Of a stretch of 64,000 nucleotides of DNA, positions 1 through 64,000 are shown one piece after another. The stretch lies in assembly GCA_008632985.1 (NCBI GenBank), contig QPGO01000315.1, positions 1 to 64,000 on the forward strand, written 5' to 3'. The translations under genes were made by a program, and so were the position numbers. How positions within the stretch are numbered: the stretch's first letter is position 1; each line of letters starts with the position of its first letter. Source of the stretch: Psammoneis japonica (Eukaryota). The notes under the pieces are model-generated. The model was not told the origin of the DNA. It ran no database searches and saw only the letters and a list, made by a program, of their open reading frames with translations.

Positions 1-322
1 GCTTTCAGCAAGATTTCTCAGCTTTTTGTTGAGGGCAGCCCCAATGAGAATGGCAACGACCAGCCAACCTGTCAGGAAACAGCCTGGAAGGGTGCTGCTA
101 GACAGCTGTTGGCTCTCAACAGTTTGAGTTGACTGGACCAGTCAAGCAGTCTCAGCAAATTGGGGAAAGTCTCCAGCCAGCTGCTGGCTGGAGAATCGTG
201 TGCAATGTTTGCACTGAAAGAGTCTGTCAATCTGTGCATCAGGGGGTTTTGGTGAACACTGGACAAACCCCAAAAATTGCACTGATGAGCAGATTTTTTC
301 AGCCAACAGTGGCTGGAGACAT

Positions 323-841
323 NNNNNNNNNNNNNNNNNNNNNNNNNNNNNNNNNNNNNNNNNNNNNNNNNNNNNNNNNNNNNNNNNNNNNNNNNNNNNN
401 NNNNNNNNNNNNNNNNNNNNNNNNNNNNNNNNNNNNNNNNNNNNNNNNNNNNNNNNNNNNNNNNNNNNNNNNNNNNNNNNNNNNNNNNNNNNNNNNNNNN
501 NNNNNNNNNNNNNNNNNNNNNNNNNNNNNNNNNNNNNNNNNNNNNNNNNNNNNNNNNNNNNNNNNNNNNNNNNNNNNNNNNNNNNNNNNNNNNNNNNNNN
601 NNNNNNNNNNNNNNNNNNNNNNNNNNNNNNNNNNNNNNNNNNNNNNNNNNNNNNNNNNNNNNNNNNNNNNNNNNNNNNNNNNNNNNNNNNNNNNNNNNNN
701 NNNNNNNNNNNNNNNNNNNNNNNNNNNNNNNNNNNNNNNNNNNNNNNNNNNNNNNNNNNNNNNNNNNNNNNNNNNNNNNNNNNNNNNNNNNNNNNNNNNN
801 NNNNNNNNNNNNNNNNNNNNNNNNNNNNNNNNNNNNNNNNN
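323..841. other. Assembly gap (run of N)
   Basis: Continuous N run; ORFs spanning it are artefacts. Confidence 0.99.
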
Positions 842-3800
842 GCTTGTTTGTGAAAGGGCATGCCAGCAAAAGCTCAAGTTGGGTGTGTTGTGTCACTTTC
901 TGGTCTCACTTCCTGCACAACAGCAAAAAGGGTGGGTTGTCTGAATCGCTCATTTGGCGGCATTTGCATCTCCTCTAGAGTGTCCAGGGTGCTTGTTTTC
1001 CTGCACAAAAAACCTTGCAGTGCTTGTTGACCTTGGCACATTTCAGATCAACTGGGCTTTGTTGTGGTGCTTTGTGACAGACAAGTGGCCCAACATCATT
1101 TCAGTCGATTGAGTGCATTTCTTCCCAACAATGCTGTCACATTGGCAGCTGTTTTTGCAGCAAAAAGAAAGTTGCTTCAAAGCCAAGAACAAGTGTTGAG
1201 ACTGTGGTGTGAGGAGCAAGAGTGGCAAGGACCCATGAATCTGTTGGGGTGCACAAGCTCCAGTGCAAATGTGTGTCATGGCCTGTTGCCATGCACAGCA
1301 CACAAACAATGACAAACTTTGTGATGGATTTTGTGAAGGCCTGGCTTTTGAAAAGACAAACTTGTCATTTGTAAAATCTCACAAATGATGACAACTTGCT
1401 GGATTTCCAGAGTTCAAAGTGCACAAAAGCATTGGTGGCAGGCAGAGACAAGCAGCTGAGCTCATGACATTTGTTGCTGATGGAGCAAGGCTTGGTGCAG
1501 TGCCAACAGTGACAGCACCAGCTGAATTCCAAGAGCAACAACCCAAGTTGACCACCACAACACAAGCCACAGTGTTTGTTGTTGCAGTTGAGCTGGCTGA
1601 CATGATTTTTGAAAAGCTCTTGTGTGGCAAGGCACCCAAAGCAGACAATGCTCACATGTTGCAATGGCAGATTTTTGACTGTCAACATTGCTTCACAACT
1701 TGTTGCCACATGTGCCAATGCCCACTCTGCATGGGTTGTGCACTCTCCTTTGCAAATTCTTGGGGAGCAGTGTGTGTCCACTTGAGTTGTCAGTCATGAG
1801 ATGAGCCCCAAGTGTGGAGGATGGCACAACTGATCTGCAGCTTCAAAAGCCTTCCAACAGCATGCTTTGAGTCACACCCCAGGAAATGATGTGGAGAATC
1901 CAGCAGGCAACCAATGCAGACTGCAATGAGAGCAGCAACTCTGTGAGATTGCAACACTTGATGGTTTTCAGGTGAGATTTTTTGTGCCTGTAAATTTGCT
2001 CAAATGGGTGTGGTGTGCAGTGCTGTGACTTCTGCATTGCCTGGAAAGCTCTTGCACAAAACAGCAGGGGTTTGTGGCCAGTGAACAGTTTGTGCATGAA
2101 AGGCCAGGAGATGAGGGCCCAGCAGACCCATCAAGAAACTTGGTGGTGCACAGAATGAGCACAATGTGTGACAATGTCTTAAGTCAACAAAGTGGATGTG
2201 GCTGCAGTGGCACTGAAGAATTCCCCAAAAGAGCAAGTGGGGGCATTGGCCAGGGAGCAAAATGGGGGCAAAAATTCTCCGTGAAGAACAGCAGACCTTC
2301 AAGAGGTGACGAAACAGAGATGTTGCCCTCCTCCTCTTTGCAGAGAGGAAGAAGCAAGGCTGTCTGGCACAGATGACAGCAAGCACCCTCCATGCAACCA
2401 GATGGCCCTCAAAGCACATGAGTGCACAAAGGCTGCAAGCTCAAGGGCAAGTGCATCTGTTGTTGCCACAGCATGGCAGCAGCAGGCTACAAAGGAAAGG
2501 GTTGCTGGCTGGCAAAACCAAGAAATTTGAGCAAGGTGGCTCAGCAGTGCAAGGTGAGTTGGCTAAGAAAGCTAAAAAAGGAGAGCCAAGCCTGACAAAA
2601 GGAGCTGGCATGGATGAATTTGTGAAAACAAACAGGCTGCTGGAGTTTCCAGGATTTCAGAGCTGCTTGTGGACCCAGGTGTGGGCGGGCAGCAGATGTG
2701 GGAGCAAGGATGCATGAACAACTCTGTGTGCCTTGGAAGTTGAAGAGATTGTGTTGTCAACTCATGCAGCAAAGATCAACAAGCTGGCCCAAGCAGAGAT
2801 TCTTGTGCAAAGATCAATGCTTGAAGACGTGAGCAAGTCAACAGCAAAAATTGCCACAAGATGACAAAGCTGCACACCAGGCATGAATGACGTCACTGCA
2901 CACTTTGCATTGGCACTTGTTGTCATTGGAGAGCTGTTGGCCATGCTCCTCACAGACAGCAAAAGAGCTTTTCTTGGTGGAGTGTTTCAGAATGGAGAGC
3001 AAACACCAGCAATGGTCTGAGAAATTTTGTGCCAGGAGCACATTGCAGCAATTGTCGAGGGCCTTGTGCAGAGCAAACCAAGTGGCTGCTCAGTGTTGCA
3101 AAGAGATGGCACATGAGTGTTTGAGTTTGTGGAGTGCACAAGGAGCAAAACAAAGTCTGTGTTGCACCTCTGATGGGCAAATCACAACATTGCAGGGTGG
3201 CTCATGTGGGTGGGCAACTGCCTTGCAGCTAGAGAGAAAAGTGAAGCAATGAAACTGAGAGACAAAACAAAGAAACTGTTTTTGCTGCAATGATCATCTG
3301 GGAGAACTTAAGAAACAAGTCTGGTGCAAAGTTGACCGCAACAAAAAGGAAACATGCAGAAGTCTCAAACAACCAGCTGAGGAGCAAAGCTTGCTTTGAA
3401 AGGATGAGCTCAAAGAAGAAGCTGGCACACACAAGCTGCACACTTTGTCCAAGGCAGAGGCTCCTCTGTCCTTGAGAAATGCAAGGAAAGCAAAAAGCTT
3501 GAGAAGTGCCTCTCTGAAGTTGGAAAATTGCAACACATGATGGAATGCAGTTGGCCAGAGTTTTTGAATGCTCCTGCATCACATGAAATGTCACAATTCA
3601 TGAGTGAAGCAACAGCTCCACATGTGGCAGCAGCTTTTGAGTGAGTTGTACAAGACTGCCAGAAAATGACAAGCTGTGAGCTGTTCTTGAAAGCTTGTGA
3701 AGAACAAGACAGTGACCAGTCTTTGATTTTGAGATCAAGGCCAGAGAACAATGCAGAATTTACAAACATGAAATTTGACATGGCACAAATGGATGTCTTG

Positions 3801-6800
3801 GGTTTCTGCAAGGAGCACCCATTGGCATGCAAAGGAAAACAATGCCTGTTGTGGCACCACATGTGCCAGAAGCAGAGTTGTTTTTAGCAACTCAACATGG
3901 CCAGGACTTGACATTTTTGTTGAGAGCACTTAACAGCACAGGGCCAAAAGCGAGGCTGATGACACAGCCAGAGAATGGCAACAAAAGAGCACAAGATTTG
4001 ATGGTGCACACAACAAGTGGTCTGTCAGTTCTTGTGTGCACACAATGTGTTGAAGCAAAACAGCATTTTGTGTGTGAGTTGAAGGAGAGAGCAGCATTGT
4101 TCATTGTGTGTTTGTGGGTCACCAGTGGCAATGACACAACTTTGTCTTTGTGAAGATCCTTGCTGCAGAGCACTCCACCAAGACATTTGTGAGCAAAGAT
4201 GGGCACATGCAGTTGGGAACTCACAAATGGCAGGGGTGCAATTTTTGTCATGAGCTCTTGTTTGTGAAAAACCTTTCTCAGCTCTTGAAACCACATGTTT
4301 GACTGTGCACCTTTTCTCTGTGCCACAATTCACTGGCATCAACTTGGCAAAGCTGTTGACATGGTGCATGCCCCTTTTTTCAAGAAGCACTCATGGGCAG
4401 CCAACAGCTTTTTGTGGTTGTGTGTGGCTTGTGGTGTGGTGTGAGTTCACTTTGCACCAGAGAGCTGGTGCCACTGCAAGAAACATCTCAACCAGTTTTT
4501 GAGACAGCTCTTGATTTTGGGGTCAAAGGTGAGTGTGCATGGTGTGCTCACCCAGGCTTCTTTTTCACCCCATTGAGTCTGCAAAGCATGCCAAGCTTGG
4601 AACAAGAGCTTCCACAGTTGGGGTTGCCACAACCACAGAAGTGATCATCTGTCATTGTTGCTCTGGTTTCTTGGGTGATGCAGCCAATGCCCCCTGAAGT
4701 CAGGTGTCTTCTTTTGTTTTGCAAGTGCAGAGGTGACCAATGCATGGCAAATTGTCATTCTCTCACACCGGATTTTGGCCTTCTGTTGTGAGGACTCTCA
4801 TTTCAAAAAGCACTCCAAGCAAATGGCCAAACACAATTGAGGTGCACCTCAAAATTTTGAAAGGTTTGGGCACCTCGTGATGAGCTCTTGCCCCAGCTGG
4901 GACACTGCAGGATGTTCAGCCCGCAGAATTCTGTGCACAAGCTCCACAGCAAATTTGTGAGGAAAAGAACAAGGAAATGGTTGCCAACAGAAAAGAGACA
5001 ATTTTGCAATCAAAGAATGTGCTTGTCCATGCTTGAGAAGCACATCATTTGTGGTGTGCCCAGGTGTTTTCTTCAGGCATGAAGAAATCACCCAGTCCAT
5101 TTCTTTTGGGGGCAAAATGGAAATCCTTTGGCTTCACACAACAGGTCATGTGAAACAACTTTTCAAAAGAGCACATGTGGAAATGTGCTTGTGCATTGTG
5201 CACTGAGTGGCACACAGTCAAAAATGTTCTGTCACAAAAAAGCAGTGCTGTGAGGCCTCTGAGCACCTGGAGCACATGGGGTGTTTGTGTCAATGACAAA
5301 GGGAGAGTTTCAAAAGTGGTTGGTCATGAGTCTGCAATGCAAAAGTCATGAGCTGATTCACAAGAAGGACAAAAGCCAGAAAATCAAAGCCCCCAAAGTT
5401 GTGCCAGCACCCCAGGCCAGCTGAGCAAGAGCAAAGGCATGCAATCATGGGAACTGGAAAATTGTCCAGACACAACTGGCCTGCAGCTCCAGAAGAAGCC
5501 ATCCATCATGATGGTCAAACAGGCCATGGCAAGTGTTGCATCCAAACACTTGTGAGGCAAGTGGTCTCTTGGTTTGCAGCAATCTGGTGTGTGTCACACA
5601 CTGGGATGGTAGAACTCTGAGCACAGCACCAAAATCAAGTCATTTGACAGCATTGCTGCCACTGCATGAGCTGCTCTTGAGAGTGCTGCAATGAGAGATT
5701 TTGCCAAACTGATGACAAATCATGCTCCAGAGTGGTCAGCTCCCTTTTTGTCAGACAAGGACAGTGTGTCAAAATCAGCTGCACTCTTGACACCAAGGTG
5801 AGCAATGCCAGCCAGCATGTTTGTGCCAAACAAGGAAGACCACACAGTGGGCAAATTTGCTTTGGGTGCAGCTGCTGTAAGATCCCAATGTGTTTGTCTT
5901 GTCAGCTGTGCTCAACCACAACCCCAGGGGTGGGGTGAGGGGTGCATCACCTTGACTTGAAATGGAAACATTCAAACCATGTTGAGCACCATGGCACCCA
6001 TGGAAATGCAGTTGGAGGCAGCTGAAGACTTGGGCAATGAAGCCAGTCACTCAACAGCCCAAGTGTTGGGTCCTGTGGATCAGTGGATAAAATGGCTTGA
6101 CTCCAGAGTGACAGGAACATTTTAAGAAGAAGAAAGTGTCTTTGAAGGTGGTTTTTGGATTGAGCAGTGGGAGAGGTCAAGAACAGCAAATGCACAGTTT
6201 TGAGAGGGAAGCATTGCATTCATTCTTGCTGTGCACAGATTTCCATGAGACACAACTCTTGGGTGGTGTTTCTCAGAGTTGATGGGCAGTTGCAAATGAC
6301 ACACAGCTGATCTGCTTTAAAAGAAACAGTCCCCTGTCATTTGCATTTGGAAGTTTCCTGATCCATCAATGCACCACACAAAAAGCAGGCCTTTGTTTCA
6401 AACAATCAGGTGCACAAAACTCTCTCCATTGATGGCAAGCCAATGAATTCAAAAGGAGCCTCCATGTCTTTTCCATGTTCTGCAGATCTGCTGTCAGCTC
6501 TTGCTCTTTCTTGAGCTGCCAGCAGCCACAGCAGCCTTGGTTGAAGTTTGCCTCTTGCTCTTTTTCTCTCTGTGCTCAATTTCCATTTGCTCAAATCTTC
6601 ATTTCACCACAGCAATGTTCTCAGCAATGGAGAGCACAGGCAAAAAATGTCAAACATTCACTGCATTCTTTCTGCTCCAAATTCTGGAAATTGTTTTTAG
6701 CCTTCTAGAGAGTGCGCTGGCTGTGGGACAGATTGCTGCTTGCAAGTGTGGGGGATGATGGCCTGGATGACACCCTGAAGACACTGACACAATGTCCTGG

Positions 6801-8404
6801 TTCAAAGCTCTTGAAGTTCAACAAAAGGGGCGTGCAGGGCATTGAACTTGCTGCTGCCACCCATGATGACAGAGTTGCATGGCATGGGTGTGCACTGTGC
6901 TTGAAGAACGAGCACAAATGAGAGCAGAGTAAATTGCAAAAAGTGGAAATTATGACATTAAATTTTGCACTGCAATTTTGGGATTCTCCGAAGGAGTTCT
7001 CAGTGGCCCAAAGCATTTGCACTGCTTTGCAGAGAAAAGGCATTTTGGAGAATCTGGTCATGACAACAGACTGTCCGGATGCCATCAACATTGACATCTC
7101 ATGTGTCAACATTGTCTGTTGATCACACTTGCAATTTTGAACTTCCGATCAATTCGGTGTGATCCATCTGACCTTTGTGCACTGTTGACACATGTGCAAT
7201 GACATGTGGTTGTGAATGTGCATTTTCATCTGCTCAAATGCAGGTGGCCACTGCATGCAACATGCTGACCCAAAAGAAAAAATCCTCCTGAGCAGCTGCA
7301 GTGCCGTGGGCTCCCATGTGGCCATGAATTTAATGCACGACAATGGGATCAATCCAAAACAATTGACTGGTCATGATGAAGCAGGTTTCACTGGGATCAG
7401 AAGCAGCATCCCTCAAATGCAAACTCTTTGTTCATTCACAGCAAGCAGTTTGAGATTGCTGCACTGGCACATTGAGGCCATTCTTGCTGTCAACTTGGCA
7501 AGCAAGCACACAGGCCTGCCAGTGGATCACCTCACATCATCATGGCAAGAATCCTCATGACATGTGTTGCCACTTGCCACCTCTCTGCCATTTGCGGCCG
7601 GCATGTTTGAAGCACAAAAAAAGAGTGTTCATGGCTGTGCATCTGCTGCGAAATTCTAAAGAAACTTGGAGGCACCTTTGCACACAATGACCTGGGCAAG
7701 CCAGGTGGAGCTGGAGCTTCATGACATCACACAGGCCAGGTGTGAGAGTTCTGCATGAACTTGATCATCACACCATCAGCTTCAAACAGAATCTGTTCAA
7801 GACAGCAATGAACTGTCATTGAGCCAAAAGTGTGACACATGGGAGATCCAGTCACATCCATGTGACCTGGACAAGCTTGGCAAAAAAAAGCCACATTTGG
7901 TGATGTCACACTGGGCAGGTGCAGGCAGGGCAATGCATGGGACAGATGCTCCCCAAGCCTTTGAATGGGTCCAATGTGACAGTGGAAAGCCACAAACGGA
8001 CCTTTGTTCAGCATGACAACTGCACCAATTTGACCTGGATGAGCATGCAGCTGTGTCCATTGAGTGCAACAGAACCAAAACTGGGAATTTAAAAAAAATC
8101 TTGCCAACTTCTTTCTGGACATCTAGAAGTGTCCAATGACACACCATGCATCATGTAAAAACCTCTGGCACCCTGCCTTTTTAGACAGGATTCTTTTGCC
8201 TGTGGTGCCCTTGGACCCTGTGGTGACAAAACAACAAATGAACAATCTAAACAAGCTTCTTGTGTCTTGTAAAGCAGTGTCCATTTCTACATTGGGAGTT
8301 TCTTCCACTGCAAGGAAAAGTCTCATGACCCAATGTGCACCAGTTTCCCATGGGAGATTCCATGCGGAGATGCACGGGCTGCAAAAAGCATCCCCTTTTA
8401 AATG

Positions 8405-10089
8405 TCACTTGCACATTGGCTTGCTCAACTTTTGGGAAAGAGACTCAATTGCGGGTGTCACCCAGTCTTCTTGTTGATCATTCATGACAGGAGGGCTCAC
8501 TTTCTGCATGTCAAAAACAACAGCTTTAGTGTGGCCTTCATGATGACAGACACCAACATTCCTCCATGCTGCATTGTCATGACAAATTCCTTTTGCCATG
8601 AAGTCATTTCTCAATGTCATCTCTGCTGCAGTCAACTCTGCCTGATTTCTGACTGGAGACTGAAACAAGGGCATGAGTGGGGCACTTTGATCCACAGCTT
8701 TCAAAACTTGAATGGTCTTTTGAACTGGATCAAGATGTGAGCAAACTTGCATCCACATGTTCCTTTCATGTTCAACCTTCTTGCCATCATCATCCTTGAA
8801 GAAAAACTTCAAGGCCCTGACTGCATTCTTTGCACCACCAGAGACAAGGAAAACTCTGCCATCAGCACCAGTGCCTGAATCTTTCCAAAGGAAAAAGTTC
8901 TTTGCAGCACCAGAGATGCAGAAATCAAACCGCAAATGATCAAAATCTGGGGCCCTTTTCCAAGCAGAAGTCTTTTCATTGACTGAATGCAACACAGTTG
9001 GTGCACCATCTTGCCGAGCAAGCATTGTCTTTTTTGTCACCGACGCCAACACCATCGGCAGCACTTTGTCATTCCACTTCACAACCAACGTGCCACAGAA
9101 TTTGCGAGGTGCATCATCTTTGTCCAGATGCATGTCTCCCTCAGCTGACTGCCAGTCGTCAACAGATTGCAAGCCTGCAGAGACACTCTTTACCCTGCTG
9201 GGCGTTTGTGGCAGCGGGGGGAATCTGCCGCACTTTCCAAGTCCACATCCTCAGAGGCATTCACCTTGTTTTGTTTTGGGCTCTTCTTCATTGGAGCAGA
9301 GCACAGAACAGATGCTGGGAGACTTGTCAAGCCAGCACAATTGTTGCTCTCCTTGTTGTTCAACCAGCATGTTTGCCACTCCTCGTAGGATGTCAGGATC
9401 GCAAGTGGAGCGGTGACTCTGAAAATGCTGGACAGATGCAGGAGTTGGTCGCAAACCTCCCCTGGAATGTTTGGGTGCACCAGCATGGCATCCCCTGGCT
9501 GCTTGCCCTCAAATGTCTCAATCGGGTGACCACTCACAAGAATCAACATGAAATCCAGATGATTTCTTGTCATTTCTGCCTCTGCACGGATGGCGATCAC
9601 GTCACGGACGTCTGAGGATTCCAGGATGTCAGCTGTCACCATTTCCACAAACTTGTTCACTCTTGCTTTGTTTGAATGCCCCCCAGAGTGCCAGTTTTCT
9701 GTTGTGTTTGGTTCCATGTGTTTGTTTTGGGAAAGGCGTGTTTGATGGGGTCTGTCAAGATTGCAAACTCTGAAACAATCAGAGAGGCAGATGCATGCTG
9801 CTGTTCCGTTGGTGCCGACGGATTCGACGTGAAATTTGTTGTCTCGCAAAGTGGTCCCAGCTCCGGCAAGCCATGCAAAAAAATTGATTTCTGGGAGGCT
9901 GATTCTTCTAGAGTTGCTTTGATTGTGTTGCAAGTTTGCGGTGTCACTGGACACAGGGAACAACGCGTTGAGGCCAAAACACGACAATCGAGAATCGAGA
10001 ACGCTGGCTCGACAAAAGCGCAGCTCAAAATTACGAACCTGCATGTTGTTGTTGCTGCTGTGATGGACCCAATGTGCAAGTGCCGCCAT
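8405..10089 (-). pseudogene. Hypermutated protein-kinase-like gene relic (two ORFs, frameshifted)
   Basis: ORF 8405-9172 has a Gly loop (GTGADGRV), ALKFF lysine motif, HDNAAWRNVG catalytic-loop remnant and VVFD; ORF 9190-10089 looks like its N-terminal part; Tyr almost absent. Confidence 0.6.
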
Positions 10090-10393
10090 TCACAAGCGAT
10101 GCGAAGCCTGTGACCTCATCTCCGTCACTGTCGCGCAAGCACTCTGCACTTTTCTTGTTGAGCCAACAAACGAGCTCATCGTTGTTGATCAGTTTCACAC
10201 CACCAACACCAACTGCGGCAATCTTCTTGGTCATCATGGTCATCATAAAAACACAAGACGTTTCGTTTCAATTGCTGTTTCTGACACAGTGCCTGATGCC
10301 GCTTGTGCTGTGTCACAGCATGCGCAACACGCAACACGCAACATGCCCCCTCTGGCCCGCTGGCTGGAAAAAACCTGCCCTGCACCACTGAGG

Positions 10394-10849
10394 CGGTTTC
10401 TTTTGTAAAAATTCGACAAACAAATGAACGACAAACATTGTGAGTCTAATTGGTCAAAATGTGTTTGTCAATGTGTCGCTTTCCGACCCCTTCCAATGCA
10501 AATGAAAGACAAACATCGGCCGGCAGCAGTTTGAATTGCTTGATGCATCATTGTGCATGAATGACAACACAAATTTTTGAATCTTTTTGTGTTTGTTCGT
10601 GTCATGTGCTCAAGACATGACGAACATTTACATTGGTGTAAATGATTGCATGCATCATAAATGTCATTTCGGCTGGCGGGCGGTTTGTTTGTCCATTTTG
10701 TTTGTCTCTCGAGTTGTGGCAGCGATTCGATTTTGGTGCCACAGCGGCATCGACAAAGACAAACAAATGAACACTTCACAACCCAAATGACTGACAAGAC
10801 TCAAAATGTTTGTCGTTTGTCGTTTGTCAAAAATTTGCAAAAGAAACCG
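10394..10849. mobile_element. MITE-like element with ~55 bp imperfect terminal inverted repeats
   Basis: CGGTTTCTTTTGTAAAAATT...GAGTCT at 10394-10447 is the reverse complement of AGACTC...AAATTTGCAAAAGAAACCG at 10797-10849; no clear TSD. Confidence 0.65.
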
Positions 10850-10941
10850 TTTCGCGTTTGCCGCGTGCGCAACTTTCCTCGCTCGAACTGGAACATCGAA
10901 CGTCAAACACAGTGAACAGTTCCAAGTTGCGCGACCCGAAA

Positions 10942-11907
10942 GAGAATTGCCAATTCCTCACCACGGAGATGCTCACCAAATGCTCACCACGTCTGTTTGC
11001 GTCAGTCGCGCGAATGCTTCCTGCCCCACCCGACCCCCTTCACACCCTTCCTCATCGACGCCCAAATTTCGCCAAGTCGAAAATTCCACTGCGCTGTAGC
11101 GTGCTGTAGAGCAACGGCGATCGATTTGAGACGTCACATGCTGAGCCGCATGTAGAAATCTGCTGAGATGACTTGATGTGTTTTTCGTGTAAGTCGCCAT
11201 GGCGTCTGCGGCCGTTTCTCACAACTTCTTCCAGATTTAAAACAATGGAAGTAGCACCATACGATGATGTCAAGTCCACATGATCATGTCAGGTGAAGAA
11301 AATGGCAAAATGGTGTGGACTTGTGGCTAAAATGGACTTGTTGTACTCACAGGATTGTTCGTGCACCATGCAAACTCAGTGCACAAGGCAGCTAAACTAG
11401 ATCCACACGACACACCAACAAGCTTAAAGACCAACTTAAATCTGGAGGATTTAATCGGCTTGTCATCATGTAGTTTGATCTTAGACTGAGGGGTCGAAAT
11501 GGCCCGAGAAAAGGATCTAAAACTTGACAATTGACAGCTTCTGAAAAAACTCCATGAGTCTGCGATCACAGCACTGGACAAAAGAGAAATGAACTTCACA
11601 GACTAATTGACATACGACGATTCGATTGCTCTTCTTTTTGTGGTCATACGGTTGAAATTTGATGCCGTTACGGGCCATCATTTTCATGCTCTGTGTGCCA
11701 CCATGTTGTCGATGCGTGTTGTTTTCTGTTTTCTGGGTGTTGCCGTCAGTTTTGGTCGGTTTTGATGGGGGGGGGGGATTGTGTTTGGTTTGAAAGAGTG
11801 ATGTGGCAGTTCGCATGTGACGGAGAGACTGACGCAATGTGTTCAACGAAAAAGTCGTGGTGAGCATTTGGCGAGCATCTCCGTGGTGAGGAATTGTGGC
11901 AATTCTC
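10942..11907. mobile_element. Non-autonomous DNA transposon with ~50 bp TIRs and 8-bp TSD ACCCGAAA
   Basis: TIR GAGAATTGCC(AC)AATTCCTCACCACGGAGATGCTCRCCAAATGCTCACCACG at 10942-10991 and inverted at 11856-11907; direct repeat ACCCGAAA at 10934-10941 and 11908-11915. Confidence 0.88.
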
Positions 11908-11928
11908 ACCCGAAAGACGGCAAAATGC

Positions 11929-12345
11929 ATGCCCACGATGACGGGCTCCAACTCTCCACTAACTCTGAAGCAAGCTCGCTGTCTTTTGCAGTTGGATGGA
12001 GAGGCAATGCCACTGAAAAAGACTCAAATCCAACAAGCTTTTCTTCGAGCTGCGCAAATGTGCCACCCCGACCGTCGCCACCATCGCGACGCGACGCCTT
12101 GCTCTGAGCGCTTTCGACAAGCCCAAGAAGCGAAAGAGCTTCTTCTTTCTCAGTGTTGTGGTGGCAAAGGACAGAATGTACATGTCCGTTGTCAAAGCAG
12201 TGGTGGTGGTGGTTTCGCACAAGGATTTCCAACTCGGAAATTGAGAATTCTGACGCTGAAGCAGAACCTCATTCTCCGGGGGCTCGTTTTAACAACCATT
12301 GCATTTGGCACATTGCACGAAGAATGGAGTCGAAAGAAAGTTTGA
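11929..12345 (+). pseudogene. Small J-domain (DnaJ-type) protein with C-terminal hydrophobic segment, TpA-mutated
   Basis: IQQAFLRAAQMCHPD...ERFRQAQEAKELL J-domain signature with HPD; Cys/His at positions where Tyr is typical (C-HPD); no Tyr in the ORF. Confidence 0.7.
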
Positions 12346-13051
12346 CACTCATGGCATTGTTTGGTTCCATGCAATGCCTCAGACTCTGACTGAAAGAGCC
12401 ACACACTCTCCCACTCGGGTGACCAAGAACTCGTTTGCGATCTTTGTCCATGATGAAAGTGACAGCAGTCACACTTCCATCGTGGAACAATTGATGGAAA
12501 ACCCACCGCTTTGTGAGGCCTCTGGGAAGGCCCCTGCCGTGCCAGCATCAATGAGGCACTGCAATGACCCAGAACCCAGATCCTGCTGAACGAGACACCA
12601 GGAAATGGATCAATCCCTCCAAACCGCTCAATTCTTCCTTGCTCATTCAAGACAGAGACTGGGTCATTCTTCGTTGTGTTTGAGGAGATTGACATTGCAG
12701 TGGAGACCTGCTCTCTTGAGAGACTGCTAGAGCCACTGCTGGCACTCTAGAGTGGTCAGACCGGACCACAATTCCAACCCCCCGACTGTTGTGCCGTGTG
12801 CACCCGGATGTGGGATTGGATTTTGAATCTCGAGCTCCATTGCAAACAGTGTCGTTGACAGTTCACATCGTTCGTTGCCGTTGCTCTGTTGTCACACTTT
12901 GTCCATTGCTTGGAACTGACAGTGATGCAAATCAAACGGTTGCGCCTGTCGACAGAGGTTTCTCAACGGCAACCCACCACGCGCCGACGACGCGACCATG
13001 TTGGATTTGTGCGCCGAATCGGTGTTTGATCTATCTCCAAAAGACGAAAAC

Positions 13052-13900
13052 ATGGGTTTCTTTTCAAAATTCGCAAGCAGCATTCACAAGACGATACAAT
13101 CCCTTGTCTCCAATGGAGGGAGTGCTCATGAAGACAAAGGAATGGCTGCGAATGCCTCAAGTGCTGCAAGCGGGCGTGCCATCAATCAGAGTGATCCACA
13201 CCGCGACGACATGACACCCAATGACACCTCGACCGACTTCAATCATGATGGTTCCAATGATGTCAGTGCAAGACCAGAAATTCCGCAACAGGCATCTCCA
13301 CCTTCGCCTGCCGGGACACTGTGGCCTCCCTCGCCTGGGGACCACTCATTGCCTTCAAGCCAGGACTGCTCATTTCCTGCGGTGGCAAGTGACAAGCGGG
13401 TGCCTCCCTCACCACAGACATCTCCATCCACCTGCCGGGACTCCGTGGCCTCCCTCACCTGGGGACTGCTCATTGCCTTCAAGCAAGGACTGTTCATTGC
13501 CTGCAATGGCAAGCGACAAGCGGGTTCCTCCCTTGCCACAGGTTTCTCCGCGTCCGCCTGCCAGGACTCCATGGCCTCCCTCGCCAGGGGACTGCACGGC
13601 AAGCAACCAACCCTCAACACAGGAATCTCCGCCTGCGCCTGCGCCTTGGGACTGTGGATGCTCGGCAAGCAACCACTTTGGACCTCCCTCGCCACAACTT
13701 TCTCCGCCTTCGCCCTCCAGCATTTCATGCGGCAGAGAAATGAGGGCATCAGCATTCTCGCCACCGGCATCTCCACCTTCGATCGTCAGATGCGGGGAAA
13801 GAAAAAGATGTGTTGATGATCTCAGACTTGGCGAGCACGAGACATCTCAAGACGACCCCGATGATGACATCTACGAGCTAGAAAGTGGGAGTGAGTGTTC
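13052..13900 (+). pseudogene. Frameshifted Pro/Ser-rich gene relic with ~125 bp internal tandem repeat
   Basis: ATG at 13052; repeat unit WPPSPGD(H/C)SLPSS..D.S.PA.ASDKRVPP seen ~2.3 times (periods 124 and 126 bp), changing frame. Confidence 0.5.
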
Positions 13901-13966
13901 TCGGAGAGACTGCAGCACAAGCTGCCGAATCGAAAAATTTGCGACATCACAAAATTTGCGACAAAT

Positions 13967-14722
13967 GGAGTGGCGCACTTTCCAAAAGTGCGGTGCGCAG
14001 CACTCGTCTACATGCGGACAAACAGTGCTAGACTCTGCGCACCGAACACAACAAGATTTCACTTCATTACGACAACAGCACGGGAAGTCTGTCATGTCGG
14101 GTGTGTCGACGTCATTGCGCTTCTTGCGTATAAAAAATACATCAATCCACTAACATTGCGCGTGCGAATTGGATGGGATACAGGATCTTGCAAATCTGGT
14201 GAAAAAATCGTCCCCCCGTGCTTCACCGTGTTAAAAACCCCGTGCCAATCCTCCACAATGAATGAAAATCCAACTTTTCGTCAAAATCTGTTGTCGCGTG
14301 CTCACTTCAGTGCTTCATCAATGCGATCGACCGAGAAAACACAAAATACACCCCAAAAAAAGTGAAAAACAACAGTCCCACCGCGGCCAAAACCTCTACG
14401 TGATTTCAGCACCAAGTTGTACGTGCCAAAAACCCTTCGTCACCAATGGCTCAACCAGCTCCCAAAACAACTCGATCATTGTCATTTGACATTGATATCT
14501 CATTTCTTATCATATCAGTTGTTGTCTCGGTGCATCATAACCTCCCAGTCCGCTGTCGTTGTTGTGTGCGTCCATTGCCGATGTCGCGGCGTCGTTGCCG
14601 TGATGTTTGTGTGTGAAGTGAATTCAAATAAACATCTCTACGAATTTTGTAGTACATTTTTACGTACGTATATTTTGTGTAGATCAGGTATGCGCACCGA
14701 ATTTTTGAAAGTACGCCACTCC
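13967..14722. mobile_element. MITE-like element with ~45 bp imperfect TIRs (GGAGTGGCG...CGCCACTCC)
   Basis: 13964-14012 AATGGAGTGGCGCACTTTCCAAAAGTGCGGTGCGCA...TCTACA matches the reverse complement of 14678-14725; both ends flanked by AT. Confidence 0.75.
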
Positions 14723-15229
14723 ATTCCGAATCCCCGCACAATCATCGCGCGGCGAGTCGAGAAACGACCCTTGTCACCCTCCAAGATCGTCTTTGCGACG
14801 CGGCCAACATCCTCTGGTGCAATTCAAGGTGCAGGCGTTCTTCCTACTTCGATTAAGAAAAGATATGATGCACGAGAAATGACAAGAAATCCTTATTTTC
14901 AAAGGAAATTGCCTTCTCGTGACAGCAACTCATGCCGACGCATCGCAAGATTTCAACAAAAAATGACCTTTTTGGATGATTACACCGCCTTTCCTCACAA
15001 ACAAAACGTCATATAGCTCTTCATAATGATAATAATCTGATTGGTTTGTTATTTCATGTCACTTACAGACCTTCGGTTGTCGAAACAGTAGCATTTGCTC
15101 ATTTGAAGCGAAAAATGAAGCACTCAGAGACCTCGCACGTGCTTTCATCGTGAAAAAATTCGAGCTATTTGTTTTTATAAATTAATTTGCGATTCGCAAA
15201 TTTTGCGTTTCAGTAGCAAGCAGTCTCGT

Positions 15230-18200
15230 GATGGATGAGGAGGACTGGATCGATGAATTGTGAAGGAATTTGATTTTGTGTGGTGGCTTTAATTCAGGGT
15301 GGTATGCTGCGAGTGACTTCCTATCGAACGACGGTGAAAAGTTGGAAACTGTTTCTACTACCAAAGTTGATATCGTTTCGGATGACGAGTCACGTGAGGA
15401 GAGGTTCAGTGTTGCTTTCCCAGCTACTAAACGCCGTAGTTCGAGCAACGTGGATTTTGATGTGCTTGTCACTGAGTCAGCAACAACCGGTTGGAAGTGT
15501 CGGGATGCGGACGATCGAGATGAGTTTTCGGTTTCGTCAGATGGATCATATACTGACCTTCCAGGTGTTTCAAAGAAAATGACGTTATACTCCCAAATGA
15601 ACAAAACACAAGGAAATTGGTTGTCATTGTAATTGATGCTGTTCGAGACATATGGAGCGGGTATCTTGAAAAGTGAACTACTGAACAATGATATGGACGC
15701 ACGACATTGTAGGGGGGACAATGGAGAGGCCCTACTCCACGTGGCTGCAAGAGCCGGCAATTTGGACTTTATCCATTGGCTTTTAGAAGAACGGCTTGAT
15801 CCGTTCATCCAAGATAACAACGGCTTAACCCCCCGGGACGTTGCGACCACACCCGAAGCCGAAGAATTGTTGTGCGAAATCGAGAGTCGTGCCAAGCAAG
15901 CGATCGAGAACGCGGTTACTGTCCTGCAGCCGTTTGTCCGTGGGTACCTCGTCAGAAGCAAAGGGCTATCGGTGAGGAAATCTTGCCTGTTTCGTGCGTG
16001 GTTGCCATTTATTGAAAGCATCCTCGACATGGAACGCGCCAAAAAGCGAGTTCCAAAGTATCTAGGGGCGTTATCTTGGACAGATCTGAAGCAGAACATT
16101 GAATTTGTTGTGGACGATGAGTTGGATGAAGCAGGAAGAGCAATTCCAAAACAGGAGGATGAGGATGCCGAAGACGACAAAGAGAACCTTCAAGAAGAAA
16201 GAGCTTCATGGACAGTCAACTCGATGACAAAATCAAGAGAAAATGGACCCCTGTTGACCTCGGTTTCGTTGACAGCGGATGTCGTCAAATGGACTCGACA
16301 CCTCAAGGATGAGAGACTGCAGCATTTGTTTCGGAAGAGACTGGAACAGCTGGCCAGAGGAGAGCAAAGCAAAGCCCTCTGTAAACGATTGGAAGGTTCA
16401 AAGAGACTCGGTTTCGGGGCCAAACTAGATGAGCAGCAGCGAATCATTTGGACTCCTTGGCGAGGTCGTATTCTTATATGGTACGTTGAGCTGATCAATC
16501 GCGGTGTGTTCTTTTCAAATTGTGACTCATAACGACGCATGCTTGAGTTTCTCTCAGGTTCATCTGCAAGCACGACAATATCAGCCGCTACGTAAAACGA
16601 ATTAACCTGTCCTTTGATCGAGTGGTTTTGACTGTTCTCCACTCACCCACACAGAATGTTGTTGACTCACGAGAACCAGAAATGCTAGCCAGCCCGTTTT
16701 CCAATATCCCTCTCAAGATTCATTCGCTGAAGACGCTAGACATCGACCGTTTTGTTTGCGACAACGAATGGATCCAGCCCATCAAGCTGACGTCAAAAGA
16801 AGAAGAAGAAATTGTTTGCAAAACGGGTACAGTTCTCCTGTTGGGCCGATCCGGAACAGGGAAGACGTTATGTGTTTGTAGCAGAATTGATCGTGACCGC
16901 ACAATTCACGGAGACCGTATTCGTCAACTATTTGTGCCTCGAACCAAGCGGCTGTGCAGTTTTGTCAAGAATTTGGTGACCAAAAGTACCACAAATACAG
17001 GCAACATGGCGTTCATGCGAGTTTCTGACTGGGTGGAAGCCGTGCATGATAATTACGGAAGAGAAGAAGAACGGGAGAGGTTCAAGAAACAAAGCAGGTT
17101 TCTGTACCGGAACTTCTGTGAGCACTGGGAAACGATTCGAGGAAACCACAAGAATCTTGACCAACTCCAGATCTGGACTCAGATAAGATCATTCATAAAG
17201 GGATCATTCGAAGCTGCCATGAAACATGAACCTCTGAAGATGAATACGTGTTGCAACTCAGCAGAGACAGGTGTCGGTTGGGTGTAGATGATCGTCGCAA
17301 GGCATACGGGTGCTTCCTACGTTACGAACGTCGAGGAATGTATGCTCACCTGATACCTGCGTTTTTCTTTTTGACTTGGGAAGTTGTGCGTTTGGTCAGT
17401 CTGAGCTCCCATGAATACAATCGTCGATACGACAAGATTTACGTCGACGAAGTTCAAGACATGTCTCAAGCCGAAGTCGGGTTACTCTTTTTGTTGTCGG
17501 AGAACCGAGACGAGTCAATGTTTCTAGCCCGGTGATCCTGCTCAGGCAGTTGCCAAAGGTGTGGACTTTCGTTTCGAAGAAGTCCCCCGTAGTCTACATG
17601 ATTTCAAATGGCCGAGTAAAGCTTGAGCGCTGACAGGTTCTTCACAGGAACTTTCGAAGCCACCAAGGAATTTTGGGGGTGGCAAATGTTGTCTCGGATT
17701 GCCTTTATCAAGCTTTCCCTGGACGGCGCTAAAGTTGAAGCCCGACACGGGTCTTGTCAAGGGTAAGCAAACAACGCTGGATAATATGTACTCGTAACAG
17801 CATTTCCGTCGTTGGTGACCCTCTAACATGCGCCTTGCTTTTTGGCGTAATATTTTCTGAAGGGGCCCGTCCCGGTTTGTTGAATGTGACTACGAGAAGC
17901 TATCCGAGCTTCTGAGAAAGAACGAACGTATCCGAGTGCTGGTGCGAGATGATTGCAAGAAGCAGTTGTTAGAACATTTTCCAGGACTAGAGTATGCTGT
18001 TTACGGCATTATTGAGGCTGAAGGGCTTGAATTCTCCGATGTCCTGATTGTCAATTTCTTTTCAAACTGCAAGGATGGGCAAACAAGAAAGGCTTGGCGA
18101 AAGCATCTCGTCAACGCTACACCTGGTATCTCGAAGATACAACAGCTTGCTTCTTCCGTCGTACCCCAGACGCTAGAGTTAGAAATGAAACTCCCGCCAC

Positions 18201-18750
18201 AACGCGGGCGCAAATACGTTTGTTCTTTGTTGAAACTACGCCATGTGATGTGTTCAAAGCTTGGAGCGGACTCCTTGTGAGAACGGTAAACGCTTAGCTG
18301 AAACCATGACGATTGAAAGGGTGATCCAAGAAGGTTCGAAGCTAGTGACGGCGGATGAATGGCGTTTGCAAGGTCTTGAATTGGCAATCGTAGCTGAAGA
18401 GGAGACAGCGGACTCTTGTATTGAACCTGGCACGCGCAGTTACTTGTTTCGAGAAGGCAGACGACAGCATATTGGTGGATCGTGCCAAGAAACATTTGAA
18501 AGCGATGGAGCTTCATTTCTTGGCTCGCAATAGTTTCTTGGAGGGCCCCGACTTCGGATGAAGCGGGCGAATGTGGAGCGGATGCCATCCTTGCCAACAT
18601 GGAATCCGGGCATGCTCAGGAGGCATCAGCTTTGTGTAAAGAGTTTTGCAGTCCGGCGGGGTTGACCGGTTTGGGGGGGCGAATTGAGAAGCTTCGAAAG
18701 ATTTGTCAGCAGCAGCAACATTGAAACGGAAGCTAGCTAGACGTACGGAA
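15230..18750 (+). pseudogene. Ankyrin + IQ-like + RelE-like + UvrD/SF1 helicase gene (TRANK1-like), multiple frameshifts/stops
   Basis: Ankyrin (GEALLHVAARAGNLDFIHWLL, DNNGLTP), LQPFVRGYLVR, Walker A GRSGTGKT, Walker B IYVDEVQD, GDPAQAVAKGVDFRF, EAEGLEFSDVLIVNFF; reading frame broken many times. Confidence 0.75.
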
Positions 18751-18825
18751 ACCAAAGGAGATGCAAGATGGTAATTATTAGCACAACAAACATGATGCGA
18801 AGTATTCTTCTCGATTTTCTGACAA

Positions 18826-20124
18826 TCACCACAACCAAAGAGCAGTGTTGGTACAGGTAGATGCCAACTGCGCAAATTTTGGATTCGCGGCTACGCACGT
18901 GACCCGATCAGTGTGCCCCTCAAGTTTCTTTACAAGTGCTCCCGTTTTGGCGCTCCAGCAACCAATAGTTCCGTCTTGATTCCCACAAAAGACAGTGTCA
19001 TCATCAGGAGAGAAGCATGCCGCTGTATATGCCTTTGAGGTCGGAGTCCAATTGCTAGCATCACAAAAGGCGTGCTGGACTGTTCCCTCGTATCCATCCA
19101 TGACAAGCGTTAGTCCCGGTGAAGCTGTTGCCAAGAGCTGATTTCCCTTGGCATTAAAGGCGAGCGATGTCCACTCGGCCTTTGACATTTCAGCTGCCTG
19201 CAGCGCTGGTACGCGCATCTTTGCTTCCATCACCTTTGCAATAGCATCCTGACCCACTTTGAGCTCTGCAAAGGCACCAACACTATAATTCCGCGCATCG
19301 TACAAATGAACATACTGAAAGACAAGAGTGTGTGAGCAGCGAGTGTAGCAAAGTACGAAGCTAGCCATAAACGAATGGGTTCATCTTACGTGTCCAGCTC
19401 CATTTGTCATGGCTGCCGCTATTCCAAATACCAAGCCTGTGCTGTCAAACACCGCATGAGGAGTACCTTGGGTATTGGAGGGCAAATCCATCTGAGCTAC
19501 GCATCCAGCCTGTTGAACATTCCACAATCTAACTGTACGATCGTTGCTGGAAGTGAGAAAACAATCATCTACAGGGCTCATTGAAATTCCTAGGAGAAAA
19601 GGAGATTAGGAATAAAAGGCATTAGTCAAAGACGCAGTGTATGGGAGTTCCACACACACGAGTTGCTGGAAAGAGTCCCTACCTGACACATCTTCCGAGT
19701 GACCGCGAAATTTGCGCAATATTTTATTGTCAGGAATTGATAGATAGTGCACAGCACTGCGCTGTGTCACAGGTTGATCTCTACTTCCTTTTCCAGCAAT
19801 AAGAACGCATTGATTGTGATGACTATGAAAAAAAAGTGAGGAAAAAGAAACCTACAACACCAGCTTCTCTACGCCCAAGAAACGCTTTCAATTTTTAACT
19901 CACGTTGCTTGCACCAATCGTACACCCTCTCGTTGACATTTTATACCGTAAGGCTGCTGTTCAGACACGCTGCCTTTTTGACAATCGATAATGTTCAAGC
20001 GTGAATCACCTTCCGAAGCAACAAACAAGTGCTCTCCGCTTTCGTGGAATGACATGCTAGTTGCTGGAGTCCTGCCTTTTATAACCGAACATATTTGCGG
20101 GAGACCAGGTTGGGTAAAGTCCAT
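18826..20124 (-). CDS. WDR82: WD40 protein WDR82/Swd2 (COMPASS / cleavage-polyadenylation subunit), 4 exons
   Basis: Exons approx. 20124-19904, 19822-19684, 19589-19391, 19315-18826 with GT-AG introns; motifs YLSIPDNKILRKFRGH, MSPVDDCFLTSSNDRTVRLW, LYDARNY, NPKFAQLAST. Confidence 0.9.
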
Positions 20125-20945
20125 TCTTCTTTCTAATAACTACAGCCGCGAAACAACAAGGTGTTTGCCTAGTTGCATTAGGACGAGCAGCGCCGCGTCG
20201 TATTCCAGTATGGTGCCATTGTTGCGTGGTTTCGCGTTTCGCCTCGTTGTTCGGCGGTCGGCGGACAGGGAGAACCGCGAAAAAAGTGGCAGCGGACGAA
20301 GGACGGACTTGGTACCGCCGATGAGGTGCGGCGCGGTGCGGGGTGAATAAATGAGGAGCGAGCGGAGGGGCGGTGCGGGGCGGCCTGTGGGTGAGGTGGT
20401 TCTTCATTCAATTCGATCTAAAATTTACACAGCTCGCTCTTACCAGCTGCAGCCTAGGGCCCTACAATAAGCTTAGTCATGCCTGATATGCCGCCGGTGA
20501 CATGGTACTTACTGCCGGTAACCTTTTAGTTAGCGATAGGACCCTAGTCTAGGTAGAGGTTTAGCCTGCTACAATCTAGAGGTGGAAGATGTTCAATGTA
20601 GTCTATCATAGCCACCGATTCCAATTCGCTAGCGCGGGAAGAAAGAATGAACGCAAAAGGGATAGAGAAGACGGATCTGACGATGATTCTTTACCATCTG
20701 GTTTAGAAACAAAATAACTCGTCGAATGAACAGCTCTCCGAAAGCGAACAATGATCTTGAATCTCACTGATGACGACGCAAACGACGGTAAAGCAAGAAA
20801 GCTGTATTCATGAAAAAATATTTCTATAGCGAGTACTGAGTAATTGTCATCTATTCTTTCACATCACTCTAATTTTTTTGGGATGGAATGAATCGAACTA
20901 CCATAACAAATTCCAGCCACTAGTGGAATACTTCTACGGTCAAAA

Positions 20946-21263
20946 TCAAGTCTTCAAGGTTCGCTTCTCCAATTCACCAGCATGTTCCTTTTTATACGCT
21001 TCCCACTTTTCCGTCGAATTGTGAATGGCCATGCAATCGTTAAACTTTTTGTGAACGGCACGGCATTTCCACACCACCAAGAGTCCGTTCTCTTGGGCGC
21101 ATTCGGCAAAGTCTTGAATCTCCTGCTTACAACTCTCCTTGGCCATGTCTTTGAATTCTTGACGCATTTGGTGCTCGGCAAAGTTGCGGAAGGACAATCG
21201 GCTCTCGCGCGACGCATCCTTTATGCGGGCTTTGCTTTCGGCGTCGATATTGTTGGATGACAT
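20946..21263 (-). CDS. Mitochondrial twin-CX9C COX assembly protein (CMC1-like)
   Basis: 105 aa ORF with CKQEIQDFAEC and CRAVHKKFNDC twin CX9C motifs and LLVVWKCR. Confidence 0.85.
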   Translation of the reverse strand: MSSNNIDAESKARIKDASRESRLSFRNFAEHQMRQEFKDMAKESCKQEIQDFAECAQENGLLVVWKCRAVHKKFNDCMAIHNSTEKWEAYKKEHAGELEKRTLKT

Positions 21264-21589
21264 GTTGTGTGCTCAGAGGCTCGAACTGAAAATAGCAAGG
21301 TTTGTTTCAACTTTTGAAAGAGAACGGTACGTCTTCAAAAGAAACCTCAACGGCTTGCTCTGTATCAGTGATGATGCGCAGAGAGCAACGACAACAGCGA
21401 GAAAAGGAAGAAAAGAGAAAAGAGAAACTGTGAGAGAAAAGTGAGAAACTGAATGAAAGATGAAAGGCGACGACCCAACTTTCTGGTAATACCGTACGTA
21501 TGGACGGACTCCAAGTACCGTAGTACGGCGTAACCGGATGCGCGAATGCATCGCGCGGTTCCATTTTGGCGCGAGCTTAGATCTTCGAT

Positions 21590-24500
21590 TTTGAAACCTC
21601 CACACCATCGCTGGCGCTGGCGCTGTGGTAAACAGCAATGGACATGCCTGTTTGTTTGCTCAAATGATGAGCCCAGAGTGACCCATAAGGACAGCAAGAG
21701 AAATTTTCCTTCCAATCCAGTGAGAGAAGTGTCAGGGTTGGAACCTCTGTGTGACACCCAAAGCCCAAGAGCCAGTGGCAATGCTCTTGGCCGTTGGTGT
21801 CCAACTAGAATTCAGTTGTCAGAGGAGGAAAAGGTTGAGTGTTGCAGGAAGCAGCAAGGCAGAGAGAGTGTGATTTGTGCGAAAGGACCCTGCACAACCC
21901 ACACGAGCTCAGAATTGCGCCAGCAAAATGCAGGGACGACACTTTTGCCCACACAATGATGGCAAGTGCAGCTCACAGAGAGGCAGTTCTTGCAGCACCA
22001 AAGAGGAGTGGCAGCAGTTTTTGACACCATGCCTTGAACATGCGCAGCCATTGAACACGGTCTGCTGAAAATTGCTTTTGTGAAGATGCGCGAGTCGCAA
22101 ATTCTGCACCAAAGACAGAGGGATTCAAGTGTCTTGATTCAGAAATTTGAAAGAGTTGTTTGGGCATGCTGTCTTTGTCAGCTGAAGTGGAGCCATTCCA
22201 GTGCTGTGAAGTGTGCAAGGTTCCACACAAAATCAGCACACAGGTGGTTTTCATCAACGATGAAGGTCAACTGGCTGTCATTCTCCAGTGTGCACCTTTC
22301 AAAAAGGAGGTCACAACTCAAGTCTGGTGTGCCTGCAGTGTCACCCATCAGCTCAACCCTGACATCCACAACCCACCATTCACCAAGAAGAGCGTGATTT
22401 AGCACCACTTGAAAGCTGCCTCCTCCAAGATCTCTGGCTTCCAGGGCAGGTGCTTGGTTGTTTGCATTGCCAACCATGACAATGTGACATGCTCCCTGAT
22501 GGAGAAACACAAAAACACACGGCTGCTGGGTCTGGAAGCACTGGGTTTTGCGTTTGATTGTGTGTTGGACGTGGTGTTAGATTCTGAGTCAGAGGAGATG
22601 CAGGGGGAAGAGTTGGAGTCTGATTTGGAGGGGCCGTCGGAGGGGAGATCTGCATCAGAAATGGTGCTGGAGCTGTTGGAGAAAGTTCAGCAGGAGGTGT
22701 TGGAGGATGCATTGGGTTTCATTTTGGATTGTGCATTGAACAGGGCATCAGATTCTGAGCGCAAGAGGAGATGTGGGGGGGAGGGGTTGGATTCTGAGTC
22801 AGAGGGACTGTCAGAGGGGAGGTCATCTTCATCGGAAATGGCATTGGAAGACTGGTTGCTGATGTTGATGTGTTGGTGAAGGTGTCTGGGGCACAGATTG
22901 CAGCTCTGTTGACAGTGGTGTGACACCTTCTTGCATTTCTAAGTCTGTGTTGTTGTTTGGAGGGGGTGGAGGGGATGAGTCATTGCTGCCAACTGGCAGT
23001 GGAACCATGACAACTGCCACTGCTGCATTCACAATCACCACAAAAACAGCAGCGCCAATCACACAGAGCCCTCAAATGTCCTTTCTACTTGCCCCAGTTT
23101 CTTTGGCTGCAGATGCAATTGCCAATGGCAACCTTGTCTGTTCTTGTCATGGCCGGTTGACACTGGTCACAAGTTGAGCACTCACCATGACACAGCTGCC
23201 CATGGGCTGGGGATGACAAGGCAGTCATCCATTTTCTGACTCAGGAGGTGATGTGGAACCATCATTGCCATTTCTGTGAACTGCTTTTCCAGGTTGTTGA
23301 CATGTGGGAGGAGGAATGAAACCACAATTGTGGCCACTGACTGCTGCTGCTTCTTCTCAAGAGTGTCAAAGAGATGATGTGGAAACCTCTTTGCTGTCCA
23401 GTGGGACAGGAAATGCATTGTCTTGCCTGAGCACTTGCCAGGAAGATGACCTTTGAGCCTCTGATTCTAGAACTTGTCATTGCAGTGCTTCCTGGTGTTT
23501 CTTCATTGGGATGTTTCCAGGGAACTGGGTGGGGCAAGTTTTCTGACTCATCATCACCCACCACACCAGTTCTTGCACTTGACATGGGAAAGAAGGTGCG
23601 AGTTGCAACTTCCTCAGAGCCAGGACATCAATGCAATGTGCATTTCCCATTGGAAGCACTGCAGGCTCCAAACTGACTGACACCTGATCCTGCACTCAAT
23701 GTGCTCTTCTTCACTTTGTCCATTGCAGCTTCCTGAGGTGATGCACCAATTGATCATTCACCATTGCAACAAATGGCATCAACTGCACTGTCAATGTTGC
23801 TGTCATGACAAGAAAGGATGGAGTTCTTCAATGCAGCCTTGGACATGTCTTGAAAGAGATCCATGAGCTGGAAATGCTCTGAGCTTGATGATGATGACAT
23901 GACAAAGGTTTGGAAAGAAGCCACAGTGTTTTGTCTCTGACACTGAAAAAACAGCCATTGCCATGTGCAGTGCTGTCAACATCATCACTGTCCATCATCT
24001 GTCATTGGCTTGTGACTCAAATCTGTGTGCTTTCAGCTGCACCAGCTGAAGTGCATTGCAAACTCTGCCCTGGTTGATCATTCTGAGTGATCACACTCAG
24101 TTGGCTGCAGAGGGGGGCAACAAGAGGTGCACACAGAGGGAAGGCCTTGCTTCATGTGGGGTTGGCTGCTGTCAATCATTTGCCTGTTGCCAGCCAGCAG
24201 CCAGCAGCTGGGGGAAAGTGCTCACTTTGTCCGCAGCCCACCACTCTCAGGGAAGCACATCACAGAGCACACTCCTGCAACAGCAAAGTGCGGGGCAATG
24301 TGGTTTTGTCATTGAATGAGCAACAAGGAGATTTCATTTCAACAACTTGCACAACATCAAGAGAGCTCCTCTGTGCTGTGAAGAAACTTGCATCTCATGC
24401 TCACCTGCTTTCCAGCCAAAGCACACTCAAAAAACAGCCTTGAAATTGTGCACAAAAGTGACAATGATGTGCAGCACATGTGCAAGAACACCCTCTTCCA

Positions 24501-27400
24501 AAAAGCCAAGCAAAGAGCTTCAATCAGACCAACGCTCTCAAAGGTTTTGCGTGCAGAGTGACAAGAGTCACACACACCACATGAACATTTTTGAATTTGA
24601 CATGAGCTGCACCACCAACGCATGTGTGAACACAGATCAGCCCCTGTGCTGTGCACTTGTGGCGCATCTGATCAGCTCTTGCCAGAGTGTGCTGAGATGA
24701 TGACATCAGCCAAGTCACACATGCCCCATGCACAGTGCCCACATGCACACACACACCGCCTGTGCCCCCTTGTGCCCCAAGCTCAGCAATGTTGGTCAAG
24801 CTTTGAAAAAACTGACATGCCATCTCAACACAGTGGCCAACTTGGGAACAAATGCTCCCAATGGCTTTGGGGCCAGAAGACCCCAGGTGTCAGCAACACA
24901 GTGCAGCTGCACTGTGATGGAGCACAGGAGGAGCAGTTATCAGAGTGAGGTTTGGGTTGCTCTTTTGCAAATGAGGTTGATTGGATGGCAGCTTGGGCAG
25001 CAACAACAGCTGAACTTTTCTTGTTGTGATGGAGGTCCACATGAGCCCATCCAAGCATGACGCTTGACCCCAAGCTCACAACCTGCACAATGACTTGGGT
25101 TGTGAGACAGAGCTGGCACAGTCCTTTGACTGGAGAACAGTGCAGATGGTCTTTTGACAAAAAGGCTGGAAACCCAAAGTGCAGTCAAAGGAGTTGCAGT
25201 TGCTGATGCTCTGTCAGTTGAGTTGCAAAAGGTTTTGAAAAGATGGCAAGAGGTGCCTGGACAGTCTGTGTGTGAAGCATCAGCAAGCAAATCTGGTGGT
25301 GGGTCAAGAACACAGGGCTGTTGTGTGCACATGCTGTCAAGCACTCACATGGGAGAGCTCCAGCTTTGGTGAAAAAATCTGTGACTCTTGCAGCCACAAA
25401 CATTGAGGCACAGTCTGTTCCCTTTGTGCTCTCCTCTCTTCTCTCCCCATGCCTTCAAAAATCAATTTCAAGACAATGGGTCATCCTCTGTTTCAGTTTT
25501 CAGAAAGTGGGCATTCCATGGCCTGCTTCAAAAGTCTGAAATGTTCCCACATGTGTCTTGCACACCTCACCATCTCAAAGCTCCAGAGCACACAGCAAAA
25601 ACAGCACAGCAATGATGTTTCCTGCTTGCAGCTGAATTCATTGAAGGTCCACTTTTTTGTTAAAAAGCATTGCAGCACATGGTGGCTCTACAAAAATCAA
25701 ATTCAAGATCACAATTCATTGTCTGCTCCAATTTTCAGAAATTGTTCATTCCGCGGCCTGCTGCAGGAAGTCCAAAATGTCCCCACATGTGTCTCACACA
25801 ACACTTCACCACCTCAAAGCTCCAGATCACACAGCAAAAGCAGCGCAGCAAAGTTGAAAACAACAAAATGAAGTAGAAGGAGACTGCCAAGGCAGTTCAG
25901 ACATGAAAGATTGGAGCAGCAAGGTGGACAAAGTGTGTTCCCAAATTTGATTGAGAGAGTCATGAGATCCTTTAAAAAGAGATCAGCATGGAAAGGACTC
26001 TGGCTGCAAGTGAGAAAGTTGCTGACAAAATTGAGCAATGTCAGCAGATCAAGAGAGTGCTTGCTGACAGCAAAGAGTGCTGCAGAGGCATGTTTGAGTT
26101 GTGGTCAAAAGCAAAAGGCTCAAGCAGCTGCAAACTTGATGCCCACAAAAATGAGCAAAACAGCCAAGACCTTCTTGCTCAGTTGAGAAAAGATTTTTTT
26201 GTCATCAGCCAGAGCTGTGCTGCTTCTTGCAACTTTCAGCAATGGCAGAAGGGGCAAGTGGGAGACTTTCAATTGCATCACAAGAGAGGAGATAGGTGGT
26301 GCCAGGTGACAAGTTTGTGCCCTGAGGAAGTGGCTGGCCAACATGGATTGACCCCATCTCAAAAGAAAAGGTTTGGCACAGCCGCAGGAGCTGAGACAAT
26401 CTGTGGCTTTTTTGTTGCATTGTGTGCATCAGGCACAATCTGCTCTGCTTTCTTGAAGCCTTGCTCAGCCTCAAAGGAGTTGCAGAATGAGCAGAAACTG
26501 GCAGGTCAGGTTCAAGTGGGATCTTCGGCTGAGTCTTGGCACAGCATCACCAGCATCTGATGTGTGTGTGTGTTGGGCCAAGAAACTGAGCACATTGATC
26601 TCTCAAAGTTTTCAACTCAACCCAGTCAGTGGTGGTGCATGAGGTGCATGGCAAGTGTCTTGGGGTTTGTCTCTTCTGATTTCTTGACACTTTCACATTT
26701 TTGACTCATTGCCCTCCTCTCTGAGCAAGTCTCTTGCTGCCAACATCTGCAAGAAACCACAGAGCAGCAGCACTGTCATCCCCAGCCTTGATGCGTTCAG
26801 CACAGTCATCATCAAAAGGAAAGTTCTCATTTAAGATGACCCACAACAGCTCTCTTTGGACAAGGTGGAGTGGCGGGGCTTCACCCGGCAGGTGCGCCGG
26901 CTCTGTTTTCACGCGGGGGGGGGGGGGGGGTGCGACAATGCTCTGCTCCAAAATGAGGGATGTCTTGTGTGCATCAGGAATGTTTTGAGCCACATGGAGT
27001 CAGCCACAGTTCTCTCTCTGCAGGGGCACCACTCTTGTGGGGCAGTAGGTTTTTGTTCCCTGCCTGGAGAGTGCTTGCTCAGAAGTTTCACTGCTGGAAT
27101 TGGAGCCATGGATCCCGGACAGCGGGCAAAGTGGTGGCTGGCGCAATGGAGTGGCGTGCCCCCCGCCTGCGCACAGGTGACAGCTGCCCTGATTGGCAGC
27201 AAGCTTCTCTCATCGTCACTCAAAGATGGTGTGATGGTGTTAATGCAAGGTGTTGGACATTGTAGTCTACAAAATAGAAGACCTCGGGAGCCGTCTTTTG
27301 CCGTCGTCGTCGTCATCGAATTTCTCCGATGTGTGATGCATGGGTCGCGGAATTTCCCCCCAAACGCAACGGCAGGCAGACTTTGTTCCGCCGGGACAAA
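21590..27400. repeat. TpA/CpG-depleted relic domain 2 (degenerate gene-family and repeat remnants)
   Basis: Near absence of TA; degraded tandem duplications at ~22543-22860 and 25457-25850; remnants of a TM plus Ser/Pro-stalk protein (22400-23600, -) and an ankyrin-like GTPLH motif (~27150, -). Confidence 0.85.
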
Positions 27401-27710
27401 TTGAAAATGGATGAACGAACTATGATGTTGACGCCATCAAGATCGGGAGATAACAGCGAACAAGCAAAACCCTAATAAACCAGCAGATTCAGTTCCCATG
27501 TAAAAACAATAGAGATTGGCTGACTTGCTTTCTCGACCGATTCAACATTTGCCTCGCATAAGGTCATCTTGTTCGGGCAAAGGGGCCTCTTTGTTTGGAT
27601 ACTGATGCTATTTCAACCATACCATTGCATGTATTCATCTGGGTAACTTCGAAAAGACGTTGGGGAAGAAACTGTTAGCAGTTGTTACTGTGCAGGATCA
27701 GATAAGAACA

Positions 27711-30448
27711 ATGTTTGGAATGCGCCCTAGTCAGTTGAGCCGGATTGTTCTGCATCAGCAAGGCGAGAACCCGTTGTTTTCATTCCGTAATAATAATGTG
27801 CGTTCCTGGAGGTCGTCGTCTTCATCCAGCCTTCATCCTTCTTGGAAGAGTCGTGTTGCAATGGTGGATGAAGCCCTGAATATGCTTAAGCGATTTGAGA
27901 CCCAGCCATCTGCACTAGCCGGAAGTGGCCATCAATGGATTGCAGACGAAGGAGCGACCAAATCAGTTGAGTGGAGAAGAACAAAGGAGGCAGTCTCATC
28001 GCTAGATGTGGGTATCAGGGAGAGCCCTTTGAATGAAGATTTTGGTGACTTGCTAGCGAAGGTTGTTGAACCAGCTGCTCGGCTTAGTACGGATGATACC
28101 GCACCGGGCTACATGGCTTATGTTCCGAGCGGTGGTCTCTTCCACTCTGCAGTTGCAGATTTTCTTGGAAGTGCCTTAAACAGGTACGTTACTATTCACG
28201 AGGCTGCTCCAGCCCTAGCTGCAATAGAAAACGAATGTATTGACTGGGCGTGTCGCGAGTTGGTTGGCTGGGACAACAGCAGCCAGTGCGGCGTCCAAAG
28301 TGGCGGAGTCCTGACATCAGGAGGATCTTTTGCCAATCTTGTTGCGATCCACGCGGCTCGGCAGTCCACCATTGATAGTGAGCAACTACCAAAAGCGACA
28401 CTCTATGTGTCTGAGCAAGCGCACTATTGCATCGAACAAGCTGGTCGCTTCATCGGACTTCAACCCAAGCATATCCGTAGGGTTCCCAGTAACGTGAAGA
28501 ACTTGAAGATGGACACTGACGCTCTTCGTCAAATTGTGGAACAAGACATTGCTGATGGGCTCATTCCAATTGCGATCTGCCCCACAGCTGGAACAACAAA
28601 CACTGGATCTTGTGACGACGTACAGGCATGTGCGAATATCTGTGCGGAGAATGGTGGAATCTGGTTACATGTTGACGCCGCCTACGGTGGTGCATTTAGT
28701 TTGACAAGCAAGGGACGCGAGACTGTTGGACCACTGAAGCTGGCTGATTCGGTAGGCTCTGAGTGCTACTATGCTACTTTTCCGCTGCCTACTTTAAATG
28801 TCATGCTGACTCTCCTTTTACGTTCTTGTACCGGCAGGTGGTTGTAGATCCTCACAAAGGACTCTTTATGCCATACGGTTTGGGAGCCCTGCTTCTTCGC
28901 AACGTGAACAAGCTTATGGGCGCGAACCACATGGATGGAGCATGTATGCAGCCTCGGCAGCTCGATACGACAAACACGGTCGCTGATATAATGAATCTTT
29001 CACCAGATTTGACTCGTGATTTTCGGGGATTGAGAATGTGGTTGCCCCTCAAGATGGTGGGTACTGCCACCTTTCGGAAAGAACTAGAAGAAAAGTTGGA
29101 GCTCACGACAAAGGCAACCCAAGCTATAGAGGAAAGCAATGTACCAGGATTGAGAGTAGTAGTGCAACCTGAGCTCAGCATCTTCACATTCAAGCTCGAT
29201 GCTCCAGAAGGAGTTGCGCTGTCTGGTGAAGAACTAGACAGGTTGAATATTGATTTCCTAGATGAAATCCACAAGAAGGCTAATGTTCTTCTTTCGCCCT
29301 TTCGGTCAATCACGGATACACCCGGCGAGTTCTGTATCCGCATGGCAATCCTTTCACATCGAACGGACCAGACAACGGTTGACACCGCAGTAGAAGATAT
29401 TATTGATGCTGCGAAGATTGTTCGGTCGCGCATGGCAACTGCTGCCCCGGATAAGTCCGTGAAGACTCTACCAGATCGCTCAAGTTCAATTAAGTCTGCT
29501 GCTAAAGACCCCGTGGCAGACTATCGAGAGCTCGCTGCACTTCTCATCTGGAATGATGTACTAGGATCAACCGACCAAGGTAGAAACTTCCGCATTCTTG
29601 ATGTATGTAGCGGCACAGGTCGCTGGATGCAGGCCTTCTCGGACATCGTCCTGAAGGAGCAACAATCGAATGCTTTTGCATATGAAATGGACTTTGTTGA
29701 TCTGTGCCAAGAATCTCTTGCTGTGTTGGATCAACGACGTACAAATCTTCTCGCCCGTCGTAAGATTGGTCCTGGTGAGATTCATTATGCCGATGCCTGT
29801 GATCTTCCGCCCGACCAGGTCAGTGCGTACGACCTTGTCACTAATATGCATGGGCTATATGGATTCACTGGCGTTGCAGCTAGCGACCACGACGATCGTC
29901 CTGGATCGAGCGTCCTTCAAACTGCTCTGAAGCGGATGATAAAGTCACTCAAACCTGAGGGTACTCTTGTGCTTGCGATTGCACACCGAGACTCGGAGGA
30001 GCAGCCGTCTTTCTACGACCGCATTGGACGAGAGCTTGCAGACATGGGTATCACGAACGAACCTTATATTTGTGCAGAAAATGTTATTGATGCATTTGTT
30101 TCACTTGGCATTGAGTGCAACATCAGCAAGTTGCCTGCCAGCCACAAACATCCCCATGATACGAACTGCTCATGCACTTTGCAGACCCTTGAGTATCGTG
30201 AAGACATCGCAGCAGTTGACAAGGAGGCTCTACACTGTTTTGTTTTAGAGGAATCTGGAGCAAACTCATTCCCTGCAACTTTCAATGCTGTTGATGGGTC
30301 AATTGGCGAGCACCAAGTTTCTAGCCACCTGCTCGACCTTGCCAAGAACGAGAATTATGACGAAGACACAGACAGCTACAGTTTCCAGCAGCGCATTGGA
30401 GTATTTGTGTTTCGCAACAGCGCTCACTCGACAGACATCATTCTCTGA
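27711..30448 (+). CDS. Group II PLP-dependent amino-acid decarboxylase fused to a class I SAM methyltransferase, 2 exons
   Basis: GVLTSGGSFAN, TAGTTNTGSCD, WLHVDAAYGG, VDPHKG (PLP lysine) after removing intron 28752-28837; C-terminal RILDVCSGTG, DFVD, YDLV motifs; uninterrupted frame. Confidence 0.88.
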
Positions 30449-30789
30449 ATGGCTCCTTTGCCACGACGCGTTCGTCGTGGAGCCTCATTTCAGAATGCCA
30501 AGTCTTGCTTGCCGCAAAGGCGCATGGATTTCTACTGCTACTTGTATAGTAGAAGGAAACAAGGCACTGCCACATTCTGTCCATTGGCTGTAGCAACGAA
30601 GACCTTAGGCTTGCTTTTTGCTCTTTAGCCCTATTCTCTCTACTCTAGTAGGTAGCTACTGTAAGTTCTACCACAGTAGAAATAGGGAGAGACGGATACT
30701 CGTAGTTGTACTATCCAACATTGCATGTCTTATTAAAATATGAAAACTCTTGCTGCTCTAGCTAGTAGTAGGAAAATGAATGTTCACTC

Positions 30790-32930
30790 TCTGTTGCGAC
30801 AGCGAATTCGAGATTGCAACAGCAGACAGCCAAAAACTTGATGCGTTGCAGGCGGTCCACATGAGGGTGTGATTCGAATGGACTCAGGTGTATGATGCAA
30901 CAACAGCAACAAAGGAGAGCAAGGTTCAGCCATGTGGGAGGTCGACGCATGGGTGCAAGACCAGCAAGAAGCAAACAGTCGTTATTTCCATCTCTTCCTT
31001 CATGAACAGTGGAGCATCTGGACTCCGCGGCAAGTGTTTGATGCTTGTTGCGTCAAGTGGCTTGCTGATGGCACATGTGAGTGGAGTGAACATGCAGATG
31101 AGCATGATGTCCAAAGTGCAAACTGCAGTCGTGCACACCCACAGGTGACTCTGTTGTTTCAGAACAAAAACAAGATGATTGCCTGCATTTTCTGCCATCT
31201 TGATCCGTTTCTTAAGCACTTTCAGAGCAGATGCCACAGCGGGGCTGCAGTGCAATTGGAAGACATGTCATGGGAACTTGGCTGTTGTTGCACGCAAATG
31301 AGCATGATCTGAAGAACCACAGTGGATTGTTGGGAGTCACCCATGGATGTCTTCTCCAAAAAGGCTCTTGGAGAGTCTGATTTTGCCCAGAAGTGACAAC
31401 TCAAAGAATTGCAAGAATCTTCAAATGGCAAGAAGAGAGCTTGCATAAATTCTTCTCCTCTTTGAGAAGAGCTTGTCAGACAAGTGCTCAAAGTGTGCCA
31501 CCAAAAGGGTCATGCAAAGCACTTGGAAGCCATTGAGACTTCATGGTTTGGTGCTCTCAACAAGATGGAGGTTGGCAAAGCAGCTGCTGCCACAACCAAG
31601 GAATGATTAAAAAACATCAAACTGCACCCTGTGTTTCTGAATGGACAGCTTGTGTTCATGGGCAATGTGCCAGTCATGGACATTTGGCACAGCAATGGTG
31701 AGAGGAGGATTTGGATGTGATGTTGACTGTGATGATGACCATTTGCATGACAGGGCAACAACTGTCTGCAAGAAATTTGGCAGAGGGCTGCTTTCACTGG
31801 TGTCTCATGAGGCCAACTTGCCTCAAGTTTTCTTGCTGGCTAACATCTCTGAAGTCCAGCAGGGCAGTGGCATCCTGGCATGCAATGCAAATGAGCCTGC
31901 TGAAAGTGAGCGCGCTGATCAGAGATCATGAGTTCAATTGCACTGGGCACAAGATGTGTTTGAGCACTGGTTTGTCATTTGGAGTGAATGAAAACAAGCC
32001 ATCACAAACAAATTGGATGAATGCTGGAGTCTTTCATTTTTTGCCTGAGCACCCTCAAGCCTGGCATTGTTGAGGAACTCAATGATGGCCAAGGATTGCA
32101 TGGTGTGAAGCTCCACATGTTGTGGAGCACCAAGCTGAGAAGACTCTGGAAGAGGTTGTGGAGCCAGCACCAGGCAAAGCTTCCAGTGATGCCAAGAGTG
32201 ACAGCAGTGGGTCTGGGCAACATGGCGACCCCCAAAGCCAGTGAGATTCACTGCAGTGGCAAGTTTGAGGTCAACAAGGTTTCTTTTGACTTGCTGGAGC
32301 ACTTGTGCTCTCTGCTGTGTGGGAGACAAGATTGCTGCAAAGCTGCACAGACTTGCAGACAAGCAAAATGAGAGTGACCATCATTGAATGGTGAAAAGCA
32401 GCATCTGGCTGCTCTGTTGAAGATGACATTTTGTGATGCATCATGTCGTCATCGAGAAAGAGACCCCCCAAGCAGATCTTGCCTTGGCTTGATCTTCATG
32501 CGGGGTGTGGGTTGCATGTTTGTGTTGAGTTTTTTTGTCATTCACAGACACCACAATCAAGGAAGAACCCCAAGTTGATTGCCTTGGCTTGATCCCCCCC
32601 ACTGGGTTTGGGTCACTTGCATTGTGCTGGTGCCTTCTTTGTGTTTTGTTCACAGGCACTGCCAGACCTCTGGGGCACACCACACAGTGTGTGGCTCCGA
32701 TGCTGCACAAACTTTTCACCCACAAGCACCTTGTTGCAATGAAGCAAGCCAAAAGCATGCAGCAGGCAAGAAGAAGGCTCCAAAGAAAGAGGAAGTTTGG
32801 AGTCCCAGAGCCCGCCAAGATTGTCCTGCAAAACTTCCCCTCAAGAATGCAGGCACTTGGTTTGGCACAAACCCGCTGACTGTGTCACACCACCCCGCGG
32901 TGGATGCATCTTCATTGTCTCCCTTCAACT
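30790..32930. repeat. TpA/CpG-depleted relic domain 3 (unidentified degenerate coding element)
   Basis: TA nearly absent, CA/TG excess; Cys/His-rich broken ORFs on + strand. Confidence 0.8.
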
Positions 32931-32980
32931 CTAGTTTAGCTGCCACTCTAGAGCCCCAGCTCGTAGAGCACAGCAGAGAC

Positions 32981-32984
<4 letters not shown>

Positions 32985-33034
<50 letters not shown>
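32985..33034. repeat. (AG)25 microsatellite
   Basis: Perfect AG dinucleotide run of 50 bp. Confidence 0.98.
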
Positions 33035-33035
<1 letters not shown>

Positions 33036-33153
33036 AGGTTCCGCCTCCGAGCTCCCATGCTGTGGACAGACAGACACAAACGCGCGTGAGGTGCGCGGCG
33101 AGGCGCGCCATTTCTCAGCTTGCACTTTTCTGAAGCCTCATCAAACGAAAACC

Positions 33154-35700
33154 ATGGCGGCTGCCGCCGGCAACTCTCCTGTAGTTCCGCGACCCCGCAT
33201 CCAAGAACTGCCAAAAGAAGTGGTTGATCGTATTGCTGCAGGGGAAGTGGTTCAGCGACCGTCCAGTGTGATTAAGGAGCTCTTGGAAAACTCTCTAGAT
33301 GCAGACAGGTGAGGTGCTGAAGGAATTGTATTCTTTTGCTATTTTTTTTGTAAGTTTTCTGACACCTCCCCTTATGCAATCGTGAGCAGCACAACTGTTC
33401 GGGTTCACTTGGAAAATGGAGGTCTCACGAAAATGGTTGTGTCTGACAATGGGAACGGTATTGCCAAGGCGGATATGCCGTTGGCTGCAACACGGTTTGC
33501 CACCAGCAAACTTCGAACCGTTGATGATTTACAGTCTATAGAGAGTTTTGGGTTTCGTGGGGAAGCACTCGCGAGCGTAAGTTTAGTTGCGCGATTGGGA
33601 ATTGTATCGAGAAACGGCAAACACCGAGAGCATTCAAAATGGAGTACCGCGATGGAAAGCCAAACGGGACTATGCGGCCTATTGCCGGAAAAGAGGGTAC
33701 GAGTGTGACGGTTCAAGATTTGTTTTACAACATTCCGCATCGAAAGAAAATGAAAGAACGTGATGAGTATCAGCATGTACTGCATGTTGTTCAACGGTAT
33801 GCTATACAGTATGCCTCGAGAGGGGTGGGAATGGTGTGCTCGAAAAAGACCCGTGGTTCTGATACCGTGGATCTCAACACTTCAACCCTAACCTGCGTGC
33901 AAAAATTAGCCCAACGGAGACAGAAAGGAAACGATGCCGTAATCAGTGAGAGCGATACCGACGCTACGCGACAGGTCATTGCTCACGTATTTGGGGCGCA
34001 CACGGAACAACATCTACTCCGTTTGCAGTGTGAGCAACATCTACTCCGCTACGCGAGAATGTTGATAGGGCAGACGCCAATAGCGACCAGCAGTTTCAGT
34101 TCAAGGCACAAGGCTTCATCACAAAACCGTCCTACGAACCTAATACGCGAGGGGGGTTTGAATTAATACTTTTTGTCAACGACCGTTTGGTGACATCCAC
34201 GGCATTGAAACGTTGTATCGAAGGGGTGTATACAGAATTCACCATATCGTCAAAGCCTTTTATCTATTTAAGTGTCACTGTACCCGGAAATCAAGTCGAC
34301 GTCAACGTCCATCCAACAAAGCGAGAGGTGGCCTTGTTGCATCAAGACGATCTCTTTGAGGCGTTGGCTAAGGAAATCCACAGCTTGCTTGAGAATTCGG
34401 ATCAAACCTTTGCGAAGTCCAAGTCGCTTTTGCCCAAAGGCAACAAGGAGGAGAGTGGGAAGAAGCGAGCGGCAGCTAATCCACCGTCGACACAGCCAAC
34501 CAAACGAAAAGCTCTGAATCCAGCTCGGCTGGTACGAACTACAACAGCCGCCCCAGCAGGAGCGTTGGAGCCCTTTCTTACGCCCAGGTCTAGTCAAGAG
34601 GAGGAGGGCGATGACACGGATTCTACTCCCGAATCCAACGAGAAGCAGACCGCCTCTCCTTCAGACAATGAAGTAGTGCATTTTCCCTCGTGTGAAATGT
34701 ACAACACCAAGTCACTAGACATGTCTGTTCCTGGAGCCTTTGCCATGGCGCCCATTTGTCGTTGTCAGGTGGATCAAGACAGAGTCATGATTCGGACCCG
34801 ACGAACAGTCACTTTAGTCCGACCAAAACGAGTGGTGCCAACCACGTGCAATTACAAATCTATTCATCTTTGAGGAGTCTCGTGGCAAAACGAGCCGACA
34901 AGGACCTTGCGCGAGAAATGCGAGATTCCACTCTTGTCGGTGTCATGTCAAAACGGCATTCACTGGTGCAGTGTGGTGAACAGCTATTGCTATGGAATCA
35001 TCACGACATGGCAAAAGAATTGTTTTACCAATTGGCTCTTGCACAGTTTGGTGGTATGGAGCAAGCTGTCCTTGGTGGTGGCGTGAATGTGTTGGCCGTC
35101 ATGGAGCAAGCATTGGAATTTGAAGAGCAACTTGGTTTGAACTCCGAACCCACCAGATCCTAGAAAGCTCTTGCAAGTGAGTGAAACAAACAACGAGTTG
35201 GCGCAACAGGCCACGTCGTGTCTCATGGATAATGCAGACATGCTGAATGAATACTTTTCGATTTGCTTTGAAAGAAAAGATGAAGAAGTTGTCTTGACTG
35301 GTCTACCTATTTTGCTGGAAGAGCACTCTCCTCAGCCACACGGACTCCCACTCTTTTTGATTCGTCTTGCCACCGAAGTCGACTGGACAGAAGAGAGACC
35401 GTGCTTTGAGGGTGTTTGCAGAGAGCTGGGTTCCTACTATGCCGAAATACCAGCCGCACGACATGCTGATTATATTGGCAACAGTCAGCAGGATGACACA
35501 TCGGGAAACGTTGGCATTTGCGACATTGAAGACTCTAGAAACAGGAAGCTTGTGGATCCAGAAATGGAAACCTTTGTGAAACATTCGTTGTTCCCAGCCC
35601 TTTGCTTTCTCCTTGTACCTCCAAAAGACTTCAAAAAGAACGAAACAGTATCCAAGCTCGCACTCTTATCCAGTTTGTATAAGTGTTTGAACGCTGCTGA
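33154..35700 (+). CDS. MLH1: DNA mismatch repair protein MLH1 (about 5 apparent frameshifts; probably consensus errors, possibly a pseudogene)
   Basis: [60 protein letters not shown]-terminus restores to LYKVFERC-stop with one added G; intron 33309-33389. Confidence 0.92.
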
Positions 35701-35743
35701 GAAAACCGAGTAACAGAAATCGTTAATAGCTATTCTCGAGCTG

Positions 35744-36999
35744 TTAGTTGGCCTTCCTCTTCTTGTCGCCCTCCTTGTATTGAGTCTCGTCGTCCCGATT
35801 ATGCGGTTGCCTGAGCTTGTCCTCAAAGTTAGTACCTCTGGGCACGATTGACCACCGGTTGTAATTGGGGTGCGACGAGTAATAGTGTATCTTGATGTGC
35901 TCCATTTTGACCGTATCGGCAACGCCTGGTACCTGGTAAAACTCTCGCAGATAGTTCAATATGGCAGGCGTGCTTTCGACAGAGCGTGTGTTTGTTTTGA
36001 AATAAACCCTGTACACCTCCTCGAACCTCAGGAGCGTGACAAACAGTCGAATGTCAGCCTCAGTTAAATTTGGTCCAGCAATGAAGCGTTGCTTTTGCAG
36101 TATTGAATCCACCCTATCAAAGCTGCTCGTCAACTTTTCAATTGCATCGTCATAAGCTTGTTGCGATTTGGCAAACCCGCATCTGTATACACCATTGTTC
36201 AGTGTCGAATACACCCATTCATTTACACTGTCTATTGCATCTCGTTGTGACTCCGGATATAAATCCAAATCAGGATTCTTTGCAAATTCATTAAACTCTG
36301 AGTTGAACATTCTAATGATTTCTGACGACTCATTGCTCACAATCGTTTGGCGGTGCTTGTCCCACAAAATTGGTACAGAGTAGGTTCCAAGCTTGTCTTT
36401 TGAATATTCATACAAGTCGCGTGCGTACTTGAAACCAAAGAACGGTTCCGGCCCACATTCAGGAAAGTCTGAAGGGAATGGTCCGCCCAATCCGATGCTA
36501 TTCGTTAGCTGCTCACCTTTTGAATCTCCAAATACCCATCCAGAATGCGTATCTTCTGGGTCATCAGGACGAGTGAGTTGCCAAACAGGGTGCACAACCG
36601 TAACTGGAATGATATCCTCCAATCCTTTGAGTGTTCGAACAATCAGGGTACGATGGGCCCAGGGGCATGCATAAGACACAAAGAGGTGGTATCGATCGCG
36701 TTCGGCAGGAAATGAGGCGCCCTTTTCTGAAGACAATTGTACACCGGTAAGAGAATATTTTTGTGAGACAATTTTATAGAATGTAAAACAGGTAGTGCTG
36801 CACTGCTGCTCTCCGTCTATCAACGAAATTGAAAATACCCGACAACTCCCACACATGGAAAAACTCGGTCAACGGCGAAGCGGGAAACTTTCTTCAAATG
36901 TAGAAACAACATGTGTTATAAGTGCTTACCTCGGCTAATCCAATTCCTCCAAGCGGCATCTCGCCTCTTGAACTCGCCAGACGTTGATGATGTGGACAT
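35744..36999 (-). CDS. Glutathionyl-hydroquinone reductase (Xi/omega-like GST, ECM4/YqjG family), 2 exons
   Basis: Exon 1 MSTSSTSGEFKRRDAAWRNWISR (36999-36930), intron 36929-36727, RYHLFVSYACPWAHR, SVPILWD, IVSNESSEIIRM, NNGVYRCGFA, LTEADIRLF. Confidence 0.92.
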
Positions 37000-39272
37000 G
37001 TCAATGATGATTTCAGTTGAGTGATAGGAGAGTAGCAAGTTACTGCAGGGCCCTAGCTAGTCTACTAGATGGATTGAATGAGCTACGGTATCCCTGCCCG
37101 GCCCATGCATGCTGTGATGAGTGATGTGAGAGGTGAGAGAGTGTGAGTTCATTTTGGGTGGGAGCCTGACCGCTGATCGGTGATGTCGGCGTTATCCTGA
37201 TAATTTTGAACACACTCTTGCATGTGCCGGCACGCAATGAACGACTTTCCGCCCCAGCGACGACGAAGTCAACTTCTTCATGGGGTGCTGTGACAAGCAG
37301 TCAGACAGAGGTGGGTGTTCGAGCTGTGAAGAGCAGCCCCGTCTTCAACAAGAAAACTCAAGAGCATCCGCCTGTGTGTCATCCGTTTTCCCGCCAACTG
37401 TGATCAAAGGACCGCCGCAGCAGCCAGAGCACATGCCAGAGGAGCTCTGCTGCACGGAAATTTCTGCGCACAGTCATGGTGAACAGCACCCCCCCCAAAG
37501 CACTCAATTTGATGACAACAAAGTCCACAATCTTGGGCATTTGGGCCCCACCCTCACTCACAGAGATGCCCGCACTTGCCTGAATGACTTGTGCTCAGAT
37601 GGGCAACAGACACCAGCACGAAGATGAGAGAAAACTTGAGCTTCATTGGCTGCATGAACCCAGTTATTCAGTTTTGTGTGGGGGAAGTCTTGACATGTTT
37701 TTGTGAGTTGTGTGAGAGAGAAAAAAGCCTGAAGCAAGCCTGGCTGCAGCAGATGGAGTCAGAGCCCACCTGCTTTTGCCTGCGACGCCAATGAGGCCAC
37801 CTCACACAAGGGCAAAAGTCTTGCAAGCCATTGCCGCTCTCTTGTTTGTGTTCCAACAAGGAGAGCCCCAGCCACCATGTGGTGCAAAAATGCAAGAACC
37901 CCACTCAACAATGTGCTCTTCCCTTGTTTGATGAAGCACCGTGTGAGAATTTTCAAGTGGTTGTGCAGAAGGGTGCTGCCAGCAAGCGCACGAAACATCC
38001 TCCTTTTTCTGCCCAAATCTAAATGACGAGTGTGGCTGGCTTGTGTGCAGAGCAGTGGGTGGGCATTTTGGGCCAAATGTGTGCCAAAATCTGGTGTGCA
38101 AAATGGTCCATTGGACTGGCAGGTCAAACAAAAAAGCCAACGACAGAAGTGTGCACACTCCCGTCAAGCCACCAGAGGACTCAACAGGCCCTGCTGCCTC
38201 AACCAGCCCCACTTGCTGGCTGAAAGACACTTACAGAGGTCATGCACAAACACACACGTGCGTGACTGCTGCACACAACAGCAGAAACACAACGTCAAAT
38301 GGCCAGAAATCCAAGCTGGAGTGGTGCTGTGCAGACCAGTTGACAGAGGTGCTTGCAATGCTGTGTGTCTTTTTCATTGGCTCCAGCACATTTGAGCTGT
38401 CCACCATTTTCCTGCACTTGGCTGTGCAGCTCCAACTGAAAATTCCATTTTTTGAAAAACAAGTGATGGCTTGTTTGCAGTTTGGAAATTTCATGCAACT
38501 GTCTTGATGCAAAAAGTGGCCAACACCAAAGTGGAGCTCCCATCTTCATCAGCATTTCCGTCATGCCATCTGACTCCACTGTTGCCAAACACATGAAACA
38601 CTTTGTTTTTCACTCTCTTCCCGCACTTCTTCATGCAAAATCAAGCACAACAAATGCCACCACCTTTTTCATGGTGAAGCCAAGGTTGCACTGTCAAGTG
38701 TTCCGGTCAATCACACATTTTGCATCCTTGCAACTGTCTGCACTGTGTTTGGAGTTCTTCACCACCCACTGAGAAATGTTCCAATTGTTTGTCCAGTTTG
38801 TCATTGTCAAGCCCAAACTCTGCACAACTCTTGCTGGCATCCTCCCCATTGTGCTTTCTCTGCTTTTCATGAAGACATGCATTGGTGGCTGTGCGTGCAC
38901 ATCAAATGAAGTCAGGAGTTTGTCGCAGATCTCAATCTTCTCTTCATGCAGCCCAACCCCCCCCCCATTTCTCTCTTCAAAGTTCACAGTTGTTTTAACC
39001 CCCCCCCCCAGAAATTTGAGCACCAGATCAACAGAGACAAGAAGACAGCAGAGCAATGAGCTGAGACCAGAGCAAGTGTGGACATTCAAGCAAACTCCTG
39101 AGCTCTTTCCGAGTGCCCCCCCCCCCAGCCAAGTGCCAAGACACAAGGGCCAACAAGCGCCCATGTTGGCACACATGTCAACAACACAGCAAGAAAAAAA
39201 GGTGGCTTGTGAGCATGTGAGTTTTGCACTGCAACAAACAAAGAACTCCACCAACTGCGGTGTGCTTGCTGT

Positions 39273-39704
39273 TGCAGCATGCCTCGCTGCTGGACAACAC
39301 GGCGAGACCGTGCACAAGCCTCTTGTGCATGGCAACGCAGTGTTGTTAACACGCACCTGGGAAGCACGACCACAGGAGGGCGTGGCTCTGGGTCTCAGGC
39401 AATTCCAGAAGGATGCTAAGAGAGCGTCCGTGTGAAGCACACTGGCCCGTCATCTGGCCCACGATGGCAGCGTGATTCCACACTGTGACATCACTCGTGC
39501 ATGGCGCGTGATGGCTTGATTCGCACGATCCACAATGCGAACGCACGATCGATTTAATGCGATCCAAATGCGAACGAATGGGGATTTGGCAAGATTCCCT
39601 GTTCGCACGATCCCATTTTCTCTACTCTAAACTAGCTCACAATTTTCACAACGACAAAGTCGTAACACATCTTCTTTTTCAGCGCCTGGCACATGCATGG
39701 GGCA
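39273..39704 (+). repeat. 5' LTR
   Basis: 11 mismatches to the 3' LTR over 432 bp by manual alignment. Confidence 0.95.
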
Positions 39705-39798
39705 CAGCAACATTGCTCCCGCATGTTGTGCGAGGTGACGAAATCTACAGAAACGAAACTACGAAATGTTGGCAGGACCGACAAATCTTAAAACAACC

Positions 39799-42700
39799 AT
39801 GAAGAAGCGGATCAAGCCGCTGATTCCGTTCGCACGGCCGGAGAAGAAAGAGCTGCAGCAGGGCGAGTGCCAGACGTTCAAGCTGCGTAACAACCCCACT
39901 GATCCGGACAGTCCAATGCACGAGATGGGCATTCCGCACCTTTCTGCGGCTACATGCGAGACACTCCTGATCTTTCTGCGCAACGTGGATCGCGTGCACG
40001 AAGGACAAAACATCACGACCGGGCCAGCAAAATTTGCCCTTGTGCATGACCCACTGCAGGGCGATGCTCTGACGTCATTTGACAATGCCGCTGACAAGCA
40101 GGCATCCCAAACCAACGCTGCGTGCGCAGCATGCGTCGCGAAGCTAAAGGAAAGTGTCTTCCCACATGGGGCGGCACTGTTGCAGAAGCGTCATCTGCGG
40201 CGCTTCATGCGCAAGCCCGCAGAGGTTTCTGCTCGTGACTGTGTCACGAGGGCTGTTGAAATTAACGGCTGTGTCTCTCAGTTTCCACCCATGACGGAGG
40301 ATGGAAAAACACCGGCACCATTGCCTGATGATGAACTGTGCGATGTGTTCGAGTGCGGTGTGCCGAGTGCATGGCAGAAGTTCATGACGCTACAGAATTT
40401 TGACCCGTTGGCGCATGCTGTCGCCGAATTTGTGCAGTTCTGCGAGCGCACCGAGCAGGTCGAGCTTGCCGAAGGTAACCGCGACCAACACACTGGGGTC
40501 TCACGTAAGCGGGGACGTAGAACGGACAGTTCTGAGTCGTTGATCACGACCCAACCGAACACCCACGTGAAACGTGTCAAGACTGGACATTCCAGTGACG
40601 GAGGCAGCAAGCCTGACACAAAACCTCGGAATGAGGAAGATGTCAACACTCTCATCGGATCAAAGGTCGAGGAGTGCTTTGCCAACGCTCAGAAAAAGTG
40701 CAAGGCCCGCGAGGAGGAGCTTGATCACTTCCGCGACCTCAACTCAAGTGATTCCGAAGACTCGGACACTTGCCGACACGATGCAGGTAATTTTAATGCA
40801 TTGGATGAATGTGCAAATGAACAACTGAATTGCCATCGTACACGTGTTGCAGGCCAATCCCGCAAACAAGTTAAAAAGACTCATCTTGCTCCAATCTTGT
40901 TCACAGCCATGAATGCTGAACATGGCAAGGGCAAGACTCAAACCATCAAGGCACCACCAGACAGTGGCGCCAGCAGCACTCTGCTTGACAGTTGACACTG
41001 CAAACGTCTGCGAAGCCATTCAACGGCTGAGACAAACTGGGCTGCGGCAGCAGGCTCGTTTGGTGCATCTGACGACTGCACCGTTAAATTTCGGTCACCA
41101 GAATTGTCCAAAACTGCAGAACTTGAGCATGCCGTCCACGCACACAACGGAAAGTTGGGCAAGTGCGACATGATTGTTGGACGTGACATTCTGGAGACAC
41201 AAGGCATTGACGTTGTCTTCTCCAAACAGATGGTGGAGTGGCCATCAGTCAATGGAGAGGTGCCAATGAGGCACGCAAATGCTGCGGTGGAAACCTCCTT
41301 CTATCTTCAAGATCCAGAAGCCTTGTCTTCGGAAACCGACCGGATTTCGCATGTTTTAGACGCCAAGCACGCGCCGGCCTGCCTCGAGGACATGGCGCGA
41401 GGGGCAATGGGACTTTCTGTGGTTCAACAAAACGACCTTTTGGCACTGTTGAAACGCCATGAGTCCTCATTTGATGGGACATTGGGAGAATGGAAGGGAG
41501 AACCCTGCCACATCCAACTCAAGGAGGGTGTGGAACCACACCACGCTCATCCGTGTGAAGTGCCTCGTGCGTGCGAAGCTGTGCCACGCAAAGAAGTAGA
41601 ACGCCTGGCACGCATCGGTGTTCTCAAACGCGTCAACCGATCCCAATGGGCAGCTCCATCATTTGTCACACCGAAGAAAGATTTAACGGTGCGCTTTGTT
41701 GATGATTTCAGAGAGCTGAACAAACGGATCAAGCGATTGCCTCATCCGATTCCTCACATCCAAGATGTGCCACTTGAGCTCGAAGGCTTTGTGTGGGCTA
41801 CATCGCTGGATTTAAACATGGGCTGTCATCACATCCAATTGGACACTGATGGCAAGAAGCTCTGCACGCTCATCTTCCCGTGGGGCAAGTGTGAGATGCA
41901 GGCATTGCCCATGGGATCATGCAATTCGCCAGACATTTTCCAAGAACGCATGTCAGGCTCATTTGAAGATCTGTCGTTCGTTCGAACGTACTTGGATGAC
42001 CTTCTCGTTGTGACGAAAGGCACCTGTGAAGATCACCTCAACAAACTTGAAGAAGTTTTGTTGAGGGTCCAGAAAGCAGGACTAAAAGTTAACGCAACTA
42101 AATCTCATTTCTGTCAAACCCAATTAGAACACTTGGGTTGTCTGGTCAACAGAGATGGAGTGCGACCAACACCCAATGAAGTTGACGCCATTGAGCGAAT
42201 CGCGACCCCAACCAACAAACGCGACCTGCGTTCATTCATTGGCATGGTGAACTGCTGCCGTGACACGTGGATCAGACATTCTGAAGTCTTGGCTCCACTG
42301 ACACGACTCGCAAGCGAGACTGTCAAGTGGAAGTGGACGTCCGTTGAAGACGAGGCGTTCGAAACCGTTAAACGGGTGATGTCCGATGATGTTTTGTCAT
42401 CACATCCTGATTTTAACAAACCCTTTGAGATGCACACCGATGCCTCTAAACATCAATTGGGAGCAGTCATGTCCCAAGATGACAAACCCATCGCCTTTTA
42501 CAGCAGAAAGCTTGACAGTGCGCAATTAAATTGTGCAACAACGGAGAGAGAATTGCTCGCCATTGTGGAGACGTTGAAAGAATTTCGAACGATTCTCCTT
42601 GGTCATCGTGTGATCATGCACACTGATCATAAAAATCTCACGTGCAAAGCACTCAACACCGAGCGCGTCATGCGCTGGCGGTCAATGTGCGAAGAATGCG

Positions 42701-44030
42701 GTCCCGAATTACGCTGTGTTGAGGGTGCCCATGACCCAGTCGCTGACGCTCTTAGTCGCCGTCGACTGGCACCCAGCTTGCCTTCCGAGGCCAATCCGGA
42801 TGTAAAAGACACTCCATCGAGTCGTCCTTTGCATGAAGCCTTTAATGCAGACGCTCAAGATGAGCCATCTCTGCCCATTGGCTTCAAGCGCATTCAAAAA
42901 GCACAACAAAAGGACAAGCACCTGCTCTCAAGAGCTGAGGACTCGCCCGACTGCTCCATTCGCGCGCATCATGGGGGAGGGTCATCACGACAGTTAATCT
43001 GTCATAAGGACAAAATCGCAGCACCACAGTCATTGCAGGTTCCGCCAACTGAATGGTGCCACGAGACACTGTGTCATCCAGGTGAGACACGCACGGAAAC
43101 ATCTGTTGCCCAGCACTTCTGTTGGCCTGGTGTGAGGTCTACGGTGCATTCTACGTGTGTCAAGTGCGATCGATGCCAGAAGACAAAACGCTGAACGCAG
43201 CATTGTGGGAAGCCACCAGAAAAGGTCGCAGAGATAATTCCATGGGAGACTCTGTGCGTGGACATGACAGGGCCACATAAAATTCAAAGACGCGGAAAGG
43301 ACACTTTGCAATTGTGGGCAGTCACAATGATTGACCCAGCAACCGGGTGGTTCGAGATTGAAGAAGTGTCTGCGAAACGCGCAGACGTCGCAGCAAACGT
43401 CGTGGAACAAACGTGGCTGTGCAGATGTCCGTGGCCAACCCAGGTAGTTTATGACCGTGGGACAGAATTTGTGGCAGAATTTAGCCAGATGATTAAAAAT
43501 GACTGTGGGATTTTGAAGAAACCCACAAGCAAACGGAATCCACAGGCGAGTGCCACAGTGGAACGTGCACACCAGACACTTGGCAACATGGTGCGTTCCT
43601 TTTCAGTGCAGGATGTGGAACTGGACGAAGATGACCCATGGAGTGGCATCCTCTCCGCAGTGGCCTTCGCTGTCAGAGCTGCGGTGCACACGACCACGCG
43701 TGCAAGTCCCGTGCAATTGGTCTTCGGACGCGATGCGGTTTTGTCCATTGCCCATCATGCCAAGTGGAAGTGCATAGAAACCAGAAAGCAGAAGCTTGTC
43801 CACTTAAACAACAAGCGTGAAAATCAGAAATGCAAGGAGTGTCAATGTGCCGCAGGGCAATTGGCACTTGTCAAACAGGAACAATCCTCTAAATGCGGTT
43901 CTGACAGCTGTGCAGGACCCGCCAGAGTTGTCCGTGCACATGACAACGGCACGTTGCGCATCCAGAACGGAGCGCTGACAGATGCGCATAATCTACGGCA
44001 GATTGCACCCTGTCACCAGCAAGACATTCT
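39799..44030 (+). pseudogene. gag-pol polyprotein of the Gypsy element, two in-frame TGA stops and pervasive Tyr->Cys/His
   Basis: Protease DSGAS, RT DFRELNK / LPMG / YLDD, RNase H TDAS and ERELLAIV, integrase H-H-CxxC, CVDMTGP, YDRG, VERAH; TGA at 40993 and 43192. Confidence 0.93.
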
Positions 44031-44061
44031 GTCACTTGACGGCCCTGATCATGGGGGAGTG

Positions 44062-44493
44062 TGCAGCATGCCTCGCTGCTGGACAACACGGCGAGACCGT
44101 GCACAAGCCTCTTGTGCGTGGCAACGCAGTGTTGTTAACACGCACCTGGGAAGCACGACCACAGGAGGGCGTGGCTCTGGGTCTCAGGCAATTCCAGAAG
44201 GATGCTAAGAGAGCGTCCGTGTGAAGCACACTAGCCCGTCGTCTGGCCCACGATGGTAGCGTGATTCCACACGATGACATCACTCGTGCATGGCGCGTGA
44301 TGGCTTGATTCGCACGATCCACAATGCGAACGCACGATCGATTTGATGCGATCCAAATGCGAACGAACAGGGATTTGGCAAGATTCCCTGTTCGCACGAT
44401 CCCATTTTCTCTACTCTAAACTAGCTCATAATTTTCACAACGACAAAGTCGCAACACATCTTCTTTTTCAGCGCCTGGCACATGCATGGGGCA
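44062..44493 (+). repeat. 3' LTR
   Basis: Direct repeat of 39273-39704, offset 4789. Confidence 0.95.
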
Positions 44494-46299
44494 CTGTGTC
44501 ACCTTCCAGGTGCGGCATTGAGTTTCTCTGACAATTGCCAAGGCCACAAGCTTTCCCAAGGTTGCGTCACATCACTTCATTGAAAATGCATGCACTCTTC
44601 AATTGCAATGGCCAAAAAACAACGTGCCATGACTGCAAGCTGACCAAGACCCCAAGAAGCCAATGAAGAGTGTTGCAAGTTCATCGGCATTGCACAATGA
44701 AGGTTTCTGCCAAAGCTTGCCAAGTGGGAGCAAATGAAAGGCTGTCCATGATGAAAGCACTGCAGCAGTGCAAACACCTTGAAAAAGGCTTGAATGAGCT
44801 GCCTCTGGGATGCTCCCACAAGGAGAAAATGACAAGCTCTTCTCCAGCCCAAAACTTTTCATTTGTGGGTGTTCGCACGCTGGGGGAGTTCATCCCTGCA
44901 TTTGTCTTGACTGAAGTCACCATGGCATTTGAACAACTGCACTTGCAAGTGTTTGTTTTGAGCACAACAATTGCTCTTGTTGTTTGCACCTGATTGTGAG
45001 ATTGAGCCATGACAATGACTGCAGTCACCGACCTTTCTCAAAAATGCAGCTTGCCGTCCATGCAAACTTTCATGTGTGGCAGAGCTTTGGTGCGCGAGGA
45101 TCATGAAACAAGTGAGAGAGTTGGCAGATGGACCACCTCTGTCACAGACTTGTGGATTGCTGTTTTTACAATGGCGAAGCATGGTGAAATCGAGGGAAAA
45201 TCATGCAAATCACAAGCCACTCAGCCAAATTTGAGCCAAAAAAGCAGCACGCAGCAGCACCCTCAAGTGGGGTCATCCTCGCGTTTGTCCCAAAATTGCC
45301 ACAATGTTGAGTGAGGCTTTTTGTGGCATTTGTTCATGCACACAAAAGCCACTCTTGTTGTTGTCCATGTGCCTGCTCACCGATCATGCACAAAAACAAC
45401 AAGAGCGTGAGACACCACAGTTGATGATGGCCGAAAACAGCCTTTGTGACATTTCTCAACAATGCGGCTTGCTTTTTCAAGCACACAAGAGCTTTGGTGC
45501 ACAAGAAACACAAAACAATTGAGATTTGATAGATGGACAACCTCTGTCACAGACTTGTGGCTTGCTGCTCACCATGGCGAGGCACAGCGAAGCTCAGAAA
45601 CAACAAAAAAAATTCAGCGCAGATCGGGGGGAGAGGCCAGCAGGAGACACAGTGGTTTGCACCCCCCCCCCCCCCGTGCAAGCAGGCTGCAAGCACCTTC
45701 TCAAGCTGGAGCAACCTCAATCTTTTTTCCTTGGTGAGTCAAGAGCAGCCCACACGCCCACCCTTTGGGGCTCTGCTCTGGCCAGAGCTCCAGCTGCTGC
45801 CTGCATGTTTCCCGACGACTTGCGAGCTCTGGCTTGACTGAGCTCTGCTCCTCATGGCTTGCACCACAATCAACCAGAGTGCTCAGCCAGGAGCATCAGC
45901 AACTAGAGGAGAGAAGAGTCAGAGAGTGACAGAGGGCAATGGTCTTGCGATTGCACGAGCTGCTCAGCCGAACTCGAGCTAGTCTAACAAAGGTGGCGTT
46001 GAGAACAAAAAAGACATTCGTCGCGGCCGTTGACATTCTTGTTAACGCGCGCGGGACGAGCTCGAATTTTTCGTTCAACGGAAATCAAGCAACAGAAACC
46101 TCTCAATCTCCTCAAATCATTCGCTTGAAGTGAAAACCTAAAAGTTGTTGAAAGTTGAAAGATAACTTGAGTGTTGGTATTGTTACTTTTAGCACTGGCT
46201 TTTGCTTTTTGGGCAGAAGGTAATTTTACTTACTGCTCTGACAGATAGGTCGCCCTAAACCGGGAATCGTTCGACGACAGATAAAAAGGGAATGCAGCG

Positions 46300-47742
46300 A
46301 TGCCTTCGCCATCGCCGATATCTCAACGGCGCGGCACCAGTAGACCGTCAGCCCTCTCCAAGTCACGCCTGCGGTGGATCCTGGTCATCGTCGTTCCCGC
46401 CGTCGGCCTGCTACTTCTCCTAGCGATATGCCTAGTAAGTCTACTCCAGGACAGCGCCAATATCCCCTCAGCTCTCTTGCTCCAAGATGGCGCTAGCGAG
46501 TTGAAACAAGATTTCACCCCCATCGGCCGGAGACGGACCAAGGCTCATATTTGCTACTCTCGGGTACACGCGCAGATCGGTCGTCACATCCTAACAAATC
46601 CTGAATACGGCTTCAACTACACCGTCGTTAACGCCGAGACGAACATCAGTGATTGGGACATCATGTACGGCGGCTATCCTCACTGCGCCAAGGGCCGTCG
46701 CCACCACGGCAATTCCTGGGGATGGGATTGGGAAATGAAGTACGGTCTAAACGAGGCTCTGAATGATAGGGGTTGGGACAGCTTGTTGCCTCATCAGGTC
46801 TATCATCCTTGTATGGGGTGCAAGTTTTCGTATTGCAACAAGCGGGATATGTGTCGAATCATAAGAGACAGTGTTGACCCCGATCTTTGCTACGTCCTAC
46901 CGGATGACTTGGATAGGCTGAAGGCTAAGATGGATGGGAAGCAGGCGTGGGTTATGAAGGAAGATGCCACGAATGTGCATATTCATACGGGCATAGGTGT
47001 CAAGTACATGACGAAACCGGAGCAGCTTCCGGCTGCAGACTCATTGGCAAAGGGGATCTTTATGGTTCAGCCTTGGGTAGAACCCTTCCTCGGACCGGGT
47101 ATGTACAGAAGGAAGGCGGAGTTAAGGTTCTACGTTGCAATTACGGAAGTGTATCCTCTCCGAGCATATATACACAGTGAAAATTTCGTGGTCATGGCGG
47201 CGAAGCCCTATACAACCACCATGGATGCCCTTGATGATAAATGCATGCACGATACGCATAGTGGAAGTCACCAGTGCGACAAGTACGTATCGAAGGAATT
47301 CACGGATGCTATAAAGGACTCGTTGGTACAGAATCGAGCTATCATGTTTGACGATTACGCCAAGAGAGTGGAAATTTCGGCATCCAGGGCTGAGCAGATA
47401 ATAAGGGACGCGCATGAAATCATATCCAGCGTGGTTAAGGCAGGGCATTATGCATTAGAAGACCATCCTATCAACAAAGGCATCGACAAGAGTGGAGCCA
47501 TGTGCTTTTCCATTATGAGGATAGATATGGGCATAAGGGATGATTTGAAACCACTCATTTATGAAATCAGTGAGTTTCCTGGACTTTATGGGATAGGCGG
47601 CAGTGTGGAAGAGGGACTGCGCGGAAAGGAGGTTGTCGAGGACCTTTTTCGGATGATTGGTCTTGATGAGGTGCCTATGCCCAGGGATCAGAGGTCCCAA
47701 TATGAACAACAGCACATGGGAGGTTGGCTGCCGCTTCTATGA
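46300..47742 (+). CDS. Type II membrane protein with tubulin-tyrosine-ligase-like (ATP-grasp) domain
   Basis: N-terminal TM helix (WILVIVVPAVGLLLLLAICLVSLL); WVMK, MVQPWVEP, KAELRFYVAITEVYPLRAYI, CFSIMRIDMGIRDDLKPLIYEI resemble TTL-family motifs; intact 480 aa. Confidence 0.72.
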   Translation: MPSPSPISQRRGTSRPSALSKSRLRWILVIVVPAVGLLLLLAICLVSLLQDSANIPSALLLQDGASELKQDFTPIGRRRTKAHICYSRVHAQIGRHILTNPEYGFNYTVVNAETNISDWDIMYGGYPHCAKGRRHHGNSWGWDWEMKYGLNEALNDRGWDSLLPHQVYHPCMGCKFSYCNKRDMCRIIRDSVDPDLCYVLPDDLDRLKAKMDGKQAWVMKEDATNVHIHTGIGVKYMTKPEQLPAADSLAKGIFMVQPWVEPFLGPGMYRRKAELRFYVAITEVYPLRAYIHSENFVVMAAKPYTTTMDALDDKCMHDTHSGSHQCDKYVSKEFTDAIKDSLVQNRAIMFDDYAKRVEISASRAEQIIRDAHEIISSVVKAGHYALEDHPINKGIDKSGAMCFSIMRIDMGIRDDLKPLIYEISEFPGLYGIGGSVEEGLRGKEVVEDLFRMIGLDEVPMPRDQRSQYEQQHMGGWLPLL

Positions 47743-48149
47743 TAGTTCGTTTATTGTGCTGAGGCTTGCACTTTCGCTGCAGTGTTACAATTAGGTAGAT
47801 CTATCGAGAGAGCTCTATCGGCGACATGGCGAATCCACGCTAAATCTTAACATTAATTAAACCCATCTTTGTTCGAGGTTGATCTGCGATCGTTTCTTTG
47901 CATCCATGACGAAAGGATCAATCAAAATGCTGCGCCAGGACTCGATTCTAGTTACAGCAAGGAATTGGACAATGCTCCAGATGCAGAGCGACTTGCGAAT
48001 GTCCGATTTGCTCGAACTGTTGATCACTCGCGTAATTTGATGAGAGGTGAATGCAAACGTCCAACTTCTGAATAACACTGTCTTCAGAATCTGGCAGTTC
48101 TCCTTCATAACTGATCAAACCTTCTCCCTCAATTCGCAGGACAGATGTT

Positions 48150-49800
48150 GTTGAACTGTTCCAACATCAAAACTTCAATAAAACCCTCGAAAAATCAATG
48201 GCATCACCCACCACGAGATGTTCTCTGCCTTTGACATCAAGGCTAAAGAACGAGACGTGTCTCCTTGGAAGCATGCCCAGCATTAGACTTGCGCAGGGCA
48301 CCTGGGGGGCCTGGTGGCTCCCCCACTTCAAAGTTGTTGGTGCAAGCTGTAGCAAGCTGGCTGGTTCCACTGAACTGGTGGACAATGCCAAGGAACTGGT
48401 GCTGATGACTGCAGATGGCTTTCCTTCACTGTGGGGAACACAACAGACACAGCAGAATTGACATTCAAGGAACCAGTGCATTCGCAGGATCCAACTGAGG
48501 ATGGACATCAAATGCATCTTCAACTTGAGATGCAACACACAGTGGCATTGCAGTTGCTGAGACGCGGGAGCCGGGTCCAATTTGGACTCTGCAAACCCCA
48601 CCGGAACTTAAAAGAGACATCACAAATGCAGCAGAAAGCATGGGAGCTGTCTCACATCCTGCATGGTCACTGGAGCATGGAGCACCCTGATCTCATGATG
48701 TTGATTCTTCACCTGAGAGAGGTCAACCAGGCCCTTCTGGCAATGCACATGAGGTTGGCAATCTTGACAGGGGAGCTGGGGAGATTGTAAGATCATGCCA
48801 AAGGATGTTTGTCTTGGTGGTGCCAGATGAACAAGTCAGAAATGCGACCCTTGGATTGGTCTTGAGTGGCAGCAACAGTGGCACTCTGAGTGTTGGCATC
48901 TGCATCTCCCTCTGGAGCCAAAAATGATTGGCGGTTTTTCATCCAACACCCACAATGACCACACCAAGGAAGAATGCTTGGTTGCACCATTGGTGATTCA
49001 AGCATGAGATTCTCCATGTCTTGGAGGAATCTTGCAAGGATCCCTTTGAGTGCAAGCAGTCTGGTGTTGCAGGTGATTGCAACAATCGCCTCGGCCACCC
49101 GGGCCTCGTCCGCCTTGGTCTCCACATCCGCCGCATCCACCACCACCTTGGTCTTCCTTGAGAGGCCAAGAAGCACCCTTGGGATCATCTGACACATCAT
49201 CCCCGAGTGGATTGGGGGCTGCATCTCTGATCGGGACATCTCCTTGTGATGCTGAACGAACACTCATTTCGCAAAATCAAAGGTTTCGCTTCATGCCAAC
49301 TCAACAGACTCAACTCAAAGCAATGACAAGACACTTGGGCTCACAACCGCAGAAAGGAGCTGGATGACAGCACAAGCTGGGGTGACAATGATTGTCTAAA
49401 TGGCACAAATGCCTCGACAGCGTGCGGAGCTGTTGAAGTGATTCTGGTCCCCGAAAACGCACAAATCCTCAAGAAGTGAGAGAAGGAGAGAAGAGGGGCC
49501 CCAAAGGCCTCAAGAGCAAAAGTGTGGACCAAAAGACATGCCACTGGCATGTGTCCATGAGAAAACCGTAGAATGGATGTGACCAAATGAAAAGCCAGTC
49601 ATCCGAAAAACCACAACAAACCCAACAATGGCAGCAATCTCCAAAGAGAGTGAACCAAGAAAAGACACGCCACTGGCACATGTCCACGAGAAAACCGCAG
49701 AATGGATGTGACCAAATGAAAAGCCAGTCATCCGAAAAACCACAGCAAACCCAATGGCAGCAATCTCCAAAGAGCAAACCATGTGCTGTGCTGCACTCCC
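48150..49800. repeat. TpA-depleted domain 5; possible retroelement gag remnant on minus strand
   Basis: TA scarce; Gly/Arg-rich stretch followed by WCGHCGCW knuckle-like motif (48940-49150, -). Confidence 0.65.
49532..49774. repeat. Two-copy tandem duplication, period 129 bp
   Basis: AAAGACAYGCCACTGGCA...GCAGCAATCTCCAAAGAG at 49532-49647 and 49661-49774. Confidence 0.9.
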
Positions 49801-49806
49801 GTATTT

Positions 49807-52035
49807 ATGAGAGTGCCAACGTCACTAAGACGTCACAGCTTCAACTTCCGTCGCTTGAGCAAGACAATGATGGATTCTTCTGCGGCGGCCTCAGCGTTCG
49901 TCGTCGATGCAATGGCGTTCCTAAAGTTCGTAATTGCTTTCATTGTTGTCCTTTTCGTGTCTCCCACCTCTCCTCTAACGCCCTCAAGACCCTCACGCCA
50001 TAATATTCCGGCACCACCCAACTTGGATTATTTTGACTTTCAAAAGGATGCAATCTGTGCACTCGTGGAGCGCCCCAATGGCGTATTGCTGTGCGATGAA
50101 ATGGGCCTTGGCAAGACTACATCGGCGATTGGAGCACTAAATTGTTTGGATTTTACACGAGTCCTAATAATAGCACCAAAGTCCTTGCTGACCAATTGGG
50201 AAACGGAACTCCAACGGTGGCTTGTAGTAGTTGCGCGGCATCGACGCAAAAATGTCTGCAGTGACGGCAACAAGTGGAATTCCCCATGATTCGAACGTAA
50301 TATTGATGAATTATGACATTGTAAAAAGTTTCGGGTGGAAATTGATGACTCCAGTTCTAAACAATCCCCATGAGCTCTATCCGTTGTTGCGTGCTCTTGA
50401 TCCTCGCGGCAACGTCGTTCCGGAGCTGCTTGACCGAGAGGACTTTTTGAATCGCTACTGTGGACGAAGAGAGTCGCAGTGGGGCGTAGTATACAAGGGT
50501 GGCAAGAATTTATCCGAGTTACGAGAGCGAGTGCGATCTGGAGACGCGCCAATCTTGATGCGAAGAACAAAGAATGAAGTACTCGGCGATTTACCAGCAA
50601 AACGACATCAAATGATTCCACTGGAGGATAACTTCGTGGTGGCTCAAGAGGGAGAAACGTTACTAGAGGCATTGGAAATGACACGTTTAAAGTATGGGAG
50701 TAGTTCCGTCAACCATAGTGGCGATCTGTCGTCGCTCAAAGTTTCCGAGCTGAAGACTCGACTGAAAGCGAGAGGTTTGTCACCGTACGGACGAAAAGCA
50801 GATCTCGTGGACCGGCTCCGCCAAAACGCGTTGCTAAGACTCGAGCTCAAGTCATGGAGACAAGAGAGGATGACTCCCAACCTAAAAATGAAGCTTCCGC
50901 GAGAGTGTTTGATAGTATTGGGTCTGCACTTCGTTCCGAAACTCGAAAGGGCGGCCGATGGGAAGGACTCGAGCGAATTCTCGGGCTCAGCGATATACCT
51001 TTTGGCCGAGATGACGACGACAGCTCAGTTATTCTCGGTGCTCTTTCGGAAGCACGTCATGCTACAGCTCTAGAAAAGGTTCCTCATGCTATTGAACTAA
51101 TTGAGAATGCCATTGATTCTCACAAGGTTGTGGCGTTTGCACATCATCGGGACGTTCAGGATGCTCTCATGACTGCATTTCAAGGCCATGCTGTTGCACT
51201 TAACGGTAGATCGACACAAGAGGAACGAGCAGAGGTTGTTGAGCAATTTCAAAACGACGACTCGATTCGTCTCTTTATCGGATCGATTCGAGCTGCAGGA
51301 GTAGGCATTACTCTCACTGCCGCAAGCCACGTAATCTTTGTAGAATTCGATTGGAGTCCAATGATTGTCCAACAGGCGGAAGATCGCTGTCATCGCGTCG
51401 GTCAGCTGTCGAGTGTCTTGGTGCAGTATCTTTTCTTTCGAGGGACTATTGATGAGCATTTGGCTTCGTTGCTGTCGTCAAAGCAAAGCACTGTTTCGGT
51501 TGCCGTTGACTCGCCGACGGGGGCAGCGACATGGTGTTTGACTTTGGAAAACATAGAGGGGAGACAGTTGCCGACGTTGCTGCAGGTAGTTCGGGATATC
51601 TCCGATGGATTGTGGATGAAAAAGTTTATAGCAAACGACCGAAACTCGCCGAGGCACTATGCGAGCTTGGATATATTACGGAAGCTGAAGCCAGTAGTGC
51701 GAAAGAAGCACCCAACGTTCCTTTGGCAACGGCGCCGTAAGTAGATCCCACACAAAAGTCAACGACGATAAAGAAGACGGTTACAAAAGCTCGAACTACA
51801 AAGTTTTGTCATTTCGTTCGGTAAGCATAAAGGAGAGCTTCTGTCGGACATTCCGAGAGAGTATCGCAGATGGTAAGTAATGGCGGTGTTTCGTGGAGTC
51901 AAATCTCTTCTACAGCACGTCAAACCCATTTCTTATTAAATGATAGGCTGATCTCGTCTGGTGCAACTCGAAACCAGTCTGGTCTAAGAGCGGCAATGAA
52001 AGCAATGGAAGAGACGACTAACAGGCGAAAGCTAC
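49807..52035 (+). pseudogene. SNF2-family (SMARCAL1/ZRANB3-like) helicase with internal SAP domain and C-terminal FGK[H/Y]xG repeats; frameshifts and missing motif II
   Basis: LLCDEMGLGKT, IIAPKSLLTNW, MRRTKNEVLGDLP, SAP LKVSELKTRLKARGLSPYGRKADLVDRL, AAGVGITLTAAS, QAEDRCHRVGQ, FDFGKHRG and SFGKHKG. Confidence 0.8.
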
Positions 52036-52725
52036 TTCCACGCGTGAGCAAGTAATGATTGGAATGTTCACTGTGCATATTATTCTCCCCTGATCAACCC
52101 CGTATTGGCCGTCTTGGCCTTGTTCAGAAGACTTCTTTTCACGATCCTTTTTCGTTACCGAGTCGACAAGCTTTTGTACTCCCCAAATTTGACGGGAAAG
52201 TCTTATTTGCTTCGTCGCTAATCAGATTCATTGGTATACTTCGAAACCTTGCCATGTGTACAAACGCAGAGAAACATTCGCCATTACGTTTCAACGCTTC
52301 AAAGACTTGATCACTTGATCTTGTCGAGGGATCACCAGCTTCCGAAGAGGCTCGCTATCCATTGTTTCTATTGCAGTTGGATCGAAGCAAGATACAAAGT
52401 CGCCGACTCGAACCTGCTTGTCTTCGTCGTCAGATTTGCTCCTGATGAAGAGGAGGAAGTGAATGCGGCTCGAGATCGATTGCTCTTGCACTCGGAGTAT
52501 CAGTCGTATAGAACTTTATTCGAAATCTTGGGGGCTTGCGAGTCATGCCTCACACTACCCGCATGGGCAACAAGGCTTGCTGAAAGGATTGTTCAAATGG
52601 CGTAGCAGTTTATGGTAGGAGGAAAGTGTGAAGAAGCACATCATAGACTCGCGTCATTTTTATTTTGTGAACTCTGTGCCTCATATATTTTATGTACATT
52701 ATTTTTATTTGGTTCCTTGGGAAGT

Positions 52726-53985
52726 TCATTGAAAGTAGCATTCTTCAGTGTCTTCTACATGCCAGATGCATCCAAAGGGTTGACCTGTTAGTTCGTCTTC
52801 GATCGTCTCTGTTGACACTTCAAGGATATGCGTAGCGTAGTCTTTTAGAGTTGAAACGTCGTCCTCCAACGACGGTGGTTCGTCCCACGTCTTTTTCTTC
52901 AGTGTAGAAACACCTCCGTCCTTCAACATTTTGAGAGCTAGTTCAGGTGAAGGTCTTCCAAAGAAAATCTGATGTTCAATGGGAACCCAGGCAAAGCTGA
53001 AATACTCCTCGCTGATGACAATGAGCTGGCCGTCAAGCCATTGGTGATTGACGAAACCATCCTCAGCCACCTGACCATACCCACGAATTCGCTGTAATTG
53101 CTTTGTCCCCCATTTTTTGGCAGCCTTTTCTGTTAGTTGAATAGGTTGCAAATCTGGCTTTTCTTCGCCGCCAACTCTGCGCTTCTTGAGAGGACTCAGA
53201 TCTGCCTGAAAGGTCAGCTCACCTCGTGGTACGTTGTTGTCTCCCGTAGTCTTTTCAGCTACCAGTACGTCGCCAACATATGTCACATTAATCATTTCAT
53301 AGCCATGCTTTCCATACCTAATAAAAAACAAGAAGTATTGATTGGTAAGAACAAAACATAGAGGATGCGAACAATTCGACGATCGAATGTGGAACACTCA
53401 CTTTCCGACCCACAACCCTTCCAAGTTGAATTGGGGCAAACAACTTCGTGCCGCTCGAGCATTAGCCTTGTGTTCTGCCGCATCGTCGTAGCGATGTTCA
53501 GACTTCGCCTTTTCAAGTGCTTCTAATTCTAGCTTGTATACAAGCTCAGGGTCTTGCTTCTCCAATTCGTGAAGACGTTTCCGGATTTTGTTCTCACGTT
53601 TGCTAAGGCCGGCGTTGATAGCATCGACCAACTCAACGCTCAAGTCTTCAATCTTGGTCCGAAGGTCCCATAACTCATTCCCATACTCTATAAACTGCGC
53701 TCGAGCCTTCGAGTCGAGCTCTTTCCGTTGCCGACGCATATCGCTTTCGAGCACCGGCTCCAGATCTTCAAATTCGGACAATCGACGGTTGCTTTCACCA
53801 TCCGTGGAGGTCTCTTTGGAAGAGTACAGCTGAAATCTTCGAGAGAGGCGCGATTGTGGTACGACACCGAATGACAAAACTCCACCCACCGACAAAAGAA
53901 CAAAAAGCACAAAAGTGAACGATCTGTTCTTTTCTCGACCAAACTTGACAGCGAACATTGTTATCGCAACAAAATTAAAATGCAA
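52726..53985 (-). CDS. Plastid-targeted DUF3506 / EXECUTER-like protein, paralogue A, 2 exons
   Basis: Hydrophobic signal ending VLS-F; coiled coil with RYDDAA; LEGLWVGK|YGKHGYEMINV, KTTGDNNVPRGELTF; intron 53401-53318. Confidence 0.78.
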
Positions 53986-54300
53986 AAGGTGTCTCTGGAC
54001 TCAACAAAAGCTGTCGAGGTTACCTGACCAACTTCAATGACGATACAAAACTAACAACAACGTTGCTAGAAAAATGAGTGCAGAGGTGTCACCAGAACAA
54101 ACTCGAAAAGTGGTGATGTCATTCTCCCGCCAATTTCTGAAGCGGGAATGACACTCATGACTAAAGTCTACCCAATCATCGCACAGATCAGCGTGCGTTG
54201 AAACGGTTCCTGACGGATGACAGACGAAAGGTTCGATGCGATCGTCCGTCACCCGTTTTCGCGGTTCGTCAGCATTTTTTCCACGCAAGCAAAAACCAAC

Positions 54301-54404
54301 TGACGTATCCCCGAGCTTGGTATTAGTTTTCACGTAGGAAATCGTGTAGTTTGGACGATGACGTCAGGAAGGTCCGTTAAAAGCAGGTTACGTCGACATG
54401 ACGT
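54301..54404. promoter_or_regulatory. Cluster of TGACGT (bZIP/aureochrome-type) motifs in a divergent promoter
   Basis: TGACGT at 54301, TGACGTCA at 54359, TGACGT at 54399, further ACGT cores at ~54332 and ~54390. Confidence 0.45.
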
Positions 54405-54572
54405 TTAGATGCCTGGGCAATACAGTAATCGTCATGCTTTTTCAACGAATGCAAGTCAAGAGTCATCAAAACAGAACGTTGAACAGTTGGCGCCAAGTTG
54501 ATCGCTGATTTTGCGTTCCACCACTTTGCTCACATTACTGTTACCATCATCTGTTGTCAGAGCTCCGAAATA

Positions 54573-55723
54573 ATGTTTTCTCGAATTTTAATTGCCACTG
54601 CCGTATTGGTAGCTCTTATCGATACGGCAGCTTTTGTCAGCCAGCCAGCATTTACATCATCATCGCGAGTGCGAAACACTGCCCGTTTCATGCATTCGGA
54701 TGCCGCAGAAGAATGGGAGATGTCAGAAGAGCGCCAAACAGGATTTTCTGACTCACGTCGTGAGCGTTTGCAGCTCGAAGCAAGCGCCAAGTCTAGATTT
54801 GTGTCTGGTGATAACCTTCATTTGTTACGAAAAGAAGTGTTGAAATTGCGTGATGAACTCGCTAAAGCAAGAAGAAACGATTCTTCCTTGCGTGTCAAAG
54901 AATTAGAACGTGCCATCCTAAAGGCGCAACAAGTCGATGCAGAGTTTGTTTATGCTGTCGCACAAGAACGAATGGATGAAGCAGAAGAGATGGGAGATTA
55001 CGAGGCTTTGGAGAAATTTCGTGCTGAAGCAATGGAGGCGCGTTCTTGTCTTCCTCAGTTCAACCTTGAAGGGCTTTGGGTTGGAAAGTAAGTATTGTTT
55101 TGGCGCGACCAGGAAACGTTGTCGATTTGACTGTTTTGAGCACGAGACTTATTCGTTTTCCGATCTTCAATTCCAGATACGGCGAACATGGTTACGAAAT
55201 GATCAATGTCACCTATGTTGGCGACACTTTAATTGCTCGTAAGGTTACCGGCGCAAAGAATCAAAATGTTCCCAAGGGACAAGTGACGTTCCAAGTTGAT
55301 CTGAGCCCAAATCCAATTTCATCTGATAACATGCTTCAACCAATTGAATTGACGGATGATGCGACCAAACAATGGGGAACAAAACACCTCTCTCGCTTTG
55401 TCGGAGTTGGGCAGGTTTCTGGGCAAGGTTTCTCCAATAGCCAATGGTTGGAGGGACAACTCATCTTGGTCGGGGACTACTTTAGCTTTGCATGGGTCCC
55501 ACTAGGGCACCAGGTATTCTTTGGACGCCCAAGCCCAGAACTTATTCTTAAAATGGTCAAGTCAGAAAATACCGCTCCCTCGAGTCAAGACCAAATGCGA
55601 GACTACCTGGAACGATGCATGGACGAAACTAACCAACAGGAAGAAGAATCAAAGCACTGTGAAAAGTTGTCATTTACAAGAGACGATCCCAGTTACTTTG
55701 GCCAAGCGGGATGCTTCGAATAA
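54573..55723 (+). CDS. Plastid-targeted DUF3506 / EXECUTER-like protein, paralogue B, 2 exons
   Basis: MFSRILIATAVLVALIDTAA-FVSQP bipartite presequence; CLPQFNLEGLWVGK|YGEHGYEMINVTYVGD; intron 55088-55176 at the same codon position as in paralogue A. Confidence 0.8.
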
Positions 55724-55848
55724 GTGGCCTGTATTCATTTTGTACAATACCATCACTCACACTCCGCACACACCATAGATATACATAACCGCGCACTAAC
55801 CATATACATTTCATAGACAGTCAAGAATTCGAAGACTCTTCAGTGTTA

Positions 55849-57969
55849 CTAGGATACTTCTTGCCGTCGCTTTATGTGTTTGTCGCGCTTCTTCAGAAGC
55901 TTCTTCATCAATCTCTTTGATATCTCAGTACCATCAGCATTCTTGACCGGTATTCCATTGTCGTCGTATTCGGAAAACATACCCTCGTATGGACCAGTAC
56001 GAAACAGTTTCTCGACGGGAATTTCATTAATTGGAATAGTGGCGTTTTTCTTGCTGCCCTCTGCTGACTTTGTCGAAGAGCCATGCTCAGGTGCCTTGGT
56101 CTTTGGAACAATATATCTCCATCCCGGGGAAGCGGAGTCGTCGTCAATCTTTGAGTCCAGCAATTCCAGTCCCATTGTGGGCATGACATCTTTTCTCAAA
56201 TGATCGCACAGGCCAAGTATATCCTTGACGCCATCAGTTGCATTGCCACTTTTCACCTCTGAGTGTGCGGCCTTGCGTACAGCGGCACGAAACTGCACTA
56301 GCTCTTCTATTAATGCATTTCCACCACCCACAACCTCACGCTTCTCCCCATTACTTTTCGAAAGCCCGACACGAACCGTGGAGTCTGAGAATCCAACTAG
56401 AGACAAGAGATCACGAACAGCATCTACAGCGGCGCGTATAGGTTCTACAGGAGATTCGCCCGGAGCTGAATTTTTCAATTGAGAGTCACCGGCATCCACA
56501 ATGCGAAGCAGCTCCTCCAGAAACAATGATCCGTCCATATCAAATTGCCGGGTTTGTCCCTCTGATTCGTTGGAGGTCGTACCGGCCAACGCACAGTGGC
56601 AATTTGTCGTCGCTTCCGACACCACAGTAAACAGTTTGTAATCATTGTCGCTCCACGTTTTCGGTGCATTCTCATTCTCACGTTGTATCCAACTTGAACC
56701 GTCCAATAAGAATCGGACAAGTTTTTCTCGAATCACGCGACTCTCGTCCAATCGATCCTGAGAATATGTTGCGGGTCCACGATACGATCCCGATAAACCC
56801 AAACACCACAAACGAAAGTCATCTGCCGGTGATGACGGCATTGCTCCATCATCTAAATCATTGCCACCATCGGATGAAAGCATTTCTTGTATTGTAATAA
56901 AGTTCTTAAGCGACTTTGACATTTTCATTCCGTGAATGTGTAAATGACCCGTGTGAATCCAGTGTTGAATCCACTCCTTTTCGTCCCGGTTTGACGTACC
57001 AGCATACGCTTCAGCTTGTGCAATCTCATTGGTATGATGCGGAAACTTCAAATCAACTCCTCCAGCGTGAATTTTGAATTCATGTGTATTCTGAAACCTC
57101 TTTTGAACCGATTCAATCATGGCTGAACATTCAATATGCCAACCCGGTCGGCCTTGTCCCCAAGGCGACTCCCAATAGAGATCTTCACCTGGTTTTCGAT
57201 TTTTCCACAAGACAAAGTCTCGTACATCCCGTTTCTCTGCTTCCTCAACTCCACGCAACGAGAAAAAGTCAGAACTGTTTGCTGGTGGCGCAAGCTTGCC
57301 GTACTTGGTCAAGTGTCCCAGTTTTGATTCAAACGCACGCACATCAAAGTAAACTCCATCGTCTTGTACAACATACGCCATGTCTTGCTGCACAAGACGA
57401 TCAATATACGGAACAATATCCGATTCGACATGATCCGTCACTCGGGTAACAACATGCGGTCTCTTGCATCCCAGTGCATCCAAGTCTCTCCAGAAATCCG
57501 TTTCAAATCTCCGCGCTAAATCCACTGGCGATTCGTCCTTGCTTTCTGCAGCTGCCGCGAAGATTTTGTCATCCACGTCTGTGATATTCATGACAAAGAG
57601 AGGAGGTAGCTTTTTTGAATTGTAGGATGCTTCCAACTTGGAGGAATGGTGCTCCAAGACCCGTCGCAAGATATCCAGACAGACATATGTGCGTGCGTGT
57701 CCCAAATGTGCTGGTGCATACGTTGTGGGGCCACAGGTGTAAAAGGCAAGACCCTTGTTTTCAGAAGTGACTGGTAAAGTCTTGTAGCTTTCTGATAGAG
57801 AATCATACAGTACCACAGATGATGGTTCTGTTGTTGAAAGATTGCGACTCTGCGAAACTAGAATGCAGCGATTCGCTGTGAATTTGAGCAGTCGCGCCGA
57901 CAAAGGTGTTACCCTATTAGCAAGCGTCTGATGTAAGAAACGTATCCTTGCGCTGTTGTAGAATGCCAT
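55849..57969 (-). CDS. cysS: Cysteinyl-tRNA synthetase, probably organellar (N-terminal presequence)
   Basis: YTCGPTTY, HLGHAR, NITDVDDKI, DFVLWK, GRPGWHIECSAM, GGVDLKFPHHTNE, KMSKSLKNF; intact 706 aa. Confidence 0.96.
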   Translation of the reverse strand: MAFYNSARIRFLHQTLANRVTPLSARLLKFTANRCILVSQSRNLSTTEPSSVVLYDSLSESYKTLPVTSENKGLAFYTCGPTTYAPAHLGHARTYVCLDILRRVLEHHSSKLEASYNSKKLPPLFVMNITDVDDKIFAAAAESKDESPVDLARRFETDFWRDLDALGCKRPHVVTRVTDHVESDIVPYIDRLVQQDMAYVVQDDGVYFDVRAFESKLGHLTKYGKLAPPANSSDFFSLRGVEEAEKRDVRDFVLWKNRKPGEDLYWESPWGQGRPGWHIECSAMIESVQKRFQNTHEFKIHAGGVDLKFPHHTNEIAQAEAYAGTSNRDEKEWIQHWIHTGHLHIHGMKMSKSLKNFITIQEMLSSDGGNDLDDGAMPSSPADDFRLWCLGLSGSYRGPATYSQDRLDESRVIREKLVRFLLDGSSWIQRENENAPKTWSDNDYKLFTVVSEATTNCHCALAGTTSNESEGQTRQFDMDGSLFLEELLRIVDAGDSQLKNSAPGESPVEPIRAAVDAVRDLLSLVGFSDSTVRVGLSKSNGEKREVVGGGNALIEELVQFRAAVRKAAHSEVKSGNATDGVKDILGLCDHLRKDVMPTMGLELLDSKIDDDSASPGWRYIVPKTKAPEHGSSTKSAEGSKKNATIPINEIPVEKLFRTGPYEGMFSEYDDNGIPVKNADGTEISKRLMKKLLKKRDKHIKRRQEVS

Positions 57970-58352
57970 GATTGAAACTTATGACGTTCGTTGTGTTGAA
58001 AAGTGTTGAATCAACGGGGGATTCAGAGCCATCGTCATGGTTGCATCATTTTTTGTGATTTTTGGCAGGTCGGACGGAAGGAGACGCGCGGTCAGCGCGA
58101 TCAGAGCGTTTTGATTAAACCGACTAACGAGGTCTCGAAGTCTTCCAAAAAAGAACTCTCAGGCAATTCCGAACTTCGTGTCAAAAAGTGTCACTTGGAT
58201 AGACCCCTCGTACAAAAATGACGTAAAATTCTACGTCGACATAACGGATGCGAAAAACATGTCACGATCCATCTGCATCGAACCACGAGAGCGATGGGCG
58301 AGATGGCATAAAAAAGAACATCAATCATCTACGGTAACAACGAAACCCCACA

Positions 58353-58703
58353 ATGACGTCCCCAGCAGTACAGTTGCTCTTGGTCTTTGTCATGTTTGCA
58401 TGGCTACCCGTGGCAGAAACGAGCGATCAGCCTCACAGCAGGGCGAGGTATGCGAGTGCTCAGGAGCGAGCATTGTTTGGATACTCTTTGGCCGATGACG
58501 CGCTCTTTGGAACGACCAACCTTCGTCGTGACTTGCAAAAGCAGCATCACGATCTTCACGCTGTCAAGAATACCAGCATCAAGACGACCAACAAGAAGCA
58601 TCGAGAACATCCCAAGCACCATCATGACGACGAAGAAGGTCCGCCCACCTTTTCCAGGAGGGCAAGCGAAAACGATTCCTTCTTCTTGCCCTTTATGCCA
58701 TAA
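58353..58703 (+). CDS. Hypothetical small secreted protein
   Basis: 116 aa ORF with signal-peptide-like N-terminus and LRRDLQ motif; no recognisable domain. Confidence 0.4.
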   Translation: MTSPAVQLLLVFVMFAWLPVAETSDQPHSRARYASAQERALFGYSLADDALFGTTNLRRDLQKQHHDLHAVKNTSIKTTNKKHREHPKHHHDDEEGPPTFSRRASENDSFFLPFMP

Positions 58704-59148
58704 AGAGAATTCTGTCAGAGATAGTATGCGTGATGCTTTGTACATATTGACACGATACATTTCTGCTTCAGTCCAATTCGTTTCTTTTCCCTGATAATCA
58801 GTGCCTGTTTCAAGTCATTTTGGTATCAGCTCAGCTGCGAACAGAAAGCGTTCTGTTTGACTGTGTCACTGATGAAAAGTGTATCTTGCATATTAACGTT
58901 CAATCCGCGGGTACGACTGCATAGTATTATTAGAACCTAAAGAACTATAACTGAAACGAAAACAACGATACGTCAGTATCCTTAGCAGTAATATAATTTC
59001 GCGTGCAAAGATACGGTTCTGTGATCTCATCTCCAGACGCATCAGAACAGCGTTGACAATAACTTTCTTAACGTTGCGTTATGAATTACGTATGACTAAT
59101 CGAATGGCACCACTACCCTGTTTCGTCGGGTAAGTAGTGTCACCGCCA

Positions 59149-60746
59149 CTACCCTTGGTGTTCAGGCGGTATGGCATCTTGAAAGGACCCATCGTTTACA
59201 GACTCGCGAAGTCCTTCTAGCAGGGCTCGTCGCACAACCCCAGAGTCTTCACCCTCCAGAATGACAGTCACGATTGAGCTGACAATGGAACAACGGGTCG
59301 CATCGTCTTCCGTGGGACAGTTTGGGTTGTCTACAATTTTTGTAATCTCGACAGGAGCCTCGTCTGTAAAAAACACCAACTCTCGTCGGTTGTTCGAGCC
59401 GCGGACACTGCCAAAGCGTACAAGTGATCGTTCAGGAGTGTTTTCTATCAAGCCTTGGTCTTGCTCTGGGTCATTCAACGCATCCAGCATGGCAAGGCCT
59501 ACCACTGGCCCGTATAAATCAATCGTGGCATACTTCACGGCCTCCCAAACACTAGCCGATAGCAAATGCCGACGAATGCCTCCATTGTGTCTACCGCGGT
59601 GTCCCGATAGCGATGGAACAGCATTGGCGGCGGAGAGTCCAGTCTTGCCGGCAGAGTTGCCAACGAGGCTGCGCTGCGGAAAGGTGGTGTTGAGAATGTC
59701 AATCGTAATGGTTCGAGTGGCAATCTCCAATCCGGTCCGCAACGTGTTGTCGACCATGTTGAAAATGTCATCTGCGCTCAAACCATTTTGATTGGTAAGG
59801 CCGTACAAGAAGGAGACCGAGAGCTGGTTCTCAAATGTGGGTGCTAAGAATGAAGAATGTGAGAGAAGTTATGTGAGATCTCGTATGTGTATGAGAAGGA
59901 AATAATTCAACAAAAATTAAGGGCGGACTTACACATTGTTGGAGTGACAGTTGAGGGTGCCACCGTTGGGGCTGAGAAAGATGGCGACATGGATGGCGCA
60001 AATGTTGTTGCAGAAATTGTCGGACTTGAGGATGCAACAAGAGTAGGGCTCTGAGATGCAACATTGGTGGGACTTTGAGAGGCCAATATGGTGGTTGGGC
60101 TCTGAGAGGCCACAGTGGCGGTTGGGCTCTGAGAAGTAGCACTTATTGTTGGGCTCTGAGAAGTAGCACTTGTTGTTGGACTCTGGGAGGAGCCAATTGT
60201 AGGGCTCTGGGAAGGGGCGACTGATGGGCTAGATGTCGGACTCGTCGTTCCAAATGTTGGCGCCGCCGTGGGGCTCGGGGTTGCTGGCAACACCTCGTCG
60301 ATTGCTTCCGCCACTCTCGAACAGAATCGCAAAGAGTACACATCGGGTTGAACCGTGCCGCTATCGTCAATTTCAATATGAGCTGCTTTGCCTGCACAGC
60401 ACGTGGAGTCTGCTTCTTCGAACTGAGCACAAGCGCATGCTACCCAATAGTAAACCAGAACAAACTTGGATGGTAAGTCTGCAAAGGAGCTGGAGTCAAT
60501 CCTTTTGTTGGTTTGTCTCGCCACAAAGTCTACGTATTCATCGGATGTAAGTCTCAAATCGTTATCGGCGTCCGAGGCCGTGAGATCAGACTCGCAATTA
60601 TCGAGGGCTTGTCTGCTCATTAAGGAACCAACACCAACAGACACGCCACCAACCGAAGGGAGCAGAGCAATGACGAGACATGATAGAATATAACGGATCT
60701 TGACTGCTTTCCGACAGTCTCTATTGCGTTTTGAATCAATTCGCAT
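59149..60746 (-). CDS. Secreted protein with EF-hand-like/Cys-rich N-domain and Ser/Pro/Thr mucin-like stalk, 2 exons
   Basis: Hydrophobic leader, DADNDLRLTSDEY, SQSPT repeats, intron 59932-59844 joins the two ORFs in frame; RRHL/RSL/RREL motifs. Confidence 0.75.
60040..60210 (-). repeat. Coding ~27-bp tandem repeat (xxxSQSPT units)
   Basis: GGGCTCTGAGA / GGACTCTG recurring at 24-30 bp spacing. Confidence 0.85.
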
Positions 60747-61485
60747 AGCGCTCACAGCACTACCGCTTTTCAAACTTGTAATTCAAACCCGATTCACACA
60801 AGCACACAACTTCCGACAACAACAACAGTCCCGGCAATAAACAAATGCGTGACTTGAAGTCGTGGATGATGTGAAAGTTCTTTCAACGGATCCAGAGAGC
60901 GAAGACCTGATTGTCTATTTTTGGCGAGATGCAACAAGGCAGGCGTTGGAAAGGACAGTATGTGTCCATAGAGGTGCGCCTCTGGCTGTTTCGTTCGCCT
61001 TGTTTCCCGTGTTTGCTGGTCGACTTGATACGACTCGCCCCGCCAAAAAAGTGACACAAATATTCTTATAAATACACTAATAGGTTATTACATTATACAT
61101 GTCAACTGAGCTGAATTTGTATTGAATATTTTTGAAATAAATGAACTTATCCAAGACTAAATACAACGTTTCTTTTTGGCATTTGCACGTGTCATCGCTC
61201 ACTTTTTCGCTCTTTGACTTCTTCAGTGTTGTGGGATTTCTTCGTCGTAAAAAACGAGAAAGCAAAATGGTACGGTACTGTAGCTTTAAAAGGAAAATCA
61301 CTTCGTCAAATAATTTAGTTTTTAGAGAGGCAGCTGGCAGGTGAAAATGCGGTGTAGCTTTATTGGAGAGTCGGCATTGAATGGACTCTGATGTTGAGCA
61401 TCCGCCAAATGTTGATGACAAAGTCTGTTTGATACAAAGAATAAAAACTTCTAAGCAAAAACGTACGGTGTATAGTGTAGGACGC

Positions 61486-63984
61486 CTACTTGGTAACCAC
61501 CAGTCCTCGAAACATCAAGCTGGCGTCTTGAATCTCCTTTGCTCCACCTTTGAGGTCTTTCACGGTCGAGCTTGATCCTATTTCTCTTCGCCTAGCTTCC
61601 ATTTGCTCCGCCAATTTTGATCTCTCCTCTTCGCTGAGTATCTCATTGTTATGGTCATGCGTTGGGATTCCCTTTTCGTCAAAACGAGTGTACTTGGGGT
61701 GCTTTTTCTTTTTCCGATGCCTCACGTCTGTAGGGTCAAAGCCTTCTTCTGCTGCTCCAAAGAGAGCCCACGAGGGAGTTTCCGCCGTGTAGTCTTCCAC
61801 TGAAAAGGTAAAGGATGGATCCTCTTCATGCCGGGCAGCAGCTCCTGAAACTTGTCGTAGTCAATCCACGTTCTCCACTTTCGTTTGCCCGTGACGGGGT
61901 CATCCTCTGCAAACTGGTCCACACGCGCCAACAAGACACTGCACGAATGCTTGTGCTCACAAGCAAGATCGTATTCCGGAGGAGCGTCCGGGCCACCCTC
62001 GTCTGACAATCGCTGGAGCGCGTCTTTTAACTTCCTTGTCAGCTCCACAACTTCGTGGTGCCACGGTGTATTGGACATGTTGAGATTGGAAGCGTCCGAC
62101 TTTCCACAAAAGGTGACGCCCTTGACCTCAACCAGGGAGCAGTGGCCCAGAGCAATGAGCTTGGCGTATCCATCCACTTCGTCCGAGTTCCATCCCTTTA
62201 CCACGGTCAAACGAGCCACGGTTCGCTGTCCCTTGTCTTTGAGAGAAACAAGAGATTGCTGCAACCGCTCCCAGGCATCCTTAAAGAGAGGCCTGTCAAT
62301 GGCTTCCAAACTTTCGGGCGTTGGAGCATCGACACTTACATAGAGCTGCGTAATGGGTCGAAGAGATGAAATGGCTTGTGGGTGCTGCCCGTTTGTGACC
62401 AAAAATGTGGAAATCTTGCGTCGATGAAGCTCACCCAAGAGCTCTCCGATGCGCGGGTACATGATTGGTTCTCCGACAAGGCTCAGTGCACAGTGTCGCA
62501 CCGTGTGAGCTTCAGACCAGCGATCCATACGTACACCGGGAATACCCTTTGCTTCCTTGATCATTTTGATGTGCGTCTTTACTGCTTCGTCTACAATAAA
62601 GTAAGGATCGTCCGTCTTCCAACGCCATTCCTTTCCAACAGGATTCTTATGATGTCGCCAACAAAAGACACCTATGTCGATAAAAAAATAAGAGCAATAG
62701 AGACCAACATGTAAAGTGAGAAATGATAAAAAATGAATAGAGAGGTCAAGCAGTCGCAGCAAATAACGTACACTTATTTGCACACGCGAGGCTCGGGGTT
62801 GCCTCCATACACTGATAGCTCGTGATGCCATAGTGAGTATGCTTGTAACAACCACCTCGCCCACGCAACTGATTCTTTGTCCATCGGCACAACTTTACAG
62901 CACTGTGTGTTCCAATGAGTTTGTAACCTTCCTTCTTGAGAGCGGCGGCCTGAGTCGGTGTCACCATTTCGGTTACTCTTTTGACTTTGTCTTTTTTGAA
63001 GAGGCCTTTAACGAGTCTCCAATGTCTTCCAATCCATAACTTCTGGTTCCTTTTCGTCTTCCATATCTGATTCGTCAGTGTCGTAGTAGTCCTCGTCATC
63101 ATCTTCAGGATTGCGCTCTGCATCAGTGGTAGGCGGTGTTTGACAACACGACCCTCCGTGGCTTCCGAAGCTTTGTTGTTGTCCTTACAGGCACATGAGT
63201 TACTCACAGGTTCCACCATGACATCAATTCGTGTGATAACATCCTTCATCCATCGATCAAAGGTTGCTTTATGATCTCCGACCGAGTCGTCTCCTACACC
63301 CACAGGCCCAAGCGTTTTGGCTCCCAGCTTTCGTGCCTGTACCCACGCCTCGTGTGCTGGTTTGCCCATGGTATCATCGCCATAGGCGGAACTACCCATT
63401 CCAAACACTGCAACACGGAGTTGAGTCGATTTGAGGGGATTTTTCTCAATACGCCAGTCGTGAAGCATTTCATGCAAACTCTGTTTTAAAGTGGTAGCTG
63501 CCGACTCGGGCCAAGTCCCTCCCGTATAGGTGGGCAACACCCACACAACAATAGGCGGGAGTAGCAGCAGCGAGTCGTCGTCGGTTTTATCCTGATCTTC
63601 GTTATTCAAAAGTTCATCCCACCAATCCCATTCGTCAACCTTTCCCATTTGGATCGTGCTTGTGTGGGAAGCAATCGATGCATGAGACTTTAACCTATGG
63701 TACAAATTCTCTGCCAGTGCCGCACACGTGCCAGTAACAGAACCATGAACAATCGAAATGGTGCCTCGAACTAAAATGCGGTCTTTGCAGGGAGTTTTTT
63801 CTTCCTCGAAAAAATCCTTTTCGGGTTTTGGCAACGTCCGTTTTGCGATTGTTGTTGTTGTGGGTGCTGTTTCATTCTTTGTCTTTTTTCGGCGAGACCA
63901 CACCACACCTCCAATCGCCACCACAAATACTACTGTCACGATGGAAGCAGACAAGGCTGCATCTCCTCCGCGACTACGAGCCAT
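61486..63984 (-). CDS. TYW1: tRNA 4-demethylwyosine synthase TYW1 (flavodoxin + radical SAM); a few apparent single-base frameshifts
   Basis: N-terminal TM, flavodoxin VFGMGSSAY, GYKLIGTHSAVKLCRWTK, CANK|CVFC across intron 62771-62672, HCALSLVGEP, FLVTNG, TQLYVSVDA, EVKGVTFCG. Confidence 0.93.
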
Positions 63985-64000
63985 GGTTGACTCAATTCAA

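Follow-up and report, generated by a model that had tools for sequence, protein, structure and literature searches.

The Ty3/Gypsy element at 39273–44493 of Psammoneis japonica contig QPGO01000315.1 encodes a gag–pol polyprotein almost without tyrosine, which raises the question of what removed this residue, on which nucleic acid the process acted and whether the element was its particular target. An earlier note on this DNA had proposed a mutator that converts TpA to TpG or CpA. We examined this proposal across the window, that is, the whole 64-kb stretch of DNA in which the element lies (Table 1).

Results

The tyrosine-poor element is a dead Ty3/Gypsy copy

The element is a canonical Ty3/Gypsy long terminal repeat (LTR) retrotransposon, with the DSG protease motif followed by RVT_1, RT_RNaseH, Integrase_H2C2 and rve, as in Ty3/Gypsy pol. 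The two 432-nt LTRs have 11 differences (97.46% identity over a 433-nt match), and the gag–pol frame (39739–44208) contains two in-frame TGA codons and a terminal TAA. Pfam matched RVT_1, RT_RNaseH, RT_RNaseH_2 and Integrase_H2C2 in the middle part of the frame and rve weakly in the last part (E = 1.8e-6; score 28.6 bits against a curated cut-off of 32.6), and a Pfam search of the gag–protease part returned no match. The relative P0001 is 56% identical to the element over 1,086 residues; its alignment begins at 40792 in the gag–protease part and, by tblastn, reaches 44019 in the integrase part. Given the two in-frame TGA codons, changes at 154 of 627 conserved columns and the loss of 30 of 32 conserved tyrosines, the copy is dead, without intact autonomous coding capacity.

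Tyr is specified by only five of 1,487 sense codons (0.34%), and Cys and His make up 3.96% and 4.30%. In a comparison set of 60 relatives (55–62% identity to the element), Tyr makes up 3.78% (range 2.95–4.48), with Cys at 1.23% and His at 2.47%. Tyr is shared by at least 60% of these relatives at 32 alignment columns; there the element carries Cys 20 times, His 7 times, Tyr twice and Trp, Met and Ala once each; the relatives' own average over the same columns is 28.3 Tyr and 0.8 Cys plus His. Both tyrosines of the relatives' GYYH motif are altered, and the protease reads PPDSG (CCA CCA) where relatives read LLDSG. The scarcity of Tyr described in the earlier note therefore stands, although its count was four in about 1,400 codons; PPDSG and every other motif it quoted were recovered on comparison with P0001, with the caveat that the His of MHTDAS is also present in the nearest relative (Tyr in 43 of the 60).

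Table 1 Features of the Gypsy element and composition domains of the window
Feature	Positions	Strand	Basis or composition
Target-site duplication CTGT, left copy	39269..39272	+	Boundary sequence; empty-site contig of run X1
5′ LTR, TG..CA, 432 nt	39273..39704	+	Match to 3′ LTR
Gag–protease part of open frame, 418 codons; stop, in-frame TGA 40993–40995	39739..40992	+	
Reverse transcriptase, RNase H and integrase zinc-finger part, 732 codons; stop, in-frame TGA 43192–43194	40996..43191	+	Pfam
Integrase core and C-terminal part, extending into 3′ LTR; stop, TAA	43195..44208	+	Pfam rve, tblastn
3′ LTR, purine run GGGGGAG just before	44062..44493	+	
Target-site duplication CTGT, right copy	44494..44497	+	
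Older host domain left of insertion	37202..39272	.	TpA o/e 0.03, CpG o/e 0.21 (over 37500–39272)
Older host domain right of insertion	44494..45900	.	TpA o/e 0.05, CpG o/e 0.35 (over 44494–46000)
Doubly depleted domain	1000..9000	.	TpA o/e 0.06, CpG 0.07, TG 1.88, CA 1.87
Domain depleted in TpA only	9000..14000	.	TpA o/e 0.13, CpG o/e 0.77
Doubly depleted domain	22000..27000	.	TpA o/e 0.04, CpG o/e 0.13
Doubly depleted domain	31000..33000	.	TpA o/e 0.06, CpG o/e 0.16
Depleted domain	48000..49700	.	TpA o/e 0.11, CpG o/e 0.39

TpA is converted to TpG or CpA on both strands

Substitutions were scored against the relatives' consensus at 627 conserved columns, and a single transition explains 83 of the 154 columns at which the element differs. 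A>G or T>C changes account for 76 of the 83: 40 A>G and 27 T>C in TpA, with seven other A>G and two other T>C. The remaining seven are C>T or G>A, six at CpG and one a C>T elsewhere. TpA is the context of 40/47 A>G and 27/29 T>C changes, and among the 83 the 67 TpA→TpG/CpA events are matched by no reverse change (TG→TA or CA→TA). The direction and TpA context claimed in the earlier note are thus borne out, as is the TpA enrichment of A>G changes, a check named beforehand and here made against the relatives' consensus.

Both strands are affected, as had been claimed (40 versus 27 TpA events, p = 0.14). The base 3′ of the target A in the 67 events is T in 27, C in 24, A in 12 and G in 4. Conversely, among surviving TpA a pyrimidine follows the target A in 96/360, compared to 1,376/2,422 in genes (Fisher p = 3e-27); ATAT makes up 0/180 surviving TpA and 7% of TpA in genes. 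TAA and TAG contexts are enriched among the survivors, which marks a following A or G as the resistant context. The preferred target on each strand is T-A-Y.

APOBEC3 and ADAR enzymes edit cDNA or RNA before integration, marking one strand. ADARs, to our knowledge restricted to animals, prefer U before the edited A and G after it. Like the work of such enzymes, the pattern here is a context-dependent hypermutation of deaminase type that inactivates retroelement copies, and it shares with ADAR the U before A; it differs from ADAR in that a purine following the target confers resistance and in that both strands are affected, the argument already advanced against editing of this type. ADAR-type RNA editing fixed by retrotransposition fits neither the strand counts nor the base after the target A.

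TpA loss is confined to sharply bounded gene-free domains

The o/e map that had been named as a check was computed over the window. All gene-free domains are depleted in TpA (o/e 0.03–0.23, with the element at 0.23) compared to 0.53 in the window's genes, and stretches of normal composition carry genes (PLP decarboxylase, MLH1, GST, TTL, SNF2, CysRS and TYW1). Domain edges are sharp, resolved to about 100–300 bp, with TpA stopping at 37201 on the left flank. Older domains have lost CpG as well as TpA. In the young element and in 9000–14000, TpA o/e is already 0.13–0.23 while CpG is still 0.77–0.91, so TpA loss does not wait on CpG decay. The o/e values of TA, CG, TG and CA add up to 3.72–3.92 in each domain type and to 4.12 in the element, and the YpR share of all steps holds at 23–24.5% throughout (element, 26%) even as TA and CG drop to 0.03–0.2. 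By arithmetic estimate the ratio of TA to CpG decay is about 6, equal from composition and from the LTR pair.

Pfam searches of 100 open frames from the doubly depleted domains gave no match, and the listed open frames of 1000–9000 gave none except DUF5898 at the edge; within the window, the label 'mobile or foreign DNA' is therefore established for the Gypsy element alone. The idea of a mutator aimed at repeat domains survives in part. Sharp non-genic domains of junk or mobile DNA are indeed its territory, but it is not specific to the element: depletion is deeper in the flanks and in four other domains, which have lost CpG too. The repeat-induced aspect finds no support, the left flank domain being at single-copy depth in run X1.

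The process remained active after a recent insertion

An empty site was found in another isolate: in run X1, positions 39268 and 44494 are cleanly joined on a contig of 738 nt whose depth (59.7) is that of single-copy DNA, with four letters shared between the two sides. Run X1 differs from the window flanks at 53 of 11,222 letters compared, and its contigs reproduce the depleted flank 35745–39213 with 14 differences in 3,469 letters; on the left flank, six of the ten listed differences are at CpG sites despite the low CpG o/e there (0.21). The insertion of the Gypsy copy is recent.

The 11 LTR differences comprise five of TA versus TG or CA, two of CG versus CA, one TG-versus-CA double step and one unresolved double step. 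Derived states are present in both LTRs and in both polarities (polarity at the five TA sites was assigned from the interior). Changed site-copies in the pair number about 5–7 of 20–22 for TA, 3–5 of 66–68 for CpG and at most 2 of about 690 others, so that roughly a quarter to a third of TA site-copies have changed since insertion; taken with the empty site, the figure is about 25–30%, versus at most 0.3% of other site-copies. Because 30 of 32 conserved tyrosines are gone though only this fraction of TA has changed, and because unanimous X1 differences from this copy are few (seven element rows, one of them a TA site, among the 40 of 291 rows listed), much of the Tyr and TA loss is probably older than this insertion. 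The data indirectly suggest a source copy that was already Tyr-poor.

Judged from their sequences, other public Gypsy copies appear to have acquired the same signature independently. L001 and L002, from other public contigs and of another Gypsy family, have TA o/e of 0.01 and 0.10 and Tyr at 0/348 and 2/405, although the patterns that retrieved them included Cys/His-for-Tyr peptides and retrieval was biased to mutated copies. Their choices of Cys or His are unlike those of the window copy, and over 586 nt the two differ from each other by 22 TG-versus-CA double steps. In a third Gypsy family, represented by five fragments (78–91% mutual identity), a given column may hold Tyr in one copy and Cys or His in another. 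Together, the LTR differences, the empty site in another isolate and these copy-specific patterns point to a process that works on DNA in situ and exceeds the rate at other sites at least 100-fold.

Pre-integration editing, in which a deaminase acts on element RNA or single-stranded cDNA in each cycle so that copies are 'dead on arrival' and chromosomal DNA is not the main target, is improbable. It would reconcile LTRs that are 97.5% alike with the loss of 30 of 32 conserved tyrosines, a one-shot step could account for the loss that predates this insertion, and copy-specific patterns elsewhere suit per-integration events equally well. The excess of Tyr→Cys (sense-strand A>G) over Tyr→His, 20 versus 7, is also in its favor (binomial p = 0.019). 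However, TpA events affect both strands, and derived states in both LTRs and both polarities are not expected of a single cDNA-editing window. Depletion is stronger in the flanks, which have single-copy depth in X1 and show no recognisable retroelement origin, than in the element itself, and the LTR pair gives the same TA-to-CpG decay ratio as composition. The same signature arises de novo in integrated DNA of Bigelowiella natans, according to the main text of a preprint (Mettrop et al., bioRxiv 10.64898/2026.01.13.699255).

Discussion

We consider it probable that the window holds a recent, dead Gypsy copy in an older silenced domain, and that a TpA→TpG/CpA mutator acts in place on chromosomal gene-free DNA while genes are spared. 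The Ty3/Gypsy insertion would have landed inside an older silenced, gene-free diatom domain, where the process would work on chromosomal DNA of either strand, converting TpA to TpG or CpA (A:T→G:C), favoring T-A-Y per strand and leaving neighboring genes alone. Tyr codons (TAY) would become TGY (Cys) or CAY (His). Slower CpG→TpG/CpA decay in the same domains, which we take to be ordinary 5-methylcytosine deamination, would erase the other self-complementary YpR step, and the two together would leave old domains with near-zero TA and CG and twice the usual TG and CA. We infer that targeting follows silencing chromatin or foreignness rather than repetition. The chemistry may be adenine deamination by an ADAT2/TadA-type enzyme on DNA, and the role may be genome defence.

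The lesion could instead lie in thymine, oxidized in place within R-T-A to 5-hydroxymethyl- or 5-formyluracil by a TET/JBP-type enzyme and then mispairing with G or being repaired to C. Modified thymines are present in some protists, and because TpA is self-complementary, T>C and opposite-strand A>G look alike, so the sequence itself does not separate a T from an A lesion. We nevertheless regard a thymine lesion as unlikely, since the strict T before the target A fits the U33–A34 context of tRNA adenosine deaminases. An ADAT2 homologue is also the candidate enzyme named by the B. natans authors in the preprint text (bioRxiv 10.64898/2026.01.13.699255).

Error-prone patch repair by a Pol-eta-like polymerase with its WA motif, set off by 5-methylcytosine deamination or mismatch repair in methylated DNA, is very unlikely. 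The TpA and CpG losses do share domains, but mutagenesis at WA is expected to hit A after A or T and A after A is spared (ApA 3 versus TpA 40), transitions far exceed transversions (83 versus 29 one-step changes over all columns) and TpA loss precedes CpG decay in the young element and in 9000–14000; this candidate of the earlier note fits poorly. That no mutation occurred, with the letters due instead to faulty assembly or base calling or to an element natively poor in TA (adapted or foreign), is already contradicted: modified bases can mislead some base callers and a TA-avoiding element would escape such a mutator, but X1 contigs, which are not data of the same haplotype since they lack the insertion, repeat the depleted flank, 154 of the 627 conserved columns are changed, among them both Tyr of GYYH, two in-frame stops are present and the mass balance is that of YpR conversion, not altered composition.

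RIP changes C:G to T:A mostly at CpA, thereby creating TpA, and requires duplicated DNA and a premeiotic stage. Like fungal RIP, the process favored here makes context-specific, both-strand transitions that wreck chromosomal mobile elements and leaves sharp domains of skewed dinucleotides. Unlike RIP, it removes TpA through A:T→G:C, and the opposite direction set out in the earlier note is confirmed by 67 TA→TG/CA changes against none. Bearing on a duplication trigger, X1 shows high summed depth for the Gypsy family but single-copy depth for the flank, which is depleted just as strongly. Decay of 5-methylcytosine would account for the CpG→TpG/CpA part of the pattern but cannot yield the TpA loss, which here runs about six times faster per site.

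The closest described case is in B. natans. In two integrated viral regions of mutation-accumulation lines, A>G or T>C made up 230 of 231 mutations, those all on TpA; this de novo hypermutation strikes integrated NCLDV and virophage DNA, at about 1,000 times background in targeted chromosomal DNA, while other genome regions mutate normally. The target region can be single copy, and TpA-poor, CpA- plus TpG-rich clusters of that genome are enriched in reverse-transcriptase and DDE domains (Mettrop et al., bioRxiv 10.64898/2026.01.13.699255). Set against the preprint's main text, the diatom signature is the same: nearly all changes are A>G or T>C, at TpA, to TpG or CpA by strand, with genes spared. 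The host is a chlorarachniophyte (Rhizaria) there and a diatom here, the events were measured de novo there and are read from sequence here, and depletion is mild there (NCLDV region Rho 0.45) and near saturation here (o/e 0.03–0.23). The coupling to CpG loss and the T-A-Y preference belong to the diatom; by term search, the preprint text is without CpG, wider context or diatoms. Literature searches for TpA hypermutation in diatoms found no description. The earlier note likewise knew of no such system in diatoms; one has now been described in B. natans.

More speculatively, diatoms and chlorarachniophytes might share a chromatin-guided DNA adenine-deaminase defence of ADAT2/TadA-like (tRNA-anticodon-loop) type with the motif T-A-Y. 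Such a defence would rewrite silenced mobile or foreign DNA faster than 5-methylcytosine decay, never create stop codons and shape composition genome-wide (TpA o/e is 0.53 even in the window's genes), and would be a RIP analogue of opposite chemistry across SAR protists, a proposal that we hold to be possible though doubtful.

If the in-place reading is correct, TpA-specific hypermutation, so far from one chlorarachniophyte, operates in diatoms too. Diatoms far exceed chlorarachniophytes as a group, dominate ecologically and include some genetically tractable members. Four points would go beyond the main text of the B. natans preprint: depletion here is close to saturation, LTR retrotransposons are clearly hit, the per-strand T-A-Y preference restricts which enzymes to look for, and TpA is lost about six times as fast as CpG within the same domains. 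Because the spectrum makes no stop codons, ruined elements and junk would retain long open reading frames whichever of the six frames is read, and for annotation this would mean that hypermutated elements and junk DNA escape homology searches.

Tyrosine loss in a complete Gypsy element

The element is a complete LTR retrotransposon. Its gag-pol frame, which aligns to the public intact relative P0001 over 1,086 residues at 56% identity, contains two TGA interruptions and ends in TAA; in the column of the in-frame TGA at 43192 the relatives are variable (T 22, S 11, R 6). Tyr occupies 5 of 1,487 sense codons (0.34%), with Cys at 3.96% and His at 4.30%, compared to 3.78% Tyr, 1.23% Cys and 2.47% His in 60 relatives of 55–62% identity. 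Tyr is the residue of 60% or more of the relatives in 32 columns, and in these the element carries 20 Cys, 7 His, 2 Tyr and 3 other residues; as a control, the relatives average 28.3 Tyr and 0.8 Cys plus His at the same columns. The LLDSG motif of the relatives is PPDSG in the element (codons CCA CCA). An earlier note made from this sequence had claimed the scarcity of Tyr in gag-pol, its replacement by Cys or His and the PPDSG motif, and all were borne out.

The consensus of the relatives at 627 conserved columns was taken as the ancestral state. The element departs from it at 154 columns, through more than one step at 42, a transversion at 29 and a single transition at 83. These transitions comprise 40 A>G after T, 27 T>C before A, 6 CpG transitions, 7 A>G after a base other than T (3 in ApA, 2 in GpA and 2 in CpA), 2 other T>C and 1 other C>T, and no reverse change from TG or CA to TA was found at the conserved columns. 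With 67 forward and zero reverse changes on both strands, the process runs from TpA to TpG or CpA and is two-stranded. The note's A>G after T and T>C before A on both strands were thus recovered, as was TpA enrichment of A>G (40 after T versus 7 elsewhere), measured against the consensus of relatives and not that of the element's own family. The strand split of the TpA changes (40 versus 27, p = 0.14), also at the Tyr columns alone (20 versus 7, p = 0.019) or pooled with L001 and L002, two public contigs of another Gypsy family (31 versus 18, p = 0.085), is too weak as evidence of strand bias to serve as the basis of an argument.

TpA- and CpG-depleted domains

A TpA/CpG map in 500-bp steps across the 64-kb window, a composition analysis that the note had proposed genome-wide, resolved depleted blocks distinct from gene blocks, with sharp borders whose edges were placed to 100–300 bp. 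The recognizable genes fall in blocks of normal composition, and the signature belongs to the domains rather than to the element alone. The four YpR steps (TA, CG, TG and CA) give a summed observed/expected (o/e) ratio of 3.72–3.92 (4.12 in the element) and make up 23–24.5% of all steps in each domain type outside the element (26% within it). Because this total is constant, TA and CG have been converted to TG/CA rather than avoided. The log-decay ratio of TpA to CpG, computed from the o/e values, is 6.7 in the element and 4.8 in the domain at 9000–14000, and TpA is lost earlier than CpG. The TpA o/e of 0.53–0.58 in genes may reflect low-level leakage of the TpA process into them.

Coordinates and composition of features in the window
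Feature	Position	Strand	TpA o/e	CpG o/e	Remarks
LTR pair	39273–39704 and 44062–44493				432 nt each, TG..CA; 433-nt match, 97.46% identical
Target duplication	both sides of LTR pair				CTGT, 4 bp; boundary sequence
Purine run	directly 5′ of 3′ LTR				boundary sequence
Single gag-pol reading frame	39739–44208				gag, DSG protease motif, RVT_1, RNase H, integrase zinc finger, weak integrase core match
Element	39273–44493		0.23	0.91	
Element flanks			0.03–0.05	0.21–0.35	
Genes			0.53	about 1.0	
Gene blocks	14000–21500, 27000–31000, 33000–37500, 50000–64000		0.53–0.58		
Fifth gene block	46000–48000		0.77		TTL gene
Depleted domains	1000–9000, 22000–27000, 31000–33000		0.04–0.06	0.07–0.16	TG and CA ~1.9
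Gene-free domains depleted in both TpA and CpG	the three preceding, 37202–39272, 44494–45900, 48000–49700		0.03–0.11	0.07–0.39	TG/CA ~1.9
Intermediate domain	9000–14000		0.13	0.77	TpA lost, CpG retained, resembling young Gypsy element
Tandem repeats in 9000–14000	13285–13592				124–126 nt
Inverted repeat in 9000–14000	10951/11849				48 nt
DUF5898-matching open frame	8408–9250	minus			at edge of 9000–14000 domain
Left domain edge	37201–37467				TpA depletion extends ~270 bp nearer GST gene than CpG depletion
Direct repeats, right flank of element	45081–45584				101 nt, 80% identity, ~400 nt apart
Tandem direct repeat	49531–49774				118 nt, 92% identity; depleted domain just upstream of SNF2 gene
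Divergent paralogous genes	52729–54000	minus			Cyclin_D1_bind domain; near-identical stretch ARSCLPQFNLEGLWVGK in both, ahead of apparent intron
	54483–55720	plus			Cyclin_D1_bind domain
Assembly gap	323–841				519 N

Stop codons are very rare in the gene-free depleted domains, which accounts for long open frames in all six frames. Among 100 open frames of 90–149 aa in depleted domains, Pfam (E ≤ 0.01) returned no families. The scan also took in 57 frames of 150 aa or longer (61 listed minus 4 over the element), and here DUF5898 and a weak DnaJ match were the sole finds in the depleted domains. A tblastn search of the window with 6 relatives matched the element alone.

The TpA surviving in depleted DNA lies mostly in YTAR: of the 180 survivors, 93 are TTAA, CTAA or CTAG, versus 17% of gene TpA. 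RTAY is scarce (9/180 versus 31% in genes), and ATAT is absent (0/180 versus 7%). Counted per strand, a pyrimidine lies 3′ of the potential target A at 96 of 360 survivors and 1,376 of 2,422 gene positions (p = 3 × 10−27), and susceptibility by the base 3′ of the target A follows T > C > G > A. The 51 of 67 mutated sites with a pyrimidine 3′ of the target are supporting evidence only, as this count is inflated by Tyr codons.

Activity after insertion

The two LTRs of a copy are made alike by reverse transcription. Here they have 11 differing places (5 TA versus TG/CA, 2 CG versus CA, 1 TG-versus-CA double and 1 unresolved double), with derived states found in either LTR and in both polarities. 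Changed site-copies amount to 5–7 of 20–22 for TA, 3–5 of 66–68 for CpG and no more than 2 of some 690 for other sites; the resulting TA:CpG ratio of ~6 resembles the log-decay ratio.

The locus is also contained in Logan contigs of one public DNA sample (X1–X3). X1 contigs differ from the window flanks at 53 of 11,222 letters, and one 738-nt X1 contig at single-copy depth joins 39268 straight to 44494, an empty site. A second isolate or haplotype of this species, with flanks 99.5% identical, lacks the Gypsy insertion, which therefore postdates the split of two haplotypes differing by ~0.5%. A quarter or more of the LTR TA sites have nevertheless changed, at least 100 times the rate at other sites.

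Among 40 of the 291 differences between X1 and the window, 23 lie in genes (including 14 transversions, 3 TA-site and 2 CpG-site changes) and 10 in the left flank (including 6 CpG-site changes, 1 TA-site change and 1 transversion). Within the same 40, all X1 contigs are unanimous against the window copy at seven places in the element, namely 5 CpG decays, 1 TA site (42451, CAT in the window copy and TAT in X1) and 1 other. At these seven, the summed contig depth of the element's family in X1, which is not a copy number, exceeds the depth of the flanks 43- to 340-fold.

Of the 32 conserved Tyr, 30 are gone, which is more than the ~27% TA loss since insertion can explain. The most probable account is that the source copy was itself poor in Tyr and moved with proteins supplied from elsewhere; otherwise, some of the damage would occur before integration. 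The open frame is uninformative on function, because TA to TG/CA changes cannot create a stop codon.

Recurrence in other Gypsy copies

The peptides used for the metagenome search carried Cys/His substitutions, so the retrieval of L001 and L002 was biased to mutated copies. L001 (1–1269) has TA o/e 0.01, CG o/e 0.15 and Tyr 0/348, and L002 (1–1506) has TA o/e 0.10, CG o/e 0.23 and Tyr 2/405. Their choice of Cys or His at conserved Tyr columns is unlike that of the window copy: the GYYH motif of the relatives has C,H in the window copy and H,C in L001, and the Tyr of YxDD is kept in the window copy but is C in L001 and H in L002. L001 and L002 DNA is 80% identical, and the 117 differences over 586 nt include 22 adjacent TG-versus-CA doubles, the mark of a self-complementary step in the ancestor that each copy resolved on its own, on a different strand. 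Six short fragments among the 240 retrieved relatives are Tyr-poor (0–2.2%), five of them from one family (78–91% identical) whose copies differ from one another in having Tyr, Cys or His at a given column. These copy-specific patterns show that conversion proceeds copy by copy and recurs in at least three families.

The public proteins P0216, P0193, P0218, P0149, P0207 and P0190 are, like L001 and L002, Tyr-poor and Cys/His-rich with copy-specific patterns; together, the Tyr-poor public copies span two or three further Gypsy families. No other copies of the element's own family were found among the matches listed, the best full-length and short protein matches being 61–64% identical in an E-value ranking that could hide short near-identical fragments. 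The metagenome scan for this family gave only two loci, both from another family, and the viral_contigs scan gave no match.

Mechanism and relation to known systems

A TpA-specific, two-strand, domain-confined A:T to G:C process, still active after insertion, operates alongside CpG decay. We infer that the adenine is deaminated by an enzyme of the ADAT2/TadA-like type, whose natural substrate has U 5′ of the target A. Chemistry on the thymine side would leave the identical sequence outcome and is a less likely alternative. Pol-eta-type patch repair, a candidate of the earlier note, fits poorly, as ApA is spared and TpA loss runs ahead of CpG loss. ADAR-type editing also fits poorly: both strands are mutated, which the note had already taken as an argument against RNA-level editing, and G 3′ of the target A is disfavoured. 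GC-biased gene conversion (without TpA specificity and leaving CpG in place), selection against UpA in RNA (the dead element is altered at conserved residues) and artefact (excluded by independent contigs and mass balance) were rejected.

The note knew of no such system described in diatoms, and full-text searches, with subscription journals outside their coverage, found no diatom report and one description of the signature. In that preprint, on Bigelowiella natans mutation-accumulation lines, two integrated viral regions gained 231 mutations, 230 of them A>G or T>C and all of these 230 on TpA, at about 6 × 10−7 per site per generation and in some lines only, with an ADAT2 homologue as the authors' candidate enzyme (bioRxiv 10.64898/2026.01.13.699255). 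A term search of its text for diatoms, CpG or wider context returned nothing (bioRxiv 10.64898/2026.01.13.699255). The housekeeping genes of the window look like diatom genes, and the best named matches of its cysteinyl-tRNA synthetase are Fragilaria crotonensis (55%) and Nitzschia sp. (51%), with another match at 65% and no identical protein in the collection; the host is therefore not Bigelowiella and is without a close relative in the protein collection searched.

The proposal that the process is aimed at repeat domains survives in part: the signature is confined to sharp gene-free domains, but repetition need not be what they share, as the flank is at single-copy depth in X1. Because of that single-copy flank, silent chromatin rather than repetition would direct the process to these domains.

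Follow-up and report, generated by a model that had tools for sequence, protein, structure and literature searches.

Probable TpA-to-TpG/CpA hypermutation with CpG decay in a Ty3/gypsy retrotransposon lineage of Psammoneis japonica

Results

The DNA analysed, called here the window, is a 64,000-nucleotide stretch of Psammoneis japonica contig QPGO01000315.1. It contains a 5,221 bp LTR retrotransposon of the Ty3/gypsy type, which together with its flanks comprises the following features:

37500..39272, no strand: upstream flank, non-genic; TA o/e 0.04-0.2, CG o/e 0.2-0.45
39269..39272, + strand: 5' target-site duplication CTGT; the identical 4 bases come after the 3' LTR
39273..39704, + strand: 5' LTR, 432 nt, TG..CA termini; 7 TA, 30 CG, 36 TG, 47 CA
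39329..39663, + strand: stretch holding the nine sites at which the LTRs differ, in 5' LTR coordinates (add 4789 for the 3' LTR)
39739..40995, + strand: gag-like frame that continues into the protease motif (DSGAS), with an in-frame TGA (40993-40995) at its end
40996..44058, + strand: pol frame (RT, RNase H, integrase), interrupted by a single in-frame TGA (43192-43194)
44053..44059, + strand: GGGGGAG purine run, 2 nt 5' of the 3' LTR, a possible polypurine tract by position only
44062..44493, + strand: 3' LTR, 432 nt; 8 TA, 33 CG
44494..44497, + strand: 3' target-site duplication CTGT
44494..46000, no strand: downstream flank; TA o/e 0.08-0.13, CG o/e 0.4-0.6

The target-site duplication and the TG..CA termini identify a genuine insertion. 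The LTRs begin with TGCAGC, end with GGGGCA and are identical at 421 of 432 nt (97.5%). Pfam matches in the element are RVT_1, RT_RNaseH, Integrase_H2C2 and rve, in that order; the succession protease (DSGAS), RT, RNase H, integrase is that of Ty3/gypsy, and one tblastn homologue alignment spans 40792 to 44019. The gag-like frame has no Pfam match and contains one Tyr in 418 aa. Inspection by eye, without a tRNA set, recognised no tRNA-complementary primer binding site 3' of the 5' LTR, no Rfam family matched within the 64-kb window, and tblastn found no second gypsy pol relic in it. The element is not autonomous: it carries two in-frame TGA, and 80 of 463 conserved residues are changed, including 21 of 23 conserved Tyr.

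The LTRs were compared by MAFFT alignment and letter by letter. Eleven nucleotides differ, at nine sites in 432 nt, and both methods reproduced the count, the coordinates and the classes given in the initial annotation (TA versus TG/CA at five sites, CA versus CG at two, and TG versus CA and TG versus GA at one each). The sites are listed in 5' LTR coordinates, 5' allele before 3' allele:

39329: A/G, CA versus CG
39444: G/A, TG versus TA
39452: A/G, CA versus CG
39468: C/T, CA versus TA
39484-5: TG versus GA
39556: A/G, TA versus TG
39579-80: TG versus CA
39640: C/T, CA versus TA
39663: T/C, TA versus CA

As had been remarked, TA sits in either copy, the 5' LTR carrying it twice and the 3' LTR three times. 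By chance, 22.5% of the possible single transitions in the LTR would toggle TA with TG/CA; the observed share is 5/7 single transitions (binomial P = 0.008) or 5/9 sites (P = 0.03). The excess is real but modest, and the LTR pair taken alone is weak evidence. Since eight of the nine differences fall on TA- or CpG-type dinucleotides, dating the insertion with a neutral rate would be misleading, in agreement with the earlier warning.

Three of the nine sites are among the 40 variant places listed, out of 496 in the family, and the other six lie outside those 40. Family reads give the ancestral state as G at 39452, GA at 39484-5 and G at 39556 (93% of depth). On a majority criterion, TA at 39556 is therefore derived, that is, a gain; this criterion is confounded at that site by parallel conversion in other family copies. 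The TG state at 39484-5 accounts for less than 1% of family depth and is nearly unique to this LTR. The TA allele is in YTAR context at two of the five TA versus TG/CA sites; at the three RTAR sites the alternative allele is CA in all three, as expected from T>C at RTA (n=3, weak).

The long-term direction of change was read from pol columns at least 80% conserved among 39 homologues. Tyr is kept in 2 of 23 such columns and replaced in 21 (16 Cys, 5 His), and the conserved Cys (6/6) and His (11/11) of the same homologues are all kept. Exactly one TA>TG or TA>CA change explains 49 of the 80 replaced residues and possibly 2 more, CpG decay explains 4, and TG/CA>TA none. Tyr content is 2.9-4.5% in 120 of the 120 homologues listed versus 0.2-0.4% in the element. 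Between the window and a less-converted family contig (run X3) there are 14 differences, nine of them TA in the contig versus TG/CA here and three CG versus CA/TG, a total of 12:0 with none in reverse. Gypsy relics are also present on two metagenome contigs, L001 and L002, which have TA o/e of 0.01 and 0.10 and CG o/e of 0.15 and 0.23, and keep 0/10 and 2/11 conserved Tyr and 2/10 and 4/11 conserved Arg (the others now C, W, H or Q), values biased toward converted sequence because the peptide patterns used to find both contigs came from the converted query. An exact 24-nt word of the LTR is absent from the metagenome contigs searched.

As judged from these sequences, the long-term direction is clearly TA to TG/CA. 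Most of the TA loss is older than the insertion: both LTRs have TA o/e of 0.30-0.35, and 0 of the 49+2 inferred conversion sites are among the near-private differences of this copy, which bears out the earlier suggestion that the progenitor was already mutated. The initial annotation had also read the five LTR differences as TA losses made by a process acting on chromosomal DNA. Conversion from TA to TG/CA, and its direction, hold on the proteins, the less-converted contig and the two relics, and the process looks chromosomal, strand-symmetric and gene-sparing. The polarity assigned to the five LTR sites is more conjectural; the sole one polarised, 39556, is TG in 93% of depth.

Family copies were compared through 5,869 placed contig pieces. 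Summed over the LTR, word depth exceeds the flank value roughly a thousandfold; such depth is not a copy number. Conversions are common to hundreds of copies. Family copies are polymorphic for TA versus TG/CA at 40597-40647. Twenty-eight events are near-private to the present copy. CpG decay is their largest class (11/28) and includes the CGA>TGA stop at 43192, a position that is C (CGA) in 99% of family depth. This ordinary decay had been given too little weight in the initial annotation. TA losses make up three of the 28, on about 55 TA targets; the one TA gain lies in the 5' LTR (39556), and the internal region has no gain on 803 TG+CA.

At 1-kb resolution the window is a mosaic in which non-genic blocks have TA and CG o/e of at most 0.2 and genes keep both; nearly half of the 64 kb is converted. 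Unique, untranscribed-looking DNA reaches TA o/e of 0.0-0.1. The element has TA o/e of 0.14-0.25 and TG/CA of 1.4-1.6 with CG still at 0.8-0.97, so that TA loss is ahead of CpG loss. By codon phase, TA o/e is 0.44/0.61/0.59 in host ORFs versus 0.06/0.23/0.36 in the element. Tyr makes up 0.6-5.3% of 13 of 14 host ORFs, the fourteenth lying inside a converted block. An 86-nt GT-AG intron of a host gene retains many TA, and the host CysRS, used as a control, keeps Tyr at 8 positions common with a solved homologue and has no Tyr-to-Cys change. Pfam searches with 42 long frames of the converted blocks gave DUF5898 and, under curated cut-offs, weak DnaJ, DUF3915 and PSS matches.

An independent-looking run of accurate reads, with a 31-mer depth near 54 and contigs to 315 kb, covers 38900-39213 of the upstream flank with one contig at depth 54, a single-copy value, which departs from the window by 3 letters and 1 gap over 314 nt. 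A base-calling or sequencing artefact at modified bases was rejected, as the accurate-read contigs reproduce both the TA/CG-free flank and the converted element. This run is possibly the assembly's own source, so its support is not fully independent.

Surviving TA lie in YTAR context in 34/67 cases in the element and 44/74 in the blocks, and in RTAY context in 2/67 and 1/74, versus 228/671 in genes. The best-surviving contexts are CTAG, TTAG and TTAA. Tyr codons following a pyrimidine became 11 Cys and 1 His, and those following a purine 5 Cys and 4 His, a split that is not significant (Fisher P = 0.12). Eight or nine Leu-to-Ser/Pro replacements correspond to T>C at YTA and count against a strict TAY rule. 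A possible flanking-base preference, with RTAY lost and YTAR kept, would constrain the candidate enzyme.

Discussion

We consider it probable that the Ty3/gypsy lineage underwent regional TpA to TpG/CpA hypermutation together with CpG decay, and that both went on after the insertion. A process targeted to certain regions and symmetric between the strands would have changed A:T to G:C in this lineage, at TpA only, accompanied by CpG to TpG/CpA decay. Its source would have lost most TpA before insertion, and the loss would thus be common to both LTRs and most family copies. A member of this highly repeated family would then have inserted into non-genic DNA nearly devoid of TpA and CpG, where both processes would continue on chromosomal DNA, leaving eight of the nine LTR differences on dinucleotides of the two types; the LTR differences could in that case be fresh events of the TpA process. 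The gag-pol frame is almost open in spite of a ruined protein because TpA loss removes TAA and TAG stops and creates none. A ruined family sharing its conversions would have had to go on transposing, presumably in trans.

The LTR differences themselves admit other origins. The five TA versus TG/CA sites could mostly be TA gains (G>A, C>T), by back-mutation or chance, the pair recording transition noise plus CpG decay and the TpA loss having ended before insertion. At 39556 the TA of the 5' LTR does look derived, each LTR offers 83 TG+CA targets to 7-8 TA (about tenfold), flux is equal in both directions at compositional equilibrium, and surviving TA are in the resistant YTAR context, as are two of the five TA alleles. 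We nevertheless regard this as unlikely, given 0 gains on 803 TG+CA in the internal region versus 3 losses on about 55 TA, a TA loss still polymorphic among family copies and CA as the other allele at all three RTAR sites (n=3, weak). Ectopic gene conversion from polymorphic family copies could instead have imported the differences; the thousand-fold LTR word depth, though not a copy number, and the pre-existence of both 39556 alleles in the family (A 7%, G 93%) would suit it. The differences are spread over 335 nt with the TA carrier alternating between LTRs, so that several short tracts would be needed, and the nearly unique TG at 39484-5 indicates that at least that difference was made in place; we give this origin a distinctly small chance.

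Conversion before integration, by ADAR- or ADAT-type editing of the retroelement RNA or cDNA at each replication cycle, with the LTR differences coming from another source, would explain why identical conversions occur in both LTRs and most of the family and why Cys, the outcome of sense-strand A>G, exceeds His by 16 to 5 among replaced Tyr. Yet the strands are equal where context permits (5 Cys, 4 His after a purine), the adjoining single-copy non-genic DNA is even more fully converted, and TAG contexts, preferred by ADAR for their 3' G, are among the best survivors. In Bigelowiella natans, moreover, comparable mutations arise in single-copy chromosomal DNA during clonal growth (bioRxiv 10.64898/2026.01.13.699255). 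On balance pre-integration editing is improbable. Selection removing TA, against UpA in RNA or against TATA and stop signals, would be in line with the mild TA under-representation of most genomes, host genes here included (o/e about 0.6). We rejected it, leaving it a negligible chance: the loss has cost the element's own enzymes 21 of 23 conserved Tyr, untranscribed-looking unique DNA stands at o/e 0.0-0.1, and host genes, their synonymous sites and the intron are spared.

Within the preferred account of chromosomal TpA hypermutation, the chemistry is a more tentative matter. Our first choice, at somewhat less than an even chance, is an ADAT2/TadA-like enzyme that deaminates adenine in DNA with a preference for 5'-TAY-3'. 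The second, clearly less likely, puts the mutation on thymine: a hydroxylase of the TET/JBP type would place 5-hydroxymethyluracil (5hmU), or a further oxidised form, at TpA in silenced DNA, where it would mispair with G and yield T>C on either strand. In Crypthecodinium cohnii 5hmU lies preferentially at the T of TA and TC, and most 5hmU loci of Amphidinium carterae are within repeats (PMC11572971). T>C at RTA leaves the same signature as A>G at TAY. Against the thymine route, the window shows no shortage of TC (o/e 1.08), and base-resolution mapping in Breviolum minutum gave no motif. The window also has genes on both strands with few introns, unlike a dinoflagellate gene layout, and the mutagenicity of 5hmU:A is low.

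The closest known system is that of B. natans. There, two integrated viral regions in mutation-accumulation lines yielded 231 mutations, of which 230 were A>G or T>C, all of these at TpA according to the authors, and new mutations arose in living lines at about 1000-fold the background rate (bioRxiv 10.64898/2026.01.13.699255). In the same account, A:T>G:C change is confined to TpA, giving TpG or CpA by strand; it is limited to foreign or silent regions, one of them single-copy, with long-term TpA depletion and CpA+TpG enrichment, and TpA-poor predicted CDS are enriched in reverse transcriptase and DDE domains. Here too A:T>G:C at TpA is found on either strand (49, and possibly 2 more, of 80 residues; 9/14 contig differences), with a regional limit and normal genes spared (mosaic map, codon phase, intron, CysRS). 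B. natans nuclear genes are intron-rich, and the long uninterrupted host ORFs of the window seem a poor fit to this. Mutations were watched in B. natans, whereas here their direction comes from proteins and family copies; and the targets there are two viral inserts, compared here with an LTR retrotransposon present in many copies and close to half of the 64-kb window. Unlike in that account, the TpA-poor blocks have lost CpG as well, and a flanking-base rule holds among surviving TA; the preprint's main text nowhere uses the terms CpG, trinucleotide, LTR, retrotransposon, flanking or tyrosine (bioRxiv 10.64898/2026.01.13.699255).

Other systems share single traits. Fungal RIP likewise makes defence-like transitions at one dinucleotide, ruining transposon genes and leaving a dinucleotide trace. 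It changes C>T at CpA and so makes TpA, whereas TpA is destroyed and CpA/TpG made here, and single-copy DNA is converted too. We rejected RIP, since TpA is not in excess (element TA o/e 0.14-0.25, TG/CA 1.4-1.6) and the direction is opposite. Methyl-CpG deamination resembles the CG to TG/CA change of the 11/28 near-private events, the Arg to Cys/Trp/His/Gln replacements in L001 and L002 and the block CG o/e of at most 0.2, a likeness known here from sequence; it accounts for the CpG half only. APOBEC3 and ADAR editing in animals is also deaminase-type hypermutation in integrated LTR elements, with pre-integration edits common to both LTRs (PMC4866542). APOBEC makes G>A on one strand while A:T>G:C occurs on both here, and ADAR acts on RNA while unique chromosomal DNA is affected here and TAG contexts survive best. 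ADAR-type hyperediting of RNA, one-stranded and favouring a 3' G, was rejected, as both outcomes occur where context permits and survival is highest at CTAG, TTAG and TTAA.

It is also conceivable, though doubtful, that a single chromatin-targeted DNA-editing system clears TpA (by TadA/ADAT-like adenine deamination at 5'-TAY-3') and CpG (by cytosine deamination) from all non-genes. It would leave kilobases of complex single-copy DNA without any TA or CG and LTR retrotransposons amplifying while converted and protein-dead, a genome-wide RIP-like defence of opposite chemistry reaching far beyond the two B. natans viral inserts.

The first account of a natural process mutating A:T to G:C at one particular dinucleotide of DNA is a 2026 preprint on a single alga (bioRxiv 10.64898/2026.01.13.699255), besides which the literature searched held no relevant paper. 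New here relative to B. natans are the LTR family, the CpG co-decay and the flanking-base (RTAY) preference. In such genomes LTR-divergence dating is unreliable and, because TAA and TAG are erased, long ORFs are no proof of function; the Tyr-to-Cys/His signature is a means of recognising transposon proteins. Should the enzyme be a natural DNA adenine deaminase, it would be of interest for base editing. In summary, our results suggest a process able to remodel a large share of a genome and acting on retrotransposons.

The element and its surroundings

The element at 39273-44493 is a Ty3/gypsy LTR retrotransposon. Its two LTRs (39273-39704 and 44062-44493, 432 nt each) were delimited by repeat search and MAFFT in the window; they run from TGCAGC to GGGGCA, and CTGT borders the element on both sides. 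The long frame between them carries a gag-like segment that includes the DSGAS protease motif, followed by RVT_1, RT_RNaseH, Integrase_H2C2 and rve domains (Pfam), and its alignment with homologues is unbroken, in one piece, over 40792-44019. In-frame TGA codons occur twice, at 40993 and at 43192. The first (40993-40995) comes directly after the protease motif, where the best homologue has Ser.

Window-wide observed/expected ratios (o/e) were 0.34 for TA, 0.69 for CG, 1.46 for TG and 1.43 for CA. A 1-kb map resolved the window into a mosaic, in which normal host genes (TA 0.45-0.85, CG 0.8-1.3) switch sharply with non-genic blocks that are poor in TA and CG and together account for about 45% of the window.

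Converted blocks according to the 1-kb o/e map
1-9000
22000-27000
31000-33000
37500-39272
44494-46000
48000-49500

Within these six blocks TG/CA is 1.5-2.0, TA o/e is mostly at or below 0.1 (up to about 0.2 at the edges of blocks) and CG o/e is mostly at or below 0.2, with higher values in some of the edge kilobases. The blocks consist of complex, apparently unique DNA and not of simple repeats. The element lies in between genes and blocks (TA 0.14-0.25, CG 0.8-0.97). A middle state like that of the element is also found at 9001-14000 (TA 0.05-0.3, CG 0.5-1.0), where no recognisable domain was detected except a weak DnaJ match at 11890-12342, and where a 119-nt direct repeat is present in two copies (spacing 124 nt) at 13307-13549. 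An assembly gap of 519 N occupies 323-841.

Direction of the change

The direction of conversion (TA to TG/CA) was obtained by aligning the pol frame with 39 homologues from the 120 listed (identity 49-57%; the stop at 43192 entered as X). Residues shared by at least 80% of homologues were taken as conserved.

Conserved residues in the element pol
Tyr: 2 kept, 21 changed (16 to Cys, 5 to His)
Cys: 6 kept, 0 changed
His: 11 kept, 0 changed

Exactly one TA>TG or TA>CA change explains 49 of the 80 replaced conserved residues, and possibly 2 more. CpG decay accounts for 4 of the 80, and the opposite change, TG/CA>TA, is required by none of them. Among the matches listed, all 120 homologues contain 2.9-4.5% Tyr. 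The Tyr of the reverse transcriptase YLDD motif (41989-41991) is one of the two conserved Tyr kept, despite its GTAC context, the most vulnerable one; its being among the survivors has a chance of 2 in 23, which is not significant.

The surviving TA are also unevenly distributed among flanking bases.

Flanking context of surviving TA
YTAR (TTAA, CTAA/TTAG, CTAG): element 34/67; blocks 44/74; genes 103/671
RTAY (ATAT, ATAC/GTAT, GTAC): element 2/67; blocks 1/74; genes 228/671

RTAY is nearly absent from element and blocks together (3 of 141 surviving TA), and all four YTAR and RTAY deviations there differ from the 25% expectation with P < 1e-5. In the protein comparison, Tyr codons after a pyrimidine gave 11 Cys and 1 His and those after a purine 5 Cys and 4 His (Fisher P = 0.12). 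These contexts fit A>G at 5'-TAY-3' in both strands and so point to a double-stranded DNA substrate, though we regard the preference as a lead and not as a rule. Eight or nine Leu-to-Ser/Pro changes, which arose by T>C at YTA, speak against a strict TAY requirement.

Differences between the two LTRs

The initial annotation had listed 11 differing nucleotides at 9 sites in the LTR pair, and MAFFT together with direct comparison returned the same list. Five sites are TA versus TG/CA, and the TA carrier alternates, as had been described: the 5' LTR has TA at two of them (39556 and 39663) and the 3' LTR at the other three (44233, 44257 and 44429). The others are CA versus CG (two sites), TG versus CA (one) and TG versus GA (one). 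Since TA<->TG/CA toggles constitute 22.5% of all single transitions possible in the LTR, their share of the observed changes (5 of 7 single transitions, P = 0.008; 5 of 9 sites, P = 0.03) is an excess that, in the LTR pair by itself, is real but small.

Family contigs polarised three LTR sites among the 40 of 496 variant rows listed. At 39452 the ancestral base is G, which makes the 5' LTR change CG>CA; at 39484-5 the ancestral state is GA, and the 5' LTR is derived. At 39556, 93% of family depth has G. By majority rule the TA would be a gain; the majority G could alternatively come from parallel TA loss in other family copies. The five TA versus TG/CA sites may be TA to TG/CA events of the process. 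At 39579-80, two short contigs of X2, one of three coded sequencing runs (X1, X2 and X3), have TG, as does the 5' LTR. Adjacent double changes were seen at 39484-5 (GA>TG), 39579-80 (TG versus CA) and 41234-5 (CA>TG); swaps between TG and CA at adjacent positions require two steps, via TA or CG.

Family copies and near-private changes

Contigs of the three runs were compared with 38900-44061 at 80% likeness. Summed word depth, which is no copy number, was 54-74 in the flank, 54,000-70,000 in the LTR and 9,300-22,500 in the interior. X1 alone supplied 5,869 contig pieces, and 482 of its 494 variant places were transitions. The flank at 38900-39213 is single copy, because the one contig that spans it has ordinary depth. 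An X1 contig differs there from the window at 39130 (C/T, CA versus TA) and 39159 (G/A, CG versus CA), allelic differences that likewise fall on TA/CpG-type dinucleotides.

We called a change near-private when the window letter differs from more than 80% of depth, which yielded 30 positions and 28 events among the 40 of 496 variant rows listed.

Near-private changes of the element
CpG to TpG/CpA: 11 events, including CGA>TGA at 43192
TA to CA/TG: 3 events (40647, 40723, 42451)
TG to TA: 1 event (39556)
CA to CG: 1 event
Other transitions: 9 events
Double changes: 2 events (39484-5, 41234-5)
Transversion: 1 event

Per target, near-private changes in the interior comprise 3 TA losses on about 55 TA, 10 CpG changes on about 272 CpG and no TA gain on 803 TG+CA. 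In addition, an X3 contig is a deletion derivative, in which 29 other letters replace an internal stretch of 737 nt at 39765-40503. Between this contig and the window there are 14 differences: nine have TA in the contig and TG/CA in the window, three have CG in the contig and CA/TG in the window, two are other changes and none goes in the reverse sense. X1 too is polymorphic, at 40597-40647. Consequently, less-converted copies exist and conversion is still segregating in the family.

None of the 49+2 conversion sites inferred in pol appears among the near-private rows listed. Both this absence and the low TA that the two LTRs share support the earlier proposal that the progenitor was converted before insertion. 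As to the TpA-to-TpG/CpA process itself, its existence, direction and chromosomal nature stand, and CpG decay had been underrated.

Sparing of host genes

The host ORFs, long and uninterrupted, include a PLP decarboxylase, MutL, GST, TTL, SNF2, CysRS, TYW1 and others (Pfam). The gene structure of Bigelowiella natans would fit poorly with such long uninterrupted ORFs. Tyr content is 0.6-5.3% in 13 of 14 host ORFs versus 0.2-0.4% in the element.

Genes and gene parts of the window
8405-9250, minus strand: DUF5898 ORF, the 14th ORF (E 1.5e-8), in a converted block; no Tyr, 2 TA in 846 nt
28752-28837: GT-AG intron of 86 nt in the PLP-decarboxylase gene, with a CTGAC branch-like site and many TA kept
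52726-53397, minus strand: Cyclin_D1_bind ORF
55070-55723, plus strand: Cyclin_D1_bind ORF, 1.7 kb from the preceding one and on the opposite strand

TA o/e at the three codon phases is 0.44, 0.61 and 0.59 in host ORFs and 0.06, 0.23 and 0.36 in the element. As the non-coding intron and the codon phases of host ORFs retain TA, gene bodies are spared as regions, beyond protein selection alone. A control comparison of CysRS with the solved chain 9yru_A found Tyr kept at 8 shared positions, two Tyr-to-His changes and no Tyr-to-Cys change. The DUF5898 ORF is probably a converted gene or a mobile-element relic.

Decay elsewhere and known biology

A protein-pattern scan of public metagenome contigs returned two gypsy relics (L001:4-1047 and L002:290-1504; 49-53% identity), with search patterns that derive from the converted query and are therefore biased towards converted sequences. 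In L001 and L002, respectively, o/e is 0.01 and 0.10 for TA and 0.15 and 0.23 for CG. Conserved Tyr is kept at 0 of 10 and 2 of 11 positions, with changes to Cys/His, and conserved Arg at 2 of 10 and 4 of 11, with Cys, Trp, His or Gln as replacements. Judged by protein comparison, which polarises them, these relics show both decays, of TA and of CG, beyond the window and at a later stage.

In a full-text literature search, only a preprint on B. natans was relevant (bioRxiv 10.64898/2026.01.13.699255). There, 231 of 302 nuclear mutations in mutation-accumulation lines fell within two integrated viral regions; 230 of these 231 were A>G or T>C, all placed by the authors on TpA, at rates about 1000-fold the background and in some lines only. 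Reverse transcriptase and DDE domains were over-represented among TpA-poor CDS, and the authors propose an ADAT2-like DNA adenine deaminase (bioRxiv 10.64898/2026.01.13.699255). Its main text does not mention CpG, trinucleotide context, LTRs or tyrosine. TpA hypermutation, as the preprint presents it, is a very recently described kind of process.
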